DNA from: a virus | Taxonomy: Duplodnaviria; Heunggongvirae; Uroviricota; Caudoviricetes | DNA length: 64,000 bases | IMG/VR virus record: IMGVR_UViG_3300005613_000033 | Location: 19,132-83,131 of that record | Strand: one strand, 5' to 3' | In this document: one piece after another, positions 1 to 64,000 of the stretch | How positions within the stretch are numbered: position 1 is the first letter of the stretch | How the letters are laid out: the number at the start of each line of letters is the position of its first letter | Made by a program: the position numbers and the translations under genes | The notes under the pieces: generated by a model | What the model was told of the DNA's origin: nothing | Database searches by the model: none | Seen by the model: the letters and a program-made list of their open reading frames with translations, nothing else

Positions 1-1214
1 TGATCCTGAAGAGGGTCAATGATACGCCAAGCTTGCTCGACTTCCTCGGCACTCGTGAAAAGACTCTGGTTGCCGTTGAACGCATCCATGAGTAAGGTCT
101 GGTACGCATCGGGAAAAGCGTCCCCATACTGGAACAACAGATTCTTGTCACCGACAGCGCCCCATCCAGGAACCTTAGCTGTAAAGTGTAGACGGATAGA
201 CTCGTCTGGCTGGAGCTTAATGACCAAGCGATTAGGTGTCGCGTTGTGGAAAATGCTATGGGGCACCTGTTTGAACTGAATCACAATCCGAGTGGTTCGC
301 TCCTTCAATTCTTTACCAGACCGCAAGTAAAACGGCACACCAGTCCACCGCCAATTGTTAATCGTAAGCTTTGCACAACTGAAGGTCGGATTCATAGAAC
401 CGGGATGTACCCCAGGCTCTTGCCGATACCCATCGTATTGACCTTGTAAAGAGTCCTTCAATTGAGGTGCATAAAGCGTCGGAATAGCCTTCAATAATTT
501 CAGTTTCTCGTCCCTAATGTCTTCTAGGCTGCTTGGGGCCTCCATTGCCACTAAAGTAAGCAGTTGAAGTAAGTGGTTTTGGAACATGTCTATCAAAACA
601 CCACTCTGATCGTAATAACCGGCCCGAGACCCGATCCCGCCTGTCTCAGCAGCGGTGATTTGCACATGATCTATATAGTCACGGGTCCAAATGGGTTCAA
701 AGATCGCGTTGGCGAATCGAAACACGAGAAGATTCTGTACAGTTTCTTTCCCCAGGTAGTGGTCGATCCGATAAAGCTGGTCCTCCCGAAAGTAGCGATG
801 AAGTTCTTTGTTCAACGCTTGTGCGGTTTCCAGGTTTGTGCCAAATGGTTTCTCGACAATCAATTTGCGTGGTACAATAGGATGCTTCACACCTTCCATT
901 ATACGGCTCGCTATGGGGCCGTAGAGGTCGGGGTTGACAGCGAGGTAGTAAACCTCACCATCGGGAATCATATCCTTAGTGGCGTCCCCAGGGCAGTAGG
1001 AAAGCAACTGAGAAAACTGTTGCCACTTAGCACCGAGGTCTTGACCTTGAGTAAGGTGTTCAATCCACTCTGCGTCTGTGAAGTTTGTACGGGATACACC
1101 AAAGATACGGATGTTTCCGAGTTTGTTGTTTAACCATAGGTTATACAATGCCGGAATCAATTTGCGGCGTGTTAAATCGCCCGATGCACCAAAGATAACA
1201 ATGTTTCTAGGCAT
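1..1214 (-). CDS. zwf: glucose-6-phosphate dehydrogenase, 3' partial (runs off window start)
   Basis: Hand translation of the minus strand from the ATG at 1214-1212 gives MPRNIVIFGASGDLTRRKLIPALYN (G6PD NADP-binding motif) and later RIDHYLGKE (G6PD active-site signature). The frame stays open to position 1, where the sequence ...EEVEQAWRIIDPLQD is still G6PD-like. Absent from the ORF track because there is no stop in the window. Confidence 0.85.
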   Translation of the reverse strand, partial: MPRNIVIFGASGDLTRRKLIPALYNLWLNNKLGNIRIFGVSRTNFTDAEWIEHLTQGQDLGAKWQQFSQLLSYCPGDATKDMIPDGEVYYLAVNPDLYGPIASRIMEGVKHPIVPRKLIVEKPFGTNLETAQALNKELHRYFREDQLYRIDHYLGKETVQNLLVFRFANAIFEPIWTRDYIDHVQITAAETGGIGSRAGYYDQSGVLIDMFQNHLLQLLTLVAMEAPSSLEDIRDEKLKLLKAIPTLYAPQLKDSLQGQYDGYRQEPGVHPGSMNPTFSCAKLTINNWRWTGVPFYLRSGKELKERTTRIVIQFKQVPHSIFHNATPNRLVIKLQPDESIRLHFTAKVPGWGAVGDKNLLFQYGDAFPDAYQTLLMDAFNGNQSLFTSAEEVEQAWRIIDPLQD

Positions 1215-1689
1215 ATAGCCGCCTTTTTTTCCATTCGATGTACCGTTTATGTGGTAAAACCGCAATATCGAGCGGAATTCCTTCTGCAATCCGGTATGCA
1301 AGGGTTCGATAGACAACTCCACAGCGAGGATCGTCAGCTATGTCTTTGATTCGTAAGTAATCGGTGCCCCAAACATTGTAGACCTTTACAGTCGTGGGGA
1401 CTTCACGTACCGCGTCATACAACGGTATGTCGTCGTACACACGGCGTCGAAGTTTCTCAAAGCTAACCTCACATCGCGCGTCGTTAGCGACATCTTTCAA
1501 GGTGGGATAAGTTTCGTCCCAGACTTGATACCATGAGATATCCGACGCGGTGCGCGCAGCGTCATGGGGCGACCACCCATAAATACGAATCCGTGTCCAG
1601 AGGGTTCGATATGAGACAGCGCAACGCGGGTCACCAGCAAGAGACTGGATTGACCTGTAATTTTGTCCAAAAGCTTGTACGCGGTTCAT
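1207..1689 (-). CDS. small DNA-binding protein with three tandem HTH (NUMOD1-like) repeats
   Basis: 160 aa. Three repeats of the form I/L-x-D/S-[LVI]-A-x-D-[PA]-R-C-x-V-[SV]-[YF]-[RE]-[TK]-L-x-x-R-[IV]. RBS GAGAGGAGC before the ATG at 1689. Its TAG stop (1209-1207) lies 5 nt inside zwf, whose ATG is at 1214. Confidence 0.55.
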   Translation of the reverse strand: MNRVQAFGQNYRSIQSLAGDPRCAVSYRTLWTRIRIYGWSPHDAARTASDISWYQVWDETYPTLKDVANDARCEVSFEKLRRRVYDDIPLYDAVREVPTTVKVYNVWGTDYLRIKDIADDPRCGVVYRTLAYRIAEGIPLDIAVLPHKRYIEWKKRRLYA

Positions 1690-1823
1690 AGGCTCCTCTC
1701 AAAGCTCTACTACAAGTATATCAGATAAAAGCTCAAAAGTCAAGGGATTCTTGGGGAATTTTGAAGAAAAAATGGCATTTTTGTCGGCTAGGACAATGTA
1801 AATCTGTATACAAATCTACCGAA

Positions 1824-1912
1824 GATTGCAATAAAAGTTGCAATCCATGTAGTTTTCCGAATTTTTTCTCGGTTTATAACGATTATTCCGATAGGAGTAT
1901 AAGAAGGAGAAA
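1824..1912 (+). promoter_or_regulatory. conserved upstream cassette copy A (core TTGCAATCCATGTAGTT at 1838-1854, with ...CCGATAGGAGTATAAGAAGGA)
   Basis: ~85 nt element repeated near 57241-57330, 57426-57442 and 57751-57823. It ends 5 nt before the ATG of the gene at 1917. Confidence 0.5.
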
Positions 1913-1916
1913 CTTT

Positions 1917-2456
1917 ATGGGTATACCGAGCCCCGAAAAACGCTGTCAACACGTCAATGACGACGCCCAATGCCCCCTCGAACGGGTAGAAGGGTCAATT
2001 TATTGCCACACTCACGATAGACATGCGCTCAAGCGTCTGGAAGACCAAAAGGTCCGCCAGTACCTCTTGACTGAAGCTCAATACTCGAATCGTCTGGCCG
2101 CCCTCTCGGACCACGACGACATCAAATCACTCCGCGAAGAAATCGCTTTTGCTCGAATGCTCGTCGAGAAGCGATTCAATATGATCCATGACGACGGGGA
2201 TTTGCTCGCGGCTTGCGGTACACTCAATACCCTACTCCTTACAGTCGAGCGTCTGGTAAAGTCCTGCAACCTAGTTGAACGAAATCTCGGCACCCTACTC
2301 TCAAAATCATCAGTCTTGAATCTGGGTCGAGATATCATCCATATCATCGTAGATGAACTCGAAGAGGTTGAAGATAAAGACGAAATTATTGATCGTATTG
2401 GTGACCGCATTATTGCCATCATCATAGAAGCCGGTAAGGACCAGAAGATAGAATAA
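1917..2456 (+). CDS. hypothetical early protein, Cys/His-rich N-terminus (possible zinc ribbon), acidic C-terminus
   Basis: ATG at 1917 preceded by AAGGAG. N-terminus CQHVNDDAQCPLERVEGSIYCHTHDRH. The longer ORF-track start at 1761 only translates the repeated promoter cassette. Confidence 0.55.
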   Translation: MGIPSPEKRCQHVNDDAQCPLERVEGSIYCHTHDRHALKRLEDQKVRQYLLTEAQYSNRLAALSDHDDIKSLREEIAFARMLVEKRFNMIHDDGDLLAACGTLNTLLLTVERLVKSCNLVERNLGTLLSKSSVLNLGRDIIHIIVDELEEVEDKDEIIDRIGDRIIAIIIEAGKDQKIE

Positions 2457-2683
2457 TGACGCCAGACTTAGATTTAGTACCTACTGAAGACCTTTTGAAT
2501 GCTTTGAAGCAGCGTTTTGATGTTTTTGCAATGGTTGGTTTGTTTAATCGCGGTGAAGTCTTAAAAACTGAAGATGTATCTTATGCTTTTCGTGGCGAAC
2601 CGTTTGCTTGTTTGGGGGCGACTCAGTTCCTAGGGGCAAAAATTGAACACTACCTTATGCAAAATATCCAAAACAATGAATAA
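2456..2683 (+). CDS. hypothetical protein (75 aa)
   Basis: ORF with TAATG overlap onto the upstream gene. Confidence 0.4.
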   Translation: MTPDLDLVPTEDLLNALKQRFDVFAMVGLFNRGEVLKTEDVSYAFRGEPFACLGATQFLGAKIEHYLMQNIQNNE

Positions 2684-3050
2684 ACTCTGTGATCTCTTTG
2701 TATTAACCGTTGATCTCTTTTTATTAACCGTTGTAGTCAGTGTCATTATGGCTATTTCAGTTGATTTGCAAGCCAACTTAAATACAAATAGTGCACCAGC
2801 TAGTACGAACATAAGTATTGATCTGCCATCCGACTTCCCAGGGGATTTAAGGGAAAACGGATGGCACTTTTACATTTATAAGGAATCGCGTGGCATTCTT
2901 TGCTACGGAAACCAATGTTTAATAGCACTCCAAATTAACGATTACTATGTTACACCCTGGGGCAACTGTTATTGGCATGCAACAACAGGTTGGCAATTCC
3001 ATGCTGCCAAAGGGCCGATTGGCAATAAACTTGAGGTAGGGGATCTATGA
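2676..3050 (+). CDS. small secreted/membrane Cys-rich protein, paralogue of the next gene
   Basis: ATG at 2676. N-terminal hydrophobic helix LFVLTVDLFLLTVVVSVIMAI. Shares NDYYVTPWGNCYW with NDYMRTPWGNLYW in the 3047 gene. Confidence 0.5.
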   Translation: MNKLCDLFVLTVDLFLLTVVVSVIMAISVDLQANLNTNSAPASTNISIDLPSDFPGDLRENGWHFYIYKESRGILCYGNQCLIALQINDYYVTPWGNCYWHATTGWQFHAAKGPIGNKLEVGDL

Positions 3051-3448
3051 GAAAAGCACTAATGATTTTGACACTCTTAACGGGTTTAGTCACAGTCAGT
3101 GACACCAGCAATGGTGTTGTATGCACTACTACACCGATCATCTACGCAATGGATATCTCCCGCACCTATGAGAGGGGAAATTGGAAGCATTACATTCAAC
3201 ACCTTGTACCACCTGGCGACAGATATCTCTATCAAGGTCATTTGTATTACAAAGGGCGTGAGGTCCAAGATGCAAGGAACTACAATGATTACATGAGGAC
3301 CCCATGGGGGAACTTGTACTGGGTAGGGAAAACACGAGTAACTCGGTATGGTTCACAAGGATGGGTGCGAACACCCAACCTTCGATTTCCCATTGGGCAG
3401 GAAGTATTCCCTACGGAAAACGATTACAACTTTACAGAAAGAGACTAA
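3047..3448 (+). CDS. small secreted protein with signal peptide, paralogue of the previous gene
   Basis: N-terminus MRKALMILTLLTGLVTVS is signal-peptide-like. Shares the TPWGN(C/L)YW motif. ATGA overlap with the previous gene. Confidence 0.55.
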   Translation: MRKALMILTLLTGLVTVSDTSNGVVCTTTPIIYAMDISRTYERGNWKHYIQHLVPPGDRYLYQGHLYYKGREVQDARNYNDYMRTPWGNLYWVGKTRVTRYGSQGWVRTPNLRFPIGQEVFPTENDYNFTERD

Positions 3449-3519
3449 GCCATGCGTCTGACTGGCATTAGTATCATTCTGTTAAGATGGCACAATAATC
3501 CATAATGAAAGGGTAAACA

Positions 3520-3756
3520 ATGGCAGCATATGATCTTACACCTCAAGCGGAAGCGGAAGCGGAAGTTCCTGAGAAGTCTTGGTTCCAGTCCAAGATTATC
3601 TGGGTAAATGGCTTAACGTTGGTGGCTGGTATTATCGGCTACTTAGCTGGTCATGACCTGATTGCAAATAACACAGCTTTAGTTGCTGGTTTAGTCGCAA
3701 TACAAGGTCTTGTAAATACCGGCTTACGATTTGTGACTTACACGAAGATTAGTTAA
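3520..3756 (+). CDS. small two-TM membrane protein (holin-like topology, function unknown)
   Basis: 78 aa with two hydrophobic helices (LTLVAGIIGYLAGHDLI and ALVAGLVAIQGLV). RBS AAAGGG. Confidence 0.45.
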   Translation: MAAYDLTPQAEAEAEVPEKSWFQSKIIWVNGLTLVAGIIGYLAGHDLIANNTALVAGLVAIQGLVNTGLRFVTYTKIS

Positions 3757-3928
3757 GTTAAACAGCAACAATGACCCCTAGTAGGACTACTAATAACATG
3801 GCAGAAGACTCTAATAAAACTACTGACGAACAAGAAAAGAAAAACCTGAAGCGACAAAAGATTCGCTTTGCTCGAAATGATGAGCGTAAACCCCGACGAG
3901 AGCGTCCACGACCCGAAGGAAAGTAACC

Positions 3929-4120
3929 ATGGCTAAAAAGAAGCCAAAGAAATGGATTCAAAAAGCGGGGCTCAAGGAAGGTGCTTTAACTAAACAAGCT
4001 AAAGCGGCCGGATTTTCTAGTTGGAAGGCATATTGTGACCAACCAGCAGAAAAACTTAGCACAACAGCTAAACGACGCTGCAATCTTGCTCGAACTTTAG
4101 GTAAACTAGGAGAGAGATAA
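3929..4120 (+). CDS. small basic protein (63 aa)
   Basis: N-terminus MAKKKPKKW..., lysine-rich. RBS GGAAAG. Followed by a GC hairpin. Confidence 0.4.
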   Translation: MAKKKPKKWIQKAGLKEGALTKQAKAAGFSSWKAYCDQPAEKLSTTAKRRCNLARTLGKLGER

Positions 4121-4141
4121 GCCCTGGATGGGCATGTAGGT

Positions 4142-4173
4142 GGGCGGGTAGCCTTGCCCCAGGCTACCCGCCC
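4142..4173 (+). other. 12-bp GC-rich stem-loop without a U-tract
   Basis: GGGCGGGTAGCC..(8 nt)..GGCTACCCGCCC, immediately after the 3929 gene. Confidence 0.35.
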
Positions 4174-4200
4174 CGGAATGAAACTAGCGAGGGAAAAATC

Positions 4201-5034
4201 ATGTTTAATCGGAAACGCAAACTTATGATGACTGGGATAGCCAGCCTCGTTATTATGGCAGTGCTTGGCTTTTTCAGTTTTCAATATGTTTCAGATCAAT
4301 TTGAGACACCGCCTGTGGTTACCACATCAGTAATGGCACAGAAGAATGTTACAATCTACAGTGGGTTAACGCAGAACCTTGCCGGTGATGAAGCCGAAGT
4401 GATTATTGCAGCACCCGCTGAAGTTAAAATAGGGAAGTTAGTTGTCTTGGATGTTTCTCAGTCTGTTGGCAACAAATTTGAATGGATGGTTGTACCCGAA
4501 ACAGAAGACTTCTTAGTCATTGATGAAGGCCGACGTGCGGTTTTTAGTTCTGGTGTACCTGGTGAATTCATGTTCATCGTGGCCTGCGCTGTAAATGATA
4601 GTGTGAATGTTAAGCGACATGTAGTTCGAGTAATTGGTTCTACACCACCACCCCCAACTCCCGACCCTGAGCCGCCTGTACCACCGGGGCCGGCTACTAC
4701 TTTAAGCAAGAAAATAGGGACATGGTGTACTGGAATACAATCCCCATCTCGATCCAATGATGCAGTTAAGTTAGCTGGTGCCTTCGAGAGTATTGCTGCA
4801 CAAATCGACGCTGGGACATTAACACAGCCTTACGATATTATTACAGCTACAACAGAAGCCAATCGCGCCGCCTTAGGTGAACAACTTCAAGCTTGGATTC
4901 CATTTTTACGGTCCCTGCAAGCGGAGCTAGAACAACGTGCCAACAATGGGCTACTGGTTACACAATCCCAGCATTCGGCCGTGTGGAAGGAGGTTGCTAA
5001 AGGGTTGCGATATTTTGCAACTAGCAAGCAGTAA
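4201..5034 (+). CDS. membrane-anchored protein with Pro-rich linker
   Basis: N-terminal TM segment IASLVIMAVLGFFSF. Linker PPPPTPDPEPPVPPGP. RBS GAGGGAAAAA. Confidence 0.5.
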   Translation: MFNRKRKLMMTGIASLVIMAVLGFFSFQYVSDQFETPPVVTTSVMAQKNVTIYSGLTQNLAGDEAEVIIAAPAEVKIGKLVVLDVSQSVGNKFEWMVVPETEDFLVIDEGRRAVFSSGVPGEFMFIVACAVNDSVNVKRHVVRVIGSTPPPPTPDPEPPVPPGPATTLSKKIGTWCTGIQSPSRSNDAVKLAGAFESIAAQIDAGTLTQPYDIITATTEANRAALGEQLQAWIPFLRSLQAELEQRANNGLLVTQSQHSAVWKEVAKGLRYFATSKQ

Positions 5035-5065
5035 ATCCGCATAAGTAGCATATGGAGATAAGGTA

Positions 5066-8000
5066 ATGTTAAGGCGGGATTTTTTGAAATGGGGATTGGG
5101 TACCACGGCTGGCCTTTCAATGGGCTCGGGCCTTTGGATACCCCCCTGGTTGCAAGCAGCGGATGATACAATTCCAACAGCCGTGCAGGGCGGGTGGATT
5201 GATGACCCCATTATACGAGACCGTTGGGTAAGAACGCAAATAAAACCATATCTAACACAACAAAATAAACAAATCCTCAATACTGGAAAAGGTAAACTTG
5301 TTTGCCTTTGGAAGTATTTTGAGGAAGTGACTGAGTCCCCTCTAGTTCCACACCTTCAAGAAATTGGCGATTGTAAGCAAGCTGGAACCTTGGTTACTAT
5401 GGCAGATGGTAATCGCAAAGAAATTGAACGAATCAAAGTTGGAGAATATGTTTTAAGTCATCTAGGACGACCCCAACGGGTTACTAGAACTATACGTAAA
5501 CCGTTTAAGAAAAGCATGATTCGATTTCAAGCTAAAGGAACTTTTGAAGATGTTGTTTGTACCCCTGACCATCTGATTTTTGTGGGTGGGGGGAAATGGA
5601 AACCAGCAGGGGAGCTTAGTCTCGACGACCATGTCTTTATTCAAAGTTATCGAGGTTCTACAATAAGCAAAACATACGATCTCCTTGATATATGTCCCGA
5701 TGCTGAAATTAGAGACAATAAACTACGAGCCAAACAGAGTTCAAAATGGGTAAATCGTTTTGTACATCTGGATGACCGACTTGCTTATGTTATTGGAGCG
5801 TATCTTGCAGAAGGTGGTTGTAGTAGAGCCCAGGGACCTGAATGGAAGCCTGGTCAATGGTGTAAAGTTGATTTTAACTTAGGACATACTGAAGAAAAAT
5901 TTGCTAATACAATCGCAACTCTTATGCAACAAATCTTTGGTATCGAGTGCCAGGTATATTCAGTACCAAGTAAACCAACTGTAAAGTATGTAAGATGCCA
6001 AAACAAAGCGGTCGCCATGTTTTTCAAGCATCTTATACCAGGTAATACTTATACTAAGGAAGTACCTAAGGATATTCTAGTAGCGTCTAAAGAAATTCAA
6101 CTCAAATGTTTATTTGGATGGTTAGAAGGCGATGGCAGTTGCCCCGGCCGAAAACAATGTAAATCCTTAAAGAAACGTGGTCCATGTTGTTCTGGTACCA
6201 GTGTATCGCGTGAACTTGTTACAGGTATGTTTCGACTTGCTAATACTTGTGGTTTTAATCCAACCATGTCGTTTATAAAAGTTCAAGGGGAGCGGGCTCA
6301 AGCTCAAACTCTTTATTTGGGGGTCGCTGACACAGCCAAATTGTATCCAGGAATATCGAATAAAGTTTATACATACCCTGAAGCTAATCCATATGGATTA
6401 AAACGTAAACTACAATCTGTTTCAACTATCTCAAGAGTAGCTACAACTGTATATTGTATTGATGTTGAAGAAGATCATTCCTTTATAGCCAATGGTTACA
6501 GTGTACATAATTGTGTTAGCCATGCTTTTGGACTAGGTGTGGACATTTTAACCGCAGTTCAGATGCTCATGCTTGGTAAGCCTGAGCGTTGGATTGCTAA
6601 AGCTGCTACTGAGATCATTTATGCCGGTAGTCGCCACGAAGTTGGCGGCGGTAGGATCAAGTACAGTGATGGTTCTATGGGAACTTGGGCCGCAGATTTC
6701 ATCTCACAATGGGGCGTATTACAACGCAAGCGATATCTTGGTGGGCAATACGACTACACAGAATATTCAGGACGGGTAGCTCGCGAACTCGGCAAAAAGG
6801 GAGTCCCCGACCCCTTGGAGCCGCTTTGCAGATTACACCCGGTAAAGACCGTTTCGATCTGTAGGTCATGGAATGAATGCCGCGATGCGATAGCAAACGG
6901 ACACCTCGTTTGCATGTGTAGCAATGTGGGATTCAAGACCCGAGGAGGACGAGATAAAGATGGATTCTTGGCCCCGAGCAGACGACCCTGGATGCACGCG
7001 ATGCTTATCGCAGGTGTGGATGATGCTTTTAAGCGCCCAGGCGGTCTTATAATTAATAGTTGGGGTTGCTTTGATGAACAAACCGAAATTCTTACAGACG
7101 AAGGATGGAAGCTGTTCAAAGACTTAAATGAATCTGAAAAAATAGCTACTTTGAATCAAGAAACACATGAACTTGAATATCAAACCCCCACCTGCTACCA
7201 TCGGTATCCATACAATAGTTATTTATGGCATCATAAATCCAGAGATATAGATTTGGCTATTACACCTAATCATAATTTATATGTGGCTAAACGTGATAAG
7301 CCAGAGAACTGGTTTTTAACTCGGGCTGATGAGTGCCTTCAAACTATTAAAATGAAAAAGGATGCTAATAATTCACGACCCGACAAAGAGATTCATCAAG
7401 TAGGTGATGCTAAAATTCCAATGGACTTGTGGTTAGAATTTCTTGGTTACTTTTTATCCGAAGGGTATACTAGTAAAAATCAATCATATCACCAAGGTGC
7501 AAAAAATGGGATACAGAGAATAGTAGGTATTTGTCAAACTAATCAAGTTAACTACAAGATCATTCGTGCTTGCTTGGACCAATTACCTTTTGATTTTAAT
7601 TCCCATGCCAAATTATTTCTAAATCACACAAGCAAGGATTTACTCACAGAATTACTACCTTTTGGTAAAGCCCATGAAAAATATATCCCTGATTATGTTT
7701 GGGAATGTTCTGCCCGCCAATTGAAAATATTGTATGATGCTTTGATGCTAGGGGATGGATCCATTAGTCAAGGTGATACAGGAATAAAACGAACTTATTA
7801 CACTTCGTCCAAGCAATTGGCTGATGATTTTCAACGTTTACTATTGCATTGTGGTTTCGCTGGTGACATTTCGTATACAGATCGGCGAGGACGTGATAAC
7901 GGAACAGGCGGAATTACTCGACATATTGAGTATCGAATAGGCATTAAGATAAAAGCACTAGAGCAAAATATAACTTACAAACCTATTTTATTACCTTATC

Positions 8001-8239
8001 GAGGTGAAGTATTCTGTGTGACCGTTCCGAATCAAGTTATCTATGTACGTAGAAACGGGCGTGCAGTTTGGGCTGGTAATTCTAACTGGGTTTACGGCCC
8101 AAAACGACACGGGCAACCAGAGGGTTCCTTCTGGGCAGATGCTAGTGTCATTGATCGTGGTTTGAGACAAGGGGACAGTATAGCAATGAGTGCTTACCTT
8201 GGATATCCACGTCTTGATCTGGATTATCGTTTTTGGTAA
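5066..8239 (+). CDS. Tat-signal papain-like (C1-type) cysteine peptidase precursor interrupted by two inteins
   Basis: N-terminus MLRRDFLKWGLGTTAGLSMGSG is a twin-arginine signal (RRxFLK). Extein motifs: QEIGD-[intein1]-CVSHAFG (Gln then Cys, oxyanion/catalytic arrangement) and HAMLIAGVDD...GGLIINSWG-[intein2]-SNW (His and Asn-Ser-Trp-Gly of C1 peptidases). The spliced product would be about 339 aa. Confidence 0.7.
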   Translation: MLRRDFLKWGLGTTAGLSMGSGLWIPPWLQAADDTIPTAVQGGWIDDPIIRDRWVRTQIKPYLTQQNKQILNTGKGKLVCLWKYFEEVTESPLVPHLQEIGDCKQAGTLVTMADGNRKEIERIKVGEYVLSHLGRPQRVTRTIRKPFKKSMIRFQAKGTFEDVVCTPDHLIFVGGGKWKPAGELSLDDHVFIQSYRGSTISKTYDLLDICPDAEIRDNKLRAKQSSKWVNRFVHLDDRLAYVIGAYLAEGGCSRAQGPEWKPGQWCKVDFNLGHTEEKFANTIATLMQQIFGIECQVYSVPSKPTVKYVRCQNKAVAMFFKHLIPGNTYTKEVPKDILVASKEIQLKCLFGWLEGDGSCPGRKQCKSLKKRGPCCSGTSVSRELVTGMFRLANTCGFNPTMSFIKVQGERAQAQTLYLGVADTAKLYPGISNKVYTYPEANPYGLKRKLQSVSTISRVATTVYCIDVEEDHSFIANGYSVHNCVSHAFGLGVDILTAVQMLMLGKPERWIAKAATEIIYAGSRHEVGGGRIKYSDGSMGTWAADFISQWGVLQRKRYLGGQYDYTEYSGRVARELGKKGVPDPLEPLCRLHPVKTVSICRSWNECRDAIANGHLVCMCSNVGFKTRGGRDKDGFLAPSRRPWMHAMLIAGVDDAFKRPGGLIINSWGCFDEQTEILTDEGWKLFKDLNESEKIATLNQETHELEYQTPTCYHRYPYNSYLWHHKSRDIDLAITPNHNLYVAKRDKPENWFLTRADECLQTIKMKKDANNSRPDKEIHQVGDAKIPMDLWLEFLGYFLSEGYTSKNQSYHQGAKNGIQRIVGICQTNQVNYKIIRACLDQLPFDFNSHAKLFLNHTSKDLLTELLPFGKAHEKYIPDYVWECSARQLKILYDALMLGDGSISQGDTGIKRTYYTSSKQLADDFQRLLLHCGFAGDISYTDRRGRDNGTGGITRHIEYRIGIKIKALEQNITYKPILLPYRGEVFCVTVPNQVIYVRRNGRAVWAGNSNWVYGPKRHGQPEGSFWADASVIDRGLRQGDSIAMSAYLGYPRLDLDYRFW
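5372..6511 (+). mobile_element. intein 1 (380 aa) with LAGLIDADG homing endonuclease
   Basis: Block A CKQAGTLVTMADG, block B TPDHLIF, LAGLIDADG motifs LAYVIGAYLAEGG and LFGWLEGDGS, block F VYCIDVEEDHSFIANG, block G SVHN followed by +1 Cys. In frame with the host ORF. Confidence 0.85.
7067..8080 (+). mobile_element. intein 2 (338 aa) with LAGLIDADG homing endonuclease
   Basis: Block A CFDEQTEILTDEG, block B ITPNHNLYV, LAGLIDADG motifs LGYFLSEGY and LYDALMLGDGS, block F VFCVTVPNQVIYVRRNG. Ends ...WAGN (penultimate Gly, not His) with +1 Ser, so the C-terminal boundary is less certain than for intein 1. Confidence 0.7.
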
Positions 8240-8292
8240 GTGTTACGTGAGGAGTAGTTTGACGACTATTACCTTAGGTGCGAGGAAAATAG

Positions 8293-8991
8293 ATGCGAAT
8301 TTTAGTGGCAATTTTACTTATTCTAACGGTGGGTTTGTACCATGCTGAAGCTAATGAGAAAGGTAATAAGTCTGTTTTGGGGTCTTTGGCGATCCTGGAC
8401 AAAGGGACAGAAAATAGATCTCCCAGAGACAGTGGAGAAGGTAACCGATTTGGGGGAAACTTACTTGGATCATTCCGGCGTACCGCAGCTAGACTCCAAG
8501 AATACGATGGACTCACTCCCAATGGAAACTTCGAGCGAGATGGACTCGACTGGACTCGCAGACCAATTGGCCGACAAACTGGCCCAAAGGAAAGAGGAGC
8601 GAAGGTTGAGGCGCGAGCGAAGGAAATCTGGGAGTGGTCCCAAAAAAAGATCGTAGTCCCTGATTCTGTGAAGAATTATATGATATTCTTCACGATGGAG
8701 GGGTGTGGTGGTTGCAAGCAAATGTATCCTCACATCAAAGATTTACAGAGTCAAGGGTACAAGATTTTTGTTATCTACAACAACGCAAACCAGAAATTGA
8801 TACGGGAACATGCAGTAACAAGCTACCCAACAATGGTTATTTATGATGAGGGGCAGCAAGTTAAAAGATACCGAGGTCCAGTAGCGACAGAAGCCATCAC
8901 CCGATACCTAAATAAGCCTGAAACACCAGACGACCCTGACCGTATACACTATGATTTTGTAGATGGTCCTAACAAATACAAACTGTGGTAA
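8293..8991 (+). CDS. secreted thioredoxin-fold protein
   Basis: Signal peptide MRILVAILLILTVGLYHAEA. Trx-like core FFTMEGCGGCKQMYP ... SYPTMVIYDEGQ (CxxC and cis-Pro loop). RBS GAGGAAAA. Confidence 0.6.
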   Translation: MRILVAILLILTVGLYHAEANEKGNKSVLGSLAILDKGTENRSPRDSGEGNRFGGNLLGSFRRTAARLQEYDGLTPNGNFERDGLDWTRRPIGRQTGPKERGAKVEARAKEIWEWSQKKIVVPDSVKNYMIFFTMEGCGGCKQMYPHIKDLQSQGYKIFVIYNNANQKLIREHAVTSYPTMVIYDEGQQVKRYRGPVATEAITRYLNKPETPDDPDRIHYDFVDGPNKYKLW

Positions 8992-8995
8992 ATAT

Positions 8996-9559
8996 ATGAG
9001 CGACGATCTACAACAATCTGAAGACTTAGAGGTTACAGAACTCTCACGTCGCGAAGTTCGACAGCTTCGGCGCCAGAGACATTTTAATGATTCTGTAGAA
9101 GAGATTAATGAACCTCAAGTCGAAGAAATTGAACAACCAGTTGAACAACTGGTTGTCCTAACCGACGATGAAGTTTTAATGGATGGCGCGGGAGACGAAG
9201 GTTTTCTTCAACATGCCCTCCAATTTAAGGACCGACCTGACCGATATCATGGCGATTTCAAGTTCATTACACGACTTGCCGCCCGACGTGCTCGTCGGCG
9301 TAACCAAATTACCGCTGCGGAACATGAACAAGTTCTCAGCCTAATCAGAAAACCTATACGATTGCATAAGGAAACACGTAAACCATTTAACGCTTGGGGT
9401 GAATTTGAAAATCAAGTTCGAGCCCAAATGCCAAAGGAAATGGCAGCAAAGAGTGGTTTTGATTGGTCAACTCTATGGAAACAGATAGTAGAATGGCTCA
9501 AAGAAAATTGGATGACCGTTCTCAAAATTGCCCTGTCAGTTCTCCTTATGGTGATCTAA
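8996..9559 (+). CDS. hypothetical protein with C-terminal TM helix
   Basis: Start chosen at ATG 8996 (MSDDLQQSEDLEV...). Acidic N-terminal half, RRARRRNQ segment, C-terminal MTVLKIALSVLLMVI. Confidence 0.4.
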   Translation: MSDDLQQSEDLEVTELSRREVRQLRRQRHFNDSVEEINEPQVEEIEQPVEQLVVLTDDEVLMDGAGDEGFLQHALQFKDRPDRYHGDFKFITRLAARRARRRNQITAAEHEQVLSLIRKPIRLHKETRKPFNAWGEFENQVRAQMPKEMAAKSGFDWSTLWKQIVEWLKENWMTVLKIALSVLLMVI

Positions 9560-9580
9560 ATACTCGGGAGGGTATAACTA

Positions 9581-10135
9581 ATGTTGCAACTTCCAATGAC
9601 ACCGATAGGGACATTTAAGCTTGTCCTCGAAATCCATGAGGATAAGGGCTATAATCGAATCGAGATGTTGCCTCGTCCACAACTTGATCTTCAGGGGAAG
9701 CCCAATTTGATTATCTATCAAGCAATTGATAGTAATAGTAAAATCTTGGCTACCTTGGCCCATGAAGGTAAAGAGTGGGTTGAATTCGATGCCAGACGCC
9801 ATCGACCAGAAAACTTCCTCAAGCCAAAGCCAGAAGCTTTGAAATCAGAGGTTACTTTAGAGTCGACGCCCGTGGTTGAGCCAACACCTAAGCTTGAATC
9901 TACGCCTCAGCCAAAAAGGGAACGACGCCGAAATGTCCGAAAACGAAAACCTATTCCTAAAGTCGGTCCAGACTCGGTTCGAGTCGAAACTGAACCAAAT
10001 GAAAAGGGTGGCAAAGTAATGATGGCAAAGGTCTCGAACCATGTGGAACCCAAGCAGGGTATAACTGCACCCGCTAAGGTTAAAACATTGCCTTTACCTC
10101 CGAAACCCAAACCGGAAGACAGTAACCCAGAGTAA
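9581..10135 (+). CDS. hypothetical protein with basic Pro/Lys-rich C-terminal tail (small terminase candidate by position only)
   Basis: RBS GGGAGGG. C-terminus KRERRRNVRKRKPIPK... Lies immediately upstream of the large terminase. Confidence 0.4.
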   Translation: MLQLPMTPIGTFKLVLEIHEDKGYNRIEMLPRPQLDLQGKPNLIIYQAIDSNSKILATLAHEGKEWVEFDARRHRPENFLKPKPEALKSEVTLESTPVVEPTPKLESTPQPKRERRRNVRKRKPIPKVGPDSVRVETEPNEKGGKVMMAKVSNHVEPKQGITAPAKVKTLPLPPKPKPEDSNPE

Positions 10136-10137
10136 AA

Positions 10138-10238
10138 CGAGATCGCTCTTGATGAAACGCCTCCTAATCCCCTCTGACCACCTGACTACTGAACTAGGTC
10201 GTTAGAGTCAAACATGCACACCAGAGCGATCTCTTCTA
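10138..10238. repeat. 12-nt inverted repeat pair (11-12 nt matched; GAGATCGCTCTT / AGAGCGATCTC) flanking ~70 nt, just upstream of the terminase start
   Basis: Seen directly in the sequence. Could be a cos/pac-associated site or another structured element. Confidence 0.4.
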
Positions 10239-10244
10239 AAATGA

Positions 10245-11912
10245 ATGAGCAATTTACTAAACGAGCTTGGATTATCTATAGCCGAAGGCTTACGCAGCAA
10301 GACTATTTCAAGCTGTACCAAATGGGCCTCACGACGGCGAATCATGGGCGAAGAGACAGACTTTCCAGGTCCGTTTTCCTTCGATTATCATCCATGGTGC
10401 AAGGAGATTTCCGATTCAACAGCATCGTTCAACACGGCTATGAAGGGAGCGCAATTAGGCGTCACCGAAATCGCTATCAATCGAGCCTTTTATACAATCG
10501 ATGTATTGAAGAAAGCAGTTCTATATGTACTGCCAACTCAAAACAATGCGTCCGACTTTTCAAAGACTCGATTCAATGGGGCATTGCACAATTCCGAATA
10601 CTTAAAGTCCATGTTCACGGATACGAACACAATTGGACTCAAGCAAGCGGGAGCCGTTCCACTATACATCAGAGGATCACGCGGCGACAGCAACCTAAAA
10701 TCCATTCCAGTCTCATATCTGATTTTAGACGAAATGGACGAAATGGATCAACGAGCTATTTGGCTCGCTTTAGAGCGTTTATCTGGTCATATGGAAAAAA
10801 GTGTTTTTGCAATCAGCACACCCACACTTCCAAAGTACGGGATTCACAAGTTATTTCTTAAAGGTACAATGGAAGAATGGACATTCATATGTCCGCACTG
10901 CAATAAATGGACCGAATTAACGTGGCCTGATTGCATTGAGATCCATGGAGAAGACGTAAATGATCCCAAGTGCTCACAATCATTTTTGAAATGTAAAGAG
11001 TGTCAACACCGTTTAGATCATATGATAAAACCTGAGTGGCTTAAAAGTGCGAAATGGCATGTTACAAACCCCGAAGCAGACGACGATCACCGGAGTTTCC
11101 ATGTCAACCAAATGTATTCGTACACTGTATCCCCAGGTGAGCTTGTTGTTGCTTATTTTCGTGGTTTAGGTGATGAAGCAGCGAATGTTGAATTCCATAA
11201 CTCAAAACTTGGTTTGCCATACATCCCAGAAGGTGGGCAAATTACCGATGACATACTCGATAATTGTATATCTAACTACACTACACAAGAGACACGCCCC
11301 TTAGAGAGTGGTCGGTTGATCGTGATGGGAGTTGACCAAGGTAAGTGGCATAACATTGAGATTACGGAATACTTTTTCGATACCTATTCACATGATCTCA
11401 ATGTAGCCGCGACAGCCAAGATTTTATGGACGGGGAAGATATTAGAAGATGAGTTTCCCAGATTAGATGAACTGATGCGTGAGTGGCAAGTCATGCACTG
11501 TGTAATCGACCCAGACCCACAAATCAATGACGCTCGACGCTTTGCCCGTAGATTCCCAGGTTATGTAACTCTTTGTCGATACAGGCGAGGGCAAACTGGA
11601 AAAGAGATTTCGATTCAAGAGGACGAACTAGGGACGCCGATGGCGACTGTAGATCGAACGAATTGGTTAGACGCGGCTTTAGGACGATTTCGATCAAAAC
11701 GAATACTACTGCCACGAGACATTTCCAGAGAATACCGGGAACAACTAAAAGCCCCAATTAGAACATACGAGAGGGACGAAATTGGCAACCCAATTGCAAA
11801 ATACGTGGAAACAGGTCCCGACCACTTTGCTCAAGCACGTTGCTACGCAGAAATTGCATTACCCTTAGCAGCATCGTATGTAACTAACAAGGACATAGCT
11901 GCATTTCTATAA
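10245..11912 (+). CDS. terminase large subunit, lambda GpA-like
   Basis: AMKGAQLGVTEIAIN aligns with the lambda gpA KSARVGYSK ATPase motif. Walker-B-like LILDEMDEMD. Cys cluster CPHCNKW...CKECQHRL. 555 aa. The overlapping frame 10214-10861 is spurious. Confidence 0.7.
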   Translation: MSNLLNELGLSIAEGLRSKTISSCTKWASRRRIMGEETDFPGPFSFDYHPWCKEISDSTASFNTAMKGAQLGVTEIAINRAFYTIDVLKKAVLYVLPTQNNASDFSKTRFNGALHNSEYLKSMFTDTNTIGLKQAGAVPLYIRGSRGDSNLKSIPVSYLILDEMDEMDQRAIWLALERLSGHMEKSVFAISTPTLPKYGIHKLFLKGTMEEWTFICPHCNKWTELTWPDCIEIHGEDVNDPKCSQSFLKCKECQHRLDHMIKPEWLKSAKWHVTNPEADDDHRSFHVNQMYSYTVSPGELVVAYFRGLGDEAANVEFHNSKLGLPYIPEGGQITDDILDNCISNYTTQETRPLESGRLIVMGVDQGKWHNIEITEYFFDTYSHDLNVAATAKILWTGKILEDEFPRLDELMREWQVMHCVIDPDPQINDARRFARRFPGYVTLCRYRRGQTGKEISIQEDELGTPMATVDRTNWLDAALGRFRSKRILLPRDISREYREQLKAPIRTYERDEIGNPIAKYVETGPDHFAQARCYAEIALPLAASYVTNKDIAAFL

Positions 11913-11923
11913 GGAGCGACATA

Positions 11924-12247
11924 ATGAATAATATTGAACGACGACGAGCCCTACAAGCATGGTGGAAAGAACATAAACCTATCCGAACCTTTCTCAAGCA
12001 TCTGCTTGCGGTAACGACTTTTGGTTGGGACTTTCCAGTCTTGAAGGAATTGATTAAATGGTGGGGAAGTCGGCCACGAGTTCAGGATAGAATCCAACGA
12101 AGGCATGCCGCCTATCGTTACTTTTACCGCTTAATTCAACTGTCGATACGCTTATCAATTCGACTCATGGTTAAAGCTATAACATTAGGCAAGTATCCAA
12201 AGCGTCCATTCCTATGGGATAAGGAACTTTGGACTCGTGAAGACTAA
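11924..12247 (+). CDS. hypothetical protein between terminase and portal (head-tail joining candidate by position)
   Basis: Strong RBS AAGGAG. 107 aa, basic, Trp-rich. Confidence 0.45.
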   Translation: MNNIERRRALQAWWKEHKPIRTFLKHLLAVTTFGWDFPVLKELIKWWGSRPRVQDRIQRRHAAYRYFYRLIQLSIRLSIRLMVKAITLGKYPKRPFLWDKELWTRED

Positions 12248-12261
12248 AACTGAGGTGTACA

Positions 12262-14109
12262 ATGGCCACCCCTGCTGCAACCTTTCAAAACTTGGTTTCT
12301 GCTAGGCACCCAGTCTACTTACGTGATTTTGGGCACTGGCAACTTTGGCGAAATACCTACGAGTCTGGTGAATACTATGTGAGTAATTACTTACAAAAGT
12401 TTACCACTCGTGAAGATGATGAGGCTTTCACGGCGAGAAAGTCCATCACTCCGATTCCCGCCTTTGCTAAAGCAGCAATCAATGACGTTCGGAATTCAAT
12501 TTTCCAACGACTACGCGATGCTCTCCGTAAAGGAGGTTCACAGACCTACAAATATTCTGTCCAAGGTTTGGAAGGTGGCGTTGATATGCGTGGTTCCAGT
12601 ATGGACAAGTTTATGGGTGTCGATATCTTAACAGAATTACTTGTTATGGGGCGAGTAGGTTGTTATGTAGATATGCCCGTAGCTACCCCTAGCTTTTCTG
12701 TTGAGGCTAGTCTTGCCGATACCATGGAACAACGCCCGTATCTCTATATGTACCCAGTCGAAGATATTCTTTCTTGGACATGTAGTAATCCCAGTAAACC
12801 AGAGGAATTTCAATCATTATTACTGCGTGATCGTTGCACGACTTTCAAACAACCAGGTGGTTATCAAGTTCGTATCCCCGATGGTAATTATGAACGATTT
12901 AGATTGGTTTGGATCAATCAAGAAACAGGAAGGGTCAATGTTCAATTTTTTGATCCTCAGGGGATGCCTATTGATAGGGACACTGGTTTACCAACAGCCG
13001 ACGAACCTATTGAACTCGAATTAACTAAAATCCCGTTCTGTCTTTTAGATATAGGTGATAGCCTACTGAAAGACGTTTGTAGACACCAAATTGCGTTATT
13101 GAATTTAGGTTCAAGTGATGTAGCATACGCATTGAAAGCGAATTATCCTTTTTATATTGAGCAACGAGATTTACGCGCTGTCGGAGACCATCTTAAACAT
13201 GCAACTAATCCTGATGGTACGGCAACAGCCGGTGGTCAAGGGGCTAAAGATGAAGAGATTCAAGTAGGGGCGACTCAGGGCCGTGCTTACGATATGAAGA
13301 TGGAAGCTCCATCATTTATTCATCCGTCCCCAGAGCCATTAGAGGCATCAATAAAGTTGCAAGAAAAACTTGAGGACGATATTCGTAAATTGGTCCAACT
13401 TGCTATTCAAAATAAAGTAGGTAAACGAGTATCTCCCGAATCAAAAGAAATGGATAATCAAGGTTTGGAAGCTGGATTATCTTTTATTGGGCTTATACTT
13501 GAAGGAGCCGAAAGACGGTTAGCTGAATTCTGGGCGGCTTACGAAGAACGTAAGCCACGTAAACGCCTTATCGCCACAATAAAATATCCTGATCGGTATA
13601 GTCTAAAGACTGACAGGGATCGTATTGAAGAAGCTACAAAAGTTGCTGAACTCATGTATACTGTGCCAGGAGCTACAGTTAAACGTGAACTAGCAAAGAA
13701 CATTGTAGAAACTCTTTTAAGTGGAAAAACTACCGTTGAAACTTTAGACAAAATCTATAGGGAAGTATCTACCGCTAATTATACAACTAGTGACCCCGAT
13801 ACCGTTATTAGGGCCATGGAGGCAGGGTTGTGTGGGGAGCAGACTGCGTCAATAGCCCTTGGATTCAGTGAGAATGAATACCTCCAGGCTCGAAAGGATC
13901 ACATGGAACGTATTCTACGTATTAAAGAAGCCCAATCATCTGGCGATGAGGAGGACAATATACGGGAGGGAGCCCGTGGTGTAAACGACTTATCTGCTGA
14001 TCCGGCCCACGAAGGTAGGGAAGAAAAAGAAGAAAGTCGTGACACAACCCTGAGTGATTCTGTAGACAAACCCGTTCGCGGTAAAGGCCGCGACAAGCAA
14101 ACTGATTAG
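12262..14109 (+). CDS. putative portal protein
   Basis: 615 aa, immediately after the terminase region. Acidic C-terminal tail. RBS GAGGTG. Called from position and size only. Confidence 0.5.
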   Translation: MATPAATFQNLVSARHPVYLRDFGHWQLWRNTYESGEYYVSNYLQKFTTREDDEAFTARKSITPIPAFAKAAINDVRNSIFQRLRDALRKGGSQTYKYSVQGLEGGVDMRGSSMDKFMGVDILTELLVMGRVGCYVDMPVATPSFSVEASLADTMEQRPYLYMYPVEDILSWTCSNPSKPEEFQSLLLRDRCTTFKQPGGYQVRIPDGNYERFRLVWINQETGRVNVQFFDPQGMPIDRDTGLPTADEPIELELTKIPFCLLDIGDSLLKDVCRHQIALLNLGSSDVAYALKANYPFYIEQRDLRAVGDHLKHATNPDGTATAGGQGAKDEEIQVGATQGRAYDMKMEAPSFIHPSPEPLEASIKLQEKLEDDIRKLVQLAIQNKVGKRVSPESKEMDNQGLEAGLSFIGLILEGAERRLAEFWAAYEERKPRKRLIATIKYPDRYSLKTDRDRIEEATKVAELMYTVPGATVKRELAKNIVETLLSGKTTVETLDKIYREVSTANYTTSDPDTVIRAMEAGLCGEQTASIALGFSENEYLQARKDHMERILRIKEAQSSGDEEDNIREGARGVNDLSADPAHEGREEKEESRDTTLSDSVDKPVRGKGRDKQTD

Positions 14110-14120
14110 GAGTAAAACTT

Positions 14121-14822
14121 ATGGCTATTCCCGTTAATGTTGTAGAAGGGACAATCGAAACTGTCGTTGAAGTGGGAAATATCGAAAATATAACCCAAGT
14201 TAACGAAGTTGTCAACGTCCAAGAGGTTGCAAATGTAGCTAACGTAGCTGAGGTTGCTAACGTAGCTGAGGTTGCTAACGTAGCTAACGTAGCTGAAGTT
14301 GCTAATGTAGCTGAAGTTGCTAACGTAGCTGAGGTTGCTAACGTAGCTGAGGTTGCTAACGTAGCTAACGTAGCTGAAGTTGCTAATGTAGCTGAAGTTG
14401 CTAATGTAGCTAACGTAGCTGAGGTTGCTAACGTAGCTGAGGTTGCTAACGTAGCTGAGGTTGCTAACGTAGCTGAGGTTGCTAATGTAGCTGAAGTTGC
14501 TAACGTTGAGAGTGTAGCGGCATTGGTTAAGGAAACGACAGCATTTACCACTGTTGTGACAGCTAATTCCGAGACAGCTAACACAGCCAAGCAGTTACAT
14601 GCCGATACAGCCGCGAACAAGTTCGTGATGGTTCGGTCGCGTGACGATAACAGCACTACTAACCCATTGTGGGTTGGTAAGTCCACAGTTGATGCCCAAA
14701 ACAGTGCTAATGGTTATCCGTTGGACGCTGGTGAAAGTATCACTCTTCCAGTTGAGAACGCTAACGAAGTGTATGTAGACTCGGTCTCTGCGAATCAGAA
14801 TTATACATACGTCGTAGTCTAA
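14121..14822 (+). CDS. structural protein with ~32 tandem Val-Ala-Asn / Val-Ala-Glu tripeptide repeats (9-nt codon period, 18-nt DNA unit)
   Basis: Protein (VANVAE)n region across residues 35-130. RBS TAGGAG. The C-terminal ~100 aa is non-repetitive. Confidence 0.55.
   Translation: MAIPVNVVEGTIETVVEVGNIENITQVNEVVNVQEVANVANVAEVANVAEVANVANVAEVANVAEVANVAEVANVAEVANVANVAEVANVAEVANVANVAEVANVAEVANVAEVANVAEVANVAEVANVESVAALVKETTAFTTVVTANSETANTAKQLHADTAANKFVMVRSRDDNSTTNPLWVGKSTVDAQNSANGYPLDAGESITLPVENANEVYVDSVSANQNYTYVVV
14226..14513 (+). repeat. in-frame tandem DNA repeat, unit GTAGCTGAGGTTGCTAAC (18 bp, ~16 copies with synonymous variants)
   Basis: Read directly. The antisense ORF 13922-14686 (TSATLA repeats) is its mirror and is not coding. 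Confidence 0.85.
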
Positions 14823-14890
14823 ACGAATTTCCTAATTAACTACCCCTTCGGGGGCAGTTAAATTAGTACAAATAACTGGAGTTCGGGCTG

Positions 14891-15205
14891 ATGAGCATTC
14901 CAACACGGGTAAAGAGTGGTGTCATCTCAATTCAAGATGCACCTTTAGTGCCGAAGGGTTACCAACAACTAACCCCATCTACGGCAACAGGACTAACAGT
15001 CCCCGCTGGTGCTACAATGGCCCTCATTCAAGCCGTGACACAGAACGTTCGATGGCGTGATGATGGCACGTCCCCAGCAGCAGGTGTAGGGATGCGAATT
15101 TCTGCTGGGGAAGAATTTTGGTACACTGGAGACTTAGACGCAATTGAATTTATTGAAGAAGTAGCCAGTACCCAACTCAATGTATCCTATTATTCAACTG
15201 AATAA
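14891..15205 (+). CDS. hypothetical structural protein (104 aa)
   Basis: ORF in the morphogenesis module. Confidence 0.4.
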   Translation: MSIPTRVKSGVISIQDAPLVPKGYQQLTPSTATGLTVPAGATMALIQAVTQNVRWRDDGTSPAAGVGMRISAGEEFWYTGDLDAIEFIEEVASTQLNVSYYSTE

Positions 15206-15216
15206 GGAGTTAACCT

Positions 15217-15540
15217 ATGGCTGATCGCCTAAGAATTACCGAGACTAGCGATTCCGATATGAAGGAACGCTATTGGGACAAGTTCTATCGTCCCCAACGG
15301 CAACAGGTTGGTCCTTTAACAGCCGAGCGAGAGGTCGCTTGGGGAGTTCTTCGTTTGACCAGTGGTAATAACCAAGATGATCTTGCCACTATTGAAACAG
15401 CAATTGAAGCCGTAAATGGCGTTGATGATTGCGAGTTGGTTGTTAGTGGACAAGTTCCGACTGCGAATGATATTCCGGCTGACTACGAAGTTTATGCTAC
15501 TGTTGAGGGTCGATTCGTACTGCAAGAAAATGCAGTCTAA
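15217..15540 (+). CDS. hypothetical structural protein (107 aa)
   Basis: RBS TAAGGAG. Followed by a terminator. Confidence 0.45.
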   Translation: MADRLRITETSDSDMKERYWDKFYRPQRQQVGPLTAEREVAWGVLRLTSGNNQDDLATIETAIEAVNGVDDCELVVSGQVPTANDIPADYEVYATVEGRFVLQENAV

Positions 15541-15550
15541 TTTTAACAAT

Positions 15551-15589
15551 CCCGACAGTCGGGGGATGTTCCCGACTGTCGGATCTTTT
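15551..15589 (+). terminator. rho-independent terminator
   Basis: CCCGACAGTCGGG..CCCGACTGTCGG stem followed by ATCTTTT. Confidence 0.6.
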
Positions 15590-15631
15590 CACTTGTTACA
15601 AGTTTGAGCAGCAACAGAGTGGAGCAAGCAG

Positions 15632-18600
15632 ATGGCTACGTATTACTGGAGATCGTCGGTCAATAACACCTGGACCTCAAATAACTGGTCAACTACTGAC
15701 GGTGGTCCACTTAGTGGAACTTATCCACAGGCTGGCGATACAGCTATTTTCAAAGCTTCTAGCGGGCAAGGTAATTGCGGGCTGGATGCTAATGTTTCCA
15801 TAACAAAATTGGACATGCGCTCTGATTACACAGGGACGCTAAGTGGTAATACGTACAATTTCACGACAACTGGTGACATGATTATCGCCGGTACACAGAT
15901 CATAGCGGGTAGTGGTACCTGGACAACCGCAGGTCATTTGAACTATGTAAATGTGGGGACGTTTACGCCAAATGCCTCAAAATTCATAATGACCGGGACA
16001 GGAAAAACACTAACCAATAGTGCCGCAAATCGATACTTTTATGATCTTGAAATCAATGGGACAATTTCTGCCGTGGGGGCTGTCTTGTGGCATAATTCGC
16101 TTACGATTAAAACAGACAAATCATTGACACTAACCGACACCGATGCTGGAAACTACAACCTTGGTGGGACTTGTATCTCGAAATTGTACTTGGAATCCGG
16201 GGCAGATTTTGATCTAGGTGGACACCAAATTAATTGGTTTACTCCTGGTACAGGTGGTGTCCAGTCGATGGCGTCTACGGCTCGTATTCGTAATGGATCG
16301 ATTCGTTGTCTCTACCCCTCAACAACTACAGGTGTAGGGGTTTGGGATTTTGGGGCTACTTATGGTTGGGAAGTTAACTTCCGTGTGTTTGGACCTTCAG
16401 GTAACGATGGACATTTTACATTCCCGAATAAGGTATGTAAGATTGGTGGTTATTTTCGTGCTGAGATTCGTTCTTGGTATCCGAATGGTAGTCTCACACT
16501 CCATGCGGCCGGTAGCTCAACTGACGTGCAAATTAGTGGCTATTTTGCCACTCTCTCCGATACAGTTAATATTGGGTCTGTCAATGTCGATAACACAGGG
16601 GTGACTGGAAATAAATGGACGTTCAACAGTCATGTATATGATTGGATGGAAACGGCAAATGGTGCATCACGAGGGTGGACAAAGAATGCTGAATCCTGTT
16701 ACGCCAGTAGCGCAGTTGCCAGGGATTGGGACTTTACGAACTGGACAGTCCAAACCATTCAAATCTATGCTTCCAGTGGCACAGTCACTATGAATTCGGA
16801 TGTTAATTGTGTAAACTTCGACGTTAGTCAAGGTACATTCGATGCCAATGATTATGATCTCTATGTGCAAGGAAACTTCTTTGTTCGGACAAATGCCACT
16901 TGGACATTAAGTTCCAGCACCATTATCAATCTTACTGGTTCTGCTGCATCACAAATTGAAGCAGTCCCACGAGTCGATCCTATTACATTAAATCGAACTG
17001 GTGCTGGTGGTATGACGCAATCTGGGAATGTTCATACATCAAATCTAGTACTAACAGATGGGTTTTGGACTGGGGTTTCCTATGATCTTGAAACTCACGC
17101 TGGGTTGTCAAAAGGGGCTAGTGCCGGCCCTATCGACCTTGGAACTGGTGATATTACAGGTTGGGGCGATATCGATATCACAAGCATGGATGCGACAGGG
17201 TGTCAAATTATCTTTGCAGCATCTAAAACTCTAACCTATACCAATTGGCAATACCTAGATAGACTACAAATTATCAATAGTTCGACATGTTCATTGATGG
17301 CGGGTACGGACATAGTGATTAACATCACTGGTTCTGTGGATCTTCAAGCTAATTCGACATTCGATACTAAAGACCAACGTGTTTATTGCTGGACTGATGC
17401 AAGGGTTTGGATTCGGACAAATGCCCTGTGGACTGGTACACGTCAGCAATCACTACTATTCTATAATACTACATCAGGTAATGGATTGGTACTGAATGAC
17501 GGAATCTACGCTGGTTACGAGCTTCGATTCTATCAATGTACAGCGGGGACGCGATGGGCACCAGGGGTTTATAATCAGATTACTACTTACATTTATGGTG
17601 GTAATGATTGCTATATAAAACCCGACGCGGGAACTTTTTACCTCGCCAATCATCTGAGATTAAACAATATTAGTGGTAACGCCGTTTACATAGACATGAC
17701 AAATAATCCCACTTTCCAAATAGGAGGAGATTGTCTGTACGGCGGTGGTATTACGTCTGCCGATATTTTTTGGACTGTTAACGATGAGACATTTGAATTC
17801 GTTGGGTCAGCTAATCAGGAGTATGAATGGGCCCATGAAATTGGAAACGTTGTAGTAGATAATTCGGGTACAGGTAGTGATCTCTTCTTGAATCTTGGTT
17901 ATGGAGCCCACTTACATTGTAAAAATTTAACTGGTACTGATGGTGGAATTAACTGTGACTCACATCAAGTTACTGTTGAAGGAGATTGTGTCCTTGATTT
18001 CGATAACTTGACAACAGGTGGTGCAGATTGGAATTTATATGGTCATTTTGATTGGAAAGATGTGACAACTTGGTCAGTAGATTCTAGTCAAAAGTTCATA
18101 ATGAATGGGGTTGACAAGTATCTATTGGGAGGTGGTACAAAAGCCCTTCCATATCTGACGATTCCGGCAGGCAAATCAGCTTATATTCATGCTAGTACAA
18201 GCGTGGCAGTTGATATTAATTCTGCGGCTACTATTGCTGGTACTTTAACTGTCGATGGCACTGTTGATTTTCGACTTTATAGTGCTAATCTAACAGTTGA
18301 AACAACTGGCACCGTAACAGGTACTAGTGATGTTATCTTTTATCTGGCTGGTAGCAACACCGGGCTTATCCTAAATGGTTCTTACACCTATAGCCCCGCT
18401 CGAACATACTTTGTTGATCCAGACACAACCTCATTGATCCCAGCAGGAACTTATGGTGGGCATATTCGAGTTCATTCTACAAGTGGTGTCAAAACATGGC
18501 AACCTGATACCGGGACTTATGATATTTCTGGATATCTACTCTTTGAAGCTGAAGATGGGGATACATTGAATGTAGATTGCCGATCCTCACAACCTGTTTT

Positions 18601-21600
18601 TAATGTTGGAAGTCTTCTGTTCTTGCGGTCTGGGGCGACATCAGGTGGTTTGAATGTCTATTGTAACCACCCAACTCTGGATATTGACTGGACTATCAAT
18701 GGTACTTCATCCTATCACTTCGCTACCAATAATTGGTTCAAGGGTTCAGGCACCATTACTTTCAACGGTGGGGATACCCGTGAAATTGACTTCTATGATA
18801 ATGAAGTTGAAAATATCATCATAAATAAAACAGGTGGTACGGATATCTCGTTAGCTTACGAGTTGAAGTGTGATAGTCTTACAATCAATTCCGGCGATTT
18901 TGACGCATCAACATACGATGTAACAGTTGGTGACCTTACTTTAACAGGAACGGGTGCAATAGACTGGGGTGATAATACCTGGGAAATCTCAGGTAATATC
19001 TCTACCACTGGCCAAAGTGGAACTTGGATAGGAGGAGGTACAACTTGGAATCTATCAGGTTCGGGGAAAACATGGACGCAACGAGACAATATGGTCATCG
19101 CCAATACCTGGATCAAATCGGGCGCTAGCTACAATTGTTCGGGTATTATTATACCGGTCTATGGTTCTGGAAGTACCTTTATAATAGATGGTACAATCAC
19201 TGGGATTGCTAGCTTCCGGTGTTACTATGGTGAAATACATCTAAATTCGACAGGTGTATTTCAAGCTAACTTTATACGTTCGTATCTGGCACAAGATGGT
19301 GGTGGATTTACTACCTGGGATGGTGATTATGATTCATTGAGTGGCTTGCTCCACCTACGAGAGTGGCACACAGCGGGGGTTATGGTTCCGGCTGATTACT
19401 CGGCCCATAACTTAGAAGTTCGTATAGAGTCCCGATTGCATAATGGTGATATGGTGTTTAGCAGCGGTACCTACACATTCCATCATTTAACATGCCAAGC
19501 AATATATGCTGGTTATACCACAGCTATCAATACAACCAACAATCCTGATATAATTATTAAGGGTAACCTTAATAGCGACGTAACATTGGGGACCTTAACT
19601 TGGACAAAGGGTACTGGTACAATTACTATGGATTCCACAGGCGACTATATCATTGGGATGGGTGGCCTAGAATTAGAAAATATGGTGATTGATAAAAATA
19701 GTAGTATCACCTTAACAGCGGACCTCGATGTAACTAGCCTCGAAATTAGCAGCGGTGACTTTGATGCGGCAGGATATAATGTCACAATAAGTTCTGATGC
19801 TCTGGATATCTCAACATCTGGAACCGTAGACTGTGGAAGCGGTGACTGGACGTGTTGGGGTGACGTAATTATCGACGGTATAGGTACCTATAATGTTGAC
19901 ACCGCCAATTTCTATCTCAAAGGTACAAGTAAAGGGATTGCTACAGCCACAGATTATTGGGGTTTTGAAAATCTTTATGTCACGGGGTCGTACACTGCCA
20001 ATGGTTTAGGGGATGCGGATAACGTTTACGTCGCAGGTATCTTGGATATCACTGGAACATTTATTACAGGTAACACAAACACAGGTGGGCTAACACTTGC
20101 TGTCAATACTGATCTTCGTATACAAACAGGCGGGACTCTAACCGGTGGTGGGGCAACGACGGGTGAGATACGATGGTACTTCCCAGAAGTAGGTATCACA
20201 GTCTTAGATGGAACTTGGAGTAATTGGATTACACAAATTTACTACCCTAATACCGCAGCGAATTGGGTACCAGGAACGTATGATTGCCGTATCGAGTGGA
20301 TAACCAGCCCTGATGTTGCATGTGTTGTTAATTTTGACGCAGGTACTTACAACTTTACAGGTGGTTTAATTCAATTCCGTGTAGGTATCAGTGGGAATAT
20401 TCACGATGAAGATTTGACTGTCAATCTAAATGCCGGTACGGTCTTCAATACTAGTAATGATACTGCGTTCGGATTTGCAATGACTGAATCAACCAGTACA
20501 GGTGATCTATATTTTAATTGCAATAATGCAAACTTCAATTTTAGTGGCAACGTTTTCCTAAATGACTCCTCACCCGGTAGTGATGTGATCTATACTAAAG
20601 GTACAGGGACTATCACATTTGAGGGTGACGTAAATCAATTTGTTAATATGCCGTATTCATTGGAAGACATTGTAGTCAATAAATCAGCTAATACAGTAGA
20701 TTTTGTGAGTGCTATCACATGTGAGACCTATACCCTAACCTCTGGCGGGGCCGATTTCAATGACGATGCCACGACTGGTGTTGTTAGTATCACAGGCGGT
20801 ACTCAGAGTATGACTGGGACTAACAAGACCTGGACTTGTCCATCTTTCACCGTAAATGCAGGTGTGTCAGCCACAGTTGATGTGAATGACAACAATGTGA
20901 CGATCACCGGGGCTGGTGATCTGTCCTTTCTCGCGAACTGCAACATTTCATTCGGATCACGGACCTGGACTTGCAATGGTGATTTCTTTGCCACCGGTGA
21001 CACTGTAGTCTTCACCCGTGATACAAGCACATTGAGGCTTACAGGTACGGGTAACTTTACTTGTACAGGGAGCCTTTCAACAAAGTATCTCTATAGTATT
21101 GAAATTCCAGTTGGTGCAGTACGTACTGTACTTGCCGGAAGCAACATGTGTAGCTACAATACTGTTGGAACAGATGCAAGCATAGACGTTGATGGGACTC
21201 TCACTTTGAACGGGAGCGGTAGAGCTTTCTACCACTCAAAAATCAATCTCAATACTGGCGGTATAATTAACGGTAGTTCATTTCTCCAATGTTATGCTAA
21301 TGATAATGGTGGTGGACTTACGACATTAGATGGTACGCTGACACCTGGAACATTCTATCTGGATTACCCAACTGCTACCGCTATCTGTGTGTCAGGAACA
21401 TACGACTGTACTGTCTATGTTCAATGTAATGATTCTTCAAACAGCGTGTGGCAACTTTCCGCTGGCACCTACATTTACAACTATTCGGTGTATTATCAAG
21501 CTACGGATGCGGCTGGAAGTTTGACAATTAATGGAAGTGTCAACAATCCGGATCATGTCTACAAGCAACATGTCTTCTGGACCAATACAGGTGATGTTTT

Positions 21601-23140
21601 CTGGACGGCTGGAACTGGTACAATTACGTTCGATGACATTGGAGACTACGAAATTGACTTTGGTAACGAACTCATTGAAGACGTCCATATTGAAAAAGAT
21701 AGCCCGGGTAAAATAACTCTGAGAAATGATAACTTTTCAGCGGGTTCGCTTACTATCACAACTGGGGAATTTGATGCAAATGACCATGATGTTACCTTGA
21801 CTGGTGACTTTTATCAAGCCGATCTCACTAAATGTTATGCGGGTACAGGAACATGGACTATTAGTGGTGGGTTTGATAATTCATCTATTACAGCCGGTAA
21901 TAATTATTGGTTGGCTGAAGGTGGTGAAGTTAAGCTGGTAGGTACCGGTAATCTGAAATCCGAAGGTTGGAATTGGCAGAATGAATTTCATAAATTGACC
22001 ATTGAAGGTGACTATACAATCCCAGCTACTTCAAATGCGGTAACGGTATACGATGGTGCAGATGGTTGGTTGAAAATTGTAAATGGTGCGTCTTTAGTAG
22101 TAGATAATTCTGAAGGAGCTTGGGTTCGTGGTGATAATAATTTAATTGTTGAAAATGGCGGAACTCTCACAGTCACTGGCGGATTTTATGCGTTCCGACC
22201 AGGTATAGGTTATGGTGTAACTAATGATGGTATCATTAATGGGACTGGTAGATTCCGATTCTATGAGTATCAAGCTGGTGCTATAGCTACATCAGGAAAC
22301 TATAGTGTTCGATATCTTCAAATTTATTATGGTAGTAAATTTGAAATGGGGGCGGGGACTTGGATTACTGATAATATATATTTTGGTGCCTCTGATCAAA
22401 ATCTTATTATTGATATGAATTCTAATGATCCTATTATTAACACTTCTGGAGATGTAACCTTTAGAAACTTCTCTAATCACCAACTGACAATTAACCGTTC
22501 AGGAACTGCTAATGACTGGACAATTGAAGAAGATTTTACACGCAATGATACTGGATCATTTGTGTATACGAAAGGTGATGCTAATCTTTGTTTTGAAGGT
22601 GGTGGTACTCAAGTATACGACTGCGATGGTTTTGATGTAGAAGATATTATTATTGAGAAGTCAGGCGGTACTATGACACTGGAATCTGAATTAACTTGTG
22701 ATAGCTTGACACTTTTAGAGGGTGAATTTGATTTCAACGGACAAACAGTACAAACAACGGGTGACTTCATAATCAATGCAGCTAATGGTACGGATGCCAC
22801 AATTGTATCGGATGCCGATGCAATGAATGCAGCAAACATTACAGTAGGGAATGATTTTTATGTTTCTAACATTACGTTTAATGCAACTAATACATGGTAC
22901 TTAGACGTTCAGGGTGTAAATGCTCATGCTTATGACGTATCAGTACGATATAGCGATGCAAATGCAGGTACGACTATCGACGCGACGGCTCCAGGTAACA
23001 CAGATTTAGGCGTGAATTACAATTGGGACTTTGGACAATTACCGGGTGGAGCAGTAAGTAGTATTCACTCATTATCGTTCCACTGTTTCCCATGGACTCG
23101 GCACACTAATAGACATGTTCGCGGTAATCGCCGCATCTAA
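15632..23140 (+). CDS. giant 2502-aa modular Gly/Thr/Asn/Trp-rich protein (beta-helix-like fibre or adhesin candidate)
   Basis: About eight diverged ~300-aa modules, each containing GTGTITF(D/E)G ... N/EKxGG(T) ... L(T)IxSG(D/E)FDAx(x)YDVT. Examples: LTINSGDFDASTYDVTV, LEISSGDFDAAGYNVTI, LTITTGEFDANDHDVTL, LTLLEGEFDFNGQTVQT. No TM segment. Confidence 0.6.
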   Translation: MATYYWRSSVNNTWTSNNWSTTDGGPLSGTYPQAGDTAIFKASSGQGNCGLDANVSITKLDMRSDYTGTLSGNTYNFTTTGDMIIAGTQIIAGSGTWTTAGHLNYVNVGTFTPNASKFIMTGTGKTLTNSAANRYFYDLEINGTISAVGAVLWHNSLTIKTDKSLTLTDTDAGNYNLGGTCISKLYLESGADFDLGGHQINWFTPGTGGVQSMASTARIRNGSIRCLYPSTTTGVGVWDFGATYGWEVNFRVFGPSGNDGHFTFPNKVCKIGGYFRAEIRSWYPNGSLTLHAAGSSTDVQISGYFATLSDTVNIGSVNVDNTGVTGNKWTFNSHVYDWMETANGASRGWTKNAESCYASSAVARDWDFTNWTVQTIQIYASSGTVTMNSDVNCVNFDVSQGTFDANDYDLYVQGNFFVRTNATWTLSSSTIINLTGSAASQIEAVPRVDPITLNRTGAGGMTQSGNVHTSNLVLTDGFWTGVSYDLETHAGLSKGASAGPIDLGTGDITGWGDIDITSMDATGCQIIFAASKTLTYTNWQYLDRLQIINSSTCSLMAGTDIVINITGSVDLQANSTFDTKDQRVYCWTDARVWIRTNALWTGTRQQSLLFYNTTSGNGLVLNDGIYAGYELRFYQCTAGTRWAPGVYNQITTYIYGGNDCYIKPDAGTFYLANHLRLNNISGNAVYIDMTNNPTFQIGGDCLYGGGITSADIFWTVNDETFEFVGSANQEYEWAHEIGNVVVDNSGTGSDLFLNLGYGAHLHCKNLTGTDGGINCDSHQVTVEGDCVLDFDNLTTGGADWNLYGHFDWKDVTTWSVDSSQKFIMNGVDKYLLGGGTKALPYLTIPAGKSAYIHASTSVAVDINSAATIAGTLTVDGTVDFRLYSANLTVETTGTVTGTSDVIFYLAGSNTGLILNGSYTYSPARTYFVDPDTTSLIPAGTYGGHIRVHSTSGVKTWQPDTGTYDISGYLLFEAEDGDTLNVDCRSSQPVFNVGSLLFLRSGATSGGLNVYCNHPTLDIDWTINGTSSYHFATNNWFKGSGTITFNGGDTREIDFYDNEVENIIINKTGGTDISLAYELKCDSLTINSGDFDASTYDVTVGDLTLTGTGAIDWGDNTWEISGNISTTGQSGTWIGGGTTWNLSGSGKTWTQRDNMVIANTWIKSGASYNCSGIIIPVYGSGSTFIIDGTITGIASFRCYYGEIHLNSTGVFQANFIRSYLAQDGGGFTTWDGDYDSLSGLLHLREWHTAGVMVPADYSAHNLEVRIESRLHNGDMVFSSGTYTFHHLTCQAIYAGYTTAINTTNNPDIIIKGNLNSDVTLGTLTWTKGTGTITMDSTGDYIIGMGGLELENMVIDKNSSITLTADLDVTSLEISSGDFDAAGYNVTISSDALDISTSGTVDCGSGDWTCWGDVIIDGIGTYNVDTANFYLKGTSKGIATATDYWGFENLYVTGSYTANGLGDADNVYVAGILDITGTFITGNTNTGGLTLAVNTDLRIQTGGTLTGGGATTGEIRWYFPEVGITVLDGTWSNWITQIYYPNTAANWVPGTYDCRIEWITSPDVACVVNFDAGTYNFTGGLIQFRVGISGNIHDEDLTVNLNAGTVFNTSNDTAFGFAMTESTSTGDLYFNCNNANFNFSGNVFLNDSSPGSDVIYTKGTGTITFEGDVNQFVNMPYSLEDIVVNKSANTVDFVSAITCETYTLTSGGADFNDDATTGVVSITGGTQSMTGTNKTWTCPSFTVNAGVSATVDVNDNNVTITGAGDLSFLANCNISFGSRTWTCNGDFFATGDTVVFTRDTSTLRLTGTGNFTCTGSLSTKYLYSIEIPVGAVRTVLAGSNMCSYNTVGTDASIDVDGTLTLNGSGRAFYHSKINLNTGGIINGSSFLQCYANDNGGGLTTLDGTLTPGTFYLDYPTATAICVSGTYDCTVYVQCNDSSNSVWQLSAGTYIYNYSVYYQATDAAGSLTINGSVNNPDHVYKQHVFWTNTGDVFWTAGTGTITFDDIGDYEIDFGNELIEDVHIEKDSPGKITLRNDNFSAGSLTITTGEFDANDHDVTLTGDFYQADLTKCYAGTGTWTISGGFDNSSITAGNNYWLAEGGEVKLVGTGNLKSEGWNWQNEFHKLTIEGDYTIPATSNAVTVYDGADGWLKIVNGASLVVDNSEGAWVRGDNNLIVENGGTLTVTGGFYAFRPGIGYGVTNDGIINGTGRFRFYEYQAGAIATSGNYSVRYLQIYYGSKFEMGAGTWITDNIYFGASDQNLIIDMNSNDPIINTSGDVTFRNFSNHQLTINRSGTANDWTIEEDFTRNDTGSFVYTKGDANLCFEGGGTQVYDCDGFDVEDIIIEKSGGTMTLESELTCDSLTLLEGEFDFNGQTVQTTGDFIINAANGTDATIVSDADAMNAANITVGNDFYVSNITFNATNTWYLDVQGVNAHAYDVSVRYSDANAGTTIDATAPGNTDLGVNYNWDFGQLPGGAVSSIHSLSFHCFPWTRHTNRHVRGNRRI

Positions 23141-23150
23141 GGAGTAAACT

Positions 23151-23675
23151 ATGGCTATTACAGAAAATAGGTATTACGGAACGCTTTGCGAAGCCAACGA
23201 ATACTTTACAAACCGACTCCATGAAGAAGCGTGGTTTAGTTCCAACCCTAATGACCGCCCTAAAGCATTATTAAGAGCTACTCAATGTATGGATGCTTTG
23301 AACTATAAAGGTAATAAGCATAGTGTTTGGGAACTATTAGAACTTGATGAAGATGCGAGTGACGAAGAAATTCGAGAAGCGGAAACTGAACAATCACTTG
23401 AATTTCCGCGTGGAAGTGACACAGTCGAGCCAGAGGTCATTAAGATCGCGTGTTTTGAATGTGCTCATGCCCTATTGGACGGCGTTGATCCTGATTCTGA
23501 ACTTGAACAACTCTCAGTAGTTAGTCAAGGTGTAGCATCAGTACGGACAACCTACAACCGTAACCAAAAACCGATCGAACATTTACTTCATGGAATTCCT
23601 AGCGCAACTGCCTGGAGATTCATTAAGCCGTTCTTGCGGGATAGTGACAAAATTAAAGTAAGTAGGGTTTCATAA
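23151..23675 (+). CDS. hypothetical head protein (174 aa, acidic)
   Basis: RBS TAAGGAG. Position only. Confidence 0.4.
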   Translation: MAITENRYYGTLCEANEYFTNRLHEEAWFSSNPNDRPKALLRATQCMDALNYKGNKHSVWELLELDEDASDEEIREAETEQSLEFPRGSDTVEPEVIKIACFECAHALLDGVDPDSELEQLSVVSQGVASVRTTYNRNQKPIEHLLHGIPSATAWRFIKPFLRDSDKIKVSRVS

Positions 23676-23740
23676 TTAACCTCTGCCGTAGACCGCAGGC
23701 GGCAGGTATAGGGTGTAGCAGCGGGTCTAGGAGAAATCCA

Positions 23741-24652
23741 ATGAATTTTGATCTTTATCTTTCGACAATTGAATTCGGTCTGTATGATAGTGATAATCCA
23801 GCAGGTGATCTGGCAGCGAGTGATCCAGCAGGTGATTTAGCAGGTAGTGAGCCAGCAGGCGCGCCCTCGGGGGCTCCGGCCGGAGGTTCGGTACCTATTG
23901 ACCCTAGTGCTGGGGCTAGCGATGGCACTGGTGGAAAGGTATTTTCACAAGACGATGTAAACCGTATTGTACAAGACCGTCTCGCTAAGGACAGAAAGAC
24001 ACAAGAACAGAAATACCGAGACTTGGAAGGGGAATACAAAACACTTTTGGAAAATCAGTCACTTTCGACCGATCAACGTGAGAAGTTGGAGAGTGAACTG
24101 GAAGATATCCAAAAGCGATTCCGTACCAAGGAACAACAACTAGCACATGAAAAGAGACAGATCGAAGAGCGCCTGTCGGGCGAACTTGAAACCTATAAGA
24201 CCGCCGCAATCGAATGGGAGAACAAGTACAAGACATCTGTAACTGATCGTGCTTTAATCGACGCGGCAACTGGTGGCGAAGCTTTCAACCCCACTCAAGT
24301 AGTGGCCCTTCTTCGTCCTATGACGAAGATGATGGAAGCAAAGGGACCAGATGGTCAGCCAACAGGGCAATTAGTTCCTATGCTCGACTTCCCAGACGTG
24401 AATGAGGCAGGGGAACCAGTGATGACACAACGAACCCCAGATGAAGCTGTTAAGAGGATGAAAGAAATACCTGAACAGTATGGAAATCTCTTCAAATCTA
24501 ATGTCGTTAGCGGCATCGGAGCGGGTTCCGCTACCGGGGGCGTTACTCCGGGTTCTGCTGGACGGATTGATGTACGGAAGCTCACACCTGAGCAATACAT
24601 GAAGATTAGGAAGGAAAACCCAAGCCTTCTTGGTCTGAAGCCGAGCAGCTAA
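23741..24652 (+). CDS. putative scaffolding protein
   Basis: Low-complexity Ala/Gly/Pro N-terminus, long predicted coiled coil (EQKYRDLEGEYKTLLENQ...KRQIEERLSGELETYK), directly upstream of the major capsid gene. RBS AGGAG. Confidence 0.5.
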   Translation: MNFDLYLSTIEFGLYDSDNPAGDLAASDPAGDLAGSEPAGAPSGAPAGGSVPIDPSAGASDGTGGKVFSQDDVNRIVQDRLAKDRKTQEQKYRDLEGEYKTLLENQSLSTDQREKLESELEDIQKRFRTKEQQLAHEKRQIEERLSGELETYKTAAIEWENKYKTSVTDRALIDAATGGEAFNPTQVVALLRPMTKMMEAKGPDGQPTGQLVPMLDFPDVNEAGEPVMTQRTPDEAVKRMKEIPEQYGNLFKSNVVSGIGAGSATGGVTPGSAGRIDVRKLTPEQYMKIRKENPSLLGLKPSS

Positions 24653-24709
24653 ACATTGGGGTATTCGTTTAACTACAAATCTGTAACTAACTCCTACAGG
24701 AGACCTAAG

Positions 24710-26113
24710 ATGAATTTTTATCTTTCACAAGCAATGGTCGCCTTGTATGACAACGACAACAGCGCTTTCATTCCCGAGCTTTGGGCGATGGAAGGTCTGC
24801 ATATTCTCGAAGAGAATATGGTAATGGCAAATTTGGTCCGTCGTGACTTTTCGCCCAAGATTGCCAACTATGGTGACGTTGTAAATACTCGTCGACCGGG
24901 AACTTTCGCTACACGGCGTAAGACCGACTCGGATTCAATCGAGCTTCAAGATGCTCGTGCGACTAACGTGCAGGTTCCTCTGAATCAGCACATGTACATC
25001 TCCTTCACCATCAAAGACGGTGAAGCAAGTAAATCCTTCCAGGAACTCGTGGATATCTACCTGTTGCCAGGTATGATGGGTATCGCTCGTGGTATTGATC
25101 GTGCTATTCTCGGTGCAGCTCCCGATTTCTTGGCCAACAAGGTTGGTAAACTTGGTGCTCTGAGTGCGCTCAATGCCAAGGATTACTTACTGGAAGCCCG
25201 TGAGACGATGAATGAGAATCTCGCGTTCCCAGAAAGCCGCAACTGCGTACTGGCCCCGTCTGCTGAGACGGCAATGCTCAAGACAGAAATGTTCTTGAAG
25301 GCCAACGAGCGTGGTGATGGTGGTCGTGCTCTGCGTGAAGCGGCCCTCGGTCGTGTACTCGGATTCGATACGTGGATGGATCAGAACGTTTCTGGTCTGA
25401 ATGCTGTTGATCTTGACACAGCACCGGGTGAATTGACAACCGGTTACGCGGCAGGTCATGCTGCAAACATGGCGATTGATCTGGACCCTGATTATATCGC
25501 CAGCGTAGGCGAGTTCTGTGTAATCTCCAGCGACGGTCAGCCGACTGCTCTGTCGGTTGCATCGTCTAATGCAGGCGACACTGACGTGATCGCCCTGGAC
25601 GCTGCTTTGAAGTATGCGGTTTCCGCTAATGATCCTATCACCGTATACAAGAAGTGTGCGATTGATAACGTTGGTGGTTACGCGGCTGGTTGGACCAAGG
25701 GAATTAACCTTGATTCCTTCACGGCTGGCAAGCATCCTCGCGTTGGTCAAATCCTCAAGATCGGTGCGGCAACGTATGTCGTAATCGAGTCCGAGGATAA
25801 TAGTGGTGACCGTATGGTCTGGCTAGATCGTCCTCTGGAAGCTGCTGTACTTGACGGTGCGGACGTATTTCCAGGCCCCGCTGGTTCATTTAACCTTTGC
25901 TTCCATCGCGATGCTATCGCTCTGGTCAGTCGTCCGTTGGCTCTGCCTGCTGGCGCACTCGGCGTGCGTTCGCAGGTTGGTGTGTACAACAATGTTGCAA
26001 TGCGTGTTACCATGCAATACGACATTACCTCTCAAGGTACCGTTGTCACACTCGACATTCTGTGTGGTGTGAAGACATTGGATGAGCGCCTCGGTTGCGT
26101 GCTGCTTGGTTAA
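24710..26113 (+). CDS. putative major capsid protein
   Basis: 467 aa. ATG at 24710 with RBS CAGGAG. Follows the scaffold-like gene and is followed by the strongest terminator in the window. The ORF-track start at 24656 lacks an RBS. Confidence 0.55.
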   Translation: MNFYLSQAMVALYDNDNSAFIPELWAMEGLHILEENMVMANLVRRDFSPKIANYGDVVNTRRPGTFATRRKTDSDSIELQDARATNVQVPLNQHMYISFTIKDGEASKSFQELVDIYLLPGMMGIARGIDRAILGAAPDFLANKVGKLGALSALNAKDYLLEARETMNENLAFPESRNCVLAPSAETAMLKTEMFLKANERGDGGRALREAALGRVLGFDTWMDQNVSGLNAVDLDTAPGELTTGYAAGHAANMAIDLDPDYIASVGEFCVISSDGQPTALSVASSNAGDTDVIALDAALKYAVSANDPITVYKKCAIDNVGGYAAGWTKGINLDSFTAGKHPRVGQILKIGAATYVVIESEDNSGDRMVWLDRPLEAAVLDGADVFPGPAGSFNLCFHRDAIALVSRPLALPAGALGVRSQVGVYNNVAMRVTMQYDITSQGTVVTLDILCGVKTLDERLGCVLLG

Positions 26114-26127
26114 ACCAAGTCTATTAT

Positions 26128-26158
26128 GGGTGCCCAGCCTTCGGGCTGGGCCCTTTTT
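26128..26158 (+). terminator. rho-independent terminator
   Basis: GGGTGCCCAGCC-TTCG-GGCTGGGCCC followed by TTTTT. Confidence 0.75.
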
Positions 26159-26182
26159 CTAACACGTAAAAGAGGACACAAC

Positions 26183-26491
26183 ATGGACTTAATGCTTTTT
26201 TCACAGGTAGACCCATTGATTTGGACTAATCTACTCTCCCAGTATGGTCCATTGATTGGCGTTGTTCTTTTCTTTATTTGGAGGGATTGGAAACGAGAAG
26301 ATAAGCTCAGTGAGCGTATCAATTCATTAGAAGACTATCAAAAAGAGACGCTAGCGGAACTTGTATCACAGTCAACGGTAGCTTTGACACATAGTGCTGA
26401 TTGCATGAAATGGGTCGGAGCAGTCATGTCGAAAGTCTGTGATCGTTGTCCTGAGTTAGATGGTTGTCCAAAACCACCAGAGAATAAGTAA
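26183..26491 (+). CDS. small membrane protein (102 aa) with C-terminal CxxC...C cluster
   Basis: ATG at 26183 with RBS AAGAGGA. TM helix LIGVVLFFIW. The ORF-track start at 26126 lies inside the terminator hairpin. Confidence 0.45.
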   Translation: MDLMLFSQVDPLIWTNLLSQYGPLIGVVLFFIWRDWKREDKLSERINSLEDYQKETLAELVSQSTVALTHSADCMKWVGAVMSKVCDRCPELDGCPKPPENK

Positions 26492-26506
26492 TCGCTGGAT
26501 ATTACT

Positions 26507-29500
26507 ATGAGCTATCAAGAACGCCGCTACCGACGAATGGTACGACAAGTCCTCTATGGACTGAAGCGTCAATATGGCGCAGATATTGCCGTATACAAGC
26601 TGCTGGATGCTGATACAGACTATACAACTGGTCTCAAAACCATTCATAAGCTAAGTGAAGAGTTGGAAGCAGTCGTTATACCTACTAAGATAGCACGTGA
26701 AGCCATACAATCCATCTCCCAAATTTCCGCTAATAAGGCGATGGTGTATGGTGGAACTTTCGATAGTTTGAGTAAGACATTTGTAATTGATTCGCGTGAT
26801 TTATCAGATAATTGGACGTTTACAAATGACGATTGGATTGTCTACAATCAACAACGTTTTGAAATTAAGGCTATAGAACGATTAGATTTCCATGCCGGTT
26901 GGATTATTGATGCAAAGGCTATTGCAGGTCAACATGCAGAACAAATCTTTCATTTAGAGGCGTGGAACAGATTATGTGACTTAACTCATTTTGCGGAAGT
27001 AGTACCGTGGTCAGCACATCATCCTAGTCAGGATATTCCTATTGACCATAATGTCTCAGTCCAAAAGATAATGTACCGCAGTGCGGAGAATACATTAACC
27101 TTGGGGCATTCTGTTTTCCTTGGGCAAGCTGAAAGTTTTGCAGCAGGAAATACTTTGACGTTGGGACAATCTGTTGATAAACAGAGAGTAATGTTTTTCC
27201 ATATTATCGAAGATGGCTTAGTCTTTAATACTCTCGGGCAAGGTATTGAAATTATCAAAGTTATTCAACGCATATTCGGGCATGAAAAAAGTGAAATTGA
27301 ACTTCAGCATGCGGTTAGCTTAGCAGGAAGTGTTTGGAATAGGCAAGCCGAATCCAATCTAACCTTAGATCACAGTGTCGATGTTTCGGGTGTCTGGAAT
27401 CGTCATCCTGAAAGTCAAATTGATTTAGATCATACTGCTGATCCATCTGGAAGTATCTACAACCGATCTGCCGAGAATACTCTAACACTTACTCACGAAG
27501 TTAGCACTGCTGGCACCTCGCTTGGAACACCAGTTGAATCAGAACTTGATTTGGACCAGGTGGTTAGTTACTCTGCCGTCTTCAATCGGGGTGCAAGTTC
27601 TGAGATTGGTATTGACCAAGAGGTCAATATCGAAGGAAGTATTTGGTATCGAGATGCTGAATCTGATATCAGTATTGACCACGGTGCTAGTATTGTTCAT
27701 ATACTCCATGCTAATGCTAAGAATACATTAACCTTAGGTCAATATGTTGCTGCTACCTATGTCCAGTATGCTACGGCCCAATCTAGCCTTAGTTTAGGGC
27801 AAGATGTTGAGTCTCAAAAAGTAATTTATCGTACTGCTGAATCTAATCTTGGGTTAGATGCGTTTAGTCAGTACGTTTTAGTGAGTACACATCGTGATTT
27901 AAGTGCTTCATCAAGTATTAGTCTTGGTCAAGATGTAAGTACAGAAGGTAGTATTTGGAATCGTAATCCAGATAATGAGTCATTTGAGGGGTCAACACTC
28001 ACATTAGATCACACAGCTTCTACAGAGGGAAGTATCTGGAATCGGGGTCCTGATAATACACTTACTCTAACACAGGATGTAATTAGCTCCGGTAGCATCT
28101 TCAATCGAGACCCACAATCAGATATTGATCTCGATCAAGATGTTGCAAAAACACGAGCCCAAAATGATGGATCATCCTCTGAACTTGAATTAGATCATGG
28201 GACTGGCGTTCTAGTCGTACGACCACGTAGCGCTCAGAATGATATTAGTGTAGACCATGGTGTAATTGTTCAAAAGGTCATGTATGCGTCAGCGCAATCT
28301 GATTTAAGTTTGGTTGGAGTTTGCAATTATCAAGTTGGGTCAGAAGGTAACGGTATAAGCACGTTGACTTGCGGGCACAGCGTAAGTCTGGAAGGAAGCA
28401 TTTGGAATAGGGGCCCAGATAATAACACCTTGGACGGTAACACTCTCACCCTTGGACAGACTACCCAACTGTCCGTAATTCGTCAAAGAGATGCCCAATC
28501 GACTCTGTCCTTGAGCCAAGAAGCAAGTGCGGCTGGAAGCATCTATAATCGAGGGGCAGAGAATACTCTAACCTTATCGCAAGATGTAATTAGTTCTGGT
28601 AGCATCTTCAATCGTGATTTGCAATCAGATATTGATCTCGATCAAGATGTTGCAAAAACACGAATAGCAAGTGATGGTTCGTCATCTGAACTTGAATTAG
28701 ATCATGGAACTGGCGTCCAAATTATTCGTTCACGTAGTGCTCAGAATGATCTTAACATAGACCATGATATCACTGTTCAGAAGGTGATATATGTATCAGC
28801 ACAATCTGATTTGAGTTTGACCGGTATTTGTAATTATCAAGTCGGAACCGAAGCCAATGGCGTAAGTACGTTGACTTGCGGGCACAGCGTAAGTCTGGAA
28901 GGAAGCATTTGGAATAGGGGCCCAGATAATAACACCTTGGACGGTAACACTCTCACCCTTGAGCAGACTATCCAACTGTCCGTAATTCGTCAAAGAGATG
29001 CCCAATCGACTCTGTCCTTGAGCCAAGAAGCAAGCGCGGCTGGAAGCATCTATAATCGAGGGGCAGAGAATAGTTCACTAGAAGAGTCAACATTAACCCT
29101 CACACAAAATACCAGCTCTACGGGCAGCATCTACAATCGTGGCCCCGATAATAACACCCTTGAGGGCTCTCAGTTGGCCCTTACGCAGCAAGTAGACGTA
29201 CAGGCCATTCTGAGTCGGGGTGCCAGTAGCACGCTCTCTATGGGCCACACAGCGTCCGTATTGGTGTATCGTGGACAGGCAGTTGGTAACACATTGTCAT
29301 TAGACCACGATGTGACTGCCCAGAAAACAATGAGCCGTGACGCGGAAAGTACACTCAGTATCCTTGACGCGGCAAACGTACAGAAGATTATCCACAAGTC
29401 AGCTAGTTCACCACTCAGCTTGGCACAACAAGTTGGACTCTCGATTATCCGAGAACTGTCGGCCAGCAACCAGCTTATGCTATATCACGATGCACTGGTC

Positions 29501-31432
29501 TCAGCAGTATATAATCGTGGTGCTATTTCAACACTTGATCTGGACCAAACGACTCATGCCTCGCATGTCGCCATGCGGGCTGCTACGTCGGTCTTAACCT
29601 TGGGGCATAATGTCACTGTTTCGAGAGTAACCGAGCAAGTAGCCCAGTCTGATCTTTCGTTAGATCAAGCAACGTCTGTGATCCATGTCTTCAACAAGAC
29701 AGCAGACAATACACTCACCCTTTCGCATGATACAACTGTTCAAAAGATAATAACCCGAGCCGCCACAAATACCCTCACCATATCACACGATGTGGGATTA
29801 TCTGTCATTCGAGAGTTGGCGGCTCAATCTGATTTGACTTTGAGTCAAGATGTCGGTTTATCGGTGGTTAGAGAGCTTGGGGCAAGCTCGGAATTAACCC
29901 TGGACCACACGGCAAGCTATCAAGGAACGTTCCAACGTGGTGCTCAGAGTGATTTGAGTATATCACATGACGCCAGTGCGGCTGGTAGCGTTTGGAATCG
30001 TGCGGTTCAATCGGACGTCGGGGTTACTCAGGATGTTGGTTTGCAACACGCCCATGGGCGTGCTGCCCAATCAAACTTGACCATCACATCCGATGTAATC
30101 AGTTCGGGTAATATCTTCAACCGTTCATTAGAAGACTCAATGAGTATTACTCATATTGCGGATGGTGGGCCGACATTTGGACGTGTTGGTGATAGTACAT
30201 TACAAGTTGAACAATCTGTTAGTGTCTCCGCAATCCGGCCACGAGATGGTGACTCTAATCTAACCTTAGATCAAACCGTTACGAGTCAAAAGATCATGTC
30301 ACGAGTAAGTGACAGTGATATTGGGGTAGACCATGATGTATCACATCAACGTTTGGCATTCCAAAATCCCGATTCTGATATCGATGTAGACCATGATGTA
30401 ACAGTCGCAGCGACCCGAAACCATGATGCTGACAACGATATCAACATAGACCATGAAGTAGCTCTGTCGGCTATTCGAGACCGAGATGCTGATTCAGACA
30501 TTGATATAGACCACGATGTGGCATATCAAGGAATCTTTAATCGGGCTGGTAGTAATACATTGGCCTTGATACAGGATGCGACTTTTTCAGCAGTATTCAA
30601 TCAAGATGGTAGTTCAACACTAGTCTTAGATCACGACGTTGATTACGAATTAGTCCATGAAATACCTGAACAATCTGCCAACAATGATATTGGAATTGAC
30701 CATAATGTAAATATCCAGAGGATTATCTACGCTAATGCCAGTAGCACTGTTGGAATCGACCACGAAGTTAGTCTCCTTGCCACCGCATTAACGGCGGCAT
30801 GGCATTTGAATGAAACAAGCGGTGTTCGTTACGACTCATGGGATGCGCATGACTTAACTGATTGGAATACGGTTGGTTATGGAGCAGGTATAACAGGCAA
30901 TGCTGTGGTCTTTGTTGCCGATAATGACGAACAATTGATTGCGGCGAACCATGCTGAATTACAAGCTGGAGGTAGGGGCTTTGAGCTTACAGGTTGGTTT
31001 AAGACCACTGATCCCAGTAATGTTCAAATCATCTTTGGAAAATGGTATAAGAGCACGAAGGATCGGGAATTTAAGGCCCACATCAAGAATAATACGGCCC
31101 AATTTACCGTCTCCAGAAATGGTAATGCCAAAACAACAGTAACCAGTACCGTCACCCTTTTGGCCAACACTTGGTACTTCATAGATGTATGGCATGATGC
31201 TGTCAATAATGAAATTGGTATTGCTATTGATAACGGGACACCAAATACCTTAGCTCACACTACGGGTGTTTTTGCTGGGCGCGGTGATTTTACTATCAGT
31301 GGTGACCACGGTTTGAATGATCTATTCGATGGTTCAGTAGATGCTTTACATTACTGGCAACGTGTCTTGTCCAGTGAAGAACGAACATGGCTATACAATA
31401 GTGGAAATGGTAGAGAAGTTCCACCATTTTAA
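26507..31432 (+). CDS. 1641-aa repeat protein with C-terminal LamG/ConA-like domain (fibre or decoration candidate)
   Basis: About 50 copies of a ~27-aa unit (..L-x-L-x-H-x-V-x-x-x-G-S-I-[WYF]-N-R-x-A-E-S-x-L-x-L..). C-terminal ~200 aa AAWHLNETSGVRYDSW ... FDGSVDALHYWQRVLSSEERTWLYNSGNGREV has a LamG-like pattern. Confidence 0.55.
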   Translation: MSYQERRYRRMVRQVLYGLKRQYGADIAVYKLLDADTDYTTGLKTIHKLSEELEAVVIPTKIAREAIQSISQISANKAMVYGGTFDSLSKTFVIDSRDLSDNWTFTNDDWIVYNQQRFEIKAIERLDFHAGWIIDAKAIAGQHAEQIFHLEAWNRLCDLTHFAEVVPWSAHHPSQDIPIDHNVSVQKIMYRSAENTLTLGHSVFLGQAESFAAGNTLTLGQSVDKQRVMFFHIIEDGLVFNTLGQGIEIIKVIQRIFGHEKSEIELQHAVSLAGSVWNRQAESNLTLDHSVDVSGVWNRHPESQIDLDHTADPSGSIYNRSAENTLTLTHEVSTAGTSLGTPVESELDLDQVVSYSAVFNRGASSEIGIDQEVNIEGSIWYRDAESDISIDHGASIVHILHANAKNTLTLGQYVAATYVQYATAQSSLSLGQDVESQKVIYRTAESNLGLDAFSQYVLVSTHRDLSASSSISLGQDVSTEGSIWNRNPDNESFEGSTLTLDHTASTEGSIWNRGPDNTLTLTQDVISSGSIFNRDPQSDIDLDQDVAKTRAQNDGSSSELELDHGTGVLVVRPRSAQNDISVDHGVIVQKVMYASAQSDLSLVGVCNYQVGSEGNGISTLTCGHSVSLEGSIWNRGPDNNTLDGNTLTLGQTTQLSVIRQRDAQSTLSLSQEASAAGSIYNRGAENTLTLSQDVISSGSIFNRDLQSDIDLDQDVAKTRIASDGSSSELELDHGTGVQIIRSRSAQNDLNIDHDITVQKVIYVSAQSDLSLTGICNYQVGTEANGVSTLTCGHSVSLEGSIWNRGPDNNTLDGNTLTLEQTIQLSVIRQRDAQSTLSLSQEASAAGSIYNRGAENSSLEESTLTLTQNTSSTGSIYNRGPDNNTLEGSQLALTQQVDVQAILSRGASSTLSMGHTASVLVYRGQAVGNTLSLDHDVTAQKTMSRDAESTLSILDAANVQKIIHKSASSPLSLAQQVGLSIIRELSASNQLMLYHDALVSAVYNRGAISTLDLDQTTHASHVAMRAATSVLTLGHNVTVSRVTEQVAQSDLSLDQATSVIHVFNKTADNTLTLSHDTTVQKIITRAATNTLTISHDVGLSVIRELAAQSDLTLSQDVGLSVVRELGASSELTLDHTASYQGTFQRGAQSDLSISHDASAAGSVWNRAVQSDVGVTQDVGLQHAHGRAAQSNLTITSDVISSGNIFNRSLEDSMSITHIADGGPTFGRVGDSTLQVEQSVSVSAIRPRDGDSNLTLDQTVTSQKIMSRVSDSDIGVDHDVSHQRLAFQNPDSDIDVDHDVTVAATRNHDADNDINIDHEVALSAIRDRDADSDIDIDHDVAYQGIFNRAGSNTLALIQDATFSAVFNQDGSSTLVLDHDVDYELVHEIPEQSANNDIGIDHNVNIQRIIYANASSTVGIDHEVSLLATALTAAWHLNETSGVRYDSWDAHDLTDWNTVGYGAGITGNAVVFVADNDEQLIAANHAELQAGGRGFELTGWFKTTDPSNVQIIFGKWYKSTKDREFKAHIKNNTAQFTVSRNGNAKTTVTSTVTLLANTWYFIDVWHDAVNNEIGIAIDNGTPNTLAHTTGVFAGRGDFTISGDHGLNDLFDGSVDALHYWQRVLSSEERTWLYNSGNGREVPPF
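28060..29075 (+). repeat. recent in-frame tandem duplication of a 507-bp (169-aa) block inside the 1641-aa gene
   Basis: The block starting ggtagcatcttcaatcg recurs at 28091 and 28598 (offset 507 = 3 x 169). The two copies share >100-nt identical stretches, for example the segment encoding SLEGSIWNRGPDNNTLDGNTLTL. The stated span is approximate and covers both copies. Confidence 0.8.
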
Positions 31433-31442
31433 GGAGTAGATG

Positions 31443-33134
31443 ATGGCAGTAGATATTGATGCCACATTGATCGCAGTTGATGCAGAAATTGTCACTTACT
31501 ATCAAGATATTCTTGATATGCAGTCGTCTTATTATACGACTAATAGTAAGTATGCACAGGGCCTCCCGACTCATGCTGTCTTACCTGAGGATGGTTTGGA
31601 GGCTGCACCTACAGAATTGGCTCAATCACCGACCGACCAAGCTGAGTCTTGGAACGATCTAATTACGCTTCCGAGCACATTGAAAGCAGCAATTGAAATC
31701 GATATCTATCAAACACCAACTGGTTGGGGCTACATTATAACTTTCAGATTACTCATAAATGGAATTGAATGGGTTAAGAGTATTGACGAAGGACCGACTG
31801 GTAGAGATCGAGATTGGTACCCTTTATCTGATGATACGTGGGAAGAGGATGTTGTTAGCTATTGGCCATTCAATGAGACTAGTGGAACTCGATACGACCA
31901 GGCTGATGATAACCACTTTACAACGTATAATACACCTCATTACACTGCAAATGGTATGTTTGATAATGCGCTTTGGTGTCAATGTAGCAGTGATGAATAT
32001 ATAAAAACTTCAATGAGTGACGAACTCGCTAATGATAGTAGTTGGACGTTTACTGGTTGGGTTTATATAGACGATAATGGGGATGGTGGACAATGGTTCT
32101 TTAGACTATTAGATAGTGAGGGATGGAATCCAGGTCTCCTTTTCTACAATTCAGGTGGAAGCTTTGAAGGTTATTGGGAGTGGTGGTTGTTTGGTTCAGG
32201 TTTAGGTTTTGATTACGTAACTGATTACGGTAACAAAAGATGGTATTTTATAGAAGTTTTTTATGACGCTGATACACAAAAAACAGGATTAGCCATTGAT
32301 AATTCCGTTCCGATTGAAGTATCCACCACCTATACAGAAAATGAACTTAAAAGTGTTTATTTTGGTGGAACTTTATCAGACGGTGGGGACGCGCAATTAG
32401 ACCAATGGCGATTTTTTAATAGACGGTTAACTCGTGCAGAAGCATTAGCACTATTTGAAGAACCGCAAATTGAAGATGATGTTGCAGCAACAGTTTATAA
32501 TGATTTACGTGCAGCTTGGCACATGGAAGAAGTTAGTGATACACGATATGATTCCATCAATGATTTTGATTTAACACCTGCAGGTTCCGTCGATAGAATA
32601 GCTGGTAAATTAGGTTATGCTGCTAATTTTGACGCCAGCAATAATGAAGAATTAGTCATGTCCTATGACGGACCGTCAAGTTGGTGGTCAACCGATTGGT
32701 CGATGGGTATGTGGTTGAGAATAAATTGCAATTATGGGCAGAAAGTCTGGAATCTCAAAAATGGTCTTTTCTATTGTGGTTTTCTCCAATATAATTCCGA
32801 TATCAATGAAATTTGTTTCGAGTATGGTTCAGCTATTCAAAGTGGTTTGTATGCTTTGACACCATCAGGTTTTGATGATGACGAATGGCATTGGGTATAT
32901 TGGCAATATGATGCTACAGCTAACGATATTGGGATTAGTGTAGATGATGGCCCCCTGCAAACGCGGACTCAAGTAGGTAGTTTACCAATCGGCACAGATT
33001 TGATAAAATTTGGTTGTAGGTATAGCTATGGGGATGACTGTGACATAGATGCCGCACATTGGTGGGGTAAATTACTTACACAAGCAGAGCGTGAATATAT
33101 GTATTACCAAGGTATTGGACGGGAGCTTGAATAA
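31443..33134 (+). CDS. protein with two LamG/ConA-like domains and an N-terminal domain shared with the next gene
   Basis: YWPFNETSGTRYDQ... and AAWHMEEVSDTRYDS...YYQGIGREL both resemble the C-terminus of the 26507 protein. N-terminus MAVDIDATLIAV...LPTHAVLPEDG resembles MAVDVPTQLAIA...LRSHTTVPENG of 33134-33544. Start chosen at the second ATG (31443), 6 nt after AAGGAG. Confidence 0.55.
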   Translation: MAVDIDATLIAVDAEIVTYYQDILDMQSSYYTTNSKYAQGLPTHAVLPEDGLEAAPTELAQSPTDQAESWNDLITLPSTLKAAIEIDIYQTPTGWGYIITFRLLINGIEWVKSIDEGPTGRDRDWYPLSDDTWEEDVVSYWPFNETSGTRYDQADDNHFTTYNTPHYTANGMFDNALWCQCSSDEYIKTSMSDELANDSSWTFTGWVYIDDNGDGGQWFFRLLDSEGWNPGLLFYNSGGSFEGYWEWWLFGSGLGFDYVTDYGNKRWYFIEVFYDADTQKTGLAIDNSVPIEVSTTYTENELKSVYFGGTLSDGGDAQLDQWRFFNRRLTRAEALALFEEPQIEDDVAATVYNDLRAAWHMEEVSDTRYDSINDFDLTPAGSVDRIAGKLGYAANFDASNNEELVMSYDGPSSWWSTDWSMGMWLRINCNYGQKVWNLKNGLFYCGFLQYNSDINEICFEYGSAIQSGLYALTPSGFDDDEWHWVYWQYDATANDIGISVDDGPLQTRTQVGSLPIGTDLIKFGCRYSYGDDCDIDAAHWWGKLLTQAEREYMYYQGIGRELE

Positions 33135-33544
33135 TGGCTGTCGATGTACCCACACAACTAGCAATAGCTAACACACGAATTGCTTTCTACTGGCCTCGAA
33201 TCTGGCTGTTGCAAAAGTATGTTTGGAGTAATTTTGGATTCTATGTCCAAGGTTTACGTTCTCACACTACTGTTCCTGAGAATGGAAACTTAGAAGTTCC
33301 TGATTTTCCTAATTTAACAACGGAGGATCAACCTTTTGGTTGGGGACCTTTTTTAGGTTATTTTCCACCTAGTATGATGACAGCGCTGAGTGTAACTCCT
33401 TATCTATACCCAGGACACCAGCCGGGGTTCATGTGCAAATTTGAAATGCGACTGAATGGCGACCTATATGAAAAGCGCATCGCTTATGGTCCAGATTCAG
33501 ATAGTGAAACATTCGACTGGATAAAGATTAAGGAGAATGAATAA
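33134..33544 (+). CDS. paralogue of the N-terminal domain of the 31443 protein (136 aa)
   Basis: Shared motifs listed above. TAATG overlap. Confidence 0.5.
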   Translation: MAVDVPTQLAIANTRIAFYWPRIWLLQKYVWSNFGFYVQGLRSHTTVPENGNLEVPDFPNLTTEDQPFGWGPFLGYFPPSMMTALSVTPYLYPGHQPGFMCKFEMRLNGDLYEKRIAYGPDSDSETFDWIKIKENE

Positions 33545-34053
33545 TGGCTGCTAATCCCAATTGGCCACGATGGATATTCTCTTCCTTAGCCGTACATTTT
33601 AAGGGTATAGCCGATGGACTAAATTTACCTATATTGACGGAAGGTATTGATGAACGTGAACCCGAGAAGATGGAAGTAGATAGATGTGAATTACGAATAA
33701 ATGGCCCGTACATACGAGAAGTGAGTAAAAACTATTGGCGAATTTGGATTAACGTAAATATACTGTTGACGGACTACATGGAGGGACAGGGAGAGAACAC
33801 GTACAAACTCATGAACTGGGGTGGTGCGTTTCTTGAAGGCATGAACTTGCCGATCCCAATATACAAATATGGTCCTGATGTGGGTGGTATAGACGATCAA
33901 ACGCTCTTGGGTTGTCTAACCATGTTGCGAGGGAATAGGATCGAGAGCATTAGGTTGATCCATTTCGGACAGATTGGAAGCGAGGAACGCATCCGACAGG
34001 CCGCAGTGGATGGTAGATTTGAGATGTACCTTAACTTTCCAAATGGAGGCTAA
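33544..34053 (+). CDS. hypothetical structural protein (169 aa)
   Basis: RBS AAGGAG. TAATG overlap. Confidence 0.45.
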   Translation: MAANPNWPRWIFSSLAVHFKGIADGLNLPILTEGIDEREPEKMEVDRCELRINGPYIREVSKNYWRIWINVNILLTDYMEGQGENTYKLMNWGGAFLEGMNLPIPIYKYGPDVGGIDDQTLLGCLTMLRGNRIESIRLIHFGQIGSEERIRQAAVDGRFEMYLNFPNGG

Positions 34054-34058
34054 GAATT

Positions 34059-34796
34059 ATGGCCCGAATTGAACTCCGTGACGCGCTGATCTATATTCAG
34101 GACGGTCTCAGCGGCAATGCCACGATTGATGAGGCAACGCCCGGTGCGAACGACACCGATGTGGATATCAGCAGTCCAGTGTTAAACACTGACGACACGG
34201 CTTTGGTGCCCGTTGGTGCGAGGTTTGAAGTTAGCACAGCTAACAACGATACCACGTACACCGTCACAGCCCGTACTCCTACGAGTGTGAGTCCGACGAC
34301 CAACATCGCATTCTCGCCTGCCTGGGGTACCCCCACGCCCGCCAACGCAGATACGATTACTTTTTTGCCTCAGCGGATTGAGGTTAAGATTGGTGAAGGT
34401 AATGTAACCTACACCGAGAGTAAAGAATATGACTATCTGTTGGACCGTGGAGACCTTGACACAGTGCGAGAAGGTGACCAACAGCCGATGGATGTGTCTA
34501 TCGACTTTGTGTATGAGCATGTCACCACTGGAACCAGTGAAGACATTACAGTCGTAGACGCTCTGAAGCGACAAAGTGATGCCAGCGAATGGGTGTCGTC
34601 ATCTGACGACCTTTGTGAGCCCTATGCCGTCGATATTGTAATCGACCACGTTACACCGTGTGGTAGTGAAGAGAACGAATTGACAACATTACCGGATTAC
34701 CGGTATGAGTCGCTGGAATTTGATCTTGGTGAAGCCACTATCTCGACCTCTGGTCGATGCAATGTAGTGGAAGCCTCTGTGTCACGTTACAGTTAA
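34059..34796 (+). CDS. putative major tail (tube) protein
   Basis: 245 aa, RBS GGAGG. Lies upstream of the chaperone and tape measure and is followed by a terminator. Called from position only. Confidence 0.4.
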   Translation: MARIELRDALIYIQDGLSGNATIDEATPGANDTDVDISSPVLNTDDTALVPVGARFEVSTANNDTTYTVTARTPTSVSPTTNIAFSPAWGTPTPANADTITFLPQRIEVKIGEGNVTYTESKEYDYLLDRGDLDTVREGDQQPMDVSIDFVYEHVTTGTSEDITVVDALKRQSDASEWVSSSDDLCEPYAVDIVIDHVTPCGSEENELTTLPDYRYESLEFDLGEATISTSGRCNVVEASVSRYS

Positions 34797-34810
34797 TGAG
34801 AGTTTTTCTA

Positions 34811-34846
34811 AGGGGGTTGGATCTCCTGACCCCCTACCTTTTTAAT
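34811..34846 (+). terminator. rho-independent terminator
   Basis: AGGGGGT..(11 nt)..ACCCCCT followed by ACCTTTTTAATCCTTTT. Confidence 0.6.
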
Positions 34847-34869
34847 CCTTTTGGCAAGGAGTCAAACAA

Positions 34870-35370
34870 ATGAAAATCGGTGGGATTGAAGTGAAAGGTC
34901 CGAATGAGGTACTTTTAGTGCTTCCCCGGGGCGATGAGCAGATTGTTATCCGTGCGCGTGCAGTTCTGGATATGGAAGAGTTTGAAGAACTTTGCCCAGT
35001 ACCTAAGCCGCCGGGCCGACAAACTAAAGATGGTTATGTGCAAGACGTAGATGATCCTGGCTACAAGCAGCAAATGGAGAATCACAACGAACGTCAATTA
35101 GGTTACTTGGTTGTTAAATCTCTGGAGCCCAGTGGAATTGAATGGGACCTAGTGGATATTAACAAGCCCAGTACCTTTACCAAGTGGCAAGAAGATTTCC
35201 AAGCCGCTGGACTTTCGACTATCGAAGTCAATCGCATTATGCAAGTAGTGATGGAAGCCAATGCCTTGGATGAAAGTAAGCTTGAATCGGCGCGGCAGGT
35301 TTTTCTACGTGGTCAGCGTCAGGTTCCAAGCGTATCCTCTGGCCCCCGTACCGAACAACCGAGTTCGTAA
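34870..35370 (+). CDS. putative tail assembly chaperone
   Basis: 166 aa, RBS AAGGAG. N-terminus MKIGGIEVKGPNEVLLVLP...AVLDMEEFEEL fits the G-type chaperone pattern. Lies upstream of the tape measure. Confidence 0.45.
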   Translation: MKIGGIEVKGPNEVLLVLPRGDEQIVIRARAVLDMEEFEELCPVPKPPGRQTKDGYVQDVDDPGYKQQMENHNERQLGYLVVKSLEPSGIEWDLVDINKPSTFTKWQEDFQAAGLSTIEVNRIMQVVMEANALDESKLESARQVFLRGQRQVPSVSSGPRTEQPSS

Positions 35371-35422
35371 TATGGCGAGCATGTGAAAGGCTTGATATTC
35401 TTCCACCCGGTATCAAGTCTAC

Positions 35423-36085
35423 ATGGGACGACAATGGTGTGTGGCAACAAGCTCTGATTCTTGGCTACCACCAGACCCGAGAGGACGACGAGATGAAAGA
35501 AATGGAAGCTATGGCTGGGGCATGGATGCCTGGCACGTCAAAACGGAGACGTTGACCGTGAAAATCAAACTGAAATTAGAGTTGATTAAATTCAATGCTG
35601 CCAGATACCAAGAGTTTTTTGACGATTGGATGATGGAGATATTGAGCACCATGGGTGCGGCTTATTTACAAGCTACCGCAATCAATGTAATTGCGGGGCA
35701 GGATGGTAATTATCGTGTATGGTCGGGTGCATCAGCGGCAACGTTTTTACATCTAGCTGACGCGATTAAATTCCGAGTGCCGATTACAGGTGGTAACAGT
35801 ACCGGAATCGCCTATGGTAGGCGACATAGTGGTGGAGGCGTAGAAATTGGCAAAGGGGTTGGCCGTTTCTTTTATACGGCGGATTTAGCACATTTGATTT
35901 GGAACGAATACCATAACGCGAATGTAGATCGTGATTCGGGGATTTTTTCGCAACTGAGACACCCCGGCCCCTACCAATTTCAAGAACAAGGATTAGCTGC
36001 CGTGCGAAACGCAATGGCTGAAAATACGGTTGGGCTCCCAGACCCAGCGTTAGCTACGAGAGTTCAACGAGTAAAGGTGAGCTAA
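35423..36085 (+). CDS. hypothetical tail protein (start uncertain)
   Basis: No RBS at 35423 and later ATGs are possible. This frame is closed by TGA at 35393-35395, so it is not a frameshift extension of the 34870 gene. Confidence 0.4.
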   Translation: MGRQWCVATSSDSWLPPDPRGRRDERNGSYGWGMDAWHVKTETLTVKIKLKLELIKFNAARYQEFFDDWMMEILSTMGAAYLQATAINVIAGQDGNYRVWSGASAATFLHLADAIKFRVPITGGNSTGIAYGRRHSGGGVEIGKGVGRFFYTADLAHLIWNEYHNANVDRDSGIFSQLRHPGPYQFQEQGLAAVRNAMAENTVGLPDPALATRVQRVKVS

Positions 36086-36086
36086 C

Positions 36087-39000
36087 ATGGCCGACGACAT
36101 TAGGCAGGAATTTGTATTTGATGCTGCTCAGGCTCTCAAGACACTTGAGACATTGACAACGCAGTATGAAAAGCTCAATACTGTGCTTAGAACTCATGCT
36201 AAGACAGTCAAGGGTATCAATACAAGCACACGAAAGATTACTGGCAATTTAATCCAGATTAAAAACGCTGCTAAAGCTGCCGCGGATCAATTACAACGTG
36301 TGTATGGAGCCAAAGCTACAACAGCAACTCAGAAAGCTGCTAAGGCTTCTAGTGCGCCGCCTGTCGATACAGGTCAAGTCAATAAAGCCAAAGCATCCCT
36401 TCAAGAATTGGACGCGGTCGCCCGTAAAACTTTTGCGGGTGCTCCAATCAAAAATCAGAAGCTTTTCAATAGAGGTCTCAATGAATTAGTTTTGGCTTTC
36501 CATCGAAGTGGTGGATCAGTTGCAGACTTTAGAGCTAAGCTAAAATTACTTGACACACAAGTCAATGGTACGCAGACTCGTATGCGATCTGCCATGCGTA
36601 ACATTCAAAATGCTACCAAACAAGCGACTAATACGGATGTTATTCGTAACTTCACCGTATCTTGGCAAACCATGGTTCGTATTGTTACGACTCAATTGAT
36701 TGTTCGATCCTTAAATGTTCTCCGACAAGCATTACGAGACGCAATTAGTGAAGCCCTTGACTTTACTCGGGCAGTAGCAGAAGTTGGTACCATTGCTAAT
36801 AATGCATATGGTGGTTTAGATGACATTGCTAACATTATACGAGAAACCTCTGATGAATTTGGAAAATCTCGACTCGATGTGGCCGAAGGTTTGTATCAAA
36901 CTTTATCGAACCAAGTAGGTAATGCAACTGAGTCATTAAAGGTATTCCAAACTGCAACTAAGCTCTCTATTGCTGCCGTGGGCTCAACTGAAGACGCTGT
37001 TAATCTTTTAACAGCCGCACTTAATGGTTTTGATATTTCAACAAGCCAAGCGGAACTTGTAGCAGCTAAGTTGTTCAAAACTGTCGAGTTAGGTCGTACT
37101 CGTATGAGCGAGCTTGCTAATACTCTGGGTCGAGTTGGTCCATTAGCCAATGCTCTGGGTATTAGTCTGGATGAAACACTAGCAGCTATTGCTACAATTA
37201 CGGTCCAAGGTACTAAGTCGGCTGAAGCTTTGACCCAATTACGTGGTGTCATGCAGGGAATGATTAAACCATCCGAAGACATGAAGAAAATCTTCACGGA
37301 AATCGGTGTGGCCAATGCAGAAGCTGGTATTGCAACTTTTGGTTTCCAAGGTTTCTTGGATGAGATGACCAAGATCACAGGAAAAAGTACCTCCGAGATG
37401 GGGAAACTCATTCGGCGTGTTCGTGGTTTACTTGGTGCTGTTACTCTGGCTAGTGAAGATACCAAAAAGTTCATCGAAAATCTGGAAGAAATTGAAAACG
37501 TAAGTTCACAACTCCTTACTAAAAAGTACAAACTTGTATTTGAAACACCCGGGGAAGAATTTCGTCGGCAGCTAAATGAACTTAAAAACATACTAGTTGT
37601 AGACATTGGTACTGCGCTAGTTGAAGTCGCAAATAACGCACTCAAGTTTGGAAGAGCGTTCGCAAGCGCTCTCCCCTCTCTCAAAGCTATGGGACTCGTT
37701 CTAGCGGTAGCATTACTCCCACGACTCAAGTTAATGTTATTCTCCTTGCAAGCTTACGGAACAGCATTAGCGTTAGTTATAATCAATCATACTCGCTTCC
37801 TAGTTCACTCTATTGCAACATTGACCCCACAAATAGGATTGTGGAGGGCTTTAACAACCACCGTAGGTTTCTACAACGTAGCATTAGCGGGGGCGACTCT
37901 TGGATTAAGTCTACTCGCTGCAAGTGTAGTGGGCGCAATCTACTACTTTGACCAGCAAGAAAAAGCTGCGGAAAAATCAGCCAAAGCATTAGTCAAACTT
38001 GCTGAAGCTCAATCTGAATACCAAAAAGCTCTGGACCTCAAAGAAATTGAACTCTTCACAGACTTAGAGAAAAGATGGGCCGATACTCAAAGTCGAGAGG
38101 CGTTGCGTGTTTTAGCCGTGAGTCAAAAAAGCTACAATTCACGAATATCATCAGCTAAAGCTGCTGACCAAGAAGAGCAAGCGAGTGCGAAAGATAAGTT
38201 CAACAACATGTCCAAGTTATTGGATCAGTATGTTGCAGACTACAAAAAGGAAATCGACAATCTTGGTAAATTACGAGAAGACTCCGAACACCGTGTTGAT
38301 GGTATAGTTAGGAGCGCTGAACAAGCTCGATTTGACCGAAGCACACGGTTCCTTGGTGCCCAACAAAAATTAGATGCTCAACGTGCTCGTGGTTTGAAAT
38401 TACAGCGTGAAGCTAGTAAGTATCTGATTACTGGTGACCCAGATAAAATTCAACGTGGATTAGCGTTGTATCGAGAAGCAGGTAAAATCTTTGATGGTAT
38501 CCGAGATATTGCTTACGATCAATTAGAACCTTTGGAAACTGCATGGCGTGCCGGAAAATTATCTGCCGATCAGTTCAATAATCTCCAGAAAGCTAGGCGT
38601 GCTGACAATGCCGCAAATCAACTTGGAGTTAATCTTTCAAATGAGCAGCTAAAAGCGGAACGTGCCTTACAACAAGTTTTAGACGCCCGTGCCGCTAAGG
38701 CTAAAGCAGACGTAGAATATCAGAAACAACTCAACGCCAAACTCAAGACTCAGTTTGATATTGTCCTTGACAATATGAAAACGTTAGACGATAGTGGTCG
38801 AATCCTGGACGAGAAGGTCTTAAAAAATCAAGCTAAATCCAGAGAGGCAGCATTTGCTCGAATTCGAGAATTAGCCAGTGAAACATTAGGGGGTTTAGAT
38901 TTAGCTGACCAACTTCAATTGGCATCATTGAAAGCAGATATCGAATCAGCATTTTCCCCAACCACTATCGCACTTAATGAAGAGGCAATGAATACAGCGT

Positions 39001-40133
39001 CAGATCGTGTTCGGCAAGCCTTTTTAACTGGTATGGATGCAGCGACTCGCGAATGGTCAACTTCATTGGATCTTGCAAGAACTTTAGTCCCAGGTTTTGA
39101 TCCCTCGGAAGGATTTGGGGAAGCTCAAGAAGCCGTTGCTAAAATGACTAAGGATTATAAAGACTTAGTAGACAAAGCAAGTGAAGTTGAGCGAAAACAA
39201 GTCAAGATTCGGAAAGCTATCACTGACACGACAGCACAGCAAAGAAACATGCTAGATACCATGGTGGTCCCTAGCTTCTTTACAGACACCTATGTTGATA
39301 CCGCTGGAAGTATTTCCCAAATGCTGAATCAATTGCGAGATGCTCGCTCAGTTTCTGTAGAAATGGTTCAAAGTGGAAAACAGCTAGTTCAAACCTTCCG
39401 AGACATGGGTTTGGAATTATCAAAAGGCTCTGGATCAAGAGGTAAAATCTTAGCCTTTGCCGATATGGCTGATAACATATTAGAAGCTACACAGAATGTT
39501 GGTGTTCTAAAATCCGAATTAACTGAACTTGAAAAACAACATATTGGTCTAGGTGGTTTTGAAAGACAAGCCGCACTTGCAAAAATATTAGAAGATGGAG
39601 CTATGCAACGAACAGAGCATCTGAATCGAAACAGAGAGGCGATCCAAAAATCTTTGGGTATCACTAATCAATATGTTGTCGCAGATCAAAAATTAACAGA
39701 GTCTACTCGGAAACGAAGGGATTATCTACAAGACATAAATCGAATTAACGCGGCACAAGGTCGTATTGGTACAACGGCCAAAGCTCAAACAGAAGCAATA
39801 CAATTACGAACTCAAGGTTTTATGAAAGGTGGTTTAGTTAAAAGCTTAATGTATTTAGCGAAAGGTAATTTAGCGCGTGGTACAGATACGATTCCTGCGA
39901 TGTTAAGTCCTGGTGAATTTGTAATGAATGCCAAATCCACAAGGCGTTTTTACTCCCAACTTGTGGCAATGAACAGAGGACAAAAACCAATCTATCGCCA
40001 AGAAGGCGGTCCAGTTACAAATGTAACGGTTGGTGATGTAAATGTGCAGGGTGGAAAGAACCCAGCGCAAACAGGGAGACAAATTGTTGGTGCAATCAAA
40101 CGTGAATTGCGCCGTGGTACATCTTCGTTTTAA
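36087..40133 (+). CDS. tail tape measure protein
   Basis: 1348 aa, highly alpha-helical with coiled-coil character. Central hydrophobic segments (LVLAVALLPRLKLMLFSL..., ALAGATLGLSLLAASVVGAIYYF). Sits between the chaperone and distal tail genes. Confidence 0.8.
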   Translation: MADDIRQEFVFDAAQALKTLETLTTQYEKLNTVLRTHAKTVKGINTSTRKITGNLIQIKNAAKAAADQLQRVYGAKATTATQKAAKASSAPPVDTGQVNKAKASLQELDAVARKTFAGAPIKNQKLFNRGLNELVLAFHRSGGSVADFRAKLKLLDTQVNGTQTRMRSAMRNIQNATKQATNTDVIRNFTVSWQTMVRIVTTQLIVRSLNVLRQALRDAISEALDFTRAVAEVGTIANNAYGGLDDIANIIRETSDEFGKSRLDVAEGLYQTLSNQVGNATESLKVFQTATKLSIAAVGSTEDAVNLLTAALNGFDISTSQAELVAAKLFKTVELGRTRMSELANTLGRVGPLANALGISLDETLAAIATITVQGTKSAEALTQLRGVMQGMIKPSEDMKKIFTEIGVANAEAGIATFGFQGFLDEMTKITGKSTSEMGKLIRRVRGLLGAVTLASEDTKKFIENLEEIENVSSQLLTKKYKLVFETPGEEFRRQLNELKNILVVDIGTALVEVANNALKFGRAFASALPSLKAMGLVLAVALLPRLKLMLFSLQAYGTALALVIINHTRFLVHSIATLTPQIGLWRALTTTVGFYNVALAGATLGLSLLAASVVGAIYYFDQQEKAAEKSAKALVKLAEAQSEYQKALDLKEIELFTDLEKRWADTQSREALRVLAVSQKSYNSRISSAKAADQEEQASAKDKFNNMSKLLDQYVADYKKEIDNLGKLREDSEHRVDGIVRSAEQARFDRSTRFLGAQQKLDAQRARGLKLQREASKYLITGDPDKIQRGLALYREAGKIFDGIRDIAYDQLEPLETAWRAGKLSADQFNNLQKARRADNAANQLGVNLSNEQLKAERALQQVLDARAAKAKADVEYQKQLNAKLKTQFDIVLDNMKTLDDSGRILDEKVLKNQAKSREAAFARIRELASETLGGLDLADQLQLASLKADIESAFSPTTIALNEEAMNTASDRVRQAFLTGMDAATREWSTSLDLARTLVPGFDPSEGFGEAQEAVAKMTKDYKDLVDKASEVERKQVKIRKAITDTTAQQRNMLDTMVVPSFFTDTYVDTAGSISQMLNQLRDARSVSVEMVQSGKQLVQTFRDMGLELSKGSGSRGKILAFADMADNILEATQNVGVLKSELTELEKQHIGLGGFERQAALAKILEDGAMQRTEHLNRNREAIQKSLGITNQYVVADQKLTESTRKRRDYLQDINRINAAQGRIGTTAKAQTEAIQLRTQGFMKGGLVKSLMYLAKGNLARGTDTIPAMLSPGEFVMNAKSTRRFYSQLVAMNRGQKPIYRQEGGPVTNVTVGDVNVQGGKNPAQTGRQIVGAIKRELRRGTSSF

Positions 40134-40157
40134 CTCCTACAACATGGAGACTTTTCA

Positions 40158-40703
40158 ATGTTTGATAAACAAGCACTTATAGAAGCCCTGGACCTGGGCG
40201 GTCGATTCCAAGTGGAGCATTGGAGTGACGGTGAATTAGTCGCTACTTATGATTTCCACAATGATATTACGACTGAGGGTAAAAATGCGTTGCTGGACAT
40301 TATGTTCCACAACGACACCCAGATCGAAACTTGGTATCTGAGTCTTGTAGACGTATCTGGATTCACAGCCGTGTCTGTTAATGACGTATACGATGAAATT
40401 AACGGGACAAATGGTTGGGATGAGTTTACAGATTATGATTACAGTGCAAATAGCACGGCTCGTGCCGAGTGGCAAGAAGACGCTGCCAGTAGTGGTGCGA
40501 TTAGTAACACGACAGTTGCTACGTTCGACATTACTGGTGCTGGTTCTGTATGGGGTATTTTCCTTGGTGGCGGAGGCGCGGCCTCTGACACGCAAGGTGA
40601 CCATGCGGCTGACGGAACACTGTGGGCGACAGCCAACTTCACAGCGAACGTTACCGTAGCCAATACAGATCAATTAAAAGTGACCTACACCGTCACTGCA
40701 TAA
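40158..40703 (+). CDS. hypothetical tail protein (distal tail candidate by position)
   Basis: 181 aa. RBS GGAGAC. Confidence 0.4.
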   Translation: MFDKQALIEALDLGGRFQVEHWSDGELVATYDFHNDITTEGKNALLDIMFHNDTQIETWYLSLVDVSGFTAVSVNDVYDEINGTNGWDEFTDYDYSANSTARAEWQEDAASSGAISNTTVATFDITGAGSVWGIFLGGGGAASDTQGDHAADGTLWATANFTANVTVANTDQLKVTYTVTA

Positions 40704-40716
40704 AACTCCCTCGCCA

Positions 40717-40761
40717 AGTTGGTTAGGGAAGCCCTTGTAGGGCTTCCCGGCCAACTCTTTT
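40717..40761. terminator. bidirectional hairpin terminator between convergent genes
   Basis: GGGAAGCCC-TTGTA-GGGCTTCCC with outer GTTGG/CCAAC pairing and a T-run on the plus side. Lies between the 40158 gene (+) and the HNH gene (-). Confidence 0.55.
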
Positions 40762-41278
40762 AGTCTATATATTCCCAACCATAACCACCTGTTGTTTTAC
40801 GACGCCCATTACAAACATTCCAGATGTTACTATGCGGGCATCCAGTTTCTTCTGCCGCAATACTCATGTTAATAAATTCAACACCATCTGATCTTCTAAC
40901 AGATCGACCACCATGTGTACCATCTCGACGTTTATCAAAACCATCTTCACTTTTTGTCCCATAACAGAGATTAGAAACTGAATTATCTGATATTCCATTA
41001 GGACCATGTCGAATTACACACCCCTCAAAAGGGCCAATTAACCAAGCATTAGCGACAAGATGATGAACATAATGAGTTTTCTTAATACCTTCTTTTGATA
41101 ATCTTAATACAAGATAACCACTTGTGGCTGCGGGTATAAGCTTTAGAATTTTACCCCTCCAATTACGGAATCCACCTTTAGAGTGGCGAATAATCCGATC
41201 AACTGACCTGACACGACCTAAGTTGCTAACTTCGTAATAACCCTCATAATTAACAACATCTTTCCATTGTTCGTCCAT
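40760..41278 (-). CDS. HNH homing endonuclease (NUMOD4 N-terminus + HNH_3)
   Basis: N-terminus MDEQWKDVVNYEGYYEVSNLGRVRS (NUMOD4-like). HHLVANAWL...RHGPNG...DNSVSNL (HNH). Paralogue of 56637-57206. Opposite strand, inside the tail operon. Confidence 0.85.
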   Translation of the reverse strand: MDEQWKDVVNYEGYYEVSNLGRVRSVDRIIRHSKGGFRNWRGKILKLIPAATSGYLVLRLSKEGIKKTHYVHHLVANAWLIGPFEGCVIRHGPNGISDNSVSNLCYGTKSEDGFDKRRDGTHGGRSVRRSDGVEFINMSIAAEETGCPHSNIWNVCNGRRKTTGGYGWEYID

Positions 41279-41318
41279 ATTACAAGTATAACCTACAAAC
41301 CCTCGAAAGTCAAATCAA

Positions 41319-42362
41319 ATGCTTCGATTACTGGAAGGATTCGATTTCTACGGTGTCTCGGGCCGCACAGGTTCGGGTCTGAATACCGATATAAAAAGAC
41401 GTCACGAAGGCGGTTCTATCCTTAATGGAACTGATGGTCAGCTTATTACTGGTAGAGGAGGAGATGGTTTAGCCTTAGAATTTAATTATGATAGTGACAA
41501 CAAAGTTTATTTATCACGTTATGAACCCGGAGAATCTGATACAATAATCGTGGGGTTTGCTTTCAAATCGCCTTCAAATTATTCGACAGAATCTTCACGT
41601 AAGATATTTGAATTTGTCTATGGTCATCTAATGCTGTATTGGGTACAAGGTGCTTTGTATCTTAACAATTATGATTGGACAACTGCGATACCACTTGGTT
41701 ATGCATTGAAGCCGAATCGTTGGTATTATTTTGAATTCAAAATCTACTTTCATTCAACATTAGGAACTCTTGATGTGAAGGTGAATGGTCAAACACTATA
41801 CAGTGATACCAATATAGACACTCTCTATGACTCACAATCACACACTCTGATTACATTGCATGCACCAGAAGATAACAGCGGATTTGATGATCTTTATATC
41901 TGTGATAATACTGGCTCTGACAATAATGATTTTCTAGGTCCAATTAAAGTTGAAACCTTGCGACCGGATGGTGACGATGGTTCACAAAATTGGACACCAA
42001 GTACTGGAGGCAATCATTCCGCACTCGTAAATGCCGCAAATATGTGGGATCAAACCGATTACATTGAAGCTTCTGGAGCGAATATCGATGATCTCTGGAC
42101 CTACTCTAATTTAGCCACAATCACGGGGGCAATTTATGGCGTGCAACTGATTACAGCAGCTTGGACAGACGTAGGATTGCCGCTCATTTTACAGTCTATA
42201 TGTGACTCGGGTAGTACTGTAGAGTATTCCCCAAGTAAGGGAATTGGGGTTGATAAGCTTCCAGCGACTCATGAAATGATTTGGGAAACCGATCCGGATA
42301 CAACAAATGCGTGGACTGCAAATGGTGTTAATGGGGCTTCTTTTGGCGTAAGGAAAGTCTAA
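41319..42362 (+). CDS. tail protein paralogue 1 of 3 (347 aa)
   Basis: Shared motifs with the next two genes: L(L)EGF(D/E)xxG N-terminus, DGDDxxxxWT, YGVQL, ETDP(D/E)TxNAW...FGV C-terminus. Confidence 0.55.
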   Translation: MLRLLEGFDFYGVSGRTGSGLNTDIKRRHEGGSILNGTDGQLITGRGGDGLALEFNYDSDNKVYLSRYEPGESDTIIVGFAFKSPSNYSTESSRKIFEFVYGHLMLYWVQGALYLNNYDWTTAIPLGYALKPNRWYYFEFKIYFHSTLGTLDVKVNGQTLYSDTNIDTLYDSQSHTLITLHAPEDNSGFDDLYICDNTGSDNNDFLGPIKVETLRPDGDDGSQNWTPSTGGNHSALVNAANMWDQTDYIEASGANIDDLWTYSNLATITGAIYGVQLITAAWTDVGLPLILQSICDSGSTVEYSPSKGIGVDKLPATHEMIWETDPDTTNAWTANGVNGASFGVRKV

Positions 42363-43417
42363 TGGCATTACGTGGAATAGAGGGTTGGAGTGGGTATACA
42401 GGACTCACGTATACCACATTTGAAAATATCCTTCAGGCTAAATGGCCTGGAAGTTATTGGATGGACGATTCAACTGTGAGTACAGATAGTGACCGCTTTC
42501 CCAGTGAAGATGTTTGGCGACCAACAGACAGCGGTAGTGAAGCTTGGGTTTTTGATCTACTTGATAATCCGGAAGAAATTGCTTGTGGTCTGTATCTTAA
42601 AAGCAATTCTGGTAGTAGTAGCCGAAATAATTTCTACCCCATCATTACAATCAATAACGGTAGTTATGCACATATTCAAATTGAGGCTAGTCCAATAGAC
42701 ATTCGCGTCAAACTTCTCCATAGCAGCACTGTCGTTGCTACTTTTTACTCAGTCTTGGAGGCACGGCGGTGGAATCTAATTGAACTTAAAGCTAAGGTCC
42801 ATGATACAACGGGGTATTGGGAAATATACGTTAATGGTGTACTGATTGGGTCTAACACAGGTATCGACACCAAATACAGTACCTATAATGTGAATCAAGT
42901 CCGGTTTCATGGCGGACTTGCCTATAATAAAATAGGCGATACTTATTGTTGTGACTTAACTGGTAGTAAGAATAATGATGTATTAGGACCATTTCATATT
43001 CAAGGTATTCTACCTAATGCTAATGGAGATGATAGTGATTGGACTCCTAGTGCCAACGCCGATAATTACACAATGGTCAATGATGTAACAGCCAATGAGA
43101 GCGATTACGTTGAATCAGGGACTCCAGCAGATCAAGACTTGTACAATTATGAAAATTTGAGTGGGACATGGGACGAGATTTTTGGTCTTCAAATCAATAC
43201 ACGACTCTTCATGGATAGTGCTAATTCCGAGACTATTGCAGTCCTTTGTTCATCAAATAGTACAGAGGATAGTGCAAACTTTACTGCAAATAATGATTCA
43301 GTGGGGATGGGTGATGAAGCCCAATTTATGCGAATCTTAGAAAATGATCCAGATACATCAAATGCCTGGGACCCAACAGATATTGATAGTGCCCAATTTG
43401 GTGTCAAGTTTATCTAA
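42362..43417 (+). CDS. tail protein paralogue 2 of 3 (351 aa)
   Basis: Same motif set (NGDDSDWTPS, FGLQI, ENDPDTSNAWDPTDIDSAQFGV). TAATG overlap. Confidence 0.55.
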   Translation: MALRGIEGWSGYTGLTYTTFENILQAKWPGSYWMDDSTVSTDSDRFPSEDVWRPTDSGSEAWVFDLLDNPEEIACGLYLKSNSGSSSRNNFYPIITINNGSYAHIQIEASPIDIRVKLLHSSTVVATFYSVLEARRWNLIELKAKVHDTTGYWEIYVNGVLIGSNTGIDTKYSTYNVNQVRFHGGLAYNKIGDTYCCDLTGSKNNDVLGPFHIQGILPNANGDDSDWTPSANADNYTMVNDVTANESDYVESGTPADQDLYNYENLSGTWDEIFGLQINTRLFMDSANSETIAVLCSSNSTEDSANFTANNDSVGMGDEAQFMRILENDPDTSNAWDPTDIDSAQFGVKFI

Positions 43418-43432
43418 TTGAGGGAGTTAGAT

Positions 43433-44461
43433 ATGGCGGGTTTGCTTTTTATGGAAGGTTTTGAAACCTTCGGTGCGAATGGTGACACCGGGAGTGCGTT
43501 GCAAGATGTAATACGAACCAAATGGCCTCAAGTCACTCTGAGTTCCAGTGCTAAACTTAGTGATGATGCCTATGAAAGTCAAGGACTTTGTCTTGACGGC
43601 GTCAGTGGTAGCTCATCGTATCGCCTTACCTACAATCATCATACCGCTACCAACGAACTGATTGTAGGGTTTGCTTGGTACACGGGTACACTTTCATCAT
43701 ATTACTTGTACCAGGCTATAAGTCTGAATTCCCAATTTAGGTTATATGCGTATAGTGATGGACATTTTCGTATTTACCATGGGTCAACTAACACTGATAC
43801 AGGTATACTATTTTCTGCCAATACTTGGTATTATGTTGAAGTCAAATTCAAAGTGGATAGTTCACCCAATGGATATTGGGAACTTTATTTGGATGGTGAT
43901 CTAAAAGCATCTGAAACAGGAGTCGCTACATGGTCAACTTCATATCCAAAAGAAGTCTCCTCCCACAACTGGATTCCAAGAAATGTAGGTTGTCGTTTTG
44001 ATGATATATACATCTACGATAACACCGGAGATGTTCAAGAGCCCTTCGGCCCTGTGAAGATACGTGCGTTGCTTCCTGACGGTGATGATACAACTGATTG
44101 GACTTCAACGGGGGCTAATCACTATGATCAAGTAAACGATGTTCCTGTTGATACAGCCAACTACGTAGAAAGTAATACGGCAAATGATGTAGATTTGTTT
44201 ACTTTTGCTAACGCACCTGACCCATCGAATTGGCCAATATACGGTGTGCAGCTAAATCTCTATGCTGCCGTCACCGATGTTGGTCTTTTTACATTAGAGG
44301 GTATTACGGACTCGAATGGTTATCAAGATACAGCTAACGAAACTATCATTGACCATTTAGGCGGTCAGTATGCATTCATTTTTGAAACTGATCCTGAAAC
44401 CTCGAACGCTTGGACAATAGATCAACTTAATGATGCTAAATTTGGCGTAGGAGTAGAGTAA
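43433..44461 (+). CDS. tail protein paralogue 3 of 3 (342 aa)
   Basis: ATG at 43433 with RBS GAGGGAG. DGDDTTDWTS, YGVQL, ETDPETSNAWTIDQLNDAKFGV. Confidence 0.55.
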   Translation: MAGLLFMEGFETFGANGDTGSALQDVIRTKWPQVTLSSSAKLSDDAYESQGLCLDGVSGSSSYRLTYNHHTATNELIVGFAWYTGTLSSYYLYQAISLNSQFRLYAYSDGHFRIYHGSTNTDTGILFSANTWYYVEVKFKVDSSPNGYWELYLDGDLKASETGVATWSTSYPKEVSSHNWIPRNVGCRFDDIYIYDNTGDVQEPFGPVKIRALLPDGDDTTDWTSTGANHYDQVNDVPVDTANYVESNTANDVDLFTFANAPDPSNWPIYGVQLNLYAAVTDVGLFTLEGITDSNGYQDTANETIIDHLGGQYAFIFETDPETSNAWTIDQLNDAKFGVGVE

Positions 44462-46083
44462 TGGCCAATGCTAGGCTATCTCGACAGCAAGTAGAAGTCA
44501 TTGGACGATTAACTTCCAAACTTCGGGTTGGTGGTCAAAGTCTCATGGTGGCTGGTGCTGCACAGAATGGAAAGTTGCGTGTCCATGGGGTCACTCTGGA
44601 ATACATGACTAAAATCCTTCCTGAAGAAGCCAGTAGTGATATAGGTGTTGACCAGGGCATAGTTGTGTCTCATGTGGCCCAGAGAGGGGCTGTGAGCGAT
44701 CTCAGTGGCACTTTAGGGCAAGTGGTCGCACTGAACGGGAGTGTCTACAACAAGGCCCCTGGGGACACAATAGGGCCTACTGAGTCTGGAATTGAACATT
44801 CGGTACAAGTGAGTGTAGTTCGCAATCTTTCAGCTAATAATGCTCTCTCCTTAGACCAAGATGCTTTTATACAGCAGCCCACGTTTAGTGATATTGGAAT
44901 TGACCATTCGGTTCAAGTCAGTGTTGTTCGCAATTTATCAATTGGGAATACAGTAGGCGTAGGCCAAGGAACGGGTACAAACCAACACATAGAAAGTGCT
45001 AACAGTGATCTAGTAGGTTTAGATTCAGAAGCTACTACTATCCAAGCTTTCAGTCGCTCTGCTAATAGCAATTTAGCAGCGACACTCGACCATAGTTCCA
45101 CTGTAATTGTTGCAAAAACCGCTCAAAATACTATTGGGATTAGCCAGACTGTTGAAGGTTACAGAGTACTATCCTTCAATGTTGAAAATGAATTAAATTT
45201 GCAACAAATCCCCTTCCCGGTATCACATCCATTTGCTAGCAGTGATATTGGTATAGACCATAGTGTCAGTGTTCAAAAGATTCTCCATAGATCCCTTTCA
45301 CATGATATTGGAATCTCTCACAATTTTGTTAGGACAGGCAACCTACGAGTCGGCGCATTTAATGTTTTGTCAGGTTGGAGTTGGGTGTGGAATCCATCAA
45401 CCAAAACGTATGAAGAGACGTGGGTTCAAATGACATCGACGGCTGAAGTTGAATATGTAAAGGGTGTAGATCAGATTTGGGAATCCGCTAGTAGTCAAAT
45501 AGAACTTGGCCAATCAGTTTCTTACCAGGCCATATTCAATCAAGCCCCAGCAACAGATATTAATATCAAACAAACGCTTGGATACTCATTTATTCAAGAT
45601 ACAACATTCTGTGATTATGATCCATCTGTTGGATGGACTTCAAATACATATGCGCCATTACCACCACCAGTAACACCACCAGTTCTTGAGCCAGAATTAT
45701 ATGACGGTGTGCAGCTTTCCTATCCATCTACTACGCCCACAGATGTAATTTATCTGCGAGGCCCAGAGCTAGGGAACGTCGATCAATTTAATACCCAACG
45801 TATCAATCGTGAGTCTCGGGGTGGTCATCTAGTTGTTTTCCGAGATTTCTATTGGCCCCGAACTAAGACAATGCGATTTTCATTCACAGGATTAACTGAA
45901 CAAGAAGGACAAGAGGTTCTCGATTTCGTTGAAACCTCTGTAGGTAAGGAAGTTAAACTTCGAGATTGGGAAGGTCGAGAATGGTTGGGTGTAATTACTT
46001 CAACTAACGAACCTGTAGTGCGTAAACAAGATAGTTGTAATCTCACCACTGATCTAGAATTTGAACTCACAGATGGAACTTAA
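44461..46083 (+). CDS. 540-aa fibre-like protein with the same ~27-aa repeat family as the 26507 gene
   Basis: Units such as SDIGIDHSVQVSVVRNLSANNALSLD and SSDIGIDHSVSVQKILHRSLSHDIGISH. PPPVTPPV linker, then a C-terminal globular part. Confidence 0.5.
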   Translation: MANARLSRQQVEVIGRLTSKLRVGGQSLMVAGAAQNGKLRVHGVTLEYMTKILPEEASSDIGVDQGIVVSHVAQRGAVSDLSGTLGQVVALNGSVYNKAPGDTIGPTESGIEHSVQVSVVRNLSANNALSLDQDAFIQQPTFSDIGIDHSVQVSVVRNLSIGNTVGVGQGTGTNQHIESANSDLVGLDSEATTIQAFSRSANSNLAATLDHSSTVIVAKTAQNTIGISQTVEGYRVLSFNVENELNLQQIPFPVSHPFASSDIGIDHSVSVQKILHRSLSHDIGISHNFVRTGNLRVGAFNVLSGWSWVWNPSTKTYEETWVQMTSTAEVEYVKGVDQIWESASSQIELGQSVSYQAIFNQAPATDINIKQTLGYSFIQDTTFCDYDPSVGWTSNTYAPLPPPVTPPVLEPELYDGVQLSYPSTTPTDVIYLRGPELGNVDQFNTQRINRESRGGHLVVFRDFYWPRTKTMRFSFTGLTEQEGQEVLDFVETSVGKEVKLRDWEGREWLGVITSTNEPVVRKQDSCNLTTDLEFELTDGT

Positions 46084-46085
46084 CC

Positions 46086-46823
46086 ATGGTCAAACACCAC
46101 GCTCAAGGTAAATTTCGTCAGCGACGTGCCCCGTTGGATATACATCCAAATTGTGAAGCCCCACCGTATATTTCATACAACGAGGCAGTACCATTAAAAC
46201 CACAAGATCCATTTATCTTTCTATGGATGCCTAAAGTAGCTGGTATGAGCATTAGTACAGCTCTAAAACATAATTACGGTCAAACTTACTTGGCTTTAGA
46301 GAATGCCCCCAATCGTTGGCACACTCAGTTAAGGGGTGTGACATTTTACCATAGTCATATTCCAGCATTGGTAGAAGCTGGACAAATTCCAGGCCCTTGG
46401 GTAGACAAAGCTTTTAAGTTTGCTTTCGTAAGAAATCCGTGGGATCGAATGGTCTCTTTGTATCACTGGTTACAATGGGATAAGAAGGGGATGAGCTTTA
46501 ACGAGTTTATTCAAGGAATCTCGCTTGGAAACTATAATCTACCTGGAACAAAGAATGTTCGTGGTTTGTATCAAGCTAATCGTTTAGTTGATTGGTTACG
46601 ACCAAATGGTATTTGGTACCCTCAATGGATAGGGCGATTTGAAAATCTCACAGAAGATTGGAAAATCATTCAAAAGATTTTAGGATTTATGGGCAGTCTT
46701 CCTAAATCTAATGCTTCAAAGCATACACATTATCGAGACTACTATGATCTCCATACCAGAGAGTTAGTAGCAAAAAGATTTGAAGAAGATATCGACCTCT
46801 TTAAGTATACCTTCGAGGCTTAA
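46086..46823 (+). CDS. sulfotransferase-family protein
   Basis: 5'-PSB-like PKVAGMS, 3'-PB-like RNPWDRMVSLYHW, C-terminal SNASKHTHYRDYYD. These are the PAPS-binding motifs of the sulfotransferase fold. Confidence 0.55.
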   Translation: MVKHHAQGKFRQRRAPLDIHPNCEAPPYISYNEAVPLKPQDPFIFLWMPKVAGMSISTALKHNYGQTYLALENAPNRWHTQLRGVTFYHSHIPALVEAGQIPGPWVDKAFKFAFVRNPWDRMVSLYHWLQWDKKGMSFNEFIQGISLGNYNLPGTKNVRGLYQANRLVDWLRPNGIWYPQWIGRFENLTEDWKIIQKILGFMGSLPKSNASKHTHYRDYYDLHTRELVAKRFEEDIDLFKYTFEA

Positions 46824-46824
46824 A

Positions 46825-47220
46825 ATGAGTGTATTATTCGGCGCAATCTACCCAGAGATACAGACAACAACGTTGCTTCCTAATCCTGTATTAGGGGATT
46901 CAGAAGCTTCAACAGTTGAAGTACAAACGCGGCGGGCATTAGATGGTACATTGTATACTTACACAAAGACAAAATTAGGACGCCGTCGTCTAGTACTGAA
47001 TTTTCGAGTTACTAGAATGAAGGGTTTAGAATTCTATGAATTTATTAGGTCTTACCATGGGTATCAAATAAAGTATCAAGATCATCTTGATCGAGTTTGG
47101 ATCGGATATATTGTCAACAATCCATTTGAGTTTACTACATCCGAACGCTGGCGATCCAGACGTTATCCTCATGGGGAAATGATGGAATTCACTGTCGAAT
47201 TTGAGGGGGTTCAACAATGA
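46825..47220 (+). CDS. hypothetical tail protein (131 aa)
   Basis: ATG at 46825 with RBS GAGG. The ORF-track start at 46780 overlaps the previous gene by 44 nt. Confidence 0.45.
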   Translation: MSVLFGAIYPEIQTTTLLPNPVLGDSEASTVEVQTRRALDGTLYTYTKTKLGRRRLVLNFRVTRMKGLEFYEFIRSYHGYQIKYQDHLDRVWIGYIVNNPFEFTTSERWRSRRYPHGEMMEFTVEFEGVQQ

Positions 47221-49895
47221 GAACACTATCAGCCAACGCAACAACAGCATTAGCTGAAAATCTGGGTACAGAACCCATTTACATTATCAATGTTCAGTGG
47301 CGTGATGAGGCTGGTGTCTATCGATATGCAGATCGACCCATTCCGGTACTAGGTATTGAGTGGTTGATTCAAGAGGCCAGTGATCTGGATGCTGTTATTA
47401 CATCTACATCTGACTCACAACAAGTGAATGTAACTTTAGATGATAGTCTTGGTATAATCAAGAATTTGATGGATTACTATGATCTTCATAAACGACCTGT
47501 ATGGGTTTATCAATGGTTTGATGGATTCAGTCAAGGTGATGCAATTCTTCTTTTCAAAGGTGAAGTCAACTCTCCAATTACTTGGAGTGCATCAAATCAA
47601 ACAGTCTCTTTTGATATTGTGACAAAGATTGAAGACAAAGAACTCGGATTTTCACCTGAGGAGGGTGAATTTAGCTTCATTGCGAATGAACTAATTGGGG
47701 AACCATGGCCTTTGTGTTTTGGAACAGTCGTGAATAGTAAAACATTAAAGCTTACCAAACCAGCTATTGGTATAACTGCCGATGGTATAGCAATAGCTGA
47801 TCCTGCAATATATGCAAGAATGGAGGCACTACGAGTTCAAATTGAAATGTTTCAAGCTCAACAAGAAGAATATGTTTACTATGCAGCTTTAGCTCGACTT
47901 GATGGTAACGAGGCTGCCGCTGAATATAATCAAGGAATTGCTGATGATTCAGCAGAATCATGGCAAAATCGTCAACGAGAATACAATGAACTAGAAGAAA
48001 AATATCGTGAGCAATTAGCTACTGTAGTATCGTCTTTTAGGATGTTTAATGCGGACGACTTTCCTAGTGGTACTGTAGATGTTCGAGTAGGGGAAATATA
48101 TTTCACAGGATATAAATCTGGTTCGGATTTCATTATCACTAGTATGACGCACCCAAAGTTGATTCAAGACTCTACAGCAATATTACCTTACTGTGATGGA
48201 TTCTATACCTCTTATTCCTACACCGGGGGTTGGGAAACATATCGTGGTCCAGATGATGGCAACCCTGCGTGGCAACCCACTGCATGGATTAAAGGCGATA
48301 ATGACTGGGGTTACTACTATGAAAATCCCGGTAGTAATGTATACTTAGTTACGAATGAACCTCAACAATACATTGTGAGTCTTGTCCCAGGTACTATTCA
48401 TAATGTAAGCACTTTACTTCAACGTGAAGGTCAGAAATTTTTAGCTGAAGTACCATCAAATAAATGGTCCCAATCCTGGAGGGATTTCGGACCGGTTGGG
48501 GCTGTAACTTTGGATATAACTGATGCATTATCTAAGGAAGTAGATGTTGGTTATAGTGATGAACTTTACGTCACATTTACTTCTAGTGTAGGACCTAACA
48601 CTGTTGATATCTTGAAATGGGTTATTGATAACTACACTGAATTTAGTTATGATACTACTAGTTTCGATCATGTTGAAACTCGACTTGCAGACTATCCAAG
48701 CCATTTTTCTATTGCGGAAAAATTCAACGTAATGGATTTTCTCCATGACGTAGCTTGGCAGGCTCGTTGTAGTATTCGGTTAATCAATGATGTGTTCTTT
48801 CTTACCTATTTACCGGAAATTCCAACATCTGTCGCAACTATTACTGAATCTGAAATTGACGTAGGAAGTTTTGAGCTTGACCACACGGCTACCGAGAATC
48901 TTACAACTAAAATGGTTTGTAATTGGTGGGCTACAGGTGTTCAAGAGAAACCTAATCGTGCAATTCTTCGGCATAATGTTGCCAAGTACGGTATCCATGA
49001 ATCAACCTATGATTTTTTTATCTATACAAAACTAGATTTAGTGCTTAAAAGTGCTACATTTTGGATGATTCGCTATGCTAACACATGGAAGATTGCTCGA
49101 TTTACAACACCCCTTAAACTCTTGGGTGTTGAAACTCAAGACGGTGTAACATTAGATTTTTCAGTACCATTTCAATATATTGCCAATGGACCTATTGTCG
49201 CTTTAGTTGAAGAAGCAAGCTATAATTCAGCAGATCGTAGTATTCAATTTCAATGTTGGACAGGTGTTAAAGCGGGGCAGATGGAACAATATGATTTTGC
49301 GTATCCAGCCGATGTAGATTCAACATTGACTTTCCCAACATCTGAAGAAATCGAAGCTGGATATGATGGTGGGTGGGGTAATAACAAATCAGCCAACGGG
49401 ACATTAGGTTCAGTAGAGTTAGAAGATCGTGTTAATCGTATTGAATATACTATTGGTGATTCCTTCAATATGGGTTCTCGACGTTACAATGATAGAGGTA
49501 ACCCTACACCCTCAGATAGTAACGATAGTAGTGCCGGTTCTCCAGTAATTACTGCTGCGCCTATTTTATCAGTAGCAAATCCCGGCCCTTATCTAACTGA
49601 TATTACCGAATTTAGTACACCTGACCCTGTATCAGCAACACAGGGTGGAATTACACGAATTGATTTACATGACACACTAATTTATGATAGTGAAACAGGT
49701 TTAACAACGACTCTGGATACCTTTTTCTCTAAAATTGATGCGGCCTATGATAAATCTGGTAACCATCTCCATGCAAGAACGGACGCCTCTTGGGCTGGTG
49801 ATGGTGCGGAAGATGGTCGTCAATTTATATTCCAGTATGATACAGATTTAGGTATTTATGGAGCCGGATTAGCTTATATATACGATGACGACTAA
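47217..49895 (+). CDS. large tail protein (892 aa; tip, fibre or hub candidate)
   Basis: ATGA overlap. Called from position in the tail module and size. Confidence 0.45.
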   Translation: MRTLSANATTALAENLGTEPIYIINVQWRDEAGVYRYADRPIPVLGIEWLIQEASDLDAVITSTSDSQQVNVTLDDSLGIIKNLMDYYDLHKRPVWVYQWFDGFSQGDAILLFKGEVNSPITWSASNQTVSFDIVTKIEDKELGFSPEEGEFSFIANELIGEPWPLCFGTVVNSKTLKLTKPAIGITADGIAIADPAIYARMEALRVQIEMFQAQQEEYVYYAALARLDGNEAAAEYNQGIADDSAESWQNRQREYNELEEKYREQLATVVSSFRMFNADDFPSGTVDVRVGEIYFTGYKSGSDFIITSMTHPKLIQDSTAILPYCDGFYTSYSYTGGWETYRGPDDGNPAWQPTAWIKGDNDWGYYYENPGSNVYLVTNEPQQYIVSLVPGTIHNVSTLLQREGQKFLAEVPSNKWSQSWRDFGPVGAVTLDITDALSKEVDVGYSDELYVTFTSSVGPNTVDILKWVIDNYTEFSYDTTSFDHVETRLADYPSHFSIAEKFNVMDFLHDVAWQARCSIRLINDVFFLTYLPEIPTSVATITESEIDVGSFELDHTATENLTTKMVCNWWATGVQEKPNRAILRHNVAKYGIHESTYDFFIYTKLDLVLKSATFWMIRYANTWKIARFTTPLKLLGVETQDGVTLDFSVPFQYIANGPIVALVEEASYNSADRSIQFQCWTGVKAGQMEQYDFAYPADVDSTLTFPTSEEIEAGYDGGWGNNKSANGTLGSVELEDRVNRIEYTIGDSFNMGSRRYNDRGNPTPSDSNDSSAGSPVITAAPILSVANPGPYLTDITEFSTPDPVSATQGGITRIDLHDTLIYDSETGLTTTLDTFFSKIDAAYDKSGNHLHARTDASWAGDGAEDGRQFIFQYDTDLGIYGAGLAYIYDDD

Positions 49896-49916
49896 TCACT
49901 TTTGGCGAGGTGAAAA

Positions 49917-50474
49917 TTGGAAGCTTTTGCATGGCTGTCTGAGATATTCAATGGGCTCTTGAGCTTCATCCCGAGGCCGGTCATTGTCCGTGCTACACAC
50001 GGCGGTGTCAAATGGCGATTCGGAAAAAAAGCTCGTGAAATGAAACCTGGATGGCACTGGTATTGGCCATTCACGACAGAGATAGAAGTTATCGTCACGG
50101 CCCGTCAAACACATGATCTACCGACGCCACAAGCGGTAGAAACACGAGACGGTGTAGCGGTTGCTGTAGGATCACTGATTGTGTATTCAATCAATGATGT
50201 TGTACAAGCAATCGGCGAGCGAAATTGGGATGTTGATTCCACTGTGAATGATATTACCAAAGCCGCGATAGTCGGAGTTGTAAGTCAATGGGACTACAGT
50301 GACCTCCGTGACGAACTGACTGAACAAGTAGAAAAAGAATTGACAGAGATGTGCAGAAAACATCTCCGTCAATTTGGAGTTTATGTACATCGTTGTGCTG
50401 TTTCTGATTTCAGTCACACGACAGTACGAATGCTCTTTGGAATGCAAAATATGAATCAATTTGGGGATGAATAA
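49917..50474 (+). CDS. SPFH/band-7 domain protein (short)
   Basis: TTG start with RBS GAGGTGA. Hydrophobic N-terminus then PVIVRATHGGVKWRFGK...PGWHWYWPF...IEVIVTARQ, matching the SPFH entry pattern. Confidence 0.45.
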   Translation: MEAFAWLSEIFNGLLSFIPRPVIVRATHGGVKWRFGKKAREMKPGWHWYWPFTTEIEVIVTARQTHDLPTPQAVETRDGVAVAVGSLIVYSINDVVQAIGERNWDVDSTVNDITKAAIVGVVSQWDYSDLRDELTEQVEKELTEMCRKHLRQFGVYVHRCAVSDFSHTTVRMLFGMQNMNQFGDE

Positions 50475-51457
50475 TGTCAGTACCATTCACTAGAGAGCGT
50501 TGGAATATACTAACAAGGGCTCTTATTGAATATAGAGATCATGCATATGGGAATCATATACCAAAAGGACTCCCACAAGCCTTTCACGATCGATTACATT
50601 GGTATCGATATAAATGGACTAAGACATGGTTAACTCCTATTGGTCTTAGTCTAACAACATCATTAGAAGATGAACGTGAATGGATAACACCAGCATTTAA
50701 TATGCTAGGCTATAACCCTTTTACAAATAACCAACTTAATACATTTCAATATAATAATAATCAAATTTGGAATGCATCTCATCCTTCAAGTTATGCATCA
50801 TTACCACCTGGCATTTCAGCCCCTGGTGTTATACCTCTACCAGCTCCCGAAATAACAGAAAACAATCGTATCAATAAAACTATGACACAGGACATTATGA
50901 AATCTGTCCATTGGAGTCCTCGTCACTTTCCATATTTTTATAGAACTGATTTGTATGACAATTATGAAACTATAAGCACCGGTTATAGATCCTGGATGGA
51001 TGGCCTTTATGAAACTCAAGTTACCCACGTACCCATAGGCGGCCCCAATATCATTATGAGTACATACACTACACGACTTGAGACTAATGTACAAGGTTTA
51101 GCACAAATTTTTGAACCCAACCTTATTCACGGTGCTAAATTACAATGGATTGCACAAGCCTATAGGAGGGATTTGAATATTTCTTGTACCTCTGAAGACA
51201 GTCAAGAAGACTTGATTCAATATGCACCTCTATACCCTCAATATGGATCTTGGGGTTATACAGTTATTTATGAGATTGATATTGATGATGATGGAACTTG
51301 TTATTTACCACACTTGATTAGCGCCCCATTTCAGTATACAAGCATTCGATCTATTTCAGAAAGCTATAATTTGTATTCATATATTGAATCAGGCATATCA
51401 ACCAATGAAAAATGGCATGCTTGGGTCTTAAATCTAGATAATGCGGAGTTTATTTAA
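50474..51457 (+). CDS. hypothetical protein (327 aa)
   Basis: ATGA overlap. Aromatic-rich. Confidence 0.4.
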   Translation: MSVPFTRERWNILTRALIEYRDHAYGNHIPKGLPQAFHDRLHWYRYKWTKTWLTPIGLSLTTSLEDEREWITPAFNMLGYNPFTNNQLNTFQYNNNQIWNASHPSSYASLPPGISAPGVIPLPAPEITENNRINKTMTQDIMKSVHWSPRHFPYFYRTDLYDNYETISTGYRSWMDGLYETQVTHVPIGGPNIIMSTYTTRLETNVQGLAQIFEPNLIHGAKLQWIAQAYRRDLNISCTSEDSQEDLIQYAPLYPQYGSWGYTVIYEIDIDDDGTCYLPHLISAPFQYTSIRSISESYNLYSYIESGISTNEKWHAWVLNLDNAEFI

Positions 51458-51726
51458 TGAAGCCTCGTCTATTACCAAATGGTGAAGTTCACTATACCCA
51501 AAAAGGAAAAGAACCCCCGCCAGATATACGGGGGTTCAAGAGAAAGAGTAATATCCAAGCTAGTCCGGACGCTTGGAAATTTGTCCCAATATTCCCACCA
51601 TGTGTACATAGAACCACACATCTTTATCAGCGTGGGTGTGGAAGCACAGGGGTACATTTAGTCTGTAATCTGACTAAGGCCATCTGTACACACGAGGCTT
51701 GGAATCCTTGTCAGGATATAGCTTAA
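51457..51726 (+). CDS. small Cys-rich hypothetical protein (89 aa)
   Basis: ATGA overlap. Last gene of the plus-strand block. Confidence 0.35.
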   Translation: MKPRLLPNGEVHYTQKGKEPPPDIRGFKRKSNIQASPDAWKFVPIFPPCVHRTTHLYQRGCGSTGVHLVCNLTKAICTHEAWNPCQDIA

Positions 51727-51731
51727 CAATT

Positions 51732-51759
51732 CTGCTTATTCAAAGCAGTTTGGCTTTTT
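51732..51759. terminator. terminator hairpin between convergent blocks
   Basis: CTGCTT-ATTCA-AAGCAG followed by TTTGGCTTTTT, with A-rich flank on the other side. Confidence 0.55.
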
Positions 51760-51806
51760 CCTTGCGCATCTAAGGCAAAAATCTCACGTACTTGGTGATG
51801 ATTTCA

Positions 51807-52427
51807 TCAATCATCCAGAAACATTAACAGCAAAGCTCTATAGACAGCCGCTTCCGCGCGTGCATCACTTAAAGCATCGTGAGGATTTTCATTTCGTATC
51901 TTAAAATACTTACACAAGCGTGAAAGTCCAACGTAATTGAAATACACATCTCCGCCCCTCATCGCAATTCTGTCATTAAGACTCAATGCAAAGAGCATCG
52001 AGTCTCTTGGATGCGGATGAAAGAAGTGTCCGAACGATTCAAGCCCGAGCCACGCCTTCAAAAATCCCGCCTCAAAAGCCCAGTTATGCGCCAATGGCAT
52101 AATGCTCTTTCGGAACGGCAAATCAAGTCGCTGGAACCAGTCGTCGAGTAGATCGGCAACTTTCCATTTATCGGGAGCGTGCATTAAATCAGTGTATTCC
52201 AACCGATGCACAGCCGATGCTGCAGTCTCAGCCCGATCAGGGTGTTCTGGTTTGATCGTCGTATAGAACGGTCGAACATCCGTAGAAGGTTGTAAATCAG
52301 CGTCGAGTGGTTGAATACCAATCTGAACGATCTCGTGAAATCCAGGTTCTCGACCCGTCGTTTCAACATCGATCGCACACATGAGATTCCCATTGAGATG
52401 AATAAATCCTGGATATTGTGTTGTCAT
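51807..52427 (-). CDS. DEDDh 3'-5' exonuclease (DnaQ-like)
   Basis: Exo I AIDVETTG, Exo II HNWAFEAGFL, Exo III HDALSDARA. ATG at 52427 with RBS GGGAGATAAG. The ORF-track TTG at 52445 is less likely. Confidence 0.75.
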   Translation of the reverse strand: MTTQYPGFIHLNGNLMCAIDVETTGREPGFHEIVQIGIQPLDADLQPSTDVRPFYTTIKPEHPDRAETAASAVHRLEYTDLMHAPDKWKVADLLDDWFQRLDLPFRKSIMPLAHNWAFEAGFLKAWLGLESFGHFFHPHPRDSMLFALSLNDRIAMRGGDVYFNYVGLSRLCKYFKIRNENPHDALSDARAEAAVYRALLLMFLDD

Positions 52428-52428
52428 C

Positions 52429-53115
52429 TTATCTCCCTGTCTCAAGAACCGGTAAAGATAATGGAAGTTGAAAATTCATTATTGTTCTCATAAAATGAGG
52501 AGCTTCATTTTTGAGAGCTTGTAATAGCTTCCGTTTAGGCATCTCATATTCTAAATCAAACACTCGTATGATAGTTGTAGGATAACCACCTAAGTAAGGG
52601 CAACTCTTTCGCTGGTTTGCCATGTGACACCAATGTGTTAAATTGGGTACTGTATATTCATCCGAATCCCTGTTATGAATTAAAAGCTGTGACCCTCTTA
52701 CGTATCTCTCAAGTCGTTCTGCGTTAGCACGATCAGATACACAATCGCACAATTCTTCGAGGTAACAAAAAACTGCACCTTCTAATTCTTCATTACAGCC
52801 TATCTTATTATAGATAGCATGGTCTGCTTGAACACTGCTAGTTTTGAAAAGAATATCCACAGCCTCACGAAATGTTGATTTTCCACAATTCTGATTTCCG
52901 TAGAAAAATAAATATGGAAGAGGTGTTTCAGGATTACGAATCATACTCGCTATCCAGGATGTAAGGTAATCTTGTCCTGTAAAAATATCATAGTCTTCCA
53001 ACCCATTCTCACTCAACAAATTATCCAAGTCTCGCCCACAATGTCCTAATATATCATCCCAAGTTGGGTGTTGTGGGTATAGAGTTCTTTCAGCTTCATA
53101 TTTCATAACCGTCAT
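52429..53115 (-). CDS. standalone P-loop NTPase, paralogue of the C-terminal domain of the primase-helicase
   Basis: PLPYLFFYGNQNCGKSTFREA matches PLPYLFFFGNQNCGKSIFREA in the 912-aa protein. Shared THWC(H/Q)MAN and EAPHFMRT motifs. Confidence 0.65.
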   Translation of the reverse strand: MTVMKYEAERTLYPQHPTWDDILGHCGRDLDNLLSENGLEDYDIFTGQDYLTSWIASMIRNPETPLPYLFFYGNQNCGKSTFREAVDILFKTSSVQADHAIYNKIGCNEELEGAVFCYLEELCDCVSDRANAERLERYVRGSQLLIHNRDSDEYTVPNLTHWCHMANQRKSCPYLGGYPTTIIRVFDLEYEMPKRKLLQALKNEAPHFMRTIMNFQLPLSLPVLETGR

Positions 53116-53354
53116 TCAGGGTCTCCTAATTTGTTCATCTTGCAAGCTCGTCTCCAAGATTGCAGATTACCTTGTTGTGTATTGAAGTTTCTTTCGGCTG
53201 CCCATTCATTGAAAGCAGCTACGAGTTTATCACGCTGGTATCCACCTCCTATGATAATAGGAGATGGTGACTCAATCAAATGAAGTAATAAGTCTGCAAA
53301 CCCGCCCGCTATAAACTGTCTCTCATCATCCTGGAGTTTATCCTCCATTACCAA
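53112..53354 (-). CDS. hypothetical protein (80 aa)
   Basis: ORF with 4-nt overlap, inside the replication operon. Confidence 0.35.
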   Translation of the reverse strand: MVMEDKLQDDERQFIAGGFADLLLHLIESPSPIIIGGGYQRDKLVAAFNEWAAERNFNTQQGNLQSWRRACKMNKLGDPE

Positions 53355-53886
53355 TCTCCTCCATGACCATATCTACCAGTTGAATCAATCCACTTCTCTC
53401 TGAATCATCAGGATAGGATTCCTTGATTCCCAGCGGATTGGATTTTATATCCAGTGGGTTGAAAGGTAGATCATTTAATGTTTCGGGTAACAACCCTTCC
53501 TCAATCCGCATCCGTGTCTCAATAAGACATAGGAAATTCCAACAGGCCATTGCATCATGTGGCTCATCACGATCCCCACGCAGGTACTTATAGGCATGCC
53601 GCATACTACTGTCAAAGAATCGAGATAATGGAATACCCTTCTCCCAGTTCCTAGAGGCGTATTTCTTGGCACCTTCCTCAAATACTTTGGCTACTTCAAA
53701 CAAGGCTCTGGTTGGCAGTAAATCCATCCGTCCTTTTCCCTCTTGAGTATCCCTAACAGCCCCCGTCCCAAATTCTGAACGAGTCCCTGAGTCTTTGAAT
53801 TTGCTTTCACCATTATCACCCGACATATCTTCAACCTCTTCAGTTCTTGTTTGTGTAATCATCGCCCGCCGCCTCCGACGTTTCAT
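53338..53886 (-). CDS. hypothetical protein with KYxxxNW motif (possible nucleotide pyrophosphohydrolase-like)
   Basis: RBS GGGGGAG. DLLPTRALFEVAKVFEEGAKKYASRNWEKG. Arg-rich N-terminus. ATGA overlap with the upstream gene. Confidence 0.3.
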   Translation of the reverse strand: MKRRRRRAMITQTRTEEVEDMSGDNGESKFKDSGTRSEFGTGAVRDTQEGKGRMDLLPTRALFEVAKVFEEGAKKYASRNWEKGIPLSRFFDSSMRHAYKYLRGDRDEPHDAMACWNFLCLIETRMRIEEGLLPETLNDLPFNPLDIKSNPLGIKESYPDDSERSGLIQLVDMVMEEIGNGG

Positions 53887-56621
53887 TCTTTCTCCCCCAC
53901 ATAAATCAACTTTTTGTCCTGGAGAAATAGACGTGGTGTTTTAGAAGGTGTATTGTCCCAACTAAGATTCCCAACGAATCGCTTGTTACCTGAACTAGTC
54001 CCAATTGGGTATTCAGGTGGCATGTTTGCAGCCACTTTCCGCTTTGGCCAAAACGTCTTTTCCCAACCTTGCAATGAGTCATGGAATCGCATATAGAATT
54101 CTTTGAACTCAATCTTAGCACCTGGGATATGATGAGTATTGTCTTCCAGGAAGACTTCCAATGCATCCCGTCCTGCCTCTTCTGCCGCTTCTTTACTACT
54201 CGTTGTAATAATCGGCAAACGTAACCGCCCAGTAGTCGGCGGAATCTGTAAGTCTATTAGTGTCCTCATAAAATGAGGAGCTTCTTCCTTCAAACGTGTT
54301 AACAAAAGTCTCTTCGGAATTTCTTCCATCAAATCGGCAACGTGCATAATAATGATACGGGTGTCGTTAGGGAAGATGGGAAGACTATCCCGAGAGTTAG
54401 CCATTTGACACCAGTGTGTGGTATTCGGGGCCATAAACGGCTGCATGAATTTCATGTGAACTGAAATCTGGTCGTTTGTCACAAACTCTTTGATCCGATT
54501 GTAAGCGGTCGAGCCTGCTTTAGAGAGGTCTACTTCCTCAACGTAACATAACACAGCTTCATATAGTTCCCCATTAAACCCTGAGGCATTTTGCAAGGCT
54601 TGATCCGCTTGAACACAGCCTTTAGTACACAATAATTCAATAGCCTCACGAAAGATTGACTTACCACAATTCTGATTCCCAAAGAAGAACAGATAAGGTA
54701 ATGGCTCGTAAGGTTCTCGAATCATGCACGCTATCCACATGATAAGAAAGTCTCGTCCAGAAAGGATACCATGCTTCTTAGCCCAAGGCGAAGCCTTAAT
54801 CTGAGTGTCCAAGTCTCGACCACAGTGTGCCATGACTCTATCCCAATGTGGATGTTTGATCTCAGCAGGTTCCACATCGGTTGGCGTGTACCGCAGTTGT
54901 GCGGCGTCTTTATTCCATTCTCGATTGCCAGGATATTCCGGCCCAAATGGGATATTGATTTTAGTCCAAGCTCGATATGAACTGTCACCTAAAATCCTAT
55001 CAGCCTCCTCTGACTTGTACCTACGAGATTTTAGGTAATTCTTAGCCACATTCATAGGTGTATGAATCCATTCCCCTGAAATATGTTTTAACATATACCC
55101 TGCACTCTCGTTATTAGGTGTATTGATGGCACGTACTTCACCATCTACATCATCTAACTCGGGTGCAACAGCACTCGTATCTTTGATTCGAGTTTGTACG
55201 TTATAGATTTGCTCCCACTTCTTACCCTTCTCCAAAATCCAACCATTCATCCGCATCTCGGATTCAGTATCATTCTCCATTTGAGGCATGGTAGCAATCA
55301 GGCGGCCATCTTTATGAGACTTGAATGCAATTTTTCGATCTTCAAAAGCATCAGGTAATTTTAATCTAGATCCAAGATGCCCGATAGCTTCTTGGGCTGC
55401 CTTAATATTCTCAAATTCGTATCCACGACCTGTAGATTCAATAGCATCACATGCAAAGGACGCCATCGCAAGGTCGGGAACACGATTAAAGAAACACCAT
55501 GTCCAGTTCTCTTTATCATGTTGCCAAGTATTTGATTCAGCAACACCTCGACCAAACCGAACAACTTTCCAAGCCCCATTTTCCATCGGAAAACAAAAAC
55601 AATTAGGTTTTTGCTTATCCCCACCTCTACTAGACGTAGTAAAGAAACCACGAATAGGATCATTCCGAGACTTTCGGAAAATTGCATAATCTACCAAAGC
55701 ACACGTATGTGTCTGGAGACAATGATGATCTGGGTTCCAAATAGCTATATAATCTGTATGACCACTCTCAACAAACTCGATCATAGCTTTATGAATATCA
55801 TCCAATGGTTCACGCTTTCGAGCATTAGACAATGTGTTGAAAGAAGGTTCATCCGCTGTTTCGACACCGGATAAACTGACACGCTGTCTCTTGCGTGTGA
55901 TAACTGGTAAGTGATCTTTCCAGTTGAGAGGGTAATCAACCAACTCATATTCATGTTGCTTGATTACTTTGAGACCTTCATTGGTCTCTGATATTTTGGT
56001 GTGCCAAATCCACATGTTGCTTCCACAAACATCCAGTCTTGACTGGAAATCGAACCCAGCTTCAGCCGACATCATTCCAAGAATGGCTCGTGCTAAAGCA
56101 GCGTGCTCGTTGTGGTTTTGTGTGGCAGGTGGCTTGGCATTATTGAGATACACGTACAAGTGCAATCCACCACCACCAGTAGACTTTCTTACTTGAATCC
56201 AAGGAATCTGCTTTGCTTTCTCTGCAACCTCAATCAGGTCATTCTCTTCAATACCGATACCCTTGGCGTGTTCAGTAATATTGTCAAAGTCATACGCAAC
56301 CCATCGTGAAATTCGATGTTCCCAGTCCCAACCAGTCATCCCGATACCGTCCGCATAGAGTTCCAATGGCCATTTGATCTTCCAATCATTGTGCTCTGGA
56401 ACACTCATGGCCTTCTTAGGCACACGGAAGTTGAACCATTGCACGGTGCCATTCGTATATACGTTTCGAGCGTCCGTGCTTAAAGTCCCGTCTCCAGGAT
56501 GTACATTCACCTGCGTTTCCATTGCTCGTGAATATAAGTTGACTAAATCTGCATTGTATTGATTCTTCGTGTGTTGTAAAAACTTCTCAATTGCTGTTGT
56601 TACAATTGGATAATTCGGCAT
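53883..56621 (-). CDS. primase-helicase: N-terminal AEP/PrimPol-like domain fused to D5/P4-type NTPase
   Basis: VAYDFDN (DxD-like) and STGGGGLHLYVY (sGxGxH-like) in the N-terminus. Walker A FGNQNCGKS in the C-terminal domain. 912 aa. Confidence 0.7.
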   Translation of the reverse strand: MPNYPIVTTAIEKFLQHTKNQYNADLVNLYSRAMETQVNVHPGDGTLSTDARNVYTNGTVQWFNFRVPKKAMSVPEHNDWKIKWPLELYADGIGMTGWDWEHRISRWVAYDFDNITEHAKGIGIEENDLIEVAEKAKQIPWIQVRKSTGGGGLHLYVYLNNAKPPATQNHNEHAALARAILGMMSAEAGFDFQSRLDVCGSNMWIWHTKISETNEGLKVIKQHEYELVDYPLNWKDHLPVITRKRQRVSLSGVETADEPSFNTLSNARKREPLDDIHKAMIEFVESGHTDYIAIWNPDHHCLQTHTCALVDYAIFRKSRNDPIRGFFTTSSRGGDKQKPNCFCFPMENGAWKVVRFGRGVAESNTWQHDKENWTWCFFNRVPDLAMASFACDAIESTGRGYEFENIKAAQEAIGHLGSRLKLPDAFEDRKIAFKSHKDGRLIATMPQMENDTESEMRMNGWILEKGKKWEQIYNVQTRIKDTSAVAPELDDVDGEVRAINTPNNESAGYMLKHISGEWIHTPMNVAKNYLKSRRYKSEEADRILGDSSYRAWTKINIPFGPEYPGNREWNKDAAQLRYTPTDVEPAEIKHPHWDRVMAHCGRDLDTQIKASPWAKKHGILSGRDFLIMWIACMIREPYEPLPYLFFFGNQNCGKSIFREAIELLCTKGCVQADQALQNASGFNGELYEAVLCYVEEVDLSKAGSTAYNRIKEFVTNDQISVHMKFMQPFMAPNTTHWCQMANSRDSLPIFPNDTRIIIMHVADLMEEIPKRLLLTRLKEEAPHFMRTLIDLQIPPTTGRLRLPIITTSSKEAAEEAGRDALEVFLEDNTHHIPGAKIEFKEFYMRFHDSLQGWEKTFWPKRKVAANMPPEYPIGTSSGNKRFVGNLSWDNTPSKTPRLFLQDKKLIYVGEKE

Positions 56622-56636
56622 TAGTGAACCTCTCCT

Positions 56637-57206
56637 CTACTTCTCTTCATTAACATACTCCCATCCATAACCACCCCCAGTGTGTTGTCGTCCATTACAA
56701 GTACCCCAGATACTTTGAACTTGACAACCTGTTTCTTTGGCCGCAAGAGTCATATTGATAAATTCAACACCATCGCTACGTCTAACATGTCTGCCATTAT
56801 AGGTACCATCCCTACGCCTATCAAGTTGGTCTTGACTTTTAGTACCATAACAAAGGTTAGATATAGAATTGTCCAATTTACCATTAGACCCATGGCGAAC
56901 TTGCTGACCATCGGGGCACGGACCAATCCACGCCGCTGCTACAAGCCTATGAACCGTAAAAGTTCTTCGTGTACCTCTTTTGTACAAATTCACTGAGAGA
57001 TGCCCATAAATATTGTTAGGTATAGCTGACAAGATTAAATCTTTTCGCCTATACTTCCTTCCACCTATCGAACGAACGCGACCGAGATTGGAGACAGCAT
57101 AATAGTCTTCATACCCAGGAATATCTCGCCATCGTTCATCTAGGTCCATATTTAAGCGGGCGACAACTTCAATGTCTTGCCAGATTTCTTCTTGAATTGT
57201 GTCCAT
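56637..57206 (-). CDS. HNH homing endonuclease (paralogue of 40760-41278)
   Basis: RWRDIPGYEDYYAVSNLGRVRS (NUMOD4-like). C-terminal half is near-identical to the other copy (RHGSNGKLDNSISNLCYGTKSQD...RRSDGVEFINM...GGYGWEYV). Confidence 0.85.
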   Translation of the reverse strand: MDTIQEEIWQDIEVVARLNMDLDERWRDIPGYEDYYAVSNLGRVRSIGGRKYRRKDLILSAIPNNIYGHLSVNLYKRGTRRTFTVHRLVAAAWIGPCPDGQQVRHGSNGKLDNSISNLCYGTKSQDQLDRRRDGTYNGRHVRRSDGVEFINMTLAAKETGCQVQSIWGTCNGRQHTGGGYGWEYVNEEK

Positions 57207-57240
57207 AATAGTCTCATGCTGGTTATGTCCCGGCGCACCG

Positions 57241-57330
57241 ACCGGTCCTTCTTATACTCCTATCGGAAATATCGTCTCTAATCGAGAGAAAATTCCACGA
57301 ACTACATGGATTGCAACAAAAGTGGCAATC
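57241..57330 (-). promoter_or_regulatory. conserved upstream cassette copy C (core at 57300-57316 on minus strand, plus CCGATAGGAGTATAAGAAGGA)
   Basis: Reverse-complement of the copy A/B consensus. A GC hairpin (CCGGTCGGTGCGCCGGG) lies between it and the HNH ATG. Confidence 0.5.
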
Positions 57331-57425
57331 TTCTACAATTGAATCAAAATGATGACACTTTTTGATGAATTGAATCATTGAAAAATAACTCAAAATTCGC
57401 TGAATTTTTTCTGAGAAATTCCGAA

Positions 57426-57442
57426 AACTACATGGATTGCAA
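57426..57442 (-). promoter_or_regulatory. conserved core copy D (TTGCAATCCATGTAGTT on minus strand, followed by TTCGGAATTT)
   Basis: In tandem with copy C on the minus strand. Confidence 0.4.
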
Positions 57443-57750
57443 GAATAGTTGCATCGGCGTTGTAGCCCGCCCGAAACTGTAGTCAAATTGACTACACTGA
57501 ATGATTCGCGAAATCGGCGATTTTAGTTAGTTTTGAATCAGGTGCTAACTCGTTTTTAACTCGCCCAAACCTCTTGTTTTCTCGACTCAAAGTGGTTTTG
57601 TAGTTAGGAAGTTAGTGTTATTTTTTTCAAGAGATAAATTCTCAAAGCTATTATTTAGTAAAAAATAGTCTATATATAATAAGGGTTTGGGACAGTGTAA
57701 CTAACTAATTCACTCGACATTCCCTCACCGGAGGGGTAGTGCGCCGGATT

Positions 57751-57823
57751 TGTTGCAATCCATGTAGTTCTCCGAATTTTTTCTCGATTTAAGCCGTTTT
57801 TTCCGATAGGAGTATAAGAAGGA
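57751..57823 (+). promoter_or_regulatory. conserved upstream cassette copy B (core 57753-57769)
   Basis: Matches copy A across ~70 nt through AAGAAGGA. Ends 7 nt before the ATG of 57831. Confidence 0.5.
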
Positions 57824-57830
57824 CAGTGAT

Positions 57831-58781
57831 ATGCACGACGAAGTCAAGAACATCCCGATTCAGGATATCGTTGAACCAACGATTCTAATGAGGCTTGTGG
57901 ACACAGGTTCACTTGACTACTTGGAGATGTATTACTCAATGCAAGATGTTGGGTTTTTGAATTCAGTCAGCGTGCGGCCGTCAAAGAAGACCCCTGGCAA
58001 GTATGAACTTATAGACGGGTTATGGCGGTATACGGTGGCCCGGCATCTCAAGCTAGAGATGGTGCCCTGTATTGTTAAGAATATAGACGAAGACACGGAC
58101 GTATTATTCCTTCAGATTGCAGCAAACGCCATACGGCCTGTTACGAAGCCCTGTGAGTACGCAGAACATCTGGATAGAATACTGAAGTCAGATCCAGAGA
58201 TGACGCTGGTGACGCTTGCAGGCCGCTTAAAGAAGGAATTACTGTGGATTCGAGAAACCCTGAATCTGAATCGGCTTTTGCCGGTGATAAAGAAAAGTGT
58301 CAACCGGGGTGAAATACCGGTAAAATCGGCACGACTGTTATCCAAGATTCCACAGTCTTGGCAGGAACAATTCTTTTCACAAGCTAAGTTGTTGACATAC
58401 CAGGACTTCTCGCCGTTAGCGAGACGGGCAATCAAGGATTTCAAGGAGGCCAAACGTCAAGGAACGATGAAGCGGTTTTATGAAACCCAGTATACACCGC
58501 ATCCTTATCTTAGAACAATGCGAGATTTAGTAAATGAGATGGAGCATTGTGAGGAAGGTGCCATGTATTTGGTTAATGAGGATTGGACACCTATTGAAGC
58601 ATGGCAAAAAGCCGTACAATGGTGTCTACACATGGACCCAAAAGGGGTAAAGGAACAGACGAGACGTTACGCAGGGATGCTGGACAAGCCTAAAATTGAT
58701 GCAAAAAGGAGACGAATCGATAGACGAAAGTTGCAAGAGTTAGAAAATTGTGGATTTGATTTGACAAACCAAGAAAAGTAA
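57831..58781 (+). CDS. ParB N-terminal-domain (ParB/Srx-like) protein
   Basis: NIPIQDIVEPT...YELIDGLWRYTVARHL is a ParB-like box (DGxxR). 316 aa. Confidence 0.55.
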   Translation: MHDEVKNIPIQDIVEPTILMRLVDTGSLDYLEMYYSMQDVGFLNSVSVRPSKKTPGKYELIDGLWRYTVARHLKLEMVPCIVKNIDEDTDVLFLQIAANAIRPVTKPCEYAEHLDRILKSDPEMTLVTLAGRLKKELLWIRETLNLNRLLPVIKKSVNRGEIPVKSARLLSKIPQSWQEQFFSQAKLLTYQDFSPLARRAIKDFKEAKRQGTMKRFYETQYTPHPYLRTMRDLVNEMEHCEEGAMYLVNEDWTPIEAWQKAVQWCLHMDPKGVKEQTRRYAGMLDKPKIDAKRRRIDRRKLQELENCGFDLTNQEK

Positions 58782-58802
58782 TGTAAGATTGAGGTATGAG
58801 AC

Positions 58803-59531
58803 ATGAGTGATGAACTTCAAGTTTGGCAAGGTGAACAACTTCCGAGTTGCGATATAGGATTGGACGTTTTTGAGAGTTTGACCAAGAGTTCGGACTTTCT
58901 GCAACGTATTCAACTTTATACAAAGGGTCGTATGATTGACAAGGGAATCATTGGTTCCGGTCGATATGGAGTACCACAAGGTGAAGACGAGGTGGTTGAT
59001 CTTGGTGACGAAGTGGATGTTATTCCCTTCGCGTGGCGTCCTAAGGCGCTCGATACCAGTGATCGAGACGCCATTATTGAGGTATATGACCCCTGCTCTG
59101 AGGAGTTTCAGCGTATCCAAGCTGCTGCACAGGAGAAGGACTCAGGCTGTATGTATGGCCCGACCTTTTTGGTCTTTGAGCGGAGCACCGGGAAGTTCTA
59201 TGAACTCTTCTGTGGCAATGCCTCTGGCCGGATTTCCTCTCGCAGCATTATGCCGTATTGTCCCATTTCAGAGGGTGGGGCCGCTAAACAAACTGAGCAA
59301 ACGGGCAAGATGGTTGAAGCCCATGGGCCGGAAATGTGTACGCTTGGTGTCAAGTATACACAGAAGAAAACTTATGGTTGGCACGTTATCGTTGTGCATC
59401 GTTGCTCAACACCGTTTGATAACCTTCCTGCACAGGAAGTGATCTTGGAAGAGGTCAATCGCTTCCTCGCCCGTGAAGGATCTGGGGTGGAACGTGTAAC
59501 TGAAGATGTAACGGGCGGACGGGCTCGTTAA
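58803..59531 (+). CDS. hypothetical protein (242 aa, Cys-containing)
   Basis: RBS GAGGT. Confidence 0.4.
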   Translation: MSDELQVWQGEQLPSCDIGLDVFESLTKSSDFLQRIQLYTKGRMIDKGIIGSGRYGVPQGEDEVVDLGDEVDVIPFAWRPKALDTSDRDAIIEVYDPCSEEFQRIQAAAQEKDSGCMYGPTFLVFERSTGKFYELFCGNASGRISSRSIMPYCPISEGGAAKQTEQTGKMVEAHGPEMCTLGVKYTQKKTYGWHVIVVHRCSTPFDNLPAQEVILEEVNRFLAREGSGVERVTEDVTGGRAR

Positions 59532-59641
59532 TGAGGATACGATTAGGGGCGAGGTAACCCCTCGCCCCAATTATTAACTAAACCTTTTTAGCCGGATGTT
59601 CCTGCTTAACTTTTTGTTTCTCGTTTTTTGGAGATTATGTG

Positions 59642-60535
59642 ATGCGTATGAAGTCCACTGTACTTCTGTGTGTGGTTGGTGTTGTGACGTTGTTTCTTTT
59701 GATTTTCGGTATGAACTGCTTCAAGACTGTTGATGCTGGGCATGTGGCTGTGGCCTCGTTGTTCGGTAACGTGGTCGATGATGTTTACACTGAAGGGCTA
59801 CAGTTCCCTGTGAATCCATTATATGCGTGGTCCGAATATGATATTCGGGAAAAGAACTTGGATGTTCCGAAGGTGCCGATTCCTACTAAGGATCAGCAAA
59901 CTTCGTTTATCGACGTTAGTGTGATCTATCGGATCAATCCAACATCCTGTCCGGCCGCGAAGTCCGATGTAGGGTTGGCTGAGGACATTGTGAATGTGAA
60001 GCTCGCGCCAAATTTGCGTTCACAGTTGCGTTCCGAAGGTAAAGCTGTCGTGCGTTGTGAGGAACTGTTTAACGAAACTATTCAGGCAACGATGCAGGCA
60101 AATCTTCAGACTCGTCTTCAGGCCAAGGTTGGCAAGTATGCCACGATTACGTCGGTCTTGATTCGCAATATTGAGTTGCCTGGCCATATTCGGGATGCGA
60201 TCAAGAATAAGAAGGTACGTGAGCAGTTGGCCGAACAGCAAAAGGCAGAACTCCTCCGGTTTAAGACCGAGATGGAGCAGAAGGCTGTTCAAGCTGCTGC
60301 TGAGAAGGCGGCTGCTACCGAGGAAGCTGAACAGGTTAGGATTCTTGCAGACGCACAGGCTTATGAGATCGAAGCGATCAATAATGCTGTAGCAAATAGT
60401 CCTGCGTACATCCAGTTGGAAGCCTTGAAGACTCTTAGTGAGATTTCTAAGGACCCGGCCTCGAAGATGTACTTCATGGACGGCAATTCGTCGATGCCCT
60501 TGCCTCTTCTGCACATGGGTGACGGCGTCAAGTAA
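59642..60535 (+). CDS. SPFH/prohibitin-family membrane protein
   Basis: N-terminal TM LLCVVGVVTLFLLIFG. SPFH core VDAGHVAVASLFGNVV...TKDQQTSFIDVSVIYRINP. C-terminal coiled coil EQQKAELLRFKTEMEQKAVQAAAEKAAATEEAEQ. Confidence 0.65.
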   Translation: MRMKSTVLLCVVGVVTLFLLIFGMNCFKTVDAGHVAVASLFGNVVDDVYTEGLQFPVNPLYAWSEYDIREKNLDVPKVPIPTKDQQTSFIDVSVIYRINPTSCPAAKSDVGLAEDIVNVKLAPNLRSQLRSEGKAVVRCEELFNETIQATMQANLQTRLQAKVGKYATITSVLIRNIELPGHIRDAIKNKKVREQLAEQQKAELLRFKTEMEQKAVQAAAEKAAATEEAEQVRILADAQAYEIEAINNAVANSPAYIQLEALKTLSEISKDPASKMYFMDGNSSMPLPLLHMGDGVK

Positions 60536-60596
60536 GGGAGCATTGGTGAGGGTGGACAAATGGGGAAGGAAGATACATTTGTCTTGTTGTTGCTCC

Positions 60597-60630
60597 GAGG
60601 AACTGGTTTAATCGCCAGTTCCTCTCTTTT
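60597..60630 (+). terminator. rho-independent terminator
   Basis: GAGGAACTGG-TTTAATCG-CCAGTTCCTC followed by TCTTTTCC. Confidence 0.65.
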
Positions 60631-60638
60631 CCATATAG

Positions 60639-60711
60639 AGTGGGATAGAGCAGTGGTTAGCTCGGCGGCCTCATAAGTCGCAGGTCGAGGGTTCAAATCC
60701 CTCTCCCACCA
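60639..60711 (+). tRNA. tRNA with CAU anticodon (Met or Ile2-type)
   Basis: Hand-folded cloverleaf: D arm GAGC/AGUGGUUA/GCUC, anticodon loop CUCAUAA, T arm GAGGG/UUCAAAU/CCCUC. No encoded CCA. 1:72 apparently unpaired, so the boundaries are approximate. Confidence 0.65.
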
Positions 60712-60722
60712 TTTCGATTTAT

Positions 60723-60795
60723 AGCGGGGTGGAGCAGTGGTTAGCTTGTCGGTCTCATACGCCGAAGGTCGGAGGTTCAAATCCTTCCCCCGCAA
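60723..60795 (+). tRNA. second tRNA with CAU anticodon
   Basis: Anticodon arm UCGGU/CUCAUAC/GCCGA, T loop UUCAAAU. Boundaries approximate. Confidence 0.6.
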
Positions 60796-60845
60796 CTTAT
60801 CGTGTCCATGTTAAGCTAGTCCTGACGCAGAGGAGAAGGAATAAG

Positions 60846-61160
60846 ATGGCTGAAACGACAAAGTTTGTTATTGAAGGTGATGTGACGCTGGCCTATTTTA
60901 CAGGTCATTATAACCCGAGACAGGTAATCCTTAATGCCCCACCAATAGTCGATGATGATCCTTCGGTATCGGAGGGGTGTGAGTGTGAACGGCTGGAAAG
61001 CAAAATCGCTCAGGAACTTGGATTCCCTAACGAGGGGGAATTTGACGCAATGTTTGCGAAGTTAGACGAACTTCGTGCGCAAGGTTTACGGCCCGCCAAG
61101 GGTGAGCCGGATTTGCTTCGTGAAGGTACGAAGTTACGTATAACAGTTGAGGTATTGTAA
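60846..61160 (+). CDS. hypothetical protein (104 aa)
   Basis: ATG at 60846 with strong RBS AGGAGAAGG. The ORF-track start at 60729 overlaps the tRNA and is rejected. Confidence 0.5.
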   Translation: MAETTKFVIEGDVTLAYFTGHYNPRQVILNAPPIVDDDPSVSEGCECERLESKIAQELGFPNEGEFDAMFAKLDELRAQGLRPAKGEPDLLREGTKLRITVEVL

Positions 61161-61342
61161 TGAGTTACGTTACTGTTGAATCAATGCTTGAGAATTATGG
61201 GGGCGCATTAAATATTGCAATTATGTGGTTGCGGCATCAATTAACCCCCGAGGAGGAAGGCATAGTTGAGGATATCGTAACTCCGACGACGATTGCGGCA
61301 GCACAAGCCCGCATCGAATTACGGGGACAAAATTTAATCTAA
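61160..61342 (+). CDS. hypothetical protein (60 aa)
   Basis: ATGA overlap. Confidence 0.35.
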   Translation: MSYVTVESMLENYGGALNIAIMWLRHQLTPEEEGIVEDIVTPTTIAAAQARIELRGQNLI

Positions 61343-61354
61343 AAGGTGAATTGA

Positions 61355-61987
61355 ATGAAGACGGAAATTGTAGTAGTAATGGACCGTTCAGGGTCAATGC
61401 AGAGAGTATGTGAAGCTGCGATGGGTGGTTTCAATTCTTTCGTGGAAGACCAAAAAACTTGTGAGGGTGAAGCCAAGTTAACGCTGATCCAATTTTCAAC
61501 AGACTATGAAATTGTCTATAATGGCGTACCACTCCAGGATGTTAAACCTTTGACACCGGAGACTTATCGCCCACGCGGCTGGACAGCAATGCTTGATGCG
61601 ATTATTCGTGCAATTGACGAAGTGGGTGAGCGATTGCATACCACCCCCGAGGCCGATAGGCCAGACAAGGTAATCTTTGTTATCTTAACAGATGGTGAAG
61701 AGAACTCCAGTAAAGAATATCCTCGCCCTGGTGGGTTTCAGGTATGCAAAGATAAAGTGCAGCATCAGACTAATGTGTACAATTGGGACTTTATCTTTCT
61801 GTCGGCAAATCAGGATGCTGTATTGGCGGGTGGTGCTATTGGTGTCGCACCATCATTTACCAAGCAGTATACTGACAGTTGGTTTGGTACACGCTCAGCA
61901 TATGGTTGCTCCAGTGAGGCTGTGAAGTCTCTACGGATGGGTGGCGATGTGAACACTGTTGCGGCTGCGCTTAAGGGTGTAGAATAA
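61355..61987 (+). CDS. von Willebrand factor A (vWA) domain protein
   Basis: MIDAS-like VVMDRSGSM, TAMLDAI, VILTDGEEN. RBS AAGGTG. Confidence 0.65.
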   Translation: MKTEIVVVMDRSGSMQRVCEAAMGGFNSFVEDQKTCEGEAKLTLIQFSTDYEIVYNGVPLQDVKPLTPETYRPRGWTAMLDAIIRAIDEVGERLHTTPEADRPDKVIFVILTDGEENSSKEYPRPGGFQVCKDKVQHQTNVYNWDFIFLSANQDAVLAGGAIGVAPSFTKQYTDSWFGTRSAYGCSSEAVKSLRMGGDVNTVAAALKGVE

Positions 61988-62013
61988 AGGTATGCTTCTT
62001 TTAATTTAAGCAG

Positions 62014-62046
62014 GGCCGTCCCGAGTAATGGCGGCTCGGGACGGTC
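62014..62046 (+). other. 12-bp GC-rich stem-loop (11/12 paired) without a U-tract
   Basis: GGCCGTCCCGAG..(9 nt)..CTCGGGACGGTC. Same style as the 4142 hairpin. Confidence 0.35.
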
Positions 62047-62049
62047 TGG

Positions 62050-62541
62050 ATGGAATCCATGAATAAGTTGATCTTAACTATTGGTCTACCACGTAGTGGA
62101 AAGTCAACTTGGGCCCTGAAGCAAGGTTGTCCTATTGTTGCGTCCGATGCTCTGCGGCTTTCGATTTTTGGGAAATTGTGGTGGCCACCGGGTGAGCAGC
62201 AAATTATGGTAACTGCGCGTTCCATGGTACGAGCCCTATTCTTTGCAGGTCATGACACTGTAATCTTTGACTCCATCAGTCTGACAAGGGAAGCTCGACA
62301 GTTTTGGCTTCCTACTTCTGATTGTTCTTGGATCTTAGAATACATGGTCATACAAACGCCAGAGGCGGTCTGCATTGAACGAGCCATATCTAATGACCAA
62401 GAATACTTGGTTCCAGTAATTCAGCATGGGGCTGAGATACTCGGCGATCATATTATGCTTGAGAACTTCACTGACCAAACAAAGGATGAATGGAATGAGG
62501 AAGATTTCATAGGGTGTAGACATAAGAAAGGTGATAGATGA
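62050..62541 (+). CDS. P-loop kinase resembling the T4 polynucleotide kinase (Pnk) kinase domain
   Basis: KLILTIGLPRSGKSTWA resembles the T4 Pnk N-terminus KIILTIGCPGSGKSTWA. Walker B VIFDSISL. No phosphatase domain. Alternative start at 62059. Confidence 0.55.
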   Translation: MESMNKLILTIGLPRSGKSTWALKQGCPIVASDALRLSIFGKLWWPPGEQQIMVTARSMVRALFFAGHDTVIFDSISLTREARQFWLPTSDCSWILEYMVIQTPEAVCIERAISNDQEYLVPVIQHGAEILGDHIMLENFTDQTKDEWNEEDFIGCRHKKGDR

Positions 62542-62885
62542 GTAGCAAAGCTAAAGTAGTTGAAAAACCCATAGTGGAAGTGGAGGAATCAGAAGGATTC
62601 GATATTGGTGATAAAAAATGGTCCGACCCAACAGCCCACCAGGCTGTAAGTCGCAACGCTGAAGTAGTCGAAAAACAAATAACGGGAGTGGAGGAATCAG
62701 AAGTGTTAGGTATTGGTAAGAAGAAATGGTCCGATACAATAGCCCTCCAGGCTGTAAGTGCATCATATGAGATTTTGAAAGTTGGTGGTGATCTATCCCC
62801 TGAAGACATTATGGGGATGACGGTGCAAAAGTTACTGGAAATGGTAACACCTAACAAACTACGTTTGAAGTTGGAGAAAATCTAA
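62538..62885 (+). CDS. hypothetical protein with internal ~35-aa duplication
   Basis: AKVVEKPIVEVEESEGFDIGDKKWSDPTAHQAVS and AEVVEKQITGVEESEVLGIGKKKWSDTIALQAVS. Matching ~100-bp DNA direct repeat. ATGA overlap. Confidence 0.45.
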   Translation: MSSKAKVVEKPIVEVEESEGFDIGDKKWSDPTAHQAVSRNAEVVEKQITGVEESEVLGIGKKKWSDTIALQAVSASYEILKVGGDLSPEDIMGMTVQKLLEMVTPNKLRLKLEKI

Positions 62886-63223
62886 TGACAGTTCAAGATT
62901 TGCTGGATTGTTTAGCCCTATATACCGCTAATTTGGACGTGTGTGTTCAAATTGACGGGGGTGACTTTGATTACGATCTTACTATTGAGGAATATCCAGC
63001 CGAGACCCCAACGGAAGCACGTATCAGTGCTAACGGTGACACATCAAAATCATCTGTGTCAGATGTTATTACTGACCTGGAAGCTTTAACGGCTAACTTG
63101 CCAGTAGTAGCTCAAGTTAATGGTAGTCAATGGGGTGACGTAGTCGGAGCCCAAGAGATTCCAGATGGGGCAGAAACAGATGTATTGATAACCGCTTTTT
63201 ATGAGGCACCAGATCCAGAATGA
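62885..63223 (+). CDS. acidic hypothetical protein (112 aa)
   Basis: TAATG overlap. N-terminus MTVQDLLDCL resembles the start of the 63419 gene. Confidence 0.4.
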   Translation: MTVQDLLDCLALYTANLDVCVQIDGGDFDYDLTIEEYPAETPTEARISANGDTSKSSVSDVITDLEALTANLPVVAQVNGSQWGDVVGAQEIPDGAETDVLITAFYEAPDPE

Positions 63224-63418
63224 CCGTATCAGAATTGATTAAGGTATTGGTGGAATTTTAGTCCAGCCTCTGAGGTTAAGGTCTTACTGTCATTGGATAG
63301 TTGTGGGTAGATGGGTGTGTAATTTATTAAAGGGAAGTGGTCTTTATTGTACGAAAGGCATCAGAGCAATGACTGTTGCTGTATTGAGAGAACTTTTTTT
63401 ATATGGGGAGAAGCTAAC

Positions 63419-63589
63419 ATGACAGTCAAGGAACTGATGGAACGGCTTAAGAATTTCCCTGAGGGCGCGGACATGAGGGTTGAAGTTGGTTGTAGCTATG
63501 GAACGGTTATAGACCTCGAACTTGAAGATGCTAGCAAATATGGCGAGGGGCTAGAGTTTGTTTATATCATTGCAAAGGATGATAGATAA
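63419..63589 (+). CDS. small hypothetical protein (56 aa)
   Basis: ATG at 63419 with RBS GGGGAGAAG. N-terminus MTVKELMERLKNFPEGADMRVEV. The ORF-track start at 63347 lacks an RBS. Confidence 0.45.
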   Translation: MTVKELMERLKNFPEGADMRVEVGCSYGTVIDLELEDASKYGEGLEFVYIIAKDDR

Positions 63590-63670
63590 TGCTACAGTAA
63601 TGGTGATTTGCTTATACTGTCAAGGGTGAAATAGTGGGTGAGGATGTAAGTATTGTAGAAAGTATTATTG

Positions 63671-63746
63671 GCCGGTGTAACTCAATTGGTAGAGTACCAG
63701 TTTTGTAAATTGGATGTTAAGGGTTCAAGTCCCTTCACCGGCTCCA
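63671..63746 (+). tRNA. tRNA-Thr (UGU), CCA encoded
   Basis: Perfect 7-bp acceptor stem GCCGGUG/CACCGGC. D arm ACUC/AAUUGGUA/GAGU. Anticodon arm CCAGU/UUUGUAA/AUUGG. T arm AAGGG/UUCAAGU/CCCUU. Discriminator U then CCA. Confidence 0.7.
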
Positions 63747-63768
63747 AAATAGAAGTCGAAAGGCAATA

Positions 63769-64000
63769 ATGAGTGTACCAGAAATGATTGATGTAGTAGG
63801 TCAAGCGATTAGTCCCATGGATTGTCGGGACATGTTAAAGCTTTGTTACCAGCAAGCGAAAAACTTTAGCGACGACCCGAATACACGTAATGGTGCGATT
63901 GTAGTAAATCAACGTGGTGTGATTATCGGTGTTGGGGCAAACCGAATGCCACATACATCGTTGGCTACCCCTGAAACCTTACAAGCCCCAGCAAAGAACA
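63769..64000 (+). CDS. dCMP deaminase-like protein, 5' part (runs off window end)
   Basis: SDDPNTRNGAIVVNQRGVIIGVGANRMP resembles the dCMP/cytidine deaminase N-terminal motif. RBS GAAAGG. Open to the window end. Confidence 0.5.
   Translation, partial: MSVPEMIDVVGQAISPMDCRDMLKLCYQQAKNFSDDPNTRNGAIVVNQRGVIIGVGANRMPHTSLATPETLQAPAKN

Follow-up and report, generated by a model that had tools for sequence, protein, structure and literature searches.

The question raised by this locus is what a single protein of 2,502 residues, to which an uncultured tailed phage gives over some 12% of the window (i.e., the whole 64,000-nt stretch of DNA that was analysed), does for that phage. As the earlier note had claimed, PHROGs and Pfam matches place the gene encoding this giant protein between the portal gene (positions 12262-14109) and the scaffold and major capsid genes (23741-26113, of which the major capsid gene takes up 24656-26113).

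Gene and module architecture

The giant gene opens with an ATG preceded by GGAG 8 nt to its 5' side, and this ATG, at position 15632, is favoured as the true start because the MATYYW N-terminus recurs in five relatives. The product is rich in Thr (12.9%), Gly (12.0%), Asn (8.0%), Ser (7.8%), Asp (7.6%) and Trp (2.5%) and contains no transmembrane-like segment (maximum Kyte-Doolittle mean over 19 residues, 1.21), such that the earlier description of a protein heavy in Gly, Thr, Asn, Ser and Trp and devoid of membrane spans was confirmed. A check of the sequence likewise revealed no signal peptide, the N-terminus not being hydrophobic. The body of the protein is acidic and its tail is basic. The gene and its parts are as follows:

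15632..23140, plus strand: giant gene (ORF, stop codon included) for a 2,502-aa protein of predicted modular beta-helix structure
15632..16660, plus strand: N-terminal cap motif MATYYW..W..NWS..GG..P..D.A.F and module M1 (aa 1-343; HMM, module alignment)
16661..17755, plus strand: module M2 (aa 344-708; phmmer, HMM), first sub-segment duplicated
17756..18718, plus strand: module M3 (aa 709-1029; phmmer, HMM), 44% identical to P0001 module 3
18719..19585, plus strand: module M4 (aa 1030-1318), the structure-modelled module
19586..20575, plus strand: module M5 (aa 1319-1648; phmmer, HMM), 66% identical to P0003 module 2
20576..21586, plus strand: module M6 (aa 1649-1985; phmmer, HMM), first sub-segment duplicated, 59% identical to P0003 module 3
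21587..22549, plus strand: module M7 (aa 1986-2306; phmmer, HMM)
22550..23137, plus strand: partial module M8, C-terminal cap (..DLGVNYNWDFG) and tail (aa 2307-2502; HMM)
22727..23137, plus strand: last 137 aa, the best-conserved stretch (72-85% identity) and candidate virion-anchoring region

Self-BLASTP of the giant protein yielded no internal matches, the repeats being visible only to phmmer and HMMs. Indeed, single-module phmmer queries retrieved other modules (lowest independent E-value, 4e-13), while an HMM built from the protein's own modules detected nine copies in P0002 (5e-12 to 4e-39) and seven in P0001. With module starts at approximately residues 1, 344, 709, 1030, 1319, 1649, 1986 and 2307, the array comprises seven full modules of 289-365 aa and one 196-aa partial module bearing the C-terminal cap, in keeping with the "about eight" modules of some 300 aa originally counted. 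The anchors said to recur in each module (i.e., the GTGTITF-type, xKxGG and SG(D/E)FDA motifs) are crisp in M4-M8 and degenerate in M1-M3, such that "each" was an overstatement.

Within the phage lineage, homologues of 928, 1,866, 1,928, 2,103 and 2,502 aa begin and end in the same manner, module number varies and, as mapped, the array is a recombination mosaic, with the C-terminus remaining strongly conserved. The last 137 residues are 72-85% identical among six lineage members, as compared to roughly 25-45% over most of the array, and the M8/C-terminal region shares 68-69% identity with the C-terminal ends of P0001 and P0003. The C-terminus consists of the beta-helix cap followed by a 35-aa tail that ends in the basic peptide FPWTRHTNRHVRGNRRI, with eight Lys, Arg or His found in the final 20 residues of an otherwise acidic protein.

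At the other end, the cap motif, which also opens 83 of the 150 best family representatives (a rough regular-expression count), begins at residue 3, and modules occupy the whole length of the protein, leaving no N-terminal particle-binding domain. Across 19 aligned paralogous modules, only W6, G92 and G114 reach 90% conservation; no acidic or basic column does so, in a comparison that an enzymatic site limited to a single module would escape. As such, the earlier suggestion of a depolymerase-like protein is unsupported. Both observations speak against a reading in which the protein, encoded outside the tail module, is carried on the tail tube or tip as a tailspike or receptor-binding fibre and is possibly a depolymerase, a reading that is considered unlikely.

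Predicted fold and sequence family

In the predicted structure, the modelled module M4 adopts a right-handed parallel beta-helix, i.e., the ordinary pectin-lyase-like fold, a beta-solenoid having first been proposed from composition. By structure comparison, the modelled module presents three-strand rungs coiled in a right-handed manner. A two-module model of M4-M5 was of moderate confidence overall (mean pLDDT 68; 73-95 at the junction) and could be aligned over 398-442 residues with Pet, Hap, VacA and EtpA. The best structural matches are monomeric passenger-domain helices rather than trimeric spikes, again arguing against a tail-borne spike. A Foldseek search of BFVD returned nothing at E<=1e-3. 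Since a beta-helix usually rises 4.8 A per rung, with 24-32 residues per rung, a projected length of roughly 35-50 nm can be estimated.

At the sequence level, the repeat family is new, as had been suspected. Searches with the whole protein yielded no Pfam family at E<=1 (including the Beta_helix, Pectate_lyase_3, NosD, haemagglutinin and PATR repeat models), no NCBIfam match and, in a profile search of PDB sequences, nothing at E<=10. Of eight relatives, six had no Pfam match and the other two matched only Laminin_G_3. No match was obtained among 50,697 GenBank phage records, whether by megablast with the 20 kb around the gene or by tblastn with the giant protein and its relative P0011, and no description of this beta-helix module family was found in the literature. 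The modules accordingly do not resolve into pectate-lyase or haemagglutinin repeats with tail-fibre homologues, no homologue being annotated as a tail fibre. The sole PHROGs match, a marginal one of 78 residues (E 0.0039), is to a tail-fibre family and counts in favour of the tail-associated reading.

A word-indexed search retrieved only two relatives with the whole protein and two fragments with the module profile; it was an exhaustive profile search that exposed the family, numbering 2,518 representatives (clusters at 50% identity) at E<=1e-3 and 446 at E<=1e-30. The family is defined by the module profile together with an N-terminal (R/Y)YW..W..NW cap and a C-terminal D.G.N.NW.F cap, all of which are found in the giant protein. 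Judged by these searches, the family is not rare; the fold is ordinary and the sequence family uncurated. Cluster look-ups for relatives provided no informative names. Probing with the C-terminal alignment yielded a single contig in IMG/VR, and none of 185,579 genomes contained a matching prophage.

Some family members are secreted cellular proteins bearing signal peptides, and because the family thus extends to cellular genomes, the module is not virion-specific. In P0002, Ser-rich linkers separate the beta-helix arrays. These resemble the linkers of exposed surface proteins and were counted for the fibre reading developed below. PDB profile searches with the N-terminal domain of P0002 and with the N-terminus of a 1,641-aa protein gave only chance-level matches.

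Genomic contexts and neighbouring genes

The giant gene is not found in the position of a tail fibre gene, as the earlier note had maintained. Rather, adaptor, scaffold and major capsid protein (MCP) genes adjoin it, with the tape-measure gene lying 13 kb downstream. The immediate neighbours considered were:

14891..15205, plus strand: small gene A (104 aa), a second cassette-linked gene with homologues in L011 and L001/L008
15217..15540, plus strand: small partner gene B (107 aa), the conserved upstream neighbour, with homologues in five lineages
15552..15582, plus strand: conserved 14-bp G+C-rich hairpin followed by a T-rich run, between B and the giant gene (z -4.7)
23151..23675, plus strand: head-tail adaptor (Ad1)-like gene, a possible docking partner (phrog_477, 5.8e-12; PF20557, 1.2e-8)

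In the window, as in L001, L007 and L008, the gene order is portal-233-A-B-GIANT-adaptor-scaffold-MCP. Elsewhere, it reads GIANT-121aa-adaptor (L002), portal-MuF-38-90-GIANT (L003), MCP-DnaT_2-96-GIANT (L009), TerL-..-B-805aa-87-portal-MCP (L010) and 795aa-280-MCP (L016), while in L012 the beta-helix gene lies downstream of a Portal_Mu fusion protein. L009 and L002 encode a protein of the adaptor-like family, or an adaptor, within one gene of their beta-helix genes. In several unrelated uncultured phages, therefore, and in most readable contexts, the beta-helix gene is found in or beside head, packaging or connector genes. Such an order is only suggestive of a virion fibre, yet neighbours of this kind (portal, MCP, TerL or adaptor genes, not baseplate genes) count against a tail fibre encoded out of place. 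For the latter reading stands the lack of an obvious long fibre gene in the tail-distal region of the window.

Two members of the family point elsewhere than to a head or neck fibre and were likewise counted for the tail-associated reading. In L017, the member is encoded three genes from a minor tail protein, and in L004 it adjoins a Pel9A-like beta-helix gene. PHROGs searches with the L004 and L011 neighbours were uninformative.

Homologues of B are encoded directly upstream of the beta-helix gene in L001/L008, L004, L010, L011 and L012, at HMM E-values of 2e-28 to 6e-40 and, for the distant members, phmmer E-values of 4e-5 to 4e-10. Only 24 relatives of B were retrieved, every one unannotated, and single B proteins had no match in IMG/VR. 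In L011, a homologue of A (E 6e-26) directly follows the beta-helix gene, and another is found in L001/L008. The possibility that A and B are paralogues was rejected, as the two proteins give no alignment at all. PDB profile searches with A, B and the adaptor-like protein yielded only chance-level matches. The hairpin ends 49 nt before the ATG of the giant gene, and in the L001 copy the stem is kept via a compensatory change.

Because the place of the B-plus-beta-helix pair in the structural operon differs between phages (between TerL and portal, between portal and adaptor, or after MCP), it fits a mobile accessory unit. The product could then be a non-virion, moron-like accessory, released at lysis or acting in or on the infected cell, perhaps so as to block superinfection, or to bind or reshape biofilm matrix or polysaccharide outside the cell. 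The hairpin that parts the giant gene from the genes upstream and the secreted, surface nature of the cellular homologues would agree with this. By contrast, a signal peptide or transmembrane segment for export is lacking, the cassette is co-directional with and tightly packed among essential late structural genes (the adaptor-like gene begins 10 nt downstream of the giant gene), and the conserved terminal peptide resembles a docking element. A non-virion role is accordingly held to be quite improbable.

A position right after the portal gene, with MuF-like minor head genes nearby in L003 and L009, also brings to mind an internal head protein that is packaged and ejected with the DNA, like N4 vRNAP or MuF/gp7-linked cargo. 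The giant protein is comparable in size to known packaged giants such as N4 vRNAP, and its basic C-terminal tail could touch DNA. Still, a rigid and very acidic beta-helix rod of 35-50 nm would be ill-suited to passage through the tail channel, and no enzymatic or toxin domain was detected by Pfam or NCBIfam. Moreover, an exposed surface protein is indicated by the Ser-rich linkers of P0002 and by a cap architecture also present in cellular proteins that bear signal peptides. Packaging within the head is thus deemed very unlikely.

Proposed role and known systems

The reading preferred here, to which a probability of roughly one half is assigned, is that the giant protein is a long, C-terminally anchored fibre or adhesin on the phage head or neck; we infer its association with the virion, the site of its anchor and its ligand. 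Gene context thus makes plausible the capsid fibre or adhesin put forward in the earlier note. The protein would form a long, acidic, all-beta rod in which an N-terminal cap, seven modules of about 300 aa arranged end to end, a C-terminal cap and the 35-aa tail follow one another, and would be present as a low-copy virion appendage. The conserved C-terminal 137 residues and basic tail would dock onto the particle, for which the adjacent head-tail adaptor or the small A and B proteins may serve as partners, leaving the variable N-terminal modules to project some 35-50 nm. These modules would bind host surface glycans multivalently and without enzymatic action during first, reversible adsorption, with reach and specificity being adjusted as modules are gained, lost or exchanged. 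Owing to the upstream hairpin, the giant gene may be expressed at a lower level than the genes before it. Counting against C-terminal anchoring, the fibres that have been studied well usually carry their conserved anchor at the N-terminus.

It is possible, if rather doubtful, that B and the modular beta-helix gene together form a mobile cassette that specifies an unrecognised class of giant fibres, docked at the C-terminus on head or neck, probably monomeric, common across uncultured phages, missing from every cultured phage and drawing on a module pool shared with giant cellular surface proteins. Head and neck appendages are often seen by microscopy and rarely assigned to genes; were the cassette real, it would offer a candidate identity for such fibres lacking known genes. 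Should the head- or neck-anchored fibre be borne out, the module profile, cap motifs and partner gene would provide a sequence handle on this class of appendage, and environmental phages would be seen to give over up to some 12% of their sequence (the share of the window here) to one adhesin whose modules are shuffled in register. Should an ordinary tail fibre turn out to be encoded here, away from its usual position, the finding would be worth less, with the family definition still standing. A curated family model would put a name to many giant proteins now listed as "hypothetical" in metagenomes, viral and cellular, given that the 2,518 representatives are without Pfam, NCBIfam, solved-structure or GenBank-phage BLAST relatives.

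Among known systems, tailspikes and capsule depolymerases (CBA120 TSP2-4, K1 lyase, phage K64-1 S2-4, HK620 and Det7 were compared) each carry, behind an N-terminal domain that binds the particle, a single beta-helix of some 300-400 aa. They also have catalytic acidic residues and trimer interfaces, and are encoded by tail-module genes. By contrast, the giant protein contains seven to eight tandem modules from residue 1 and no catalytic column conserved across aligned modules, is encoded in the head module and shows no detected sequence similarity to these proteins. The pre-neck appendage gp12 of Bacillus phage phi29 (854 aa) is a trimer with a single beta-helix and a C-terminal autochaperone that is cleaved off. 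In the giant protein, no C-terminal chaperone domain was detected by Pfam, and the cap and 35-aa tail are found instead; whereas gp12 attaches at the neck, we infer a neck location for the giant protein from the adjacency of the adaptor gene.

The capsid fibres and decoration adhesins known so far measure about 100-400 aa and are Ig-like or helical. Those compared (T4 Hoc, T5 pb10, phi29 gp8.5 and the head fibres or filaments of 7-7-1 and phiCbK) are head appendages of an accessory, dispensable type whose genes lie among those of the head, and they mediate weak multivalent adhesion. The giant protein would be like them in these respects, but is a 2,500-aa multi-module beta-helix by prediction and has no homology that was found to any of them. 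In phage 7-7-1, the head-fibre protein is still to be assigned (PMC12796354).

The closest structural likeness is to monomeric beta-helix passenger or toxin domains, namely, those of Helicobacter pylori VacA p55, the autotransporters Pet, Vag8 and Hap, and the TPS adhesin EtpA, at an identity of only 8-12%. Unlike these proteins, the giant protein lacks, by sequence and Pfam checks, a signal peptide, a TPS domain and a beta-barrel translocator; it is encoded by a phage and is built of discrete modules of some 300 aa between N- and C-terminal cap motifs of its own.

The giant gene, its modules and their predicted fold

The start of the giant gene is secure, as the N-terminal sequence MATYYW is common to its product and to five relatives; GGAG lies 8 nt 5' of the ATG. 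The gene is found in the following surroundings.

Features of the window around the giant gene
10245-11912, large terminase gene (PF05876, PF20454), 5' of the giant gene
12262-14109, portal gene (phrog_145), 5' of the giant gene
14121-14822, + strand, gene for a 233-aa VANVAE-repeat protein, directly after the portal gene
14891-15205, + strand, gene A (104 aa), 5' of gene B
15217-15540, + strand, gene B (107 aa), 5' of the giant gene
15552-15582, + strand, hairpin with a 14-bp stem and T-rich tail, between gene B and the giant gene
15632-23140, + strand, giant gene, an uninterrupted ORF of 2,502 codons
10 nt 3' of the giant gene, head-tail adaptor-like gene, 174 aa (phrog_477, 5.8e-12; PF20557)
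23741-24652, scaffold gene, after the adaptor-like gene
24656-26113, P22-coat-like major capsid protein (MCP) gene, after the scaffold gene
36087-40133, tape-measure gene (1,348 aa), marking a long-tailed phage

The giant protein contains 12.9% T, 12.0% G, 8.0% N, 7.8% S, 7.6% D and 2.5% W. As its Kyte-Doolittle mean over a 19-residue window never exceeds 1.21, it has neither a signal peptide nor a transmembrane segment. Its body is strongly acidic (252 D+E vs. 106 K+R), and K, R or H account for eight of the final 20 residues.

Self-BLASTP of the giant protein found no internal repeats. Single segments of some 300 aa, used as phmmer queries, aligned in register with other segments (independent E-values as low as 4e-13), and an HMM built only from the protein's own segments found nine copies in the relative P0002 (5e-12 to 4e-39) and seven in the relative P0001. 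With module starts at about residues 1, 344, 709, 1030, 1319, 1649, 1986 and 2307, the protein can be divided into seven complete modules of 289-365 aa and a final, partial one of 196 aa that bears the C-terminal cap; in modules M2 and M6 the first sub-segment is duplicated. The anchor motifs assigned to every module in the earlier note are clear-cut in M4-M8, whereas M1-M3 have degenerate versions.

The giant protein gave no matches in Pfam (E≤1), NCBIfam or PDB sequences (profile search, E≤10), nor in BFVD using Foldseek (E≤1e-3), while tblastn against 50,697 GenBank phage records matched neither it nor its relative P0011. A word-indexed homologue search found two relatives only. Exhaustive profile searching of 1.84 billion representatives returned 2,518 proteins at E≤1e-3, including 446 at E≤1e-30, ranging from about 350 to 6,677 aa and containing up to tens of matched stretches. 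No informative names were found among those members looked up, and a literature search found no description of the beta-helix module family. From the termini, the common architecture consists of an N-terminal cap (M-A-x-(R/Y)-Y-W...W...NWS..GG...P...D..F, often from the initiator Met), n modules, a C-terminal cap (D.G.N.NW.F) and a lineage-specific tail of 20-35 aa. By crude motif counts, 83 of the 150 best family matches have the cap at their very start, and in 22 the N-terminus is hydrophobic and resembles a signal. The family is uncurated and widespread; it has its own caps, tandemly organised modules, a small partner gene dedicated to it and an unusual position in the genome.

A subfamily comprising P0002 (L002, 242-9466) and P0013 carries an extra domain, distinct and about 350 aa long, at the N-terminus (mutual identity 25%, E 2e-14), and P0002 contains two capped beta-helix arrays with Ser-rich, SSTRSWTS-type linkers between them.

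In fold, the protein is a pectin-lyase-like beta-helix of the familiar kind; structurally closest to it are monomeric passenger/toxin helices and phage tailspikes. Structural matches of the module were VacA p55 (15.6), Vag8 (14.0), the Pet passenger (13.9), CBA120 TSP3 (13.7) and, at about 11-13.4, PL6 lyases, the SRRP adhesin and phi29 gp12, all at 5-14% sequence identity. A two-module model of M4-M5, generated from an eight-sequence alignment (A3), was weaker overall (mean pLDDT 68), with pLDDT values of 73-95 at the junction, and could be superposed on the long helices of Pet, Hap, VacA and EtpA over 398-442 residues. As this exceeds one module, the modelled helix probably continues through module boundaries. 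If each rung holds 24-32 residues and adds the standard rise of 4.8 A, the complete protein would be a rod about 35-50 nm long.

A constant C-terminus, a variable array and small partner genes

Proteins sharing the same termini measure 928, 1,866, 1,928, 2,103 and 2,502 aa, the equivalent of roughly 2.5 to 7 complete modules. The giant protein is a mosaic of its relatives' segments, with residues 1-1100 being collinear with P0005 (mostly 54-75% identity), residues 1100-2100 with residues 81-1185 of P0003 (37-79%, mostly 45-79%) and residues 2100-2300 best matching P0007 (50-61%). Non-orthologous modules are only about 25-35% identical. The final 100 or so residues are 62-86% identical to those of every member reaching the C-terminus. 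Over the last 137 residues, six members show 72-85% identity to the giant protein and 69 invariant positions, among which are H, W, R, T-N-R and G in the peptide ..H.(F/Y)(P/A)W(T/A)R.TNR...G.(R/C)(R/Q). at the very end. A constant end joined to a length-variable, recombining array is expected of an anchored appendage with an exposed part under diversifying pressure. That the protein is a non-virion accessory product is deemed unlikely. Two loci of the family, L006 and L013, are cellular and encode beta-helix proteins with signal peptides.

Homologues of gene B were found directly 5' of the beta-helix gene in L001/L008, L004, L010, L011 and L012, the distant ones being detected by phmmer at E 4e-5 to 4e-10 and the family HMM giving 2e-28 to 6e-40, and a homologue of gene A lies directly 3' of the beta-helix gene in L011 (E 6e-26). 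A/B genes travel with family beta-helix genes in otherwise unrelated phages (L004, L010, L011, L012). The pair of B and beta-helix gene thus behaves as a cassette at differing structural-operon positions in different phages. Only 24 relatives of B were detectable, all unannotated and without Pfam domains; PDB, PHROGs and Pfam yielded no relatives of A or B, and no A or B homologues were found in L002, L003, L009 or the cellular loci. The two proteins may be assembly chaperones or docking adaptors. They are not mutual paralogues.

The L001 copy of the hairpin keeps its stem via a compensatory C-G to T-A change, and the element may be a leaky terminator or RNA stability element.

Gene contexts and phage type

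Because no sheath-sized gene precedes the tape-measure gene in the window, the phage is probably a siphovirus. Its terminase is only 28% identical to the best cultured-phage match and megablast of 20 kb around the giant gene against GenBank phages gave no match, so that the phage represents an uncultured, deep-branching lineage.

Gene contexts of beta-helix genes (GIANT) of the family
Window, L001, L007, L008 (same lineage): portal - 233/291 - A - B - GIANT - adaptor - scaffold - MCP
L002: GIANT - 121 aa - head-tail adaptor (phrog_442) - ... - tail terminator - tape measure
L003: portal (PF04860) - MuF - 38 - 90 - GIANT
L009: portal - MuF - protease - MCP (PF05065) - DnaT_2 adaptor-like - 96 - GIANT (1,346 aa) - glycosyltransferase-like
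L010: TerS - TerL - methylase - 128 - B - 805 aa - 87 - portal - MCP
L012: 767-aa beta-helix gene, B just 5', Portal_Mu fusion protein about 5 kb upstream
L016: 795 aa - 280 - MCP (phrog_10) - glycosyltransferase-like
L014: beta-helix gene four genes after MCP
L017: beta-helix gene three genes from a minor tail protein
L004: beta-helix gene adjoining a Pel9A-like beta-helix gene
L005: 177-kb contig (JGI 3300027861), cluster of giant genes, some with LamG domains

Readable phage contexts were head-, packaging- or connector-proximal in most cases, not all. A neck or head location of the giant protein is favored because, in three lineages, at most one gene separates its gene from that of a head-tail adaptor, and because other lineages have it next to portal or MCP genes. 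A fibre or spike attached to the tail, with its gene out of place, is a doubtful alternative. Far less credible still is a packaged or ejected protein. The single PHROGs match of the giant protein, to a tail-fibre family, is marginal (78 residues, E 0.0039).

Other genes in these regions deserve mention. The VANVAE-repeat protein consists mostly of the tandem hexapeptide (about 20 copies), followed by a C-terminal domain of about 90 aa, and its sole family matches are PHROGs of unknown function; as the L001 orthologue is 291 aa rather than 233 aa long, repeat number varies. Just 3' of the capsid gene, 26507-31432 (+) encodes a second giant protein (1,641 aa; counterparts of 1,471, 1,419 and 1,742 aa in L001, L007 and L008), whose N-terminal 150 aa or so are globular and which also has dozens of ~25-aa repeats (..SAENTLTLGHSV.., ..GSIWNRGPDNTLTL..) and, C-terminally, a lectin-like Laminin_G_3 domain. 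Two Laminin_G_3 stretches occur in the product (564 aa) of the gene that follows (31440-33134, +). This suggests that the head/neck region encodes a second fibre. In L005, a contig that may be a jumbo phage or a cellular island, four very large tandem genes (5,067, 3,604, 775 and 2,408 aa) combine beta-propeller, Laminin_G_3 and family beta-helix modules. Three tandem paralogues (41319-44461, +; 347, 351 and 347 aa), all phrog_2448 of unknown function, lie 3' of the tape-measure gene. In a 1,057-aa protein (5066-8239, +), residues 665-744 and 856-971 give short, patchy matches to PHROGs of terminase, ribonucleotide reductase, thymidylate synthase and helicase, families unrelated to one another; such a pattern is typical of an intein or homing-endonuclease insertion.

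A sulfotransferase-like gene (phrog_3347) lies in the tail-distal region of the window (46086-46823, +). Glycosyltransferase-like genes are found directly 3' of the beta-helix gene in L009 (14083-17283) and just past the MCP gene, two genes after the beta-helix gene, in L016 (6594-8675). These genes hint that the Ser/Thr-rich beta-helix fibres might be glycosylated by the phage.

Proposed role and comparison with known systems

We consider the giant protein to be a virion appendage, probably of the neck or head, with a probability of about 0.5. In this role, the conserved C-terminal region would dock a beta-helical rod on the virion, with the variable modules projecting to provide multivalent binding of host surface glycans. 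The analysis itself shows the architecture, fold, family membership, gene contexts, partner gene and mosaicism; virion incorporation, anchor end, anchor site, ligand and stoichiometry are all inferred. The depolymerase-like activity raised in the earlier note gained no positive evidence, with no acidic or basic column being at least 90% conserved across modules, a measure that a catalytic site private to one module would escape.

According to a study of phage 7-7-1, the proteins of its head fibres have yet to be identified (PMC12796354), which shows that genes of this kind are a real gap. Unlike tailspikes, the giant protein has no N-terminal anchor domain and is encoded outside the tail module; unlike TPS/autotransporter adhesins, it has neither signal peptide nor translocator; and its fold differs from that of Ig-like decoration proteins. 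The nearest functional analogue is the phi29 neck appendage gp12, which has an autochaperone domain, whereas the giant protein does not.

Follow-up and report, generated by a model that had tools for sequence, protein, structure and literature searches.

We found that the gene at 26507-31432 (+) in the window (the whole 64-kb stretch of viral DNA that was analysed) probably encodes a stopper with a 1,500-residue C-terminal extension, which would form a neck fibre with a lectin-like tip. We put the probability of this reading at roughly 65%. The point that defines it was overlooked in the initial annotation: residues 1-145 are best read as the phage's head-completion (stopper) neck protein. The 1641-aa open reading frame itself, with an ATG start, stands as first described. 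It lies in a phage structural module with genes for scaffold, P22-type coat, terminase and tape measure. The features of the gene and its neighbours are as follows.

26126..26491 (+): 121-aa conserved protein, candidate adaptor by position only; found just before the stopper gene in every relative examined
26507..31432 (+): whole gene, putative stopper-fibre-LamG protein (ORF list; a single ORF in L001, L013, L014 and P0020)
26507..26941 (+): domain best read as head-completion/stopper (neck), aa 1-145 (Pfam/PHROG matches of relatives, AF2/Foldseek, synteny)
26942..27034 (+): linker, aa 146-176 (AF2 pLDDT <50; 77% identity with P0001)
27035..30808 (+): array of ~60 units of 20 aa, aa 177-1434, consensus LTLDHDVSVSGIRNRDADSD (autocorrelation, HMM units, spacing counts)
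28061..28567 (+): first copy of the 507-nt (169-aa) block, aa 519-687 (offset-507 identity profile, codon comparison)
28361..28565 (+): part of copy 1 that is nearly identical to 28868-29072 in copy 2 (five mismatches over 205 nt)
28568..29074 (+): second copy of this block, aa 688-856 (not in P0001/L001)
30809..31429 (+): LamG/ConA-like jelly-roll tip, aa 1435-1641 (Pfam, AF2, Foldseek)
31440..33134 (+): 564-aa accessory protein, a 130-aa N-terminal domain followed by two LamG domains (Pfam; paralogous to the LamG tip)
33134..33544 (+): 136-aa protein, paralog of the N-terminal domain of the 564-aa protein (BLASTP E = 1e-12)
33544..34053 (+): 169-aa conserved protein, neck/tail-joining candidate (tblastn synteny)
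44461..46083 (+): 540-aa tail-region protein with ~9 copies of the 20-aa repeat of the shaft (repeat HMM E = 5.6e-13)

The gene had no match in 50,697 GenBank phage records (megablast and tblastn), that is, no cultured relative was found there, and no relative was seen among the IMG/VR viral contigs scanned. An exact look-up of the 1641-aa protein gave no record, and neither the protein nor its repeat belongs to a PHROGs or NCBIfam family. P0001 was the sole return of a full-length word-index search; the other relatives surfaced by different routes. The lineage has prophage relatives in MAGs of Planctomycetota (for example on contigs QQVP01000119.1 and CAUJHS010000076.1), a phylum for which, to our knowledge, few phages are known.

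An N-terminal domain in the stopper position

The family of the N-terminal domain points to a stopper through its relatives. Twelve of 16 family members matched Pfam PF05521 (Phage_HCP). These matches were weak (best E = 8.1e-5), and the domain from the window had no match to PF05521 at E ≤ 10. One relative (P0007) matched PHROG 161, 'head closure Hc1' (E = 0.002). Searches of PDB sequences with the domain and with its profile gave nothing significant. The predicted structure (AF2; pLDDT 73, pTM 0.69) has a stopper-type fold as judged by Foldseek. The 14 best PDB matches were all phage neck or connector entries or stopper-like prophage proteins (probability 0.97-1.00), and the top matches (probability 1.00) were the 7-7-1 neck 2, the Pam3 neck, the SPP1 gp6/gp15/gp16 connector and the T1 stopper. 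TM-scores were modest, 0.32-0.49 for the query and 0.32-0.69 for the neck-protein targets. Stoppers, tail terminators and tube proteins have related folds, so the role is not fixed by the fold alone.

Gene order adds to the structural evidence. Stand-alone orthologs of the domain (~167 aa) are found in the stopper slot in ~80 related contigs, and the large majority of ~90 loci carry this stand-alone form. In these relatives the order is coat, small protein, stopper, a 162-169-aa protein, tail tube, chaperones and tape measure (seen in L002, L003, L005, L010, L030, L046 and L050). The gene in the window has the position of the stopper and is present in a single copy; no second stopper homolog was detected in the 64 kb. 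Because the domain is the sole stopper homolog in the window and is a stand-alone protein elsewhere, we infer that a neck fibre fused to the stopper is the best reading of the protein.

Among the neighbours, the 121-aa protein encoded upstream had no family match in Pfam or PHROGs. Where relatives encode a stand-alone stopper, the counterpart of the 169-aa candidate lies immediately 3' of the stopper gene. The genes for the 564-aa and 136-aa proteins occur only in contigs whose stopper bears the repeat fibre. The fusion gene lies upstream of those for the tube and the tape measure, and apart from the tail-tip genes. Dedicated tail-tip proteins are encoded downstream of the tape measure, and one of them bears the repeat of the shaft.

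The repeat shaft, its tip and its changes in length

The region following the linker is strongly periodic, as had been noted, with a BLOSUM autocorrelation of +0.40 at lag 20; none of 500 shuffles exceeded -0.44. The period is 20 aa and there are ~60 units, not the roughly 50 copies of 27 aa proposed in the initial annotation. Of 51 start-to-start spacings, 27 were 20 aa, 10 were 21 aa and five were 27 aa. Another eight were 40-47 aa, and each of these conceals one missed unit. The conserved positions of the unit are L/I-1, L/I/V-3, H/Q-5, V/A-7, I/V-12, R-15, A/P-17 and S/N-19. AF2 predicts an all-beta shaft with two strands per unit at a period of 20 and no helices, with pLDDT of only 50-60.

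The repeat had no match in Pfam, NCBIfam or the PDB, and a PDB sequence search with the whole repeat region gave nothing significant. Tandem Repeats Finder (period limit 500) also found nothing, because of this limit and because the units are too divergent. The repeat is rare, with 63 matches at E ≤ 1e-3 in 1.84 billion representative proteins. Since it is also unannotated, the shaft is a candidate for a new fibre-shaft fold. The 540-aa tail-region protein that also carries the repeat is an ortholog of P0021 (48% identity), and the presence of the repeat there fits a generic fibre-shaft module.

The LamG-like C-terminus reported initially is a clear member of the Laminin_G_3/ConA-like superfamily. 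Residues 1489-1625 match PF13385 (E = 1.1e-8; 35.8 bits, cutoff 27.6). The model of the tip is a jelly-roll of high confidence (pLDDT >90), and its Foldseek matches (E = 1e-11 to 1e-15) were lectin-like ConA-like jelly-rolls, including many phage LamG proteins. The C-terminal ~200 aa are also similar to the two LamG domains encoded by the next gene, as originally stated (BLASTP E = 1e-16 and 3e-11; 27-30% identity). Identity to P0001 drops from anchor to tip (92%, 66% and 51%), and the tip is the least conserved part. In one relative (L011), the tip has been swapped for a WD40-like propeller.

Comparison of the repeat number among related phages indicated that the length of the array does vary. 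Full-length homologs are 625, 1419 and 1749 aa long, compared to 1641 aa in the window. The number of copies of the CNYQ block is 0, 1, 2 and 2 in the 625-, 1419-, 1641- and 1749-aa forms, respectively. Single units of 20 and 27 aa have also been gained or lost among orthologs, so the locus changes length in whole units, and the unit number in the relatives ranges from ~12 to ~65. The 169-aa block is present once in L001/L013 and is missing from the 625-aa form. L004/L014 have two copies of it, with a period of 303 aa instead of 169 aa. One relative without the block duplication and another with an independent 303-aa duplication support length variation by unequal recombination. One of these sequences (L004) has an in-frame TGA after residue 256, where L014, which is 99.85% identical, has CGA. 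All 11 differences between the two inside the gene are C to T or G to A in L004. We rejected programmed stop-codon readthrough in view of the CGA in L014 and the one-directional changes, which suggest DNA damage or variation between strains and not recoding.

The tandem duplication in the window is real in outline, with the copies exactly 507 nt (169 aa) apart. The block copies were found at the protein level by a diagonal scan; self-BLASTP reported no off-diagonal matches. The initial annotation called the duplication fresh, with more than 100 nt of perfect identity at 28091 and 28598. Around these two positions, identity in 30-nt windows is ~83% and no perfect run exceeds 42 nt. The longest perfect run anywhere in the block is 94 nt (28361-28454 and 28868-28961), followed by runs of 63 and 37 nt in the same tract. 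Codons 619-687 are 97.6% identical to their partners at +169 (5 differences in 207 nt). In contrast, codons 512-618 are 78.5% identical to theirs at the nucleotide level, with 29 codons that differ only synonymously and 24 with non-synonymous changes. That is, near-identity does not extend along both whole copies: "fresh" describes the ~205-nt tract, and not the remainder, which has ~20% nucleotide divergence and many synonymous changes. This mosaic (~79% identity in the first ~320 nt, ~98% in the last ~205 nt) is consistent with a duplication of some age that later received a patch of conversion or recombination. Compared to the single copy in L001/P0001, the A part of copy 1 was 69% identical and that of copy 2 was 64% identical (nucleotides), so that copy 1 is slightly the closer of the two. 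The copies of the block are closer to each other within than between genomes, indicating that the duplications are lineage-specific recombination events. Thus, the open reading frame, the periodicity, the LamG end, the tandem copy and the view of the locus as length-variable all survive from the first description, and the 27-aa period with 50 copies, the uniform freshness and the length of the perfect run do not.

The proposed neck fibre and its alternatives

In the mechanism that we propose, the N-terminal domains would assemble after DNA packaging into a stopper ring of 6 or 12 subunits beneath the portal and adaptor. The stopper ring of SPP1 is a dodecamer. That of JBD30 is a hexamer (PMC11445458). 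Every subunit of the ring would send out a beta-rich fibre from the neck. If one unit corresponds to one rung of 4.8 Å, then the fibre would be ~30 nm long, and it would be longer if the strands follow the axis. By analogy with lactococcal neck passage structures (NPS), in which neck fibres with carbohydrate-binding (CBM) tips bind host cells (PMC6669499), the putative lectin-like tip could make weak, reversible contact with glycans on the host surface and so increase adsorption, the role that has been demonstrated for these NPS tips. Shaft length would shift by unequal homologous recombination between units, and gene conversion may keep some stretches of the duplicated blocks almost the same.

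It is conceivable, although rather unlikely, that the protein is a neck fibre with a job other than primary adsorption. It might serve as a sensor or as an aid to the assembly of other fibres, like the T4 whiskers, or it might tether the virion to particles, to biofilm matrix or to surfaces other than the host. The fibritin whiskers of T4 aid tail-fibre assembly and control, and no host binding was seen for the analogous CBM at the end of the A-1(L) neck fibre (PMC10966104, PMC10491603). In addition, LamG is a generic binding module on many phage proteins, and the phage has the dedicated tail-tip proteins described above. However, the tip diverges fastest (51% compared to 92% for the anchor), as expected of a module that tracks variable host ligands, and its exchange for a propeller in L011 is typical of receptor-binding modularity. 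We consider it less probable still that the N-terminal domain is stopper-like in fold alone and that the protein is anchored outside the stopper ring, be it as a tail fibre, a side fibre or a head fibre attached to the capsid. The weakness of the PF05521 matches, the kinship of stopper, terminator and tube folds, and the occurrence of the repeat in the tail-region protein would fit such a fibre. The stand-alone orthologs in the exact stopper slot of ~80 related contigs, the lack of any other detected stopper-family gene in the window, and a gene position upstream of those for the tube and the tape measure and not among the tail-tip genes all argue against it. We rejected a tail-fibre reading on the basis of gene position and stopper synteny.

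An assembly artefact is an unlikely source of the duplication, because the copies are distinct and relatives have analogous duplications. The ~98%-identical 205-nt tract could in principle mislead a short-read assembler. Nonetheless, of 528 aligned positions, 74 distinguish one copy from the other, the duplication preserves the reading frame, and the junction between the copies is unique: it is only 57-70% identical (30-nt windows) to the sequence upstream of copy 1. The long open reading frame is also kept in independent assemblies (L001/L013, L004/L014 and P0020), and the analogous 303-aa duplication was recovered twice, in the independent assemblies L004 and L014, which come from different samples. 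We therefore give very little credence to collapse, expansion or a strain chimera as the origin of the duplication or of the entire long open reading frame.

Relation to known systems

Our results place a predicted stopper at the base of a predicted fibre. Known stoppers (PF05521; SPP1 gp16, T1 and JBD30) have in common with the N-terminal domain the predicted fold, the weak family matches seen through relatives, and the gene position. They are ~100-170 aa long and have no appendage; the protein in the window has ~1,500 aa more, with a repeat shaft and LamG. Shafts of the beta-solenoid and triple beta-spiral type (FHA-type beta-helices and the adenovirus fibre shaft) have short repeats of 15-20 aa with two strands per unit. 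The shaft here would resemble these in its two predicted strands per unit and in its ladder-like H/Q, R and S/N positions, but none of the solved structures matched it by sequence or profile.

Neck fibres, collars and whiskers are already known, and all those that we found are separate proteins docked on the neck. The NPS of lactococcal phages (TP901-1 and the 936 group) is similar to the proposed fibre in being a neck-located fibre with a carbohydrate-binding-type tip, a conserved anchor and a variable distal part. It is non-essential in TP901-1 and is a separate protein, with a ring of BppU-like beta-sandwiches and a trimeric coiled coil (PMC6669499), in contrast to the stopper anchor and predicted all-beta shaft here. 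The protein in the window has neither the BppU-like domain nor the coiled coil that define the NPS, and no PHROG or Pfam match to it; we regard the NPS as a functional analogue only. The neck fibres of myophages (T4 fibritin, A-1(L) gp82/81/80 and the XM1 collar spikes) are likewise long, flexible and radiate from the neck, and that of A-1(L) has a distal CBM (PMC10966104), comparable to the LamG tip. They are separate proteins docked on neck rings (PMC10966104, PMC10491603) with shafts of coiled coils or bead chains, whereas the fibre here would be a covalent extension of a ring subunit with a shaft of predicted all-beta 20-aa repeats. A T4 fibritin-type whisker, with a coiled coil and foldon in a separate protein, is not what we found; the prediction is all-beta, the C-terminus is LamG and the protein is fused to the stopper. 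The Laminin_G_3/ConA-like domain is in itself ordinary for a phage virion protein, and what is unusual is its position at the tip of a stopper-anchored fibre.

We suggest, tentatively, that stopper-fused fibres might be an undescribed class of virion appendage, with 6-12 fibres on the head-sealing ring, a new shaft fold, a length tuned by recombination and an exchangeable tip. If so, then covalent extension of the stopper would set the number of fibres by the stoichiometry of the ring, and fibre assembly would be coupled to head completion. A stopper extended in this way would also provide a simple, testable model for the bolting of adsorption modules onto conserved phage machinery. The family, with its 12-65 units and independent block duplications, is a natural series for studying how repeat proteins change in length.

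The probable stopper domain and its gene neighbourhood

We found that the N-terminus defines the fibre protein. It is probably a phage head-completion (stopper) domain, an assignment that leans jointly on fold, weak profile matches and synteny. The open reading frame (26507-31432, + strand, 1641 aa) was confirmed as initially annotated. Residues 1-176, used as a query, retrieved 15 relatives, mostly stand-alone proteins of 165-170 aa. The gene order in the relatives' contigs was coat, ~95 aa, stopper relative, 162-164 aa, tube, chaperones and tape measure. The relatives' place in this order is that of the stopper, or head-completion, protein. Pfam PF05521 (Phage_HCP) was matched by 12 of 16 family members (best E 8e-5) and PHROG 161 ('head closure Hc1') by one; the window's own N-domain alone did not reach PF05521. 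An AlphaFold model made from the family alignment (pLDDT 73) had, as its best PDB matches in Foldseek, exclusively neck proteins, including 7-7-1 neck 2, the Pam3 neck, the SPP1 gp6/gp15/gp16 connector, the T1 stopper and the R4C stopper-terminator complex, with modest TM-scores. The folds of stoppers, terminators and tube proteins are themselves related. A family profile search of the window found no second stopper copy.

The fibre gene is part of a siphophage-type structural module (start coordinates; strand where recorded):

10245-, large terminase
12262-, portal candidate, 615 aa
23741-, scaffold
24656-, P22-type coat
26126-26491, +, conserved 121-aa protein preceding the stopper gene; its position makes it a candidate adaptor
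26507-, fibre gene
31440-, +, 564-aa protein, ~130-aa N-domain and two LamG domains
33134-, +, 136-aa protein
33544-, 169-aa protein
34059-, candidate tail tube judging by position, 245 aa
34870- and 35423-, two chaperone-sized proteins
36087-, tape measure, 1348 aa

The first ~130 aa of the 564-aa and 136-aa proteins are paralogous. The two genes are confined to contigs with a repeat-fibre stopper and are missing beside stand-alone stoppers, where a homolog of the 169-aa protein directly follows the stopper. Their products are probably components or accessories of the fibre appendage. With the fibre gene, they seem to form a neck-appendage module of three genes, set between the stopper and 169-aa genes.

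Several other features of these regions were recorded. The 121-aa protein has a hydrophobic, transmembrane-like segment (LIWTNLLSQYGPLIGVVLFFIW), in our judgement odd for an adaptor. A 2502-aa open reading frame (15632-23140, +), unmatched in Pfam, separates the portal-side genes from a 174-aa DnaT_2-like protein and the scaffold; the related contig L004 has an 1866-aa protein in the equivalent position. A 1057-aa protein (5066-8239, +) contains an intein (Hint/Intein_splicing and LAGLIDADG homing-endonuclease domains), and two tRNA-Met (CAT) genes side by side and one tRNA-Thr (TGT) gene lie within 60639-63746 (+). At the related locus L002 (11004-13530), a GIY-YIG/NUMOD3 homing endonuclease lies between the 164-aa and tube genes. 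The tube homolog there matches twice (11694-12422 and 12466-13506), which suggests that this gene may be duplicated or split.

The repeat shaft and the LamG tip

The initial annotation described a regular array of about 50 copies of a 27-aa repeat. The regularity was borne out, far above chance: BLOSUM62 autocorrelation over aa 177-1434 was maximal at lag 20 (+0.40), and the maximum over lags 5-60 was always ≤ -0.44 in 500 shuffles. In contrast, both autocorrelation and unit spacings gave a period of 20 aa. An iterated unit HMM located 52 unit starts, with start-to-start spacings of 20 (n = 27), 21 (n = 10), 27 (n = 5) and 23 (n = 1); a further eight, of 40-47, each conceal one unit that the HMM missed. 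In total this gives ~60 units. The consensus is LTLDHDVSVSGIRNRDADSD, and the most conserved positions are L/I-1, L/I/V-3, H or Q at 5 (invariant), V/A-7, I/V-12, R-15, A/P-17 and S/N-19. AlphaFold predicted two beta-strands per unit (5 and 8 residues), at a pLDDT of only 50-60.

Searches of Pfam, PHROGs, NCBIfam and PDB sequences returned nothing for the repeat. An exhaustive HMMER search with aa 230-1429 against 1.84 billion representative proteins yielded just 63 proteins at E ≤ 1e-3. They comprise a short ortholog (P0020), giants of 3,604-5,090 aa, and a 450-650-aa set with differing end domains. The window holds a further carrier:

44461-46083, +, 540-aa tail-region protein downstream of the tape measure (tail-tip region), ~9 units of the repeat

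This protein is an ortholog of the metagenomic P0021, from the 450-650-aa set (48% identity); its N-terminus (MANARLSRQQVEVIG...) and conserved C-terminal domain had no family match. Since the tail-region protein also carries it, the repeat acts like a general fibre-shaft module within the phage lineage.

The proposed LamG-like end was upheld. Pfam Laminin_G_3 matched aa 1489-1625 above the curated cutoff, pLDDT was >90 throughout the domain in an AlphaFold model of aa 1130-1641, and Foldseek matches were lectin-like jelly-rolls in the PDB and numerous phage LamG proteins. As claimed, the two LamG domains of the 564-aa protein encoded downstream are both paralogs of this C-terminus (E 1e-16 and 3e-11). 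A LamG tip, and a long repetitive phage structural protein as a theme, are ordinary.

Identity to the homolog P0001 drops from anchor to tip: 92% in the N-domain, 77% in the linker, 66% in the repeats and 51% in LamG. Other lineages carry different extensions on the same stopper. At L011 (7950-9821; CAUJHS010000076.1, a 290-kb Planctomycetota MAG contig), a few units resembling the repeat follow the stopper, and WD40-like propeller repeats come next, standing in for the long shaft and LamG tip. At two other loci, L051 (5439-8498) and L052 (3-1715), an open frame with 44-aa propeller-like repeats and a few 20-aa units precedes the stopper domain by ~850 aa; judged from the open frame, this is a possible N-terminal fusion. 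Stand-alone stoppers (P0004-P0016 alignment) terminate in QLxLxQxV, resembling one repeat unit, and P0012 and P0014 have a similar unit N-terminal to the stopper domain. This hints that the array may have grown out of the stopper's own tail. An unrelated 68.7-kb contig (L006, 1483-8765) encodes, upstream of a tape measure, a 2173-aa protein and directly after it a LamG protein of 254 aa that stands alone and shares 38% identity with the fibre tip; the pair may be a fibre with its tip encoded separately.

The block duplication and length variation

The claimed head-to-tail duplication was found as a direct repeat at an exact offset of 507 nt (169 aa):

28061-28567, +, copy 1 (aa 519-687)
28568-29074, +, copy 2 (aa 688-856)

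Codons 512-618 are 78.5% identical in nucleotides to their +169 partners, with 29 synonymous-only and 24 non-synonymous codons, and codons 619-687 are 97.6% identical (5 differences in 207 nt). Given this mosaic, the duplication as a whole is not fresh, contrary to what had been proposed; that description fits only the last ~205 nt. Perfect identity extends for at most 94 nt (28361-28454), not >100 nt, and for at most 42 nt near 28091 and 28598, where it had been placed. The sequence is most simply explained by an older duplication whose 3' ~205 nt were recently patched by gene conversion or recombination. The two copies differ at 74 of 528 positions, and their junction shares just 57-70% identity with what lies upstream of copy 1, so that its own reads would be needed to assemble it. 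These differences make an assembly artefact unlikely.

With the N-domain alignment as query, we scanned contigs from metagenomes and genomes and found 85 further loci. Nearly all had a stand-alone stopper of ~167-175 aa. The repeat extension was always present in the clade with an N-domain at least 66% identical to the window's. Comparison of these phages supported the claim of a length-variable locus.

Fibre homologs and their copies of the CNYQ-containing (169-aa) block
P0020: 625 aa; ~12 units by eye, 1 detected by the unit HMM; LamG tip; block absent
L001 / L013 (P0001): 1419 aa; single copy
Window: 1641 aa; duplicated, period 169 aa
L004 / L014: 1749-aa open frame; duplicated, period 303 aa, plus ~5 tandem 20-aa units
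L015, L016, P0002: incomplete at contig ends; one copy within available sequence (L015, L016)

Compared to P0001, the window protein has three additions: the second block, a 27-aa unit with a 6-aa insert, and a 20-aa unit. Length changes between the two come in whole units. Nucleotide identity between block copies was 81% (A part) and 98% (B part) within the window, 83% and 90% within L004, and 63-74% between genomes. Because copies cluster within genomes, the duplications in the two lineages are independent. The more homogenised sub-block is the same in both.

In L004, an in-frame TGA (10721-10723) interrupts the fibre gene, leaving parts of 256 and 1471 aa. L014, 99.85% identical over 13.7 kb, reads CGA at this site, and each of the 11 differences inside the fibre gene is a C->T or G->A change on the L004 side. 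This pattern disfavours recoding and suggests deamination damage or a strain variant.

No GenBank phage matched the fibre gene at the nucleotide or protein level. Stopper relatives lie on large contigs (444 kb, 290 kb) of Planctomycetota MAGs. This suggests that these relatives may be prophages and the lineage Planctomycetota-associated.

A possible role at the neck

T4 fibritin, XM1 collar spikes, phi29 appendages, the Milano collar, A-1(L) gp82/81/80 and the lactococcal neck passage structures (NPS) are separate proteins docked on neck rings (PMC6669499, PMC10966104, PMC10491603), as is every neck appendage we found in the literature. In contrast, the window fibre is covalently continuous with the stopper, which it extends, and has an uncharacterised repeat as its shaft. 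It belongs neither to the NPS, as it has no BppU-like ring and coiled coil, nor to the fibritins, as it has no coiled coil and foldon; by analogy, it may nonetheless work like both.

We propose that the N-domains would assemble into the stopper ring, with a beta-rich fibre projecting from each subunit. The SPP1 stopper ring is a dodecamer. That of JBD30 is a hexamer (PMC11445458). With one fibre per subunit, the neck would bear 6 or 12 fibres, each ~30 nm long if one unit forms one 4.8-Å rung, and otherwise longer. The carbohydrate-binding tips of lactococcal NPS have been shown to aid adsorption (PMC6669499). By analogy with these, the lectin-like tips of the window fibre would contact host surface glycans weakly and multivalently and so aid adsorption. 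The main alternative to this function is a non-adsorptive role, as a sensor, assembly aid or tether, with precedents in T4 whiskers and in the A-1(L) neck fibre, whose tip does not bind (PMC10966104, PMC10491603). Unequal recombination between units would alter the length of the shaft, and gene conversion would homogenise stretches of the duplicated blocks.

Follow-up and report, generated by a model that had tools for sequence, protein, structure and literature searches.

A Sulfotransfer_2 family gene within the tail-tip operon of uncultured marine siphophages

We analyzed a sulfotransferase gene (ST, 46086..46823) and its surroundings in a 64-kb stretch of phage DNA, hereafter the window; all features of its module given here are on the plus strand. 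ST lies in a module that starts with a 1348-residue tape measure protein (36087..40133; PF10145, E 1e-25) and is closed by an SPFH/Band 7 protein (49917..50474), the most conserved gene of the block. Upstream of ST are three tandem phrog_2448 paralogs of 347, 351, and 347 residues (41319..44461), which gave only weak ConA-like/lectin hints and are possible receptor-binding proteins, and a 540-residue protein (44461..46083) with degenerate GI[DE]HSVQVSVVRNLS-type repeats. A search for tandem repeats in the DNA of the latter gene found none. Downstream are a 131-residue protein (46825..47220), present in all relatives, and, two genes past ST, an 892-residue protein (47217..49895). Pfam, PHROG, and PDB sequence searches of the 540-residue, 131-residue, and paralog proteins returned nothing usable, and a weak motif is common to the 131-residue protein and the C-terminal ~190 residues of the 540-residue protein. 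Laminin_G_3 domains are present in two other proteins of the window, of 1641 and 564 residues.

The 892-residue protein was classified by structure prediction. Foldseek matched its AF2 model (pLDDT 80.5) to T5 pb3 (7zqp_b, E 2e-16), the DT57C baseplate, and lambda gpJ (8xcg/8k35, E about 1e-10), and by this model it is a tail-tip/baseplate hub of the T5 pb3/lambda gpJ type. An earlier note on this DNA had placed ST in a tail-fiber cluster. The tail region holds, but the identifiable neighbors are the tape measure and the tail-tip hub rather than proven fibers, and the site is better described as a core tail-tip assembly operon. Packing is tight: 2 nt separate the stop codon of the 540-residue gene from the ST start, and the ATG of the 131-residue gene lies 1 nt past the ST stop, a TTG start listed for that gene at 46780 being probably spurious.

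The ST ORF begins with ATG and, stop codon included in its coordinates, encodes 245 amino acids. Numerous stop codons interrupt the opposite strand. The 245-residue sequence has no hydrophobic N-terminal segment, as befits a soluble protein. ST matches Pfam family PF03567, Sulfotransfer_2 (E 7.8e-15; 56.1 bits, gathering cutoff 22), with residues 38-241 aligned to profile positions 6-251 of 252. It also matches PHROG 3347 (E 1.2e-21; residues 40-244 against positions 8-218 of 219), whose label, "galactose-3-O-sulfotransferase" (moron/AMG category), is an annotation and not a tested specificity. Database searches yielded 714 homologues, nearly all with PF03567. In the Pfam search, PF03567 was the only family returned at E up to 1; TPST-type PF13469, which we take to be the tyrosylprotein sulfotransferase family (TPST/RaxST type), was absent. 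PF03567 is a carbohydrate-type sulfotransferase family. NCBIfam and PADLOC searches returned no family, and ST is therefore given neither a finer subfamily name nor a link to a defense system. Comparison of the ST sequence with the PDB gave only chance-level matches to glycoside hydrolases (E about 0.8), which we rejected.

The three motifs quoted in the earlier note are all present. The 5′-phosphosulfate-binding motif PKVAGMS (residues 49-55; 46230..46250) fits the PKxxGxS/T loop with its conserved lysine. Within the 3′-phosphate-binding motif RNPWDRMVSLYHW (residues 116-128; 46431..46469), RNPWDRMVSLY (residues 116-126) fits RxPxxRxxSxY. The third, HTHYRDYYD, is a C-terminal block (residues 213-221; 46722..46748). 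Across a 50-sequence alignment, the invariant positions were K50, G53, and S55 of the first motif, R116, N117, and S124 of the second, Y216, Y219, and Y220 of the third, and E186; H91, P118, W119, D120, and Y126 were at least 90% conserved. From this conservation, H91 (46356..46358) is a candidate catalytic base, a role that a His or Glu at the acceptor site plays in this superfamily.

Structure prediction agreed. The AF2 model of ST (pLDDT 90.4, pTM 0.88) retrieved only sulfotransferases among its top 30 or more Foldseek matches in the PDB, including SULT1A3, 3rnl, NDST, HS 3-OST, and 6-OST, with TM scores of only about 0.5. The best viral structural match scored 0.69/0.80; structurally similar viral proteins include gp5.1 of Roseobacter phage SIO1 and proteins of the cyanophages P-SSM7/ACG-2014f/S-T4. 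We are confident that ST belongs to the Sulfotransfer_2 family and is PAPS-dependent. The profile match, the conserved motifs, and the fold bear out the sulfotransferase identity proposed earlier. The outcome that would have refuted it, a profile match to a different P-loop family and motif residues that vary, is contrary to the PF03567 match and the invariant PAPS-binding residues found here.

ST shares its full-length profile, both PAPS-binding motifs, and its fold with the bacterial PF03567 proteins annotated as "sulfotransferase family 2 domain-containing protein", homologues of which often occur in glycan clusters. It differs from them in being phage-encoded and soluble, with 245 residues and a clade-specific basic N-terminal extension, and no solved structure is close to it in sequence (fold TM about 0.5). 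The extension (residues 1-34; 46086..46187) follows the pattern M..[QK][YH]..(K/R-rich)..P[LW][ED][IV][YH]P[ND]C and is conserved only in the tail-tip clade (P0002-P0009). It has <30% occupancy in distant homologues, is missing from other phage and cellular homologues, and is modeled with pLDDT 46-84.

Relatives of ST were found on 459 viral contigs in IMG/VR. By heuristic ORF calls without a matched control, 29 of the 132 ORFs flanking viral homologues encode further sulfotransferases, and other flanking genes encode GT2, NodZ, Caps_synth, GDP-mannose dehydratase, RmlD, and GLF proteins. The same type of census around cellular homologues (135 ORFs) matched GT2 10 times and GT1 five times, together with flippases, epimerases, APS kinase, and sulfatase; the flanks were heterogeneous and also contained Rv2949c-like chorismate lyases (7), radical SAM proteins (6), acyl reductases (5), and AMP-binding enzymes (3). 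Outside phage contigs, the homologue most similar to ST (43% identity) is on a MAG-binned contig, among GT1, GT2, DegT, and methyltransferase genes, and a Chitinophagales homologue has a neighborhood of the same kind. Two of four contig look-ups of cellular context were uninformative.

Among cultured phages, a sulfotransferase-like protein of Ralstonia phage phiRSL1 and AAY80_051 of Stenotrophomonas phage DLP6, both in PHROG 3347, belong to the same family by profile and tblastn; identity of ST to any cultured-phage member is at most 28% (tblastn). The DLP6 gene lies in an early/accessory region and that of phiRSL1 beside a glucosyltransferase, whereas ST lies inside a tail-tip operon. The sister clade of phage sulfotransferases likewise lies among small non-structural genes, which argues that the function of ST is not intrinsically tied to tails. 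Nevertheless, at least two other phages have independently acquired related genes within structural operons. In L108/L109 the gene, which in L108 also matches PHROG 3347, lies between the tail tube and a TMP-sized gene, so at least one such entry was into another phage's tail operon; in prophage CBW1004C-Prop1 the gene follows a capsid-position gene. The placement of ST, called atypical in the earlier note, is so in that viral relatives are mostly found beside further sulfotransferases and glycan enzymes, but it is not without parallel. Metagenomic surveys count phage sulfotransferases among the auxiliary metabolic genes but give them no function (PMC8290583), and their function in phages was described as still unclear in 2023 (PMC10580990).

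A search of related phages for the same placement, as the earlier note had suggested, found it in L001, L003, L008, and L102. In all, ST occupies one junction in the window, L001/L002, L003-L005, L008, and L102. In L009, L010, L011, L100, and L101, genes resembling those for the 540- and 131-residue proteins abut or overlap without ST, the 131-residue gene directly following the 540-like gene wherever ST is missing, and the C-terminal ~190 residues of the 540-residue protein are conserved. ST thus has this placement in four diverged relatives, whereas in five that are more distant the flanking genes are joined directly; it was therefore inserted as a single ORF in one subclade. Hub proteins among the relatives that keep ST are 44-81% identical.

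The ST sequence carries little trace of its arrival. Its GC content is 0.397 (module, 0.412) and its GC3 is 0.325 (neighbors, 0.25-0.38), and dN/dS relative to L001 is about 0.13 (neighbors, 0.05-0.25). By these measures, ST has since been ameliorated and is under purifying selection. We rejected recent horizontal transfer, since GC and GC3 equal those of the neighbors; it is also contradicted by the best of 585 relatives in genome collections being only 39% identical, with matches spread across many phyla. We found no promoter or terminator flanking ST in a search for sigma-70-like signals, site counts being no higher than in shuffled sequence, and the host's own promoter types may differ from these. 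ST is probably made together with the late tail proteins.

These features bear on whether ST is a moron, defined as an add-on among related genomes that has its own promoter and terminator and deviant GC (PMC3594210). ST shows the presence/absence pattern of an add-on; it falls outside the definition because it has no promoter or terminator of its own and no GC deviation. The closest parallel is the HK97 moron gene 15 (superinfection exclusion), which is likewise accessory, partial in its lineage, and located between tail assembly genes; the L108 sulfotransferase occupies nearly the same slot (PMC3594210). Gene 15 encodes a small membrane protein, whereas ST is a soluble enzyme.

The lineage consists of uncultured marine siphophages, with ST in one low-GC subclade. 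No cultured phage has the same hub, terminase identity to cultured phages does not exceed 28%, and megablast of window positions 44000-50000 against phage genomes gave no match. The tRNAs are uninformative on the host. Some relatives are linked to Planctomycetota; as their GC content is 54-61%, compared with 41-44% in the ST-carrying clade, we did not carry this clue over to the window. A scan of the 64-kb window found no integrase, although an 8.76-Mb contig carries a distant relative in integrated form.

As targets, the earlier note had proposed a virion glycan, a virion protein, or a host surface polymer. The context evidence leans toward a carbohydrate acceptor and is neutral between host and virion. 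The reading we favor, tentatively and with less than even confidence, is that ST carries out late sulfation of a host-made glycan recognized by the phage tail. ST would be an active, soluble PAPS-dependent O-sulfotransferase, probably residing in the cytoplasm and using the host PAPS pool. The ancestor of the low-GC subclade gained ST as a bare ORF right at the junction of the 540- and 131-residue genes; the likeliest source of the ORF is an accessory region in a different phage. The acceptor would most likely be a carbohydrate, presumably an envelope glycan or its lipid-linked precursor. We take it to be host-made because the window encodes no glycosyltransferase: neither glycosyltransferase nor PAPS-synthesis genes were found in 44 scanned ORFs, which include nearly all non-nested window ORFs of at least 100 residues. 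One candidate APS kinase, a kinase-like AAA_33 ORF (62050-62541), had no APS kinase match and was rejected.

Sulfation could then mask the glycan recognized by the lectin-rich tail, on infected cells and debris, and masking would lower both superinfection and the loss of progeny through re-adsorption. Such a role would explain the linkage of ST to, and its co-expression with, the receptor-recognition module. There is precedent for accessory exclusion genes inside tail operons (PMC3594210), and the Oac proteins of Sf6 and D3 and GtrABC of P22 follow the same proposed logic, in which a phage enzyme alters the adsorption glycan (PMC3594210, PMC10883804). Oac and Gtr are membrane proteins expressed from the prophage, whereas ST is a soluble and probably late-expressed enzyme that would attach sulfate. 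To our knowledge, addition of sulfate to a surface glycan has not been described for any phage.

Several observations count against sulfation of a host glycan. In a lysogen, ST would not be expressed for want of its own promoter, in contrast to classical seroconverting genes. Late expression leaves little time to remodel the cell surface, no membrane-targeting feature is seen in the protein, and the neighborhoods of cellular homologues are heterogeneous. Moreover, the conserved N-terminal extension of the tail-tip clade and the independent entries of sulfotransferases into structural operons could point to a virion-directed role. The main rival, which we consider unlikely, is accordingly that ST acts during assembly on the virion itself, sulfating the tail or another component either on a host-attached glycan or on a Tyr, Ser, or Thr side chain. 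By analogy with mycobacteriophage virion glycosylation, this might alter particle charge, stability, or receptor interaction. The translational packing of ST between tail-tip genes, kept across relatives with diverged hubs, fits such a role, as do the two further insertions into structural operons and the restriction of the basic extension to the tail-tip clade. For Che8 and its relatives, phage group-transfer enzymes act on structural proteins (Freeman et al., 2023, as cited in PMC11256854); as far as that citation describes them, these are glycosyltransferases encoded near the genome end, whereas ST is a sulfotransferase in the tail-tip operon. Arguing against a virion acceptor are the position of the sister clade outside structural modules, the carbohydrate-type family with PF13469 unmatched at E up to 1, and the lack of a glycosyltransferase in the window.

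A specific form of virion modification, in which the basic extension docks ST for sulfation of a hub tyrosine just before the conserved acidic C-terminal tail (AYIY-DDD), strikes us as very unlikely. A tyrosine at this site was seen in ST carriers only (AYIYDDD versus AFL[QKE][DE]) in a comparison of 8 with 113 sequences, where four of the 8 were verified to contain ST, and the hub tyrosine signature was at first significant (Fisher p 0.003 to 0.0007). On inspection, this signal largely collapsed. Y744 reflected a one-column alignment shift, and the Y757 position is F or Y in relatives without ST, so both were rejected. Y889, the sole surviving column, is post hoc and derives from one evolutionary event. 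Neither the L108 tail tube nor Prop1 gp46, encoded beside the independent insertions, shows the signal at its termini.

It is also possible, if quite unlikely, that ST serves auxiliary metabolism unrelated to glycans, sulfating a small molecule or lipid such as a metabolite, signaling compound, or sulfolipid precursor, with the tail operon merely a tolerated insertion site that gives late expression. The chorismate lyase, radical SAM, acyl reductase, and AMP-binding genes near cellular homologues would fit, as would the survey classification of phage sulfotransferases as auxiliary metabolic genes with no assigned function. Viral relatives, however, overwhelmingly have further sulfotransferases and sugar-handling enzymes as neighbors, a glycan cluster surrounds the nearest homologue outside phage contigs, and retention at one exact tail-tip junction would be left unexplained. 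Finally, that ST is a co-opted non-catalytic tail component or a decaying passenger, as its position between structural genes without dedicated regulatory signals might suggest, is highly improbable given that every PAPS-binding residue is invariant, dN/dS is low, the full-length fold is modeled with high confidence, and five relatives without ST build the same tail module.

The present result is an annotation with good support and a genomic context of interest; it describes no new mechanism. Sulfotransfer_2 genes are widespread in viruses, and ST is a new member of a known viral family. Its lineage offers an unusually clean natural experiment, in which a single ORF was gained and relatives with and without it share the module; the independent gain of a sulfotransferase in another phage's tail operon adds to it. 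If the acceptor is a host receptor glycan, sulfation would join the chemistry by which phages mask receptors. If it is the virion, phage particles would be modified in a new way; hub tyrosine sulfation, were it true, would make this the first bacteriophage virion known to be sulfated and ST the first viral Sulfotransfer_2 enzyme directed at a protein. Either acceptor would help to interpret a widespread viral gene.

The open reading frame (ORF) at 46086-46823 (+ strand) starts with ATG and encodes 245 amino acids; numerous stop codons block the opposite strand. It contains the three motifs that an earlier note had read as a sulfotransferase signature: PKVAGMS (residues 49-55), RNPWDRMVSLYHW (116-128), and HTHYRDYYD (213-221). 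Pfam assigns the protein to Sulfotransfer_2 (PF03567; E = 7.8e-15) with 56.1 bits, where the gathering score is 22, and with nearly the entire profile covered. It also matches phrog_3347 in PHROGs (E = 1.2e-21), which is labelled "galactose-3-O-sulfotransferase" and belongs to the moron/AMG category. A large protein database contained 714 homologues, nearly all with PF03567. Plain sequence searches of the PDB, and searches of NCBIfam and PADLOC, gave no match.

We examined conservation in an alignment of 50 sequences, with identity down to ~30%. The residues predicted to bind PAPS, K50, G53, and S55 in the 5'-PSB loop and R116, N117, and S124 in the 3'-PB motif, are invariant, as are E186, Y216, Y219, and Y220, while H91 is at least 90% conserved. 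An AlphaFold2 model from this alignment (pLDDT 90.4, pTM 0.88) was compared with the PDB using Foldseek. The leading matches were all PAPS-dependent sulfotransferases, with TM scores of only ~0.5: SULT1A3, the bacterial enzyme 3rnl, NDST, and the heparan sulfate 3-O- and 6-O-sulfotransferases. Profile, motifs, and modelled fold thus firmly place the protein in Sulfotransfer_2 and phrog_3347, not in an unrelated P-loop family with unconserved motifs, and sulfotransferase activity is predicted. As the sequence has no hydrophobic N-terminal segment, we infer that the enzyme is soluble and cytoplasmic and would depend on host PAPS. A scan of 44 ORFs in the window, which took in almost every non-nested one of 100 aa or longer, turned up neither a glycosyltransferase nor a gene for PAPS synthesis.

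The virus is a tailed phage: it encodes a terminase of the GpA type, a coat protein resembling that of P22, and two large proteins with Laminin_G_3 domains (1641 aa, 26507-31432; 564 aa, 31440-33134). After the tape measure gene (36087-40133) come a 181-aa gene, an HNH/NUMOD4 homing endonuclease gene on the opposite strand (40760-41278, -), three tandem paralogs of ~350 aa (41319-44461, +; phrog_2448), a 540-aa gene, the sulfotransferase gene, a 131-aa gene, an 892-aa gene (47217-49895, +), and an SPFH/Band 7 gene (49917-50474, +). The model of the 892-aa protein (pLDDT 80.5) best matched the T5 baseplate hub pb3 (E = 2e-16), followed by the DT57C baseplate and lambda gpJ (~1e-10) and then other siphophage tail-tip proteins. 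Because of these matches, we place the sulfotransferase gene within the core operon for tail-tip assembly, in which the modelled hub is encoded two genes further downstream. The earlier note had put it in a tail-fibre cluster; the tail region stands, as a tail-tip operon, whereas its immediate neighbours could not be confirmed as fibre-like.

The genes are tightly packed. The 540-aa gene ends in TAA, followed by CC and the sulfotransferase ATG, and the sulfotransferase gene ends in TAA, followed by A and the ATG of the 131-aa gene. A TTG start at 46780 listed for this downstream gene is probably spurious, since its orthologues begin at the position of the ATG at 46825. Promoter- and terminator-like sites were not enriched, and none brackets the gene. 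From this arrangement we infer that the sulfotransferase is co-expressed late with the tail genes.

Four diverged relatives from marine metagenomes keep the identical arrangement; a search of related phages for this placement had been suggested in the earlier note. Their sulfotransferases are 70% (L008), 67% (L001/L002), 58% (L102/L103), and 56% (L003-L005) identical to the window protein. The gene is absent from five more distant relatives of the module (L009, L010, L011, L100, and L101; hubs 34-40% identical), in which the 540-like and 131-like genes directly adjoin or overlap. On either side of this junction the gene order is preserved (Band 7, RNase T, DUF5906 primase, and ParB). As these five relatives join the flanking genes directly, sequence comparison identifies the sulfotransferase gene as a single ORF inserted cleanly at one junction, within one subclade. 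The GC content (0.397) and GC3 (0.325) of the gene match those of its neighbours.

In a rough neighbour-joining tree, the tail-tip sulfotransferases form one clade, to which a conserved basic N-terminal extension of ~26-34 residues is restricted. Their sister group is formed by other phage sulfotransferases, whose genes (L006, L014, and L016) are surrounded by small non-structural genes, and the probable donor is therefore the accessory region of another phage. Among 585 relatives from genome collections the best match was 39% identical, with matches scattered across many phyla; the nearest homologue outside phage contigs overall, P0023, is 43% identical and lies on a MAG-binned contig. L006, a 133-kb phage contig, carries two tandem sulfotransferases (10001-11391), which share 48% and 46% identity with the window protein. 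In both L006 and L014, NifU_N is encoded within a few kb of the sulfotransferase genes; the MAG homologue in L012 likewise has a NifU_N gene nearby.

At 46801-46827, the final sulfotransferase codons (…TTCGAGGCTTAA) are similar to the ends of the 540-like genes in L009 and L010 (…TTCGAGGGCGAG / TTTGAGGGTGAA); this could be insertion-site microhomology or coincidence. The GAGG Shine-Dalgarno sequence of the 131-aa gene is supplied by the sulfotransferase end, and likewise by the 540-like gene end. In L100, an AbiEii/AbiEi toxin-antitoxin pair (14149-15695, -) is inserted directly after the tail module, and the same region thus takes other accessory cargo.

The HNH/NUMOD4 gene at the tail-module site is missing from L008 and is present as a doubled version of 422-423 aa in L003 and L102; the window has a second such gene at 56637-57206 (-). 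The phrog_2448 paralogs, 27-36% identical among themselves and with weak ConA-like/polysaccharide-lyase hints only, number one in L101 and L010 and three in L100. Within the block, conservation is highest for the Band 7 gene at the end of the module (88-94% identity versus 44-81% for the hub), which is odd for a gene adjoining fast-evolving tail proteins; a second SPFH/Band 7 protein is encoded at 59639-60535 (+).

The lineage is uncultured: its hub is shared with no cultured phage, its terminase is at most 28% identical to that of any cultured phage, and a DNA search of phage genomes with 44000-50000 gave no match. Among the relatives lacking the sulfotransferase are a prophage within an 8.76-Mb contig and a protein labelled by NCBI as from a Planctomycetota MAG. 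GC content is 41-44% in the sulfotransferase-carrying clade (the window, L001, L003, L008, and L102) and 54-61% in relatives lacking the gene (L009-L011, L100, and L101), so the hosts of the two groups may well differ. That the gain coincides with this large difference suggests a shift to a different host group.

Elsewhere, the window encodes a protein with a dATP/dGTP diphosphohydrolase N-terminal domain (53338-53886, -; PF18909, E = 1e-21). This protein might point to modified bases in the DNA; the window showed no PurZ-like gene. Within the sulfotransferase-carrying clade the protein is also present in L001, L003, and L102, and L100 and L101 have only a faint DNMK match, on a gene adjoining RNase T. 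Other features are a 1057-aa ORF with an intein (Intein_splicing, Hint) and a LAGLIDADG endonuclease (5066-8239, +), a 232-aa protein with a C-terminal thioredoxin domain (8293-8991, +), a 2502-aa ORF in the head-tail region with no Pfam match at all (15632-23140, +), and two tRNA-Met (anticodon CAT) and one tRNA-Thr (TGT) genes (60639-60796 and 63671-63746, +).

The placement, described in the earlier note as atypical, is mostly so, but it is not unique. In L108/L109, a sulfotransferase from a different tree branch (42% identical) lies after the head and Neck1 genes. It is flanked by a tail tube gene (PF18906, phrog_290) on one side and a TMP-sized gene on the other, and the stop and start codons overlap. 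Prophage CBW1004C-Prop1 has a distant family-2 sulfotransferase gene directly beside the one in the capsid position, upstream of a "DNA-stabilizing protein" gene. Based on these placements, this family has entered late structural operons independently at least two or three times. The DLP6 sulfotransferase gene lies among early genes, adjoining DNA polymerase, and that of phiRSL1 adjoins an annotated glucosyltransferase.

Gene neighbourhoods of homologues bear on the acceptor. P0023 and a Chitinophagales homologue are set among GT1/GT2 glycosyltransferases, DegT aminotransferases, and methyltransferases; two further contig look-ups were uninformative. Among 135 ORFs immediately beside the genes of ~75 cellular homologues, the Pfam families seen most often were GT2 (10) and GT1 (5); also represented were Wzx-type flippases, epimerases, further sulfotransferases, APS kinase, and sulfatase. 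Relatives were found on 459 IMG/VR contigs; 29 of the 132 ORFs flanking those on 78 of these contigs are further Sulfotransfer_2 proteins, and others belong to GT2, Gly_transf_sug, NodZ, Caps_synth, GT11, RgpF, GDP-mannose dehydratase, RmlD, UDP-galactopyranose mutase, and methyltransferase families. These censuses, of heuristic ORFs without a matched control, suggest that members of the family typically act on carbohydrates.

We tentatively propose that a late-made O-sulfotransferase masks the host glycan bound by the phage tail. The protein is very likely an active cytoplasmic PAPS-dependent O-sulfotransferase and is likely to be produced together with the late tail proteins. Its acceptor could plausibly be a glycan made by the host, for instance an envelope polysaccharide or the lipid-linked precursor of one. 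More speculatively, sulfation might hide the ligand of the lectin-rich tail on infected cells and debris, reducing superinfection and loss of progeny. This proposal would explain why the family context is of the carbohydrate type, why no phage glycosyltransferases were found, why the sister clade lies outside structural modules, and why the gene is linked to a receptor-recognition module. Precedents are documented both for accessory exclusion genes lodged in tail operons and for surface-glycan modification by phage enzymes (PMC3594210). Against it are the lack of an independent promoter, the little time available late in infection, the repeated insertions into structural operons, and the unexplained N-terminal extension.

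The main alternative, which we consider unlikely, is that the enzyme sulfates a virion component, much as mycobacteriophages glycosylate their virions (as cited in PMC11256854). One candidate is the hub, whose conserved acidic C terminus is preceded by a tyrosine only in sulfotransferase-carrying phages (8 versus 113 sequences, with the gene's presence verified in four of the eight): these end in AYIYDDD (the window hub, Y889), AYFYEEE, AFLYEDEEA, AFLYDDV, or AFLYE, and elsewhere in AFL[QKE][DE]. P0127, a boundary case, carries the sulfotransferase. In the alignment of all 121 hubs, the columns fixed in the carrying group and absent elsewhere are tyrosines only (Fisher p = 0.003 to 0.0007 versus a background of clade-fixed columns). 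Y744 turned out to reflect an alignment offset by a single column, and several relatives lacking the gene have F or Y at position 757, leaving Y889 alone, post hoc and as one evolutionary event. Proteins beside the independent sulfotransferase insertions have no comparable terminus, and PF03567 is not the tyrosylprotein sulfotransferase family; sulfation of Y889 is very doubtful. Quite improbable, too, is sulfation of a small molecule or lipid, although Rv2949c-like (7), radical SAM (6), and acyl reductase (5) families also flank the cellular homologues. The divergence of the gene parallels that of its neighbours, with dN/dS of ~0.13 versus L001 (approximate, as dS >1) and 0.05-0.25 for the neighbours, and a non-catalytic or decaying gene is hardly credible.

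Like a classical moron, the sulfotransferase gene is an add-on in only part of a lineage; unlike one, it has neither its own transcription signals nor a GC deviation (definition in PMC3594210) and therefore falls outside that class. Phage sulfotransferases are known from annotation, with function described explicitly as unclear (PMC10580990), and a literature search on "phage-encoded sulfotransferase" found no paper. What this case adds is a well-resolved gain event within a tail-tip operon and a clade-specific N-terminal extension. It offers a clean experimental handle on a widespread, uncharacterised viral gene family.
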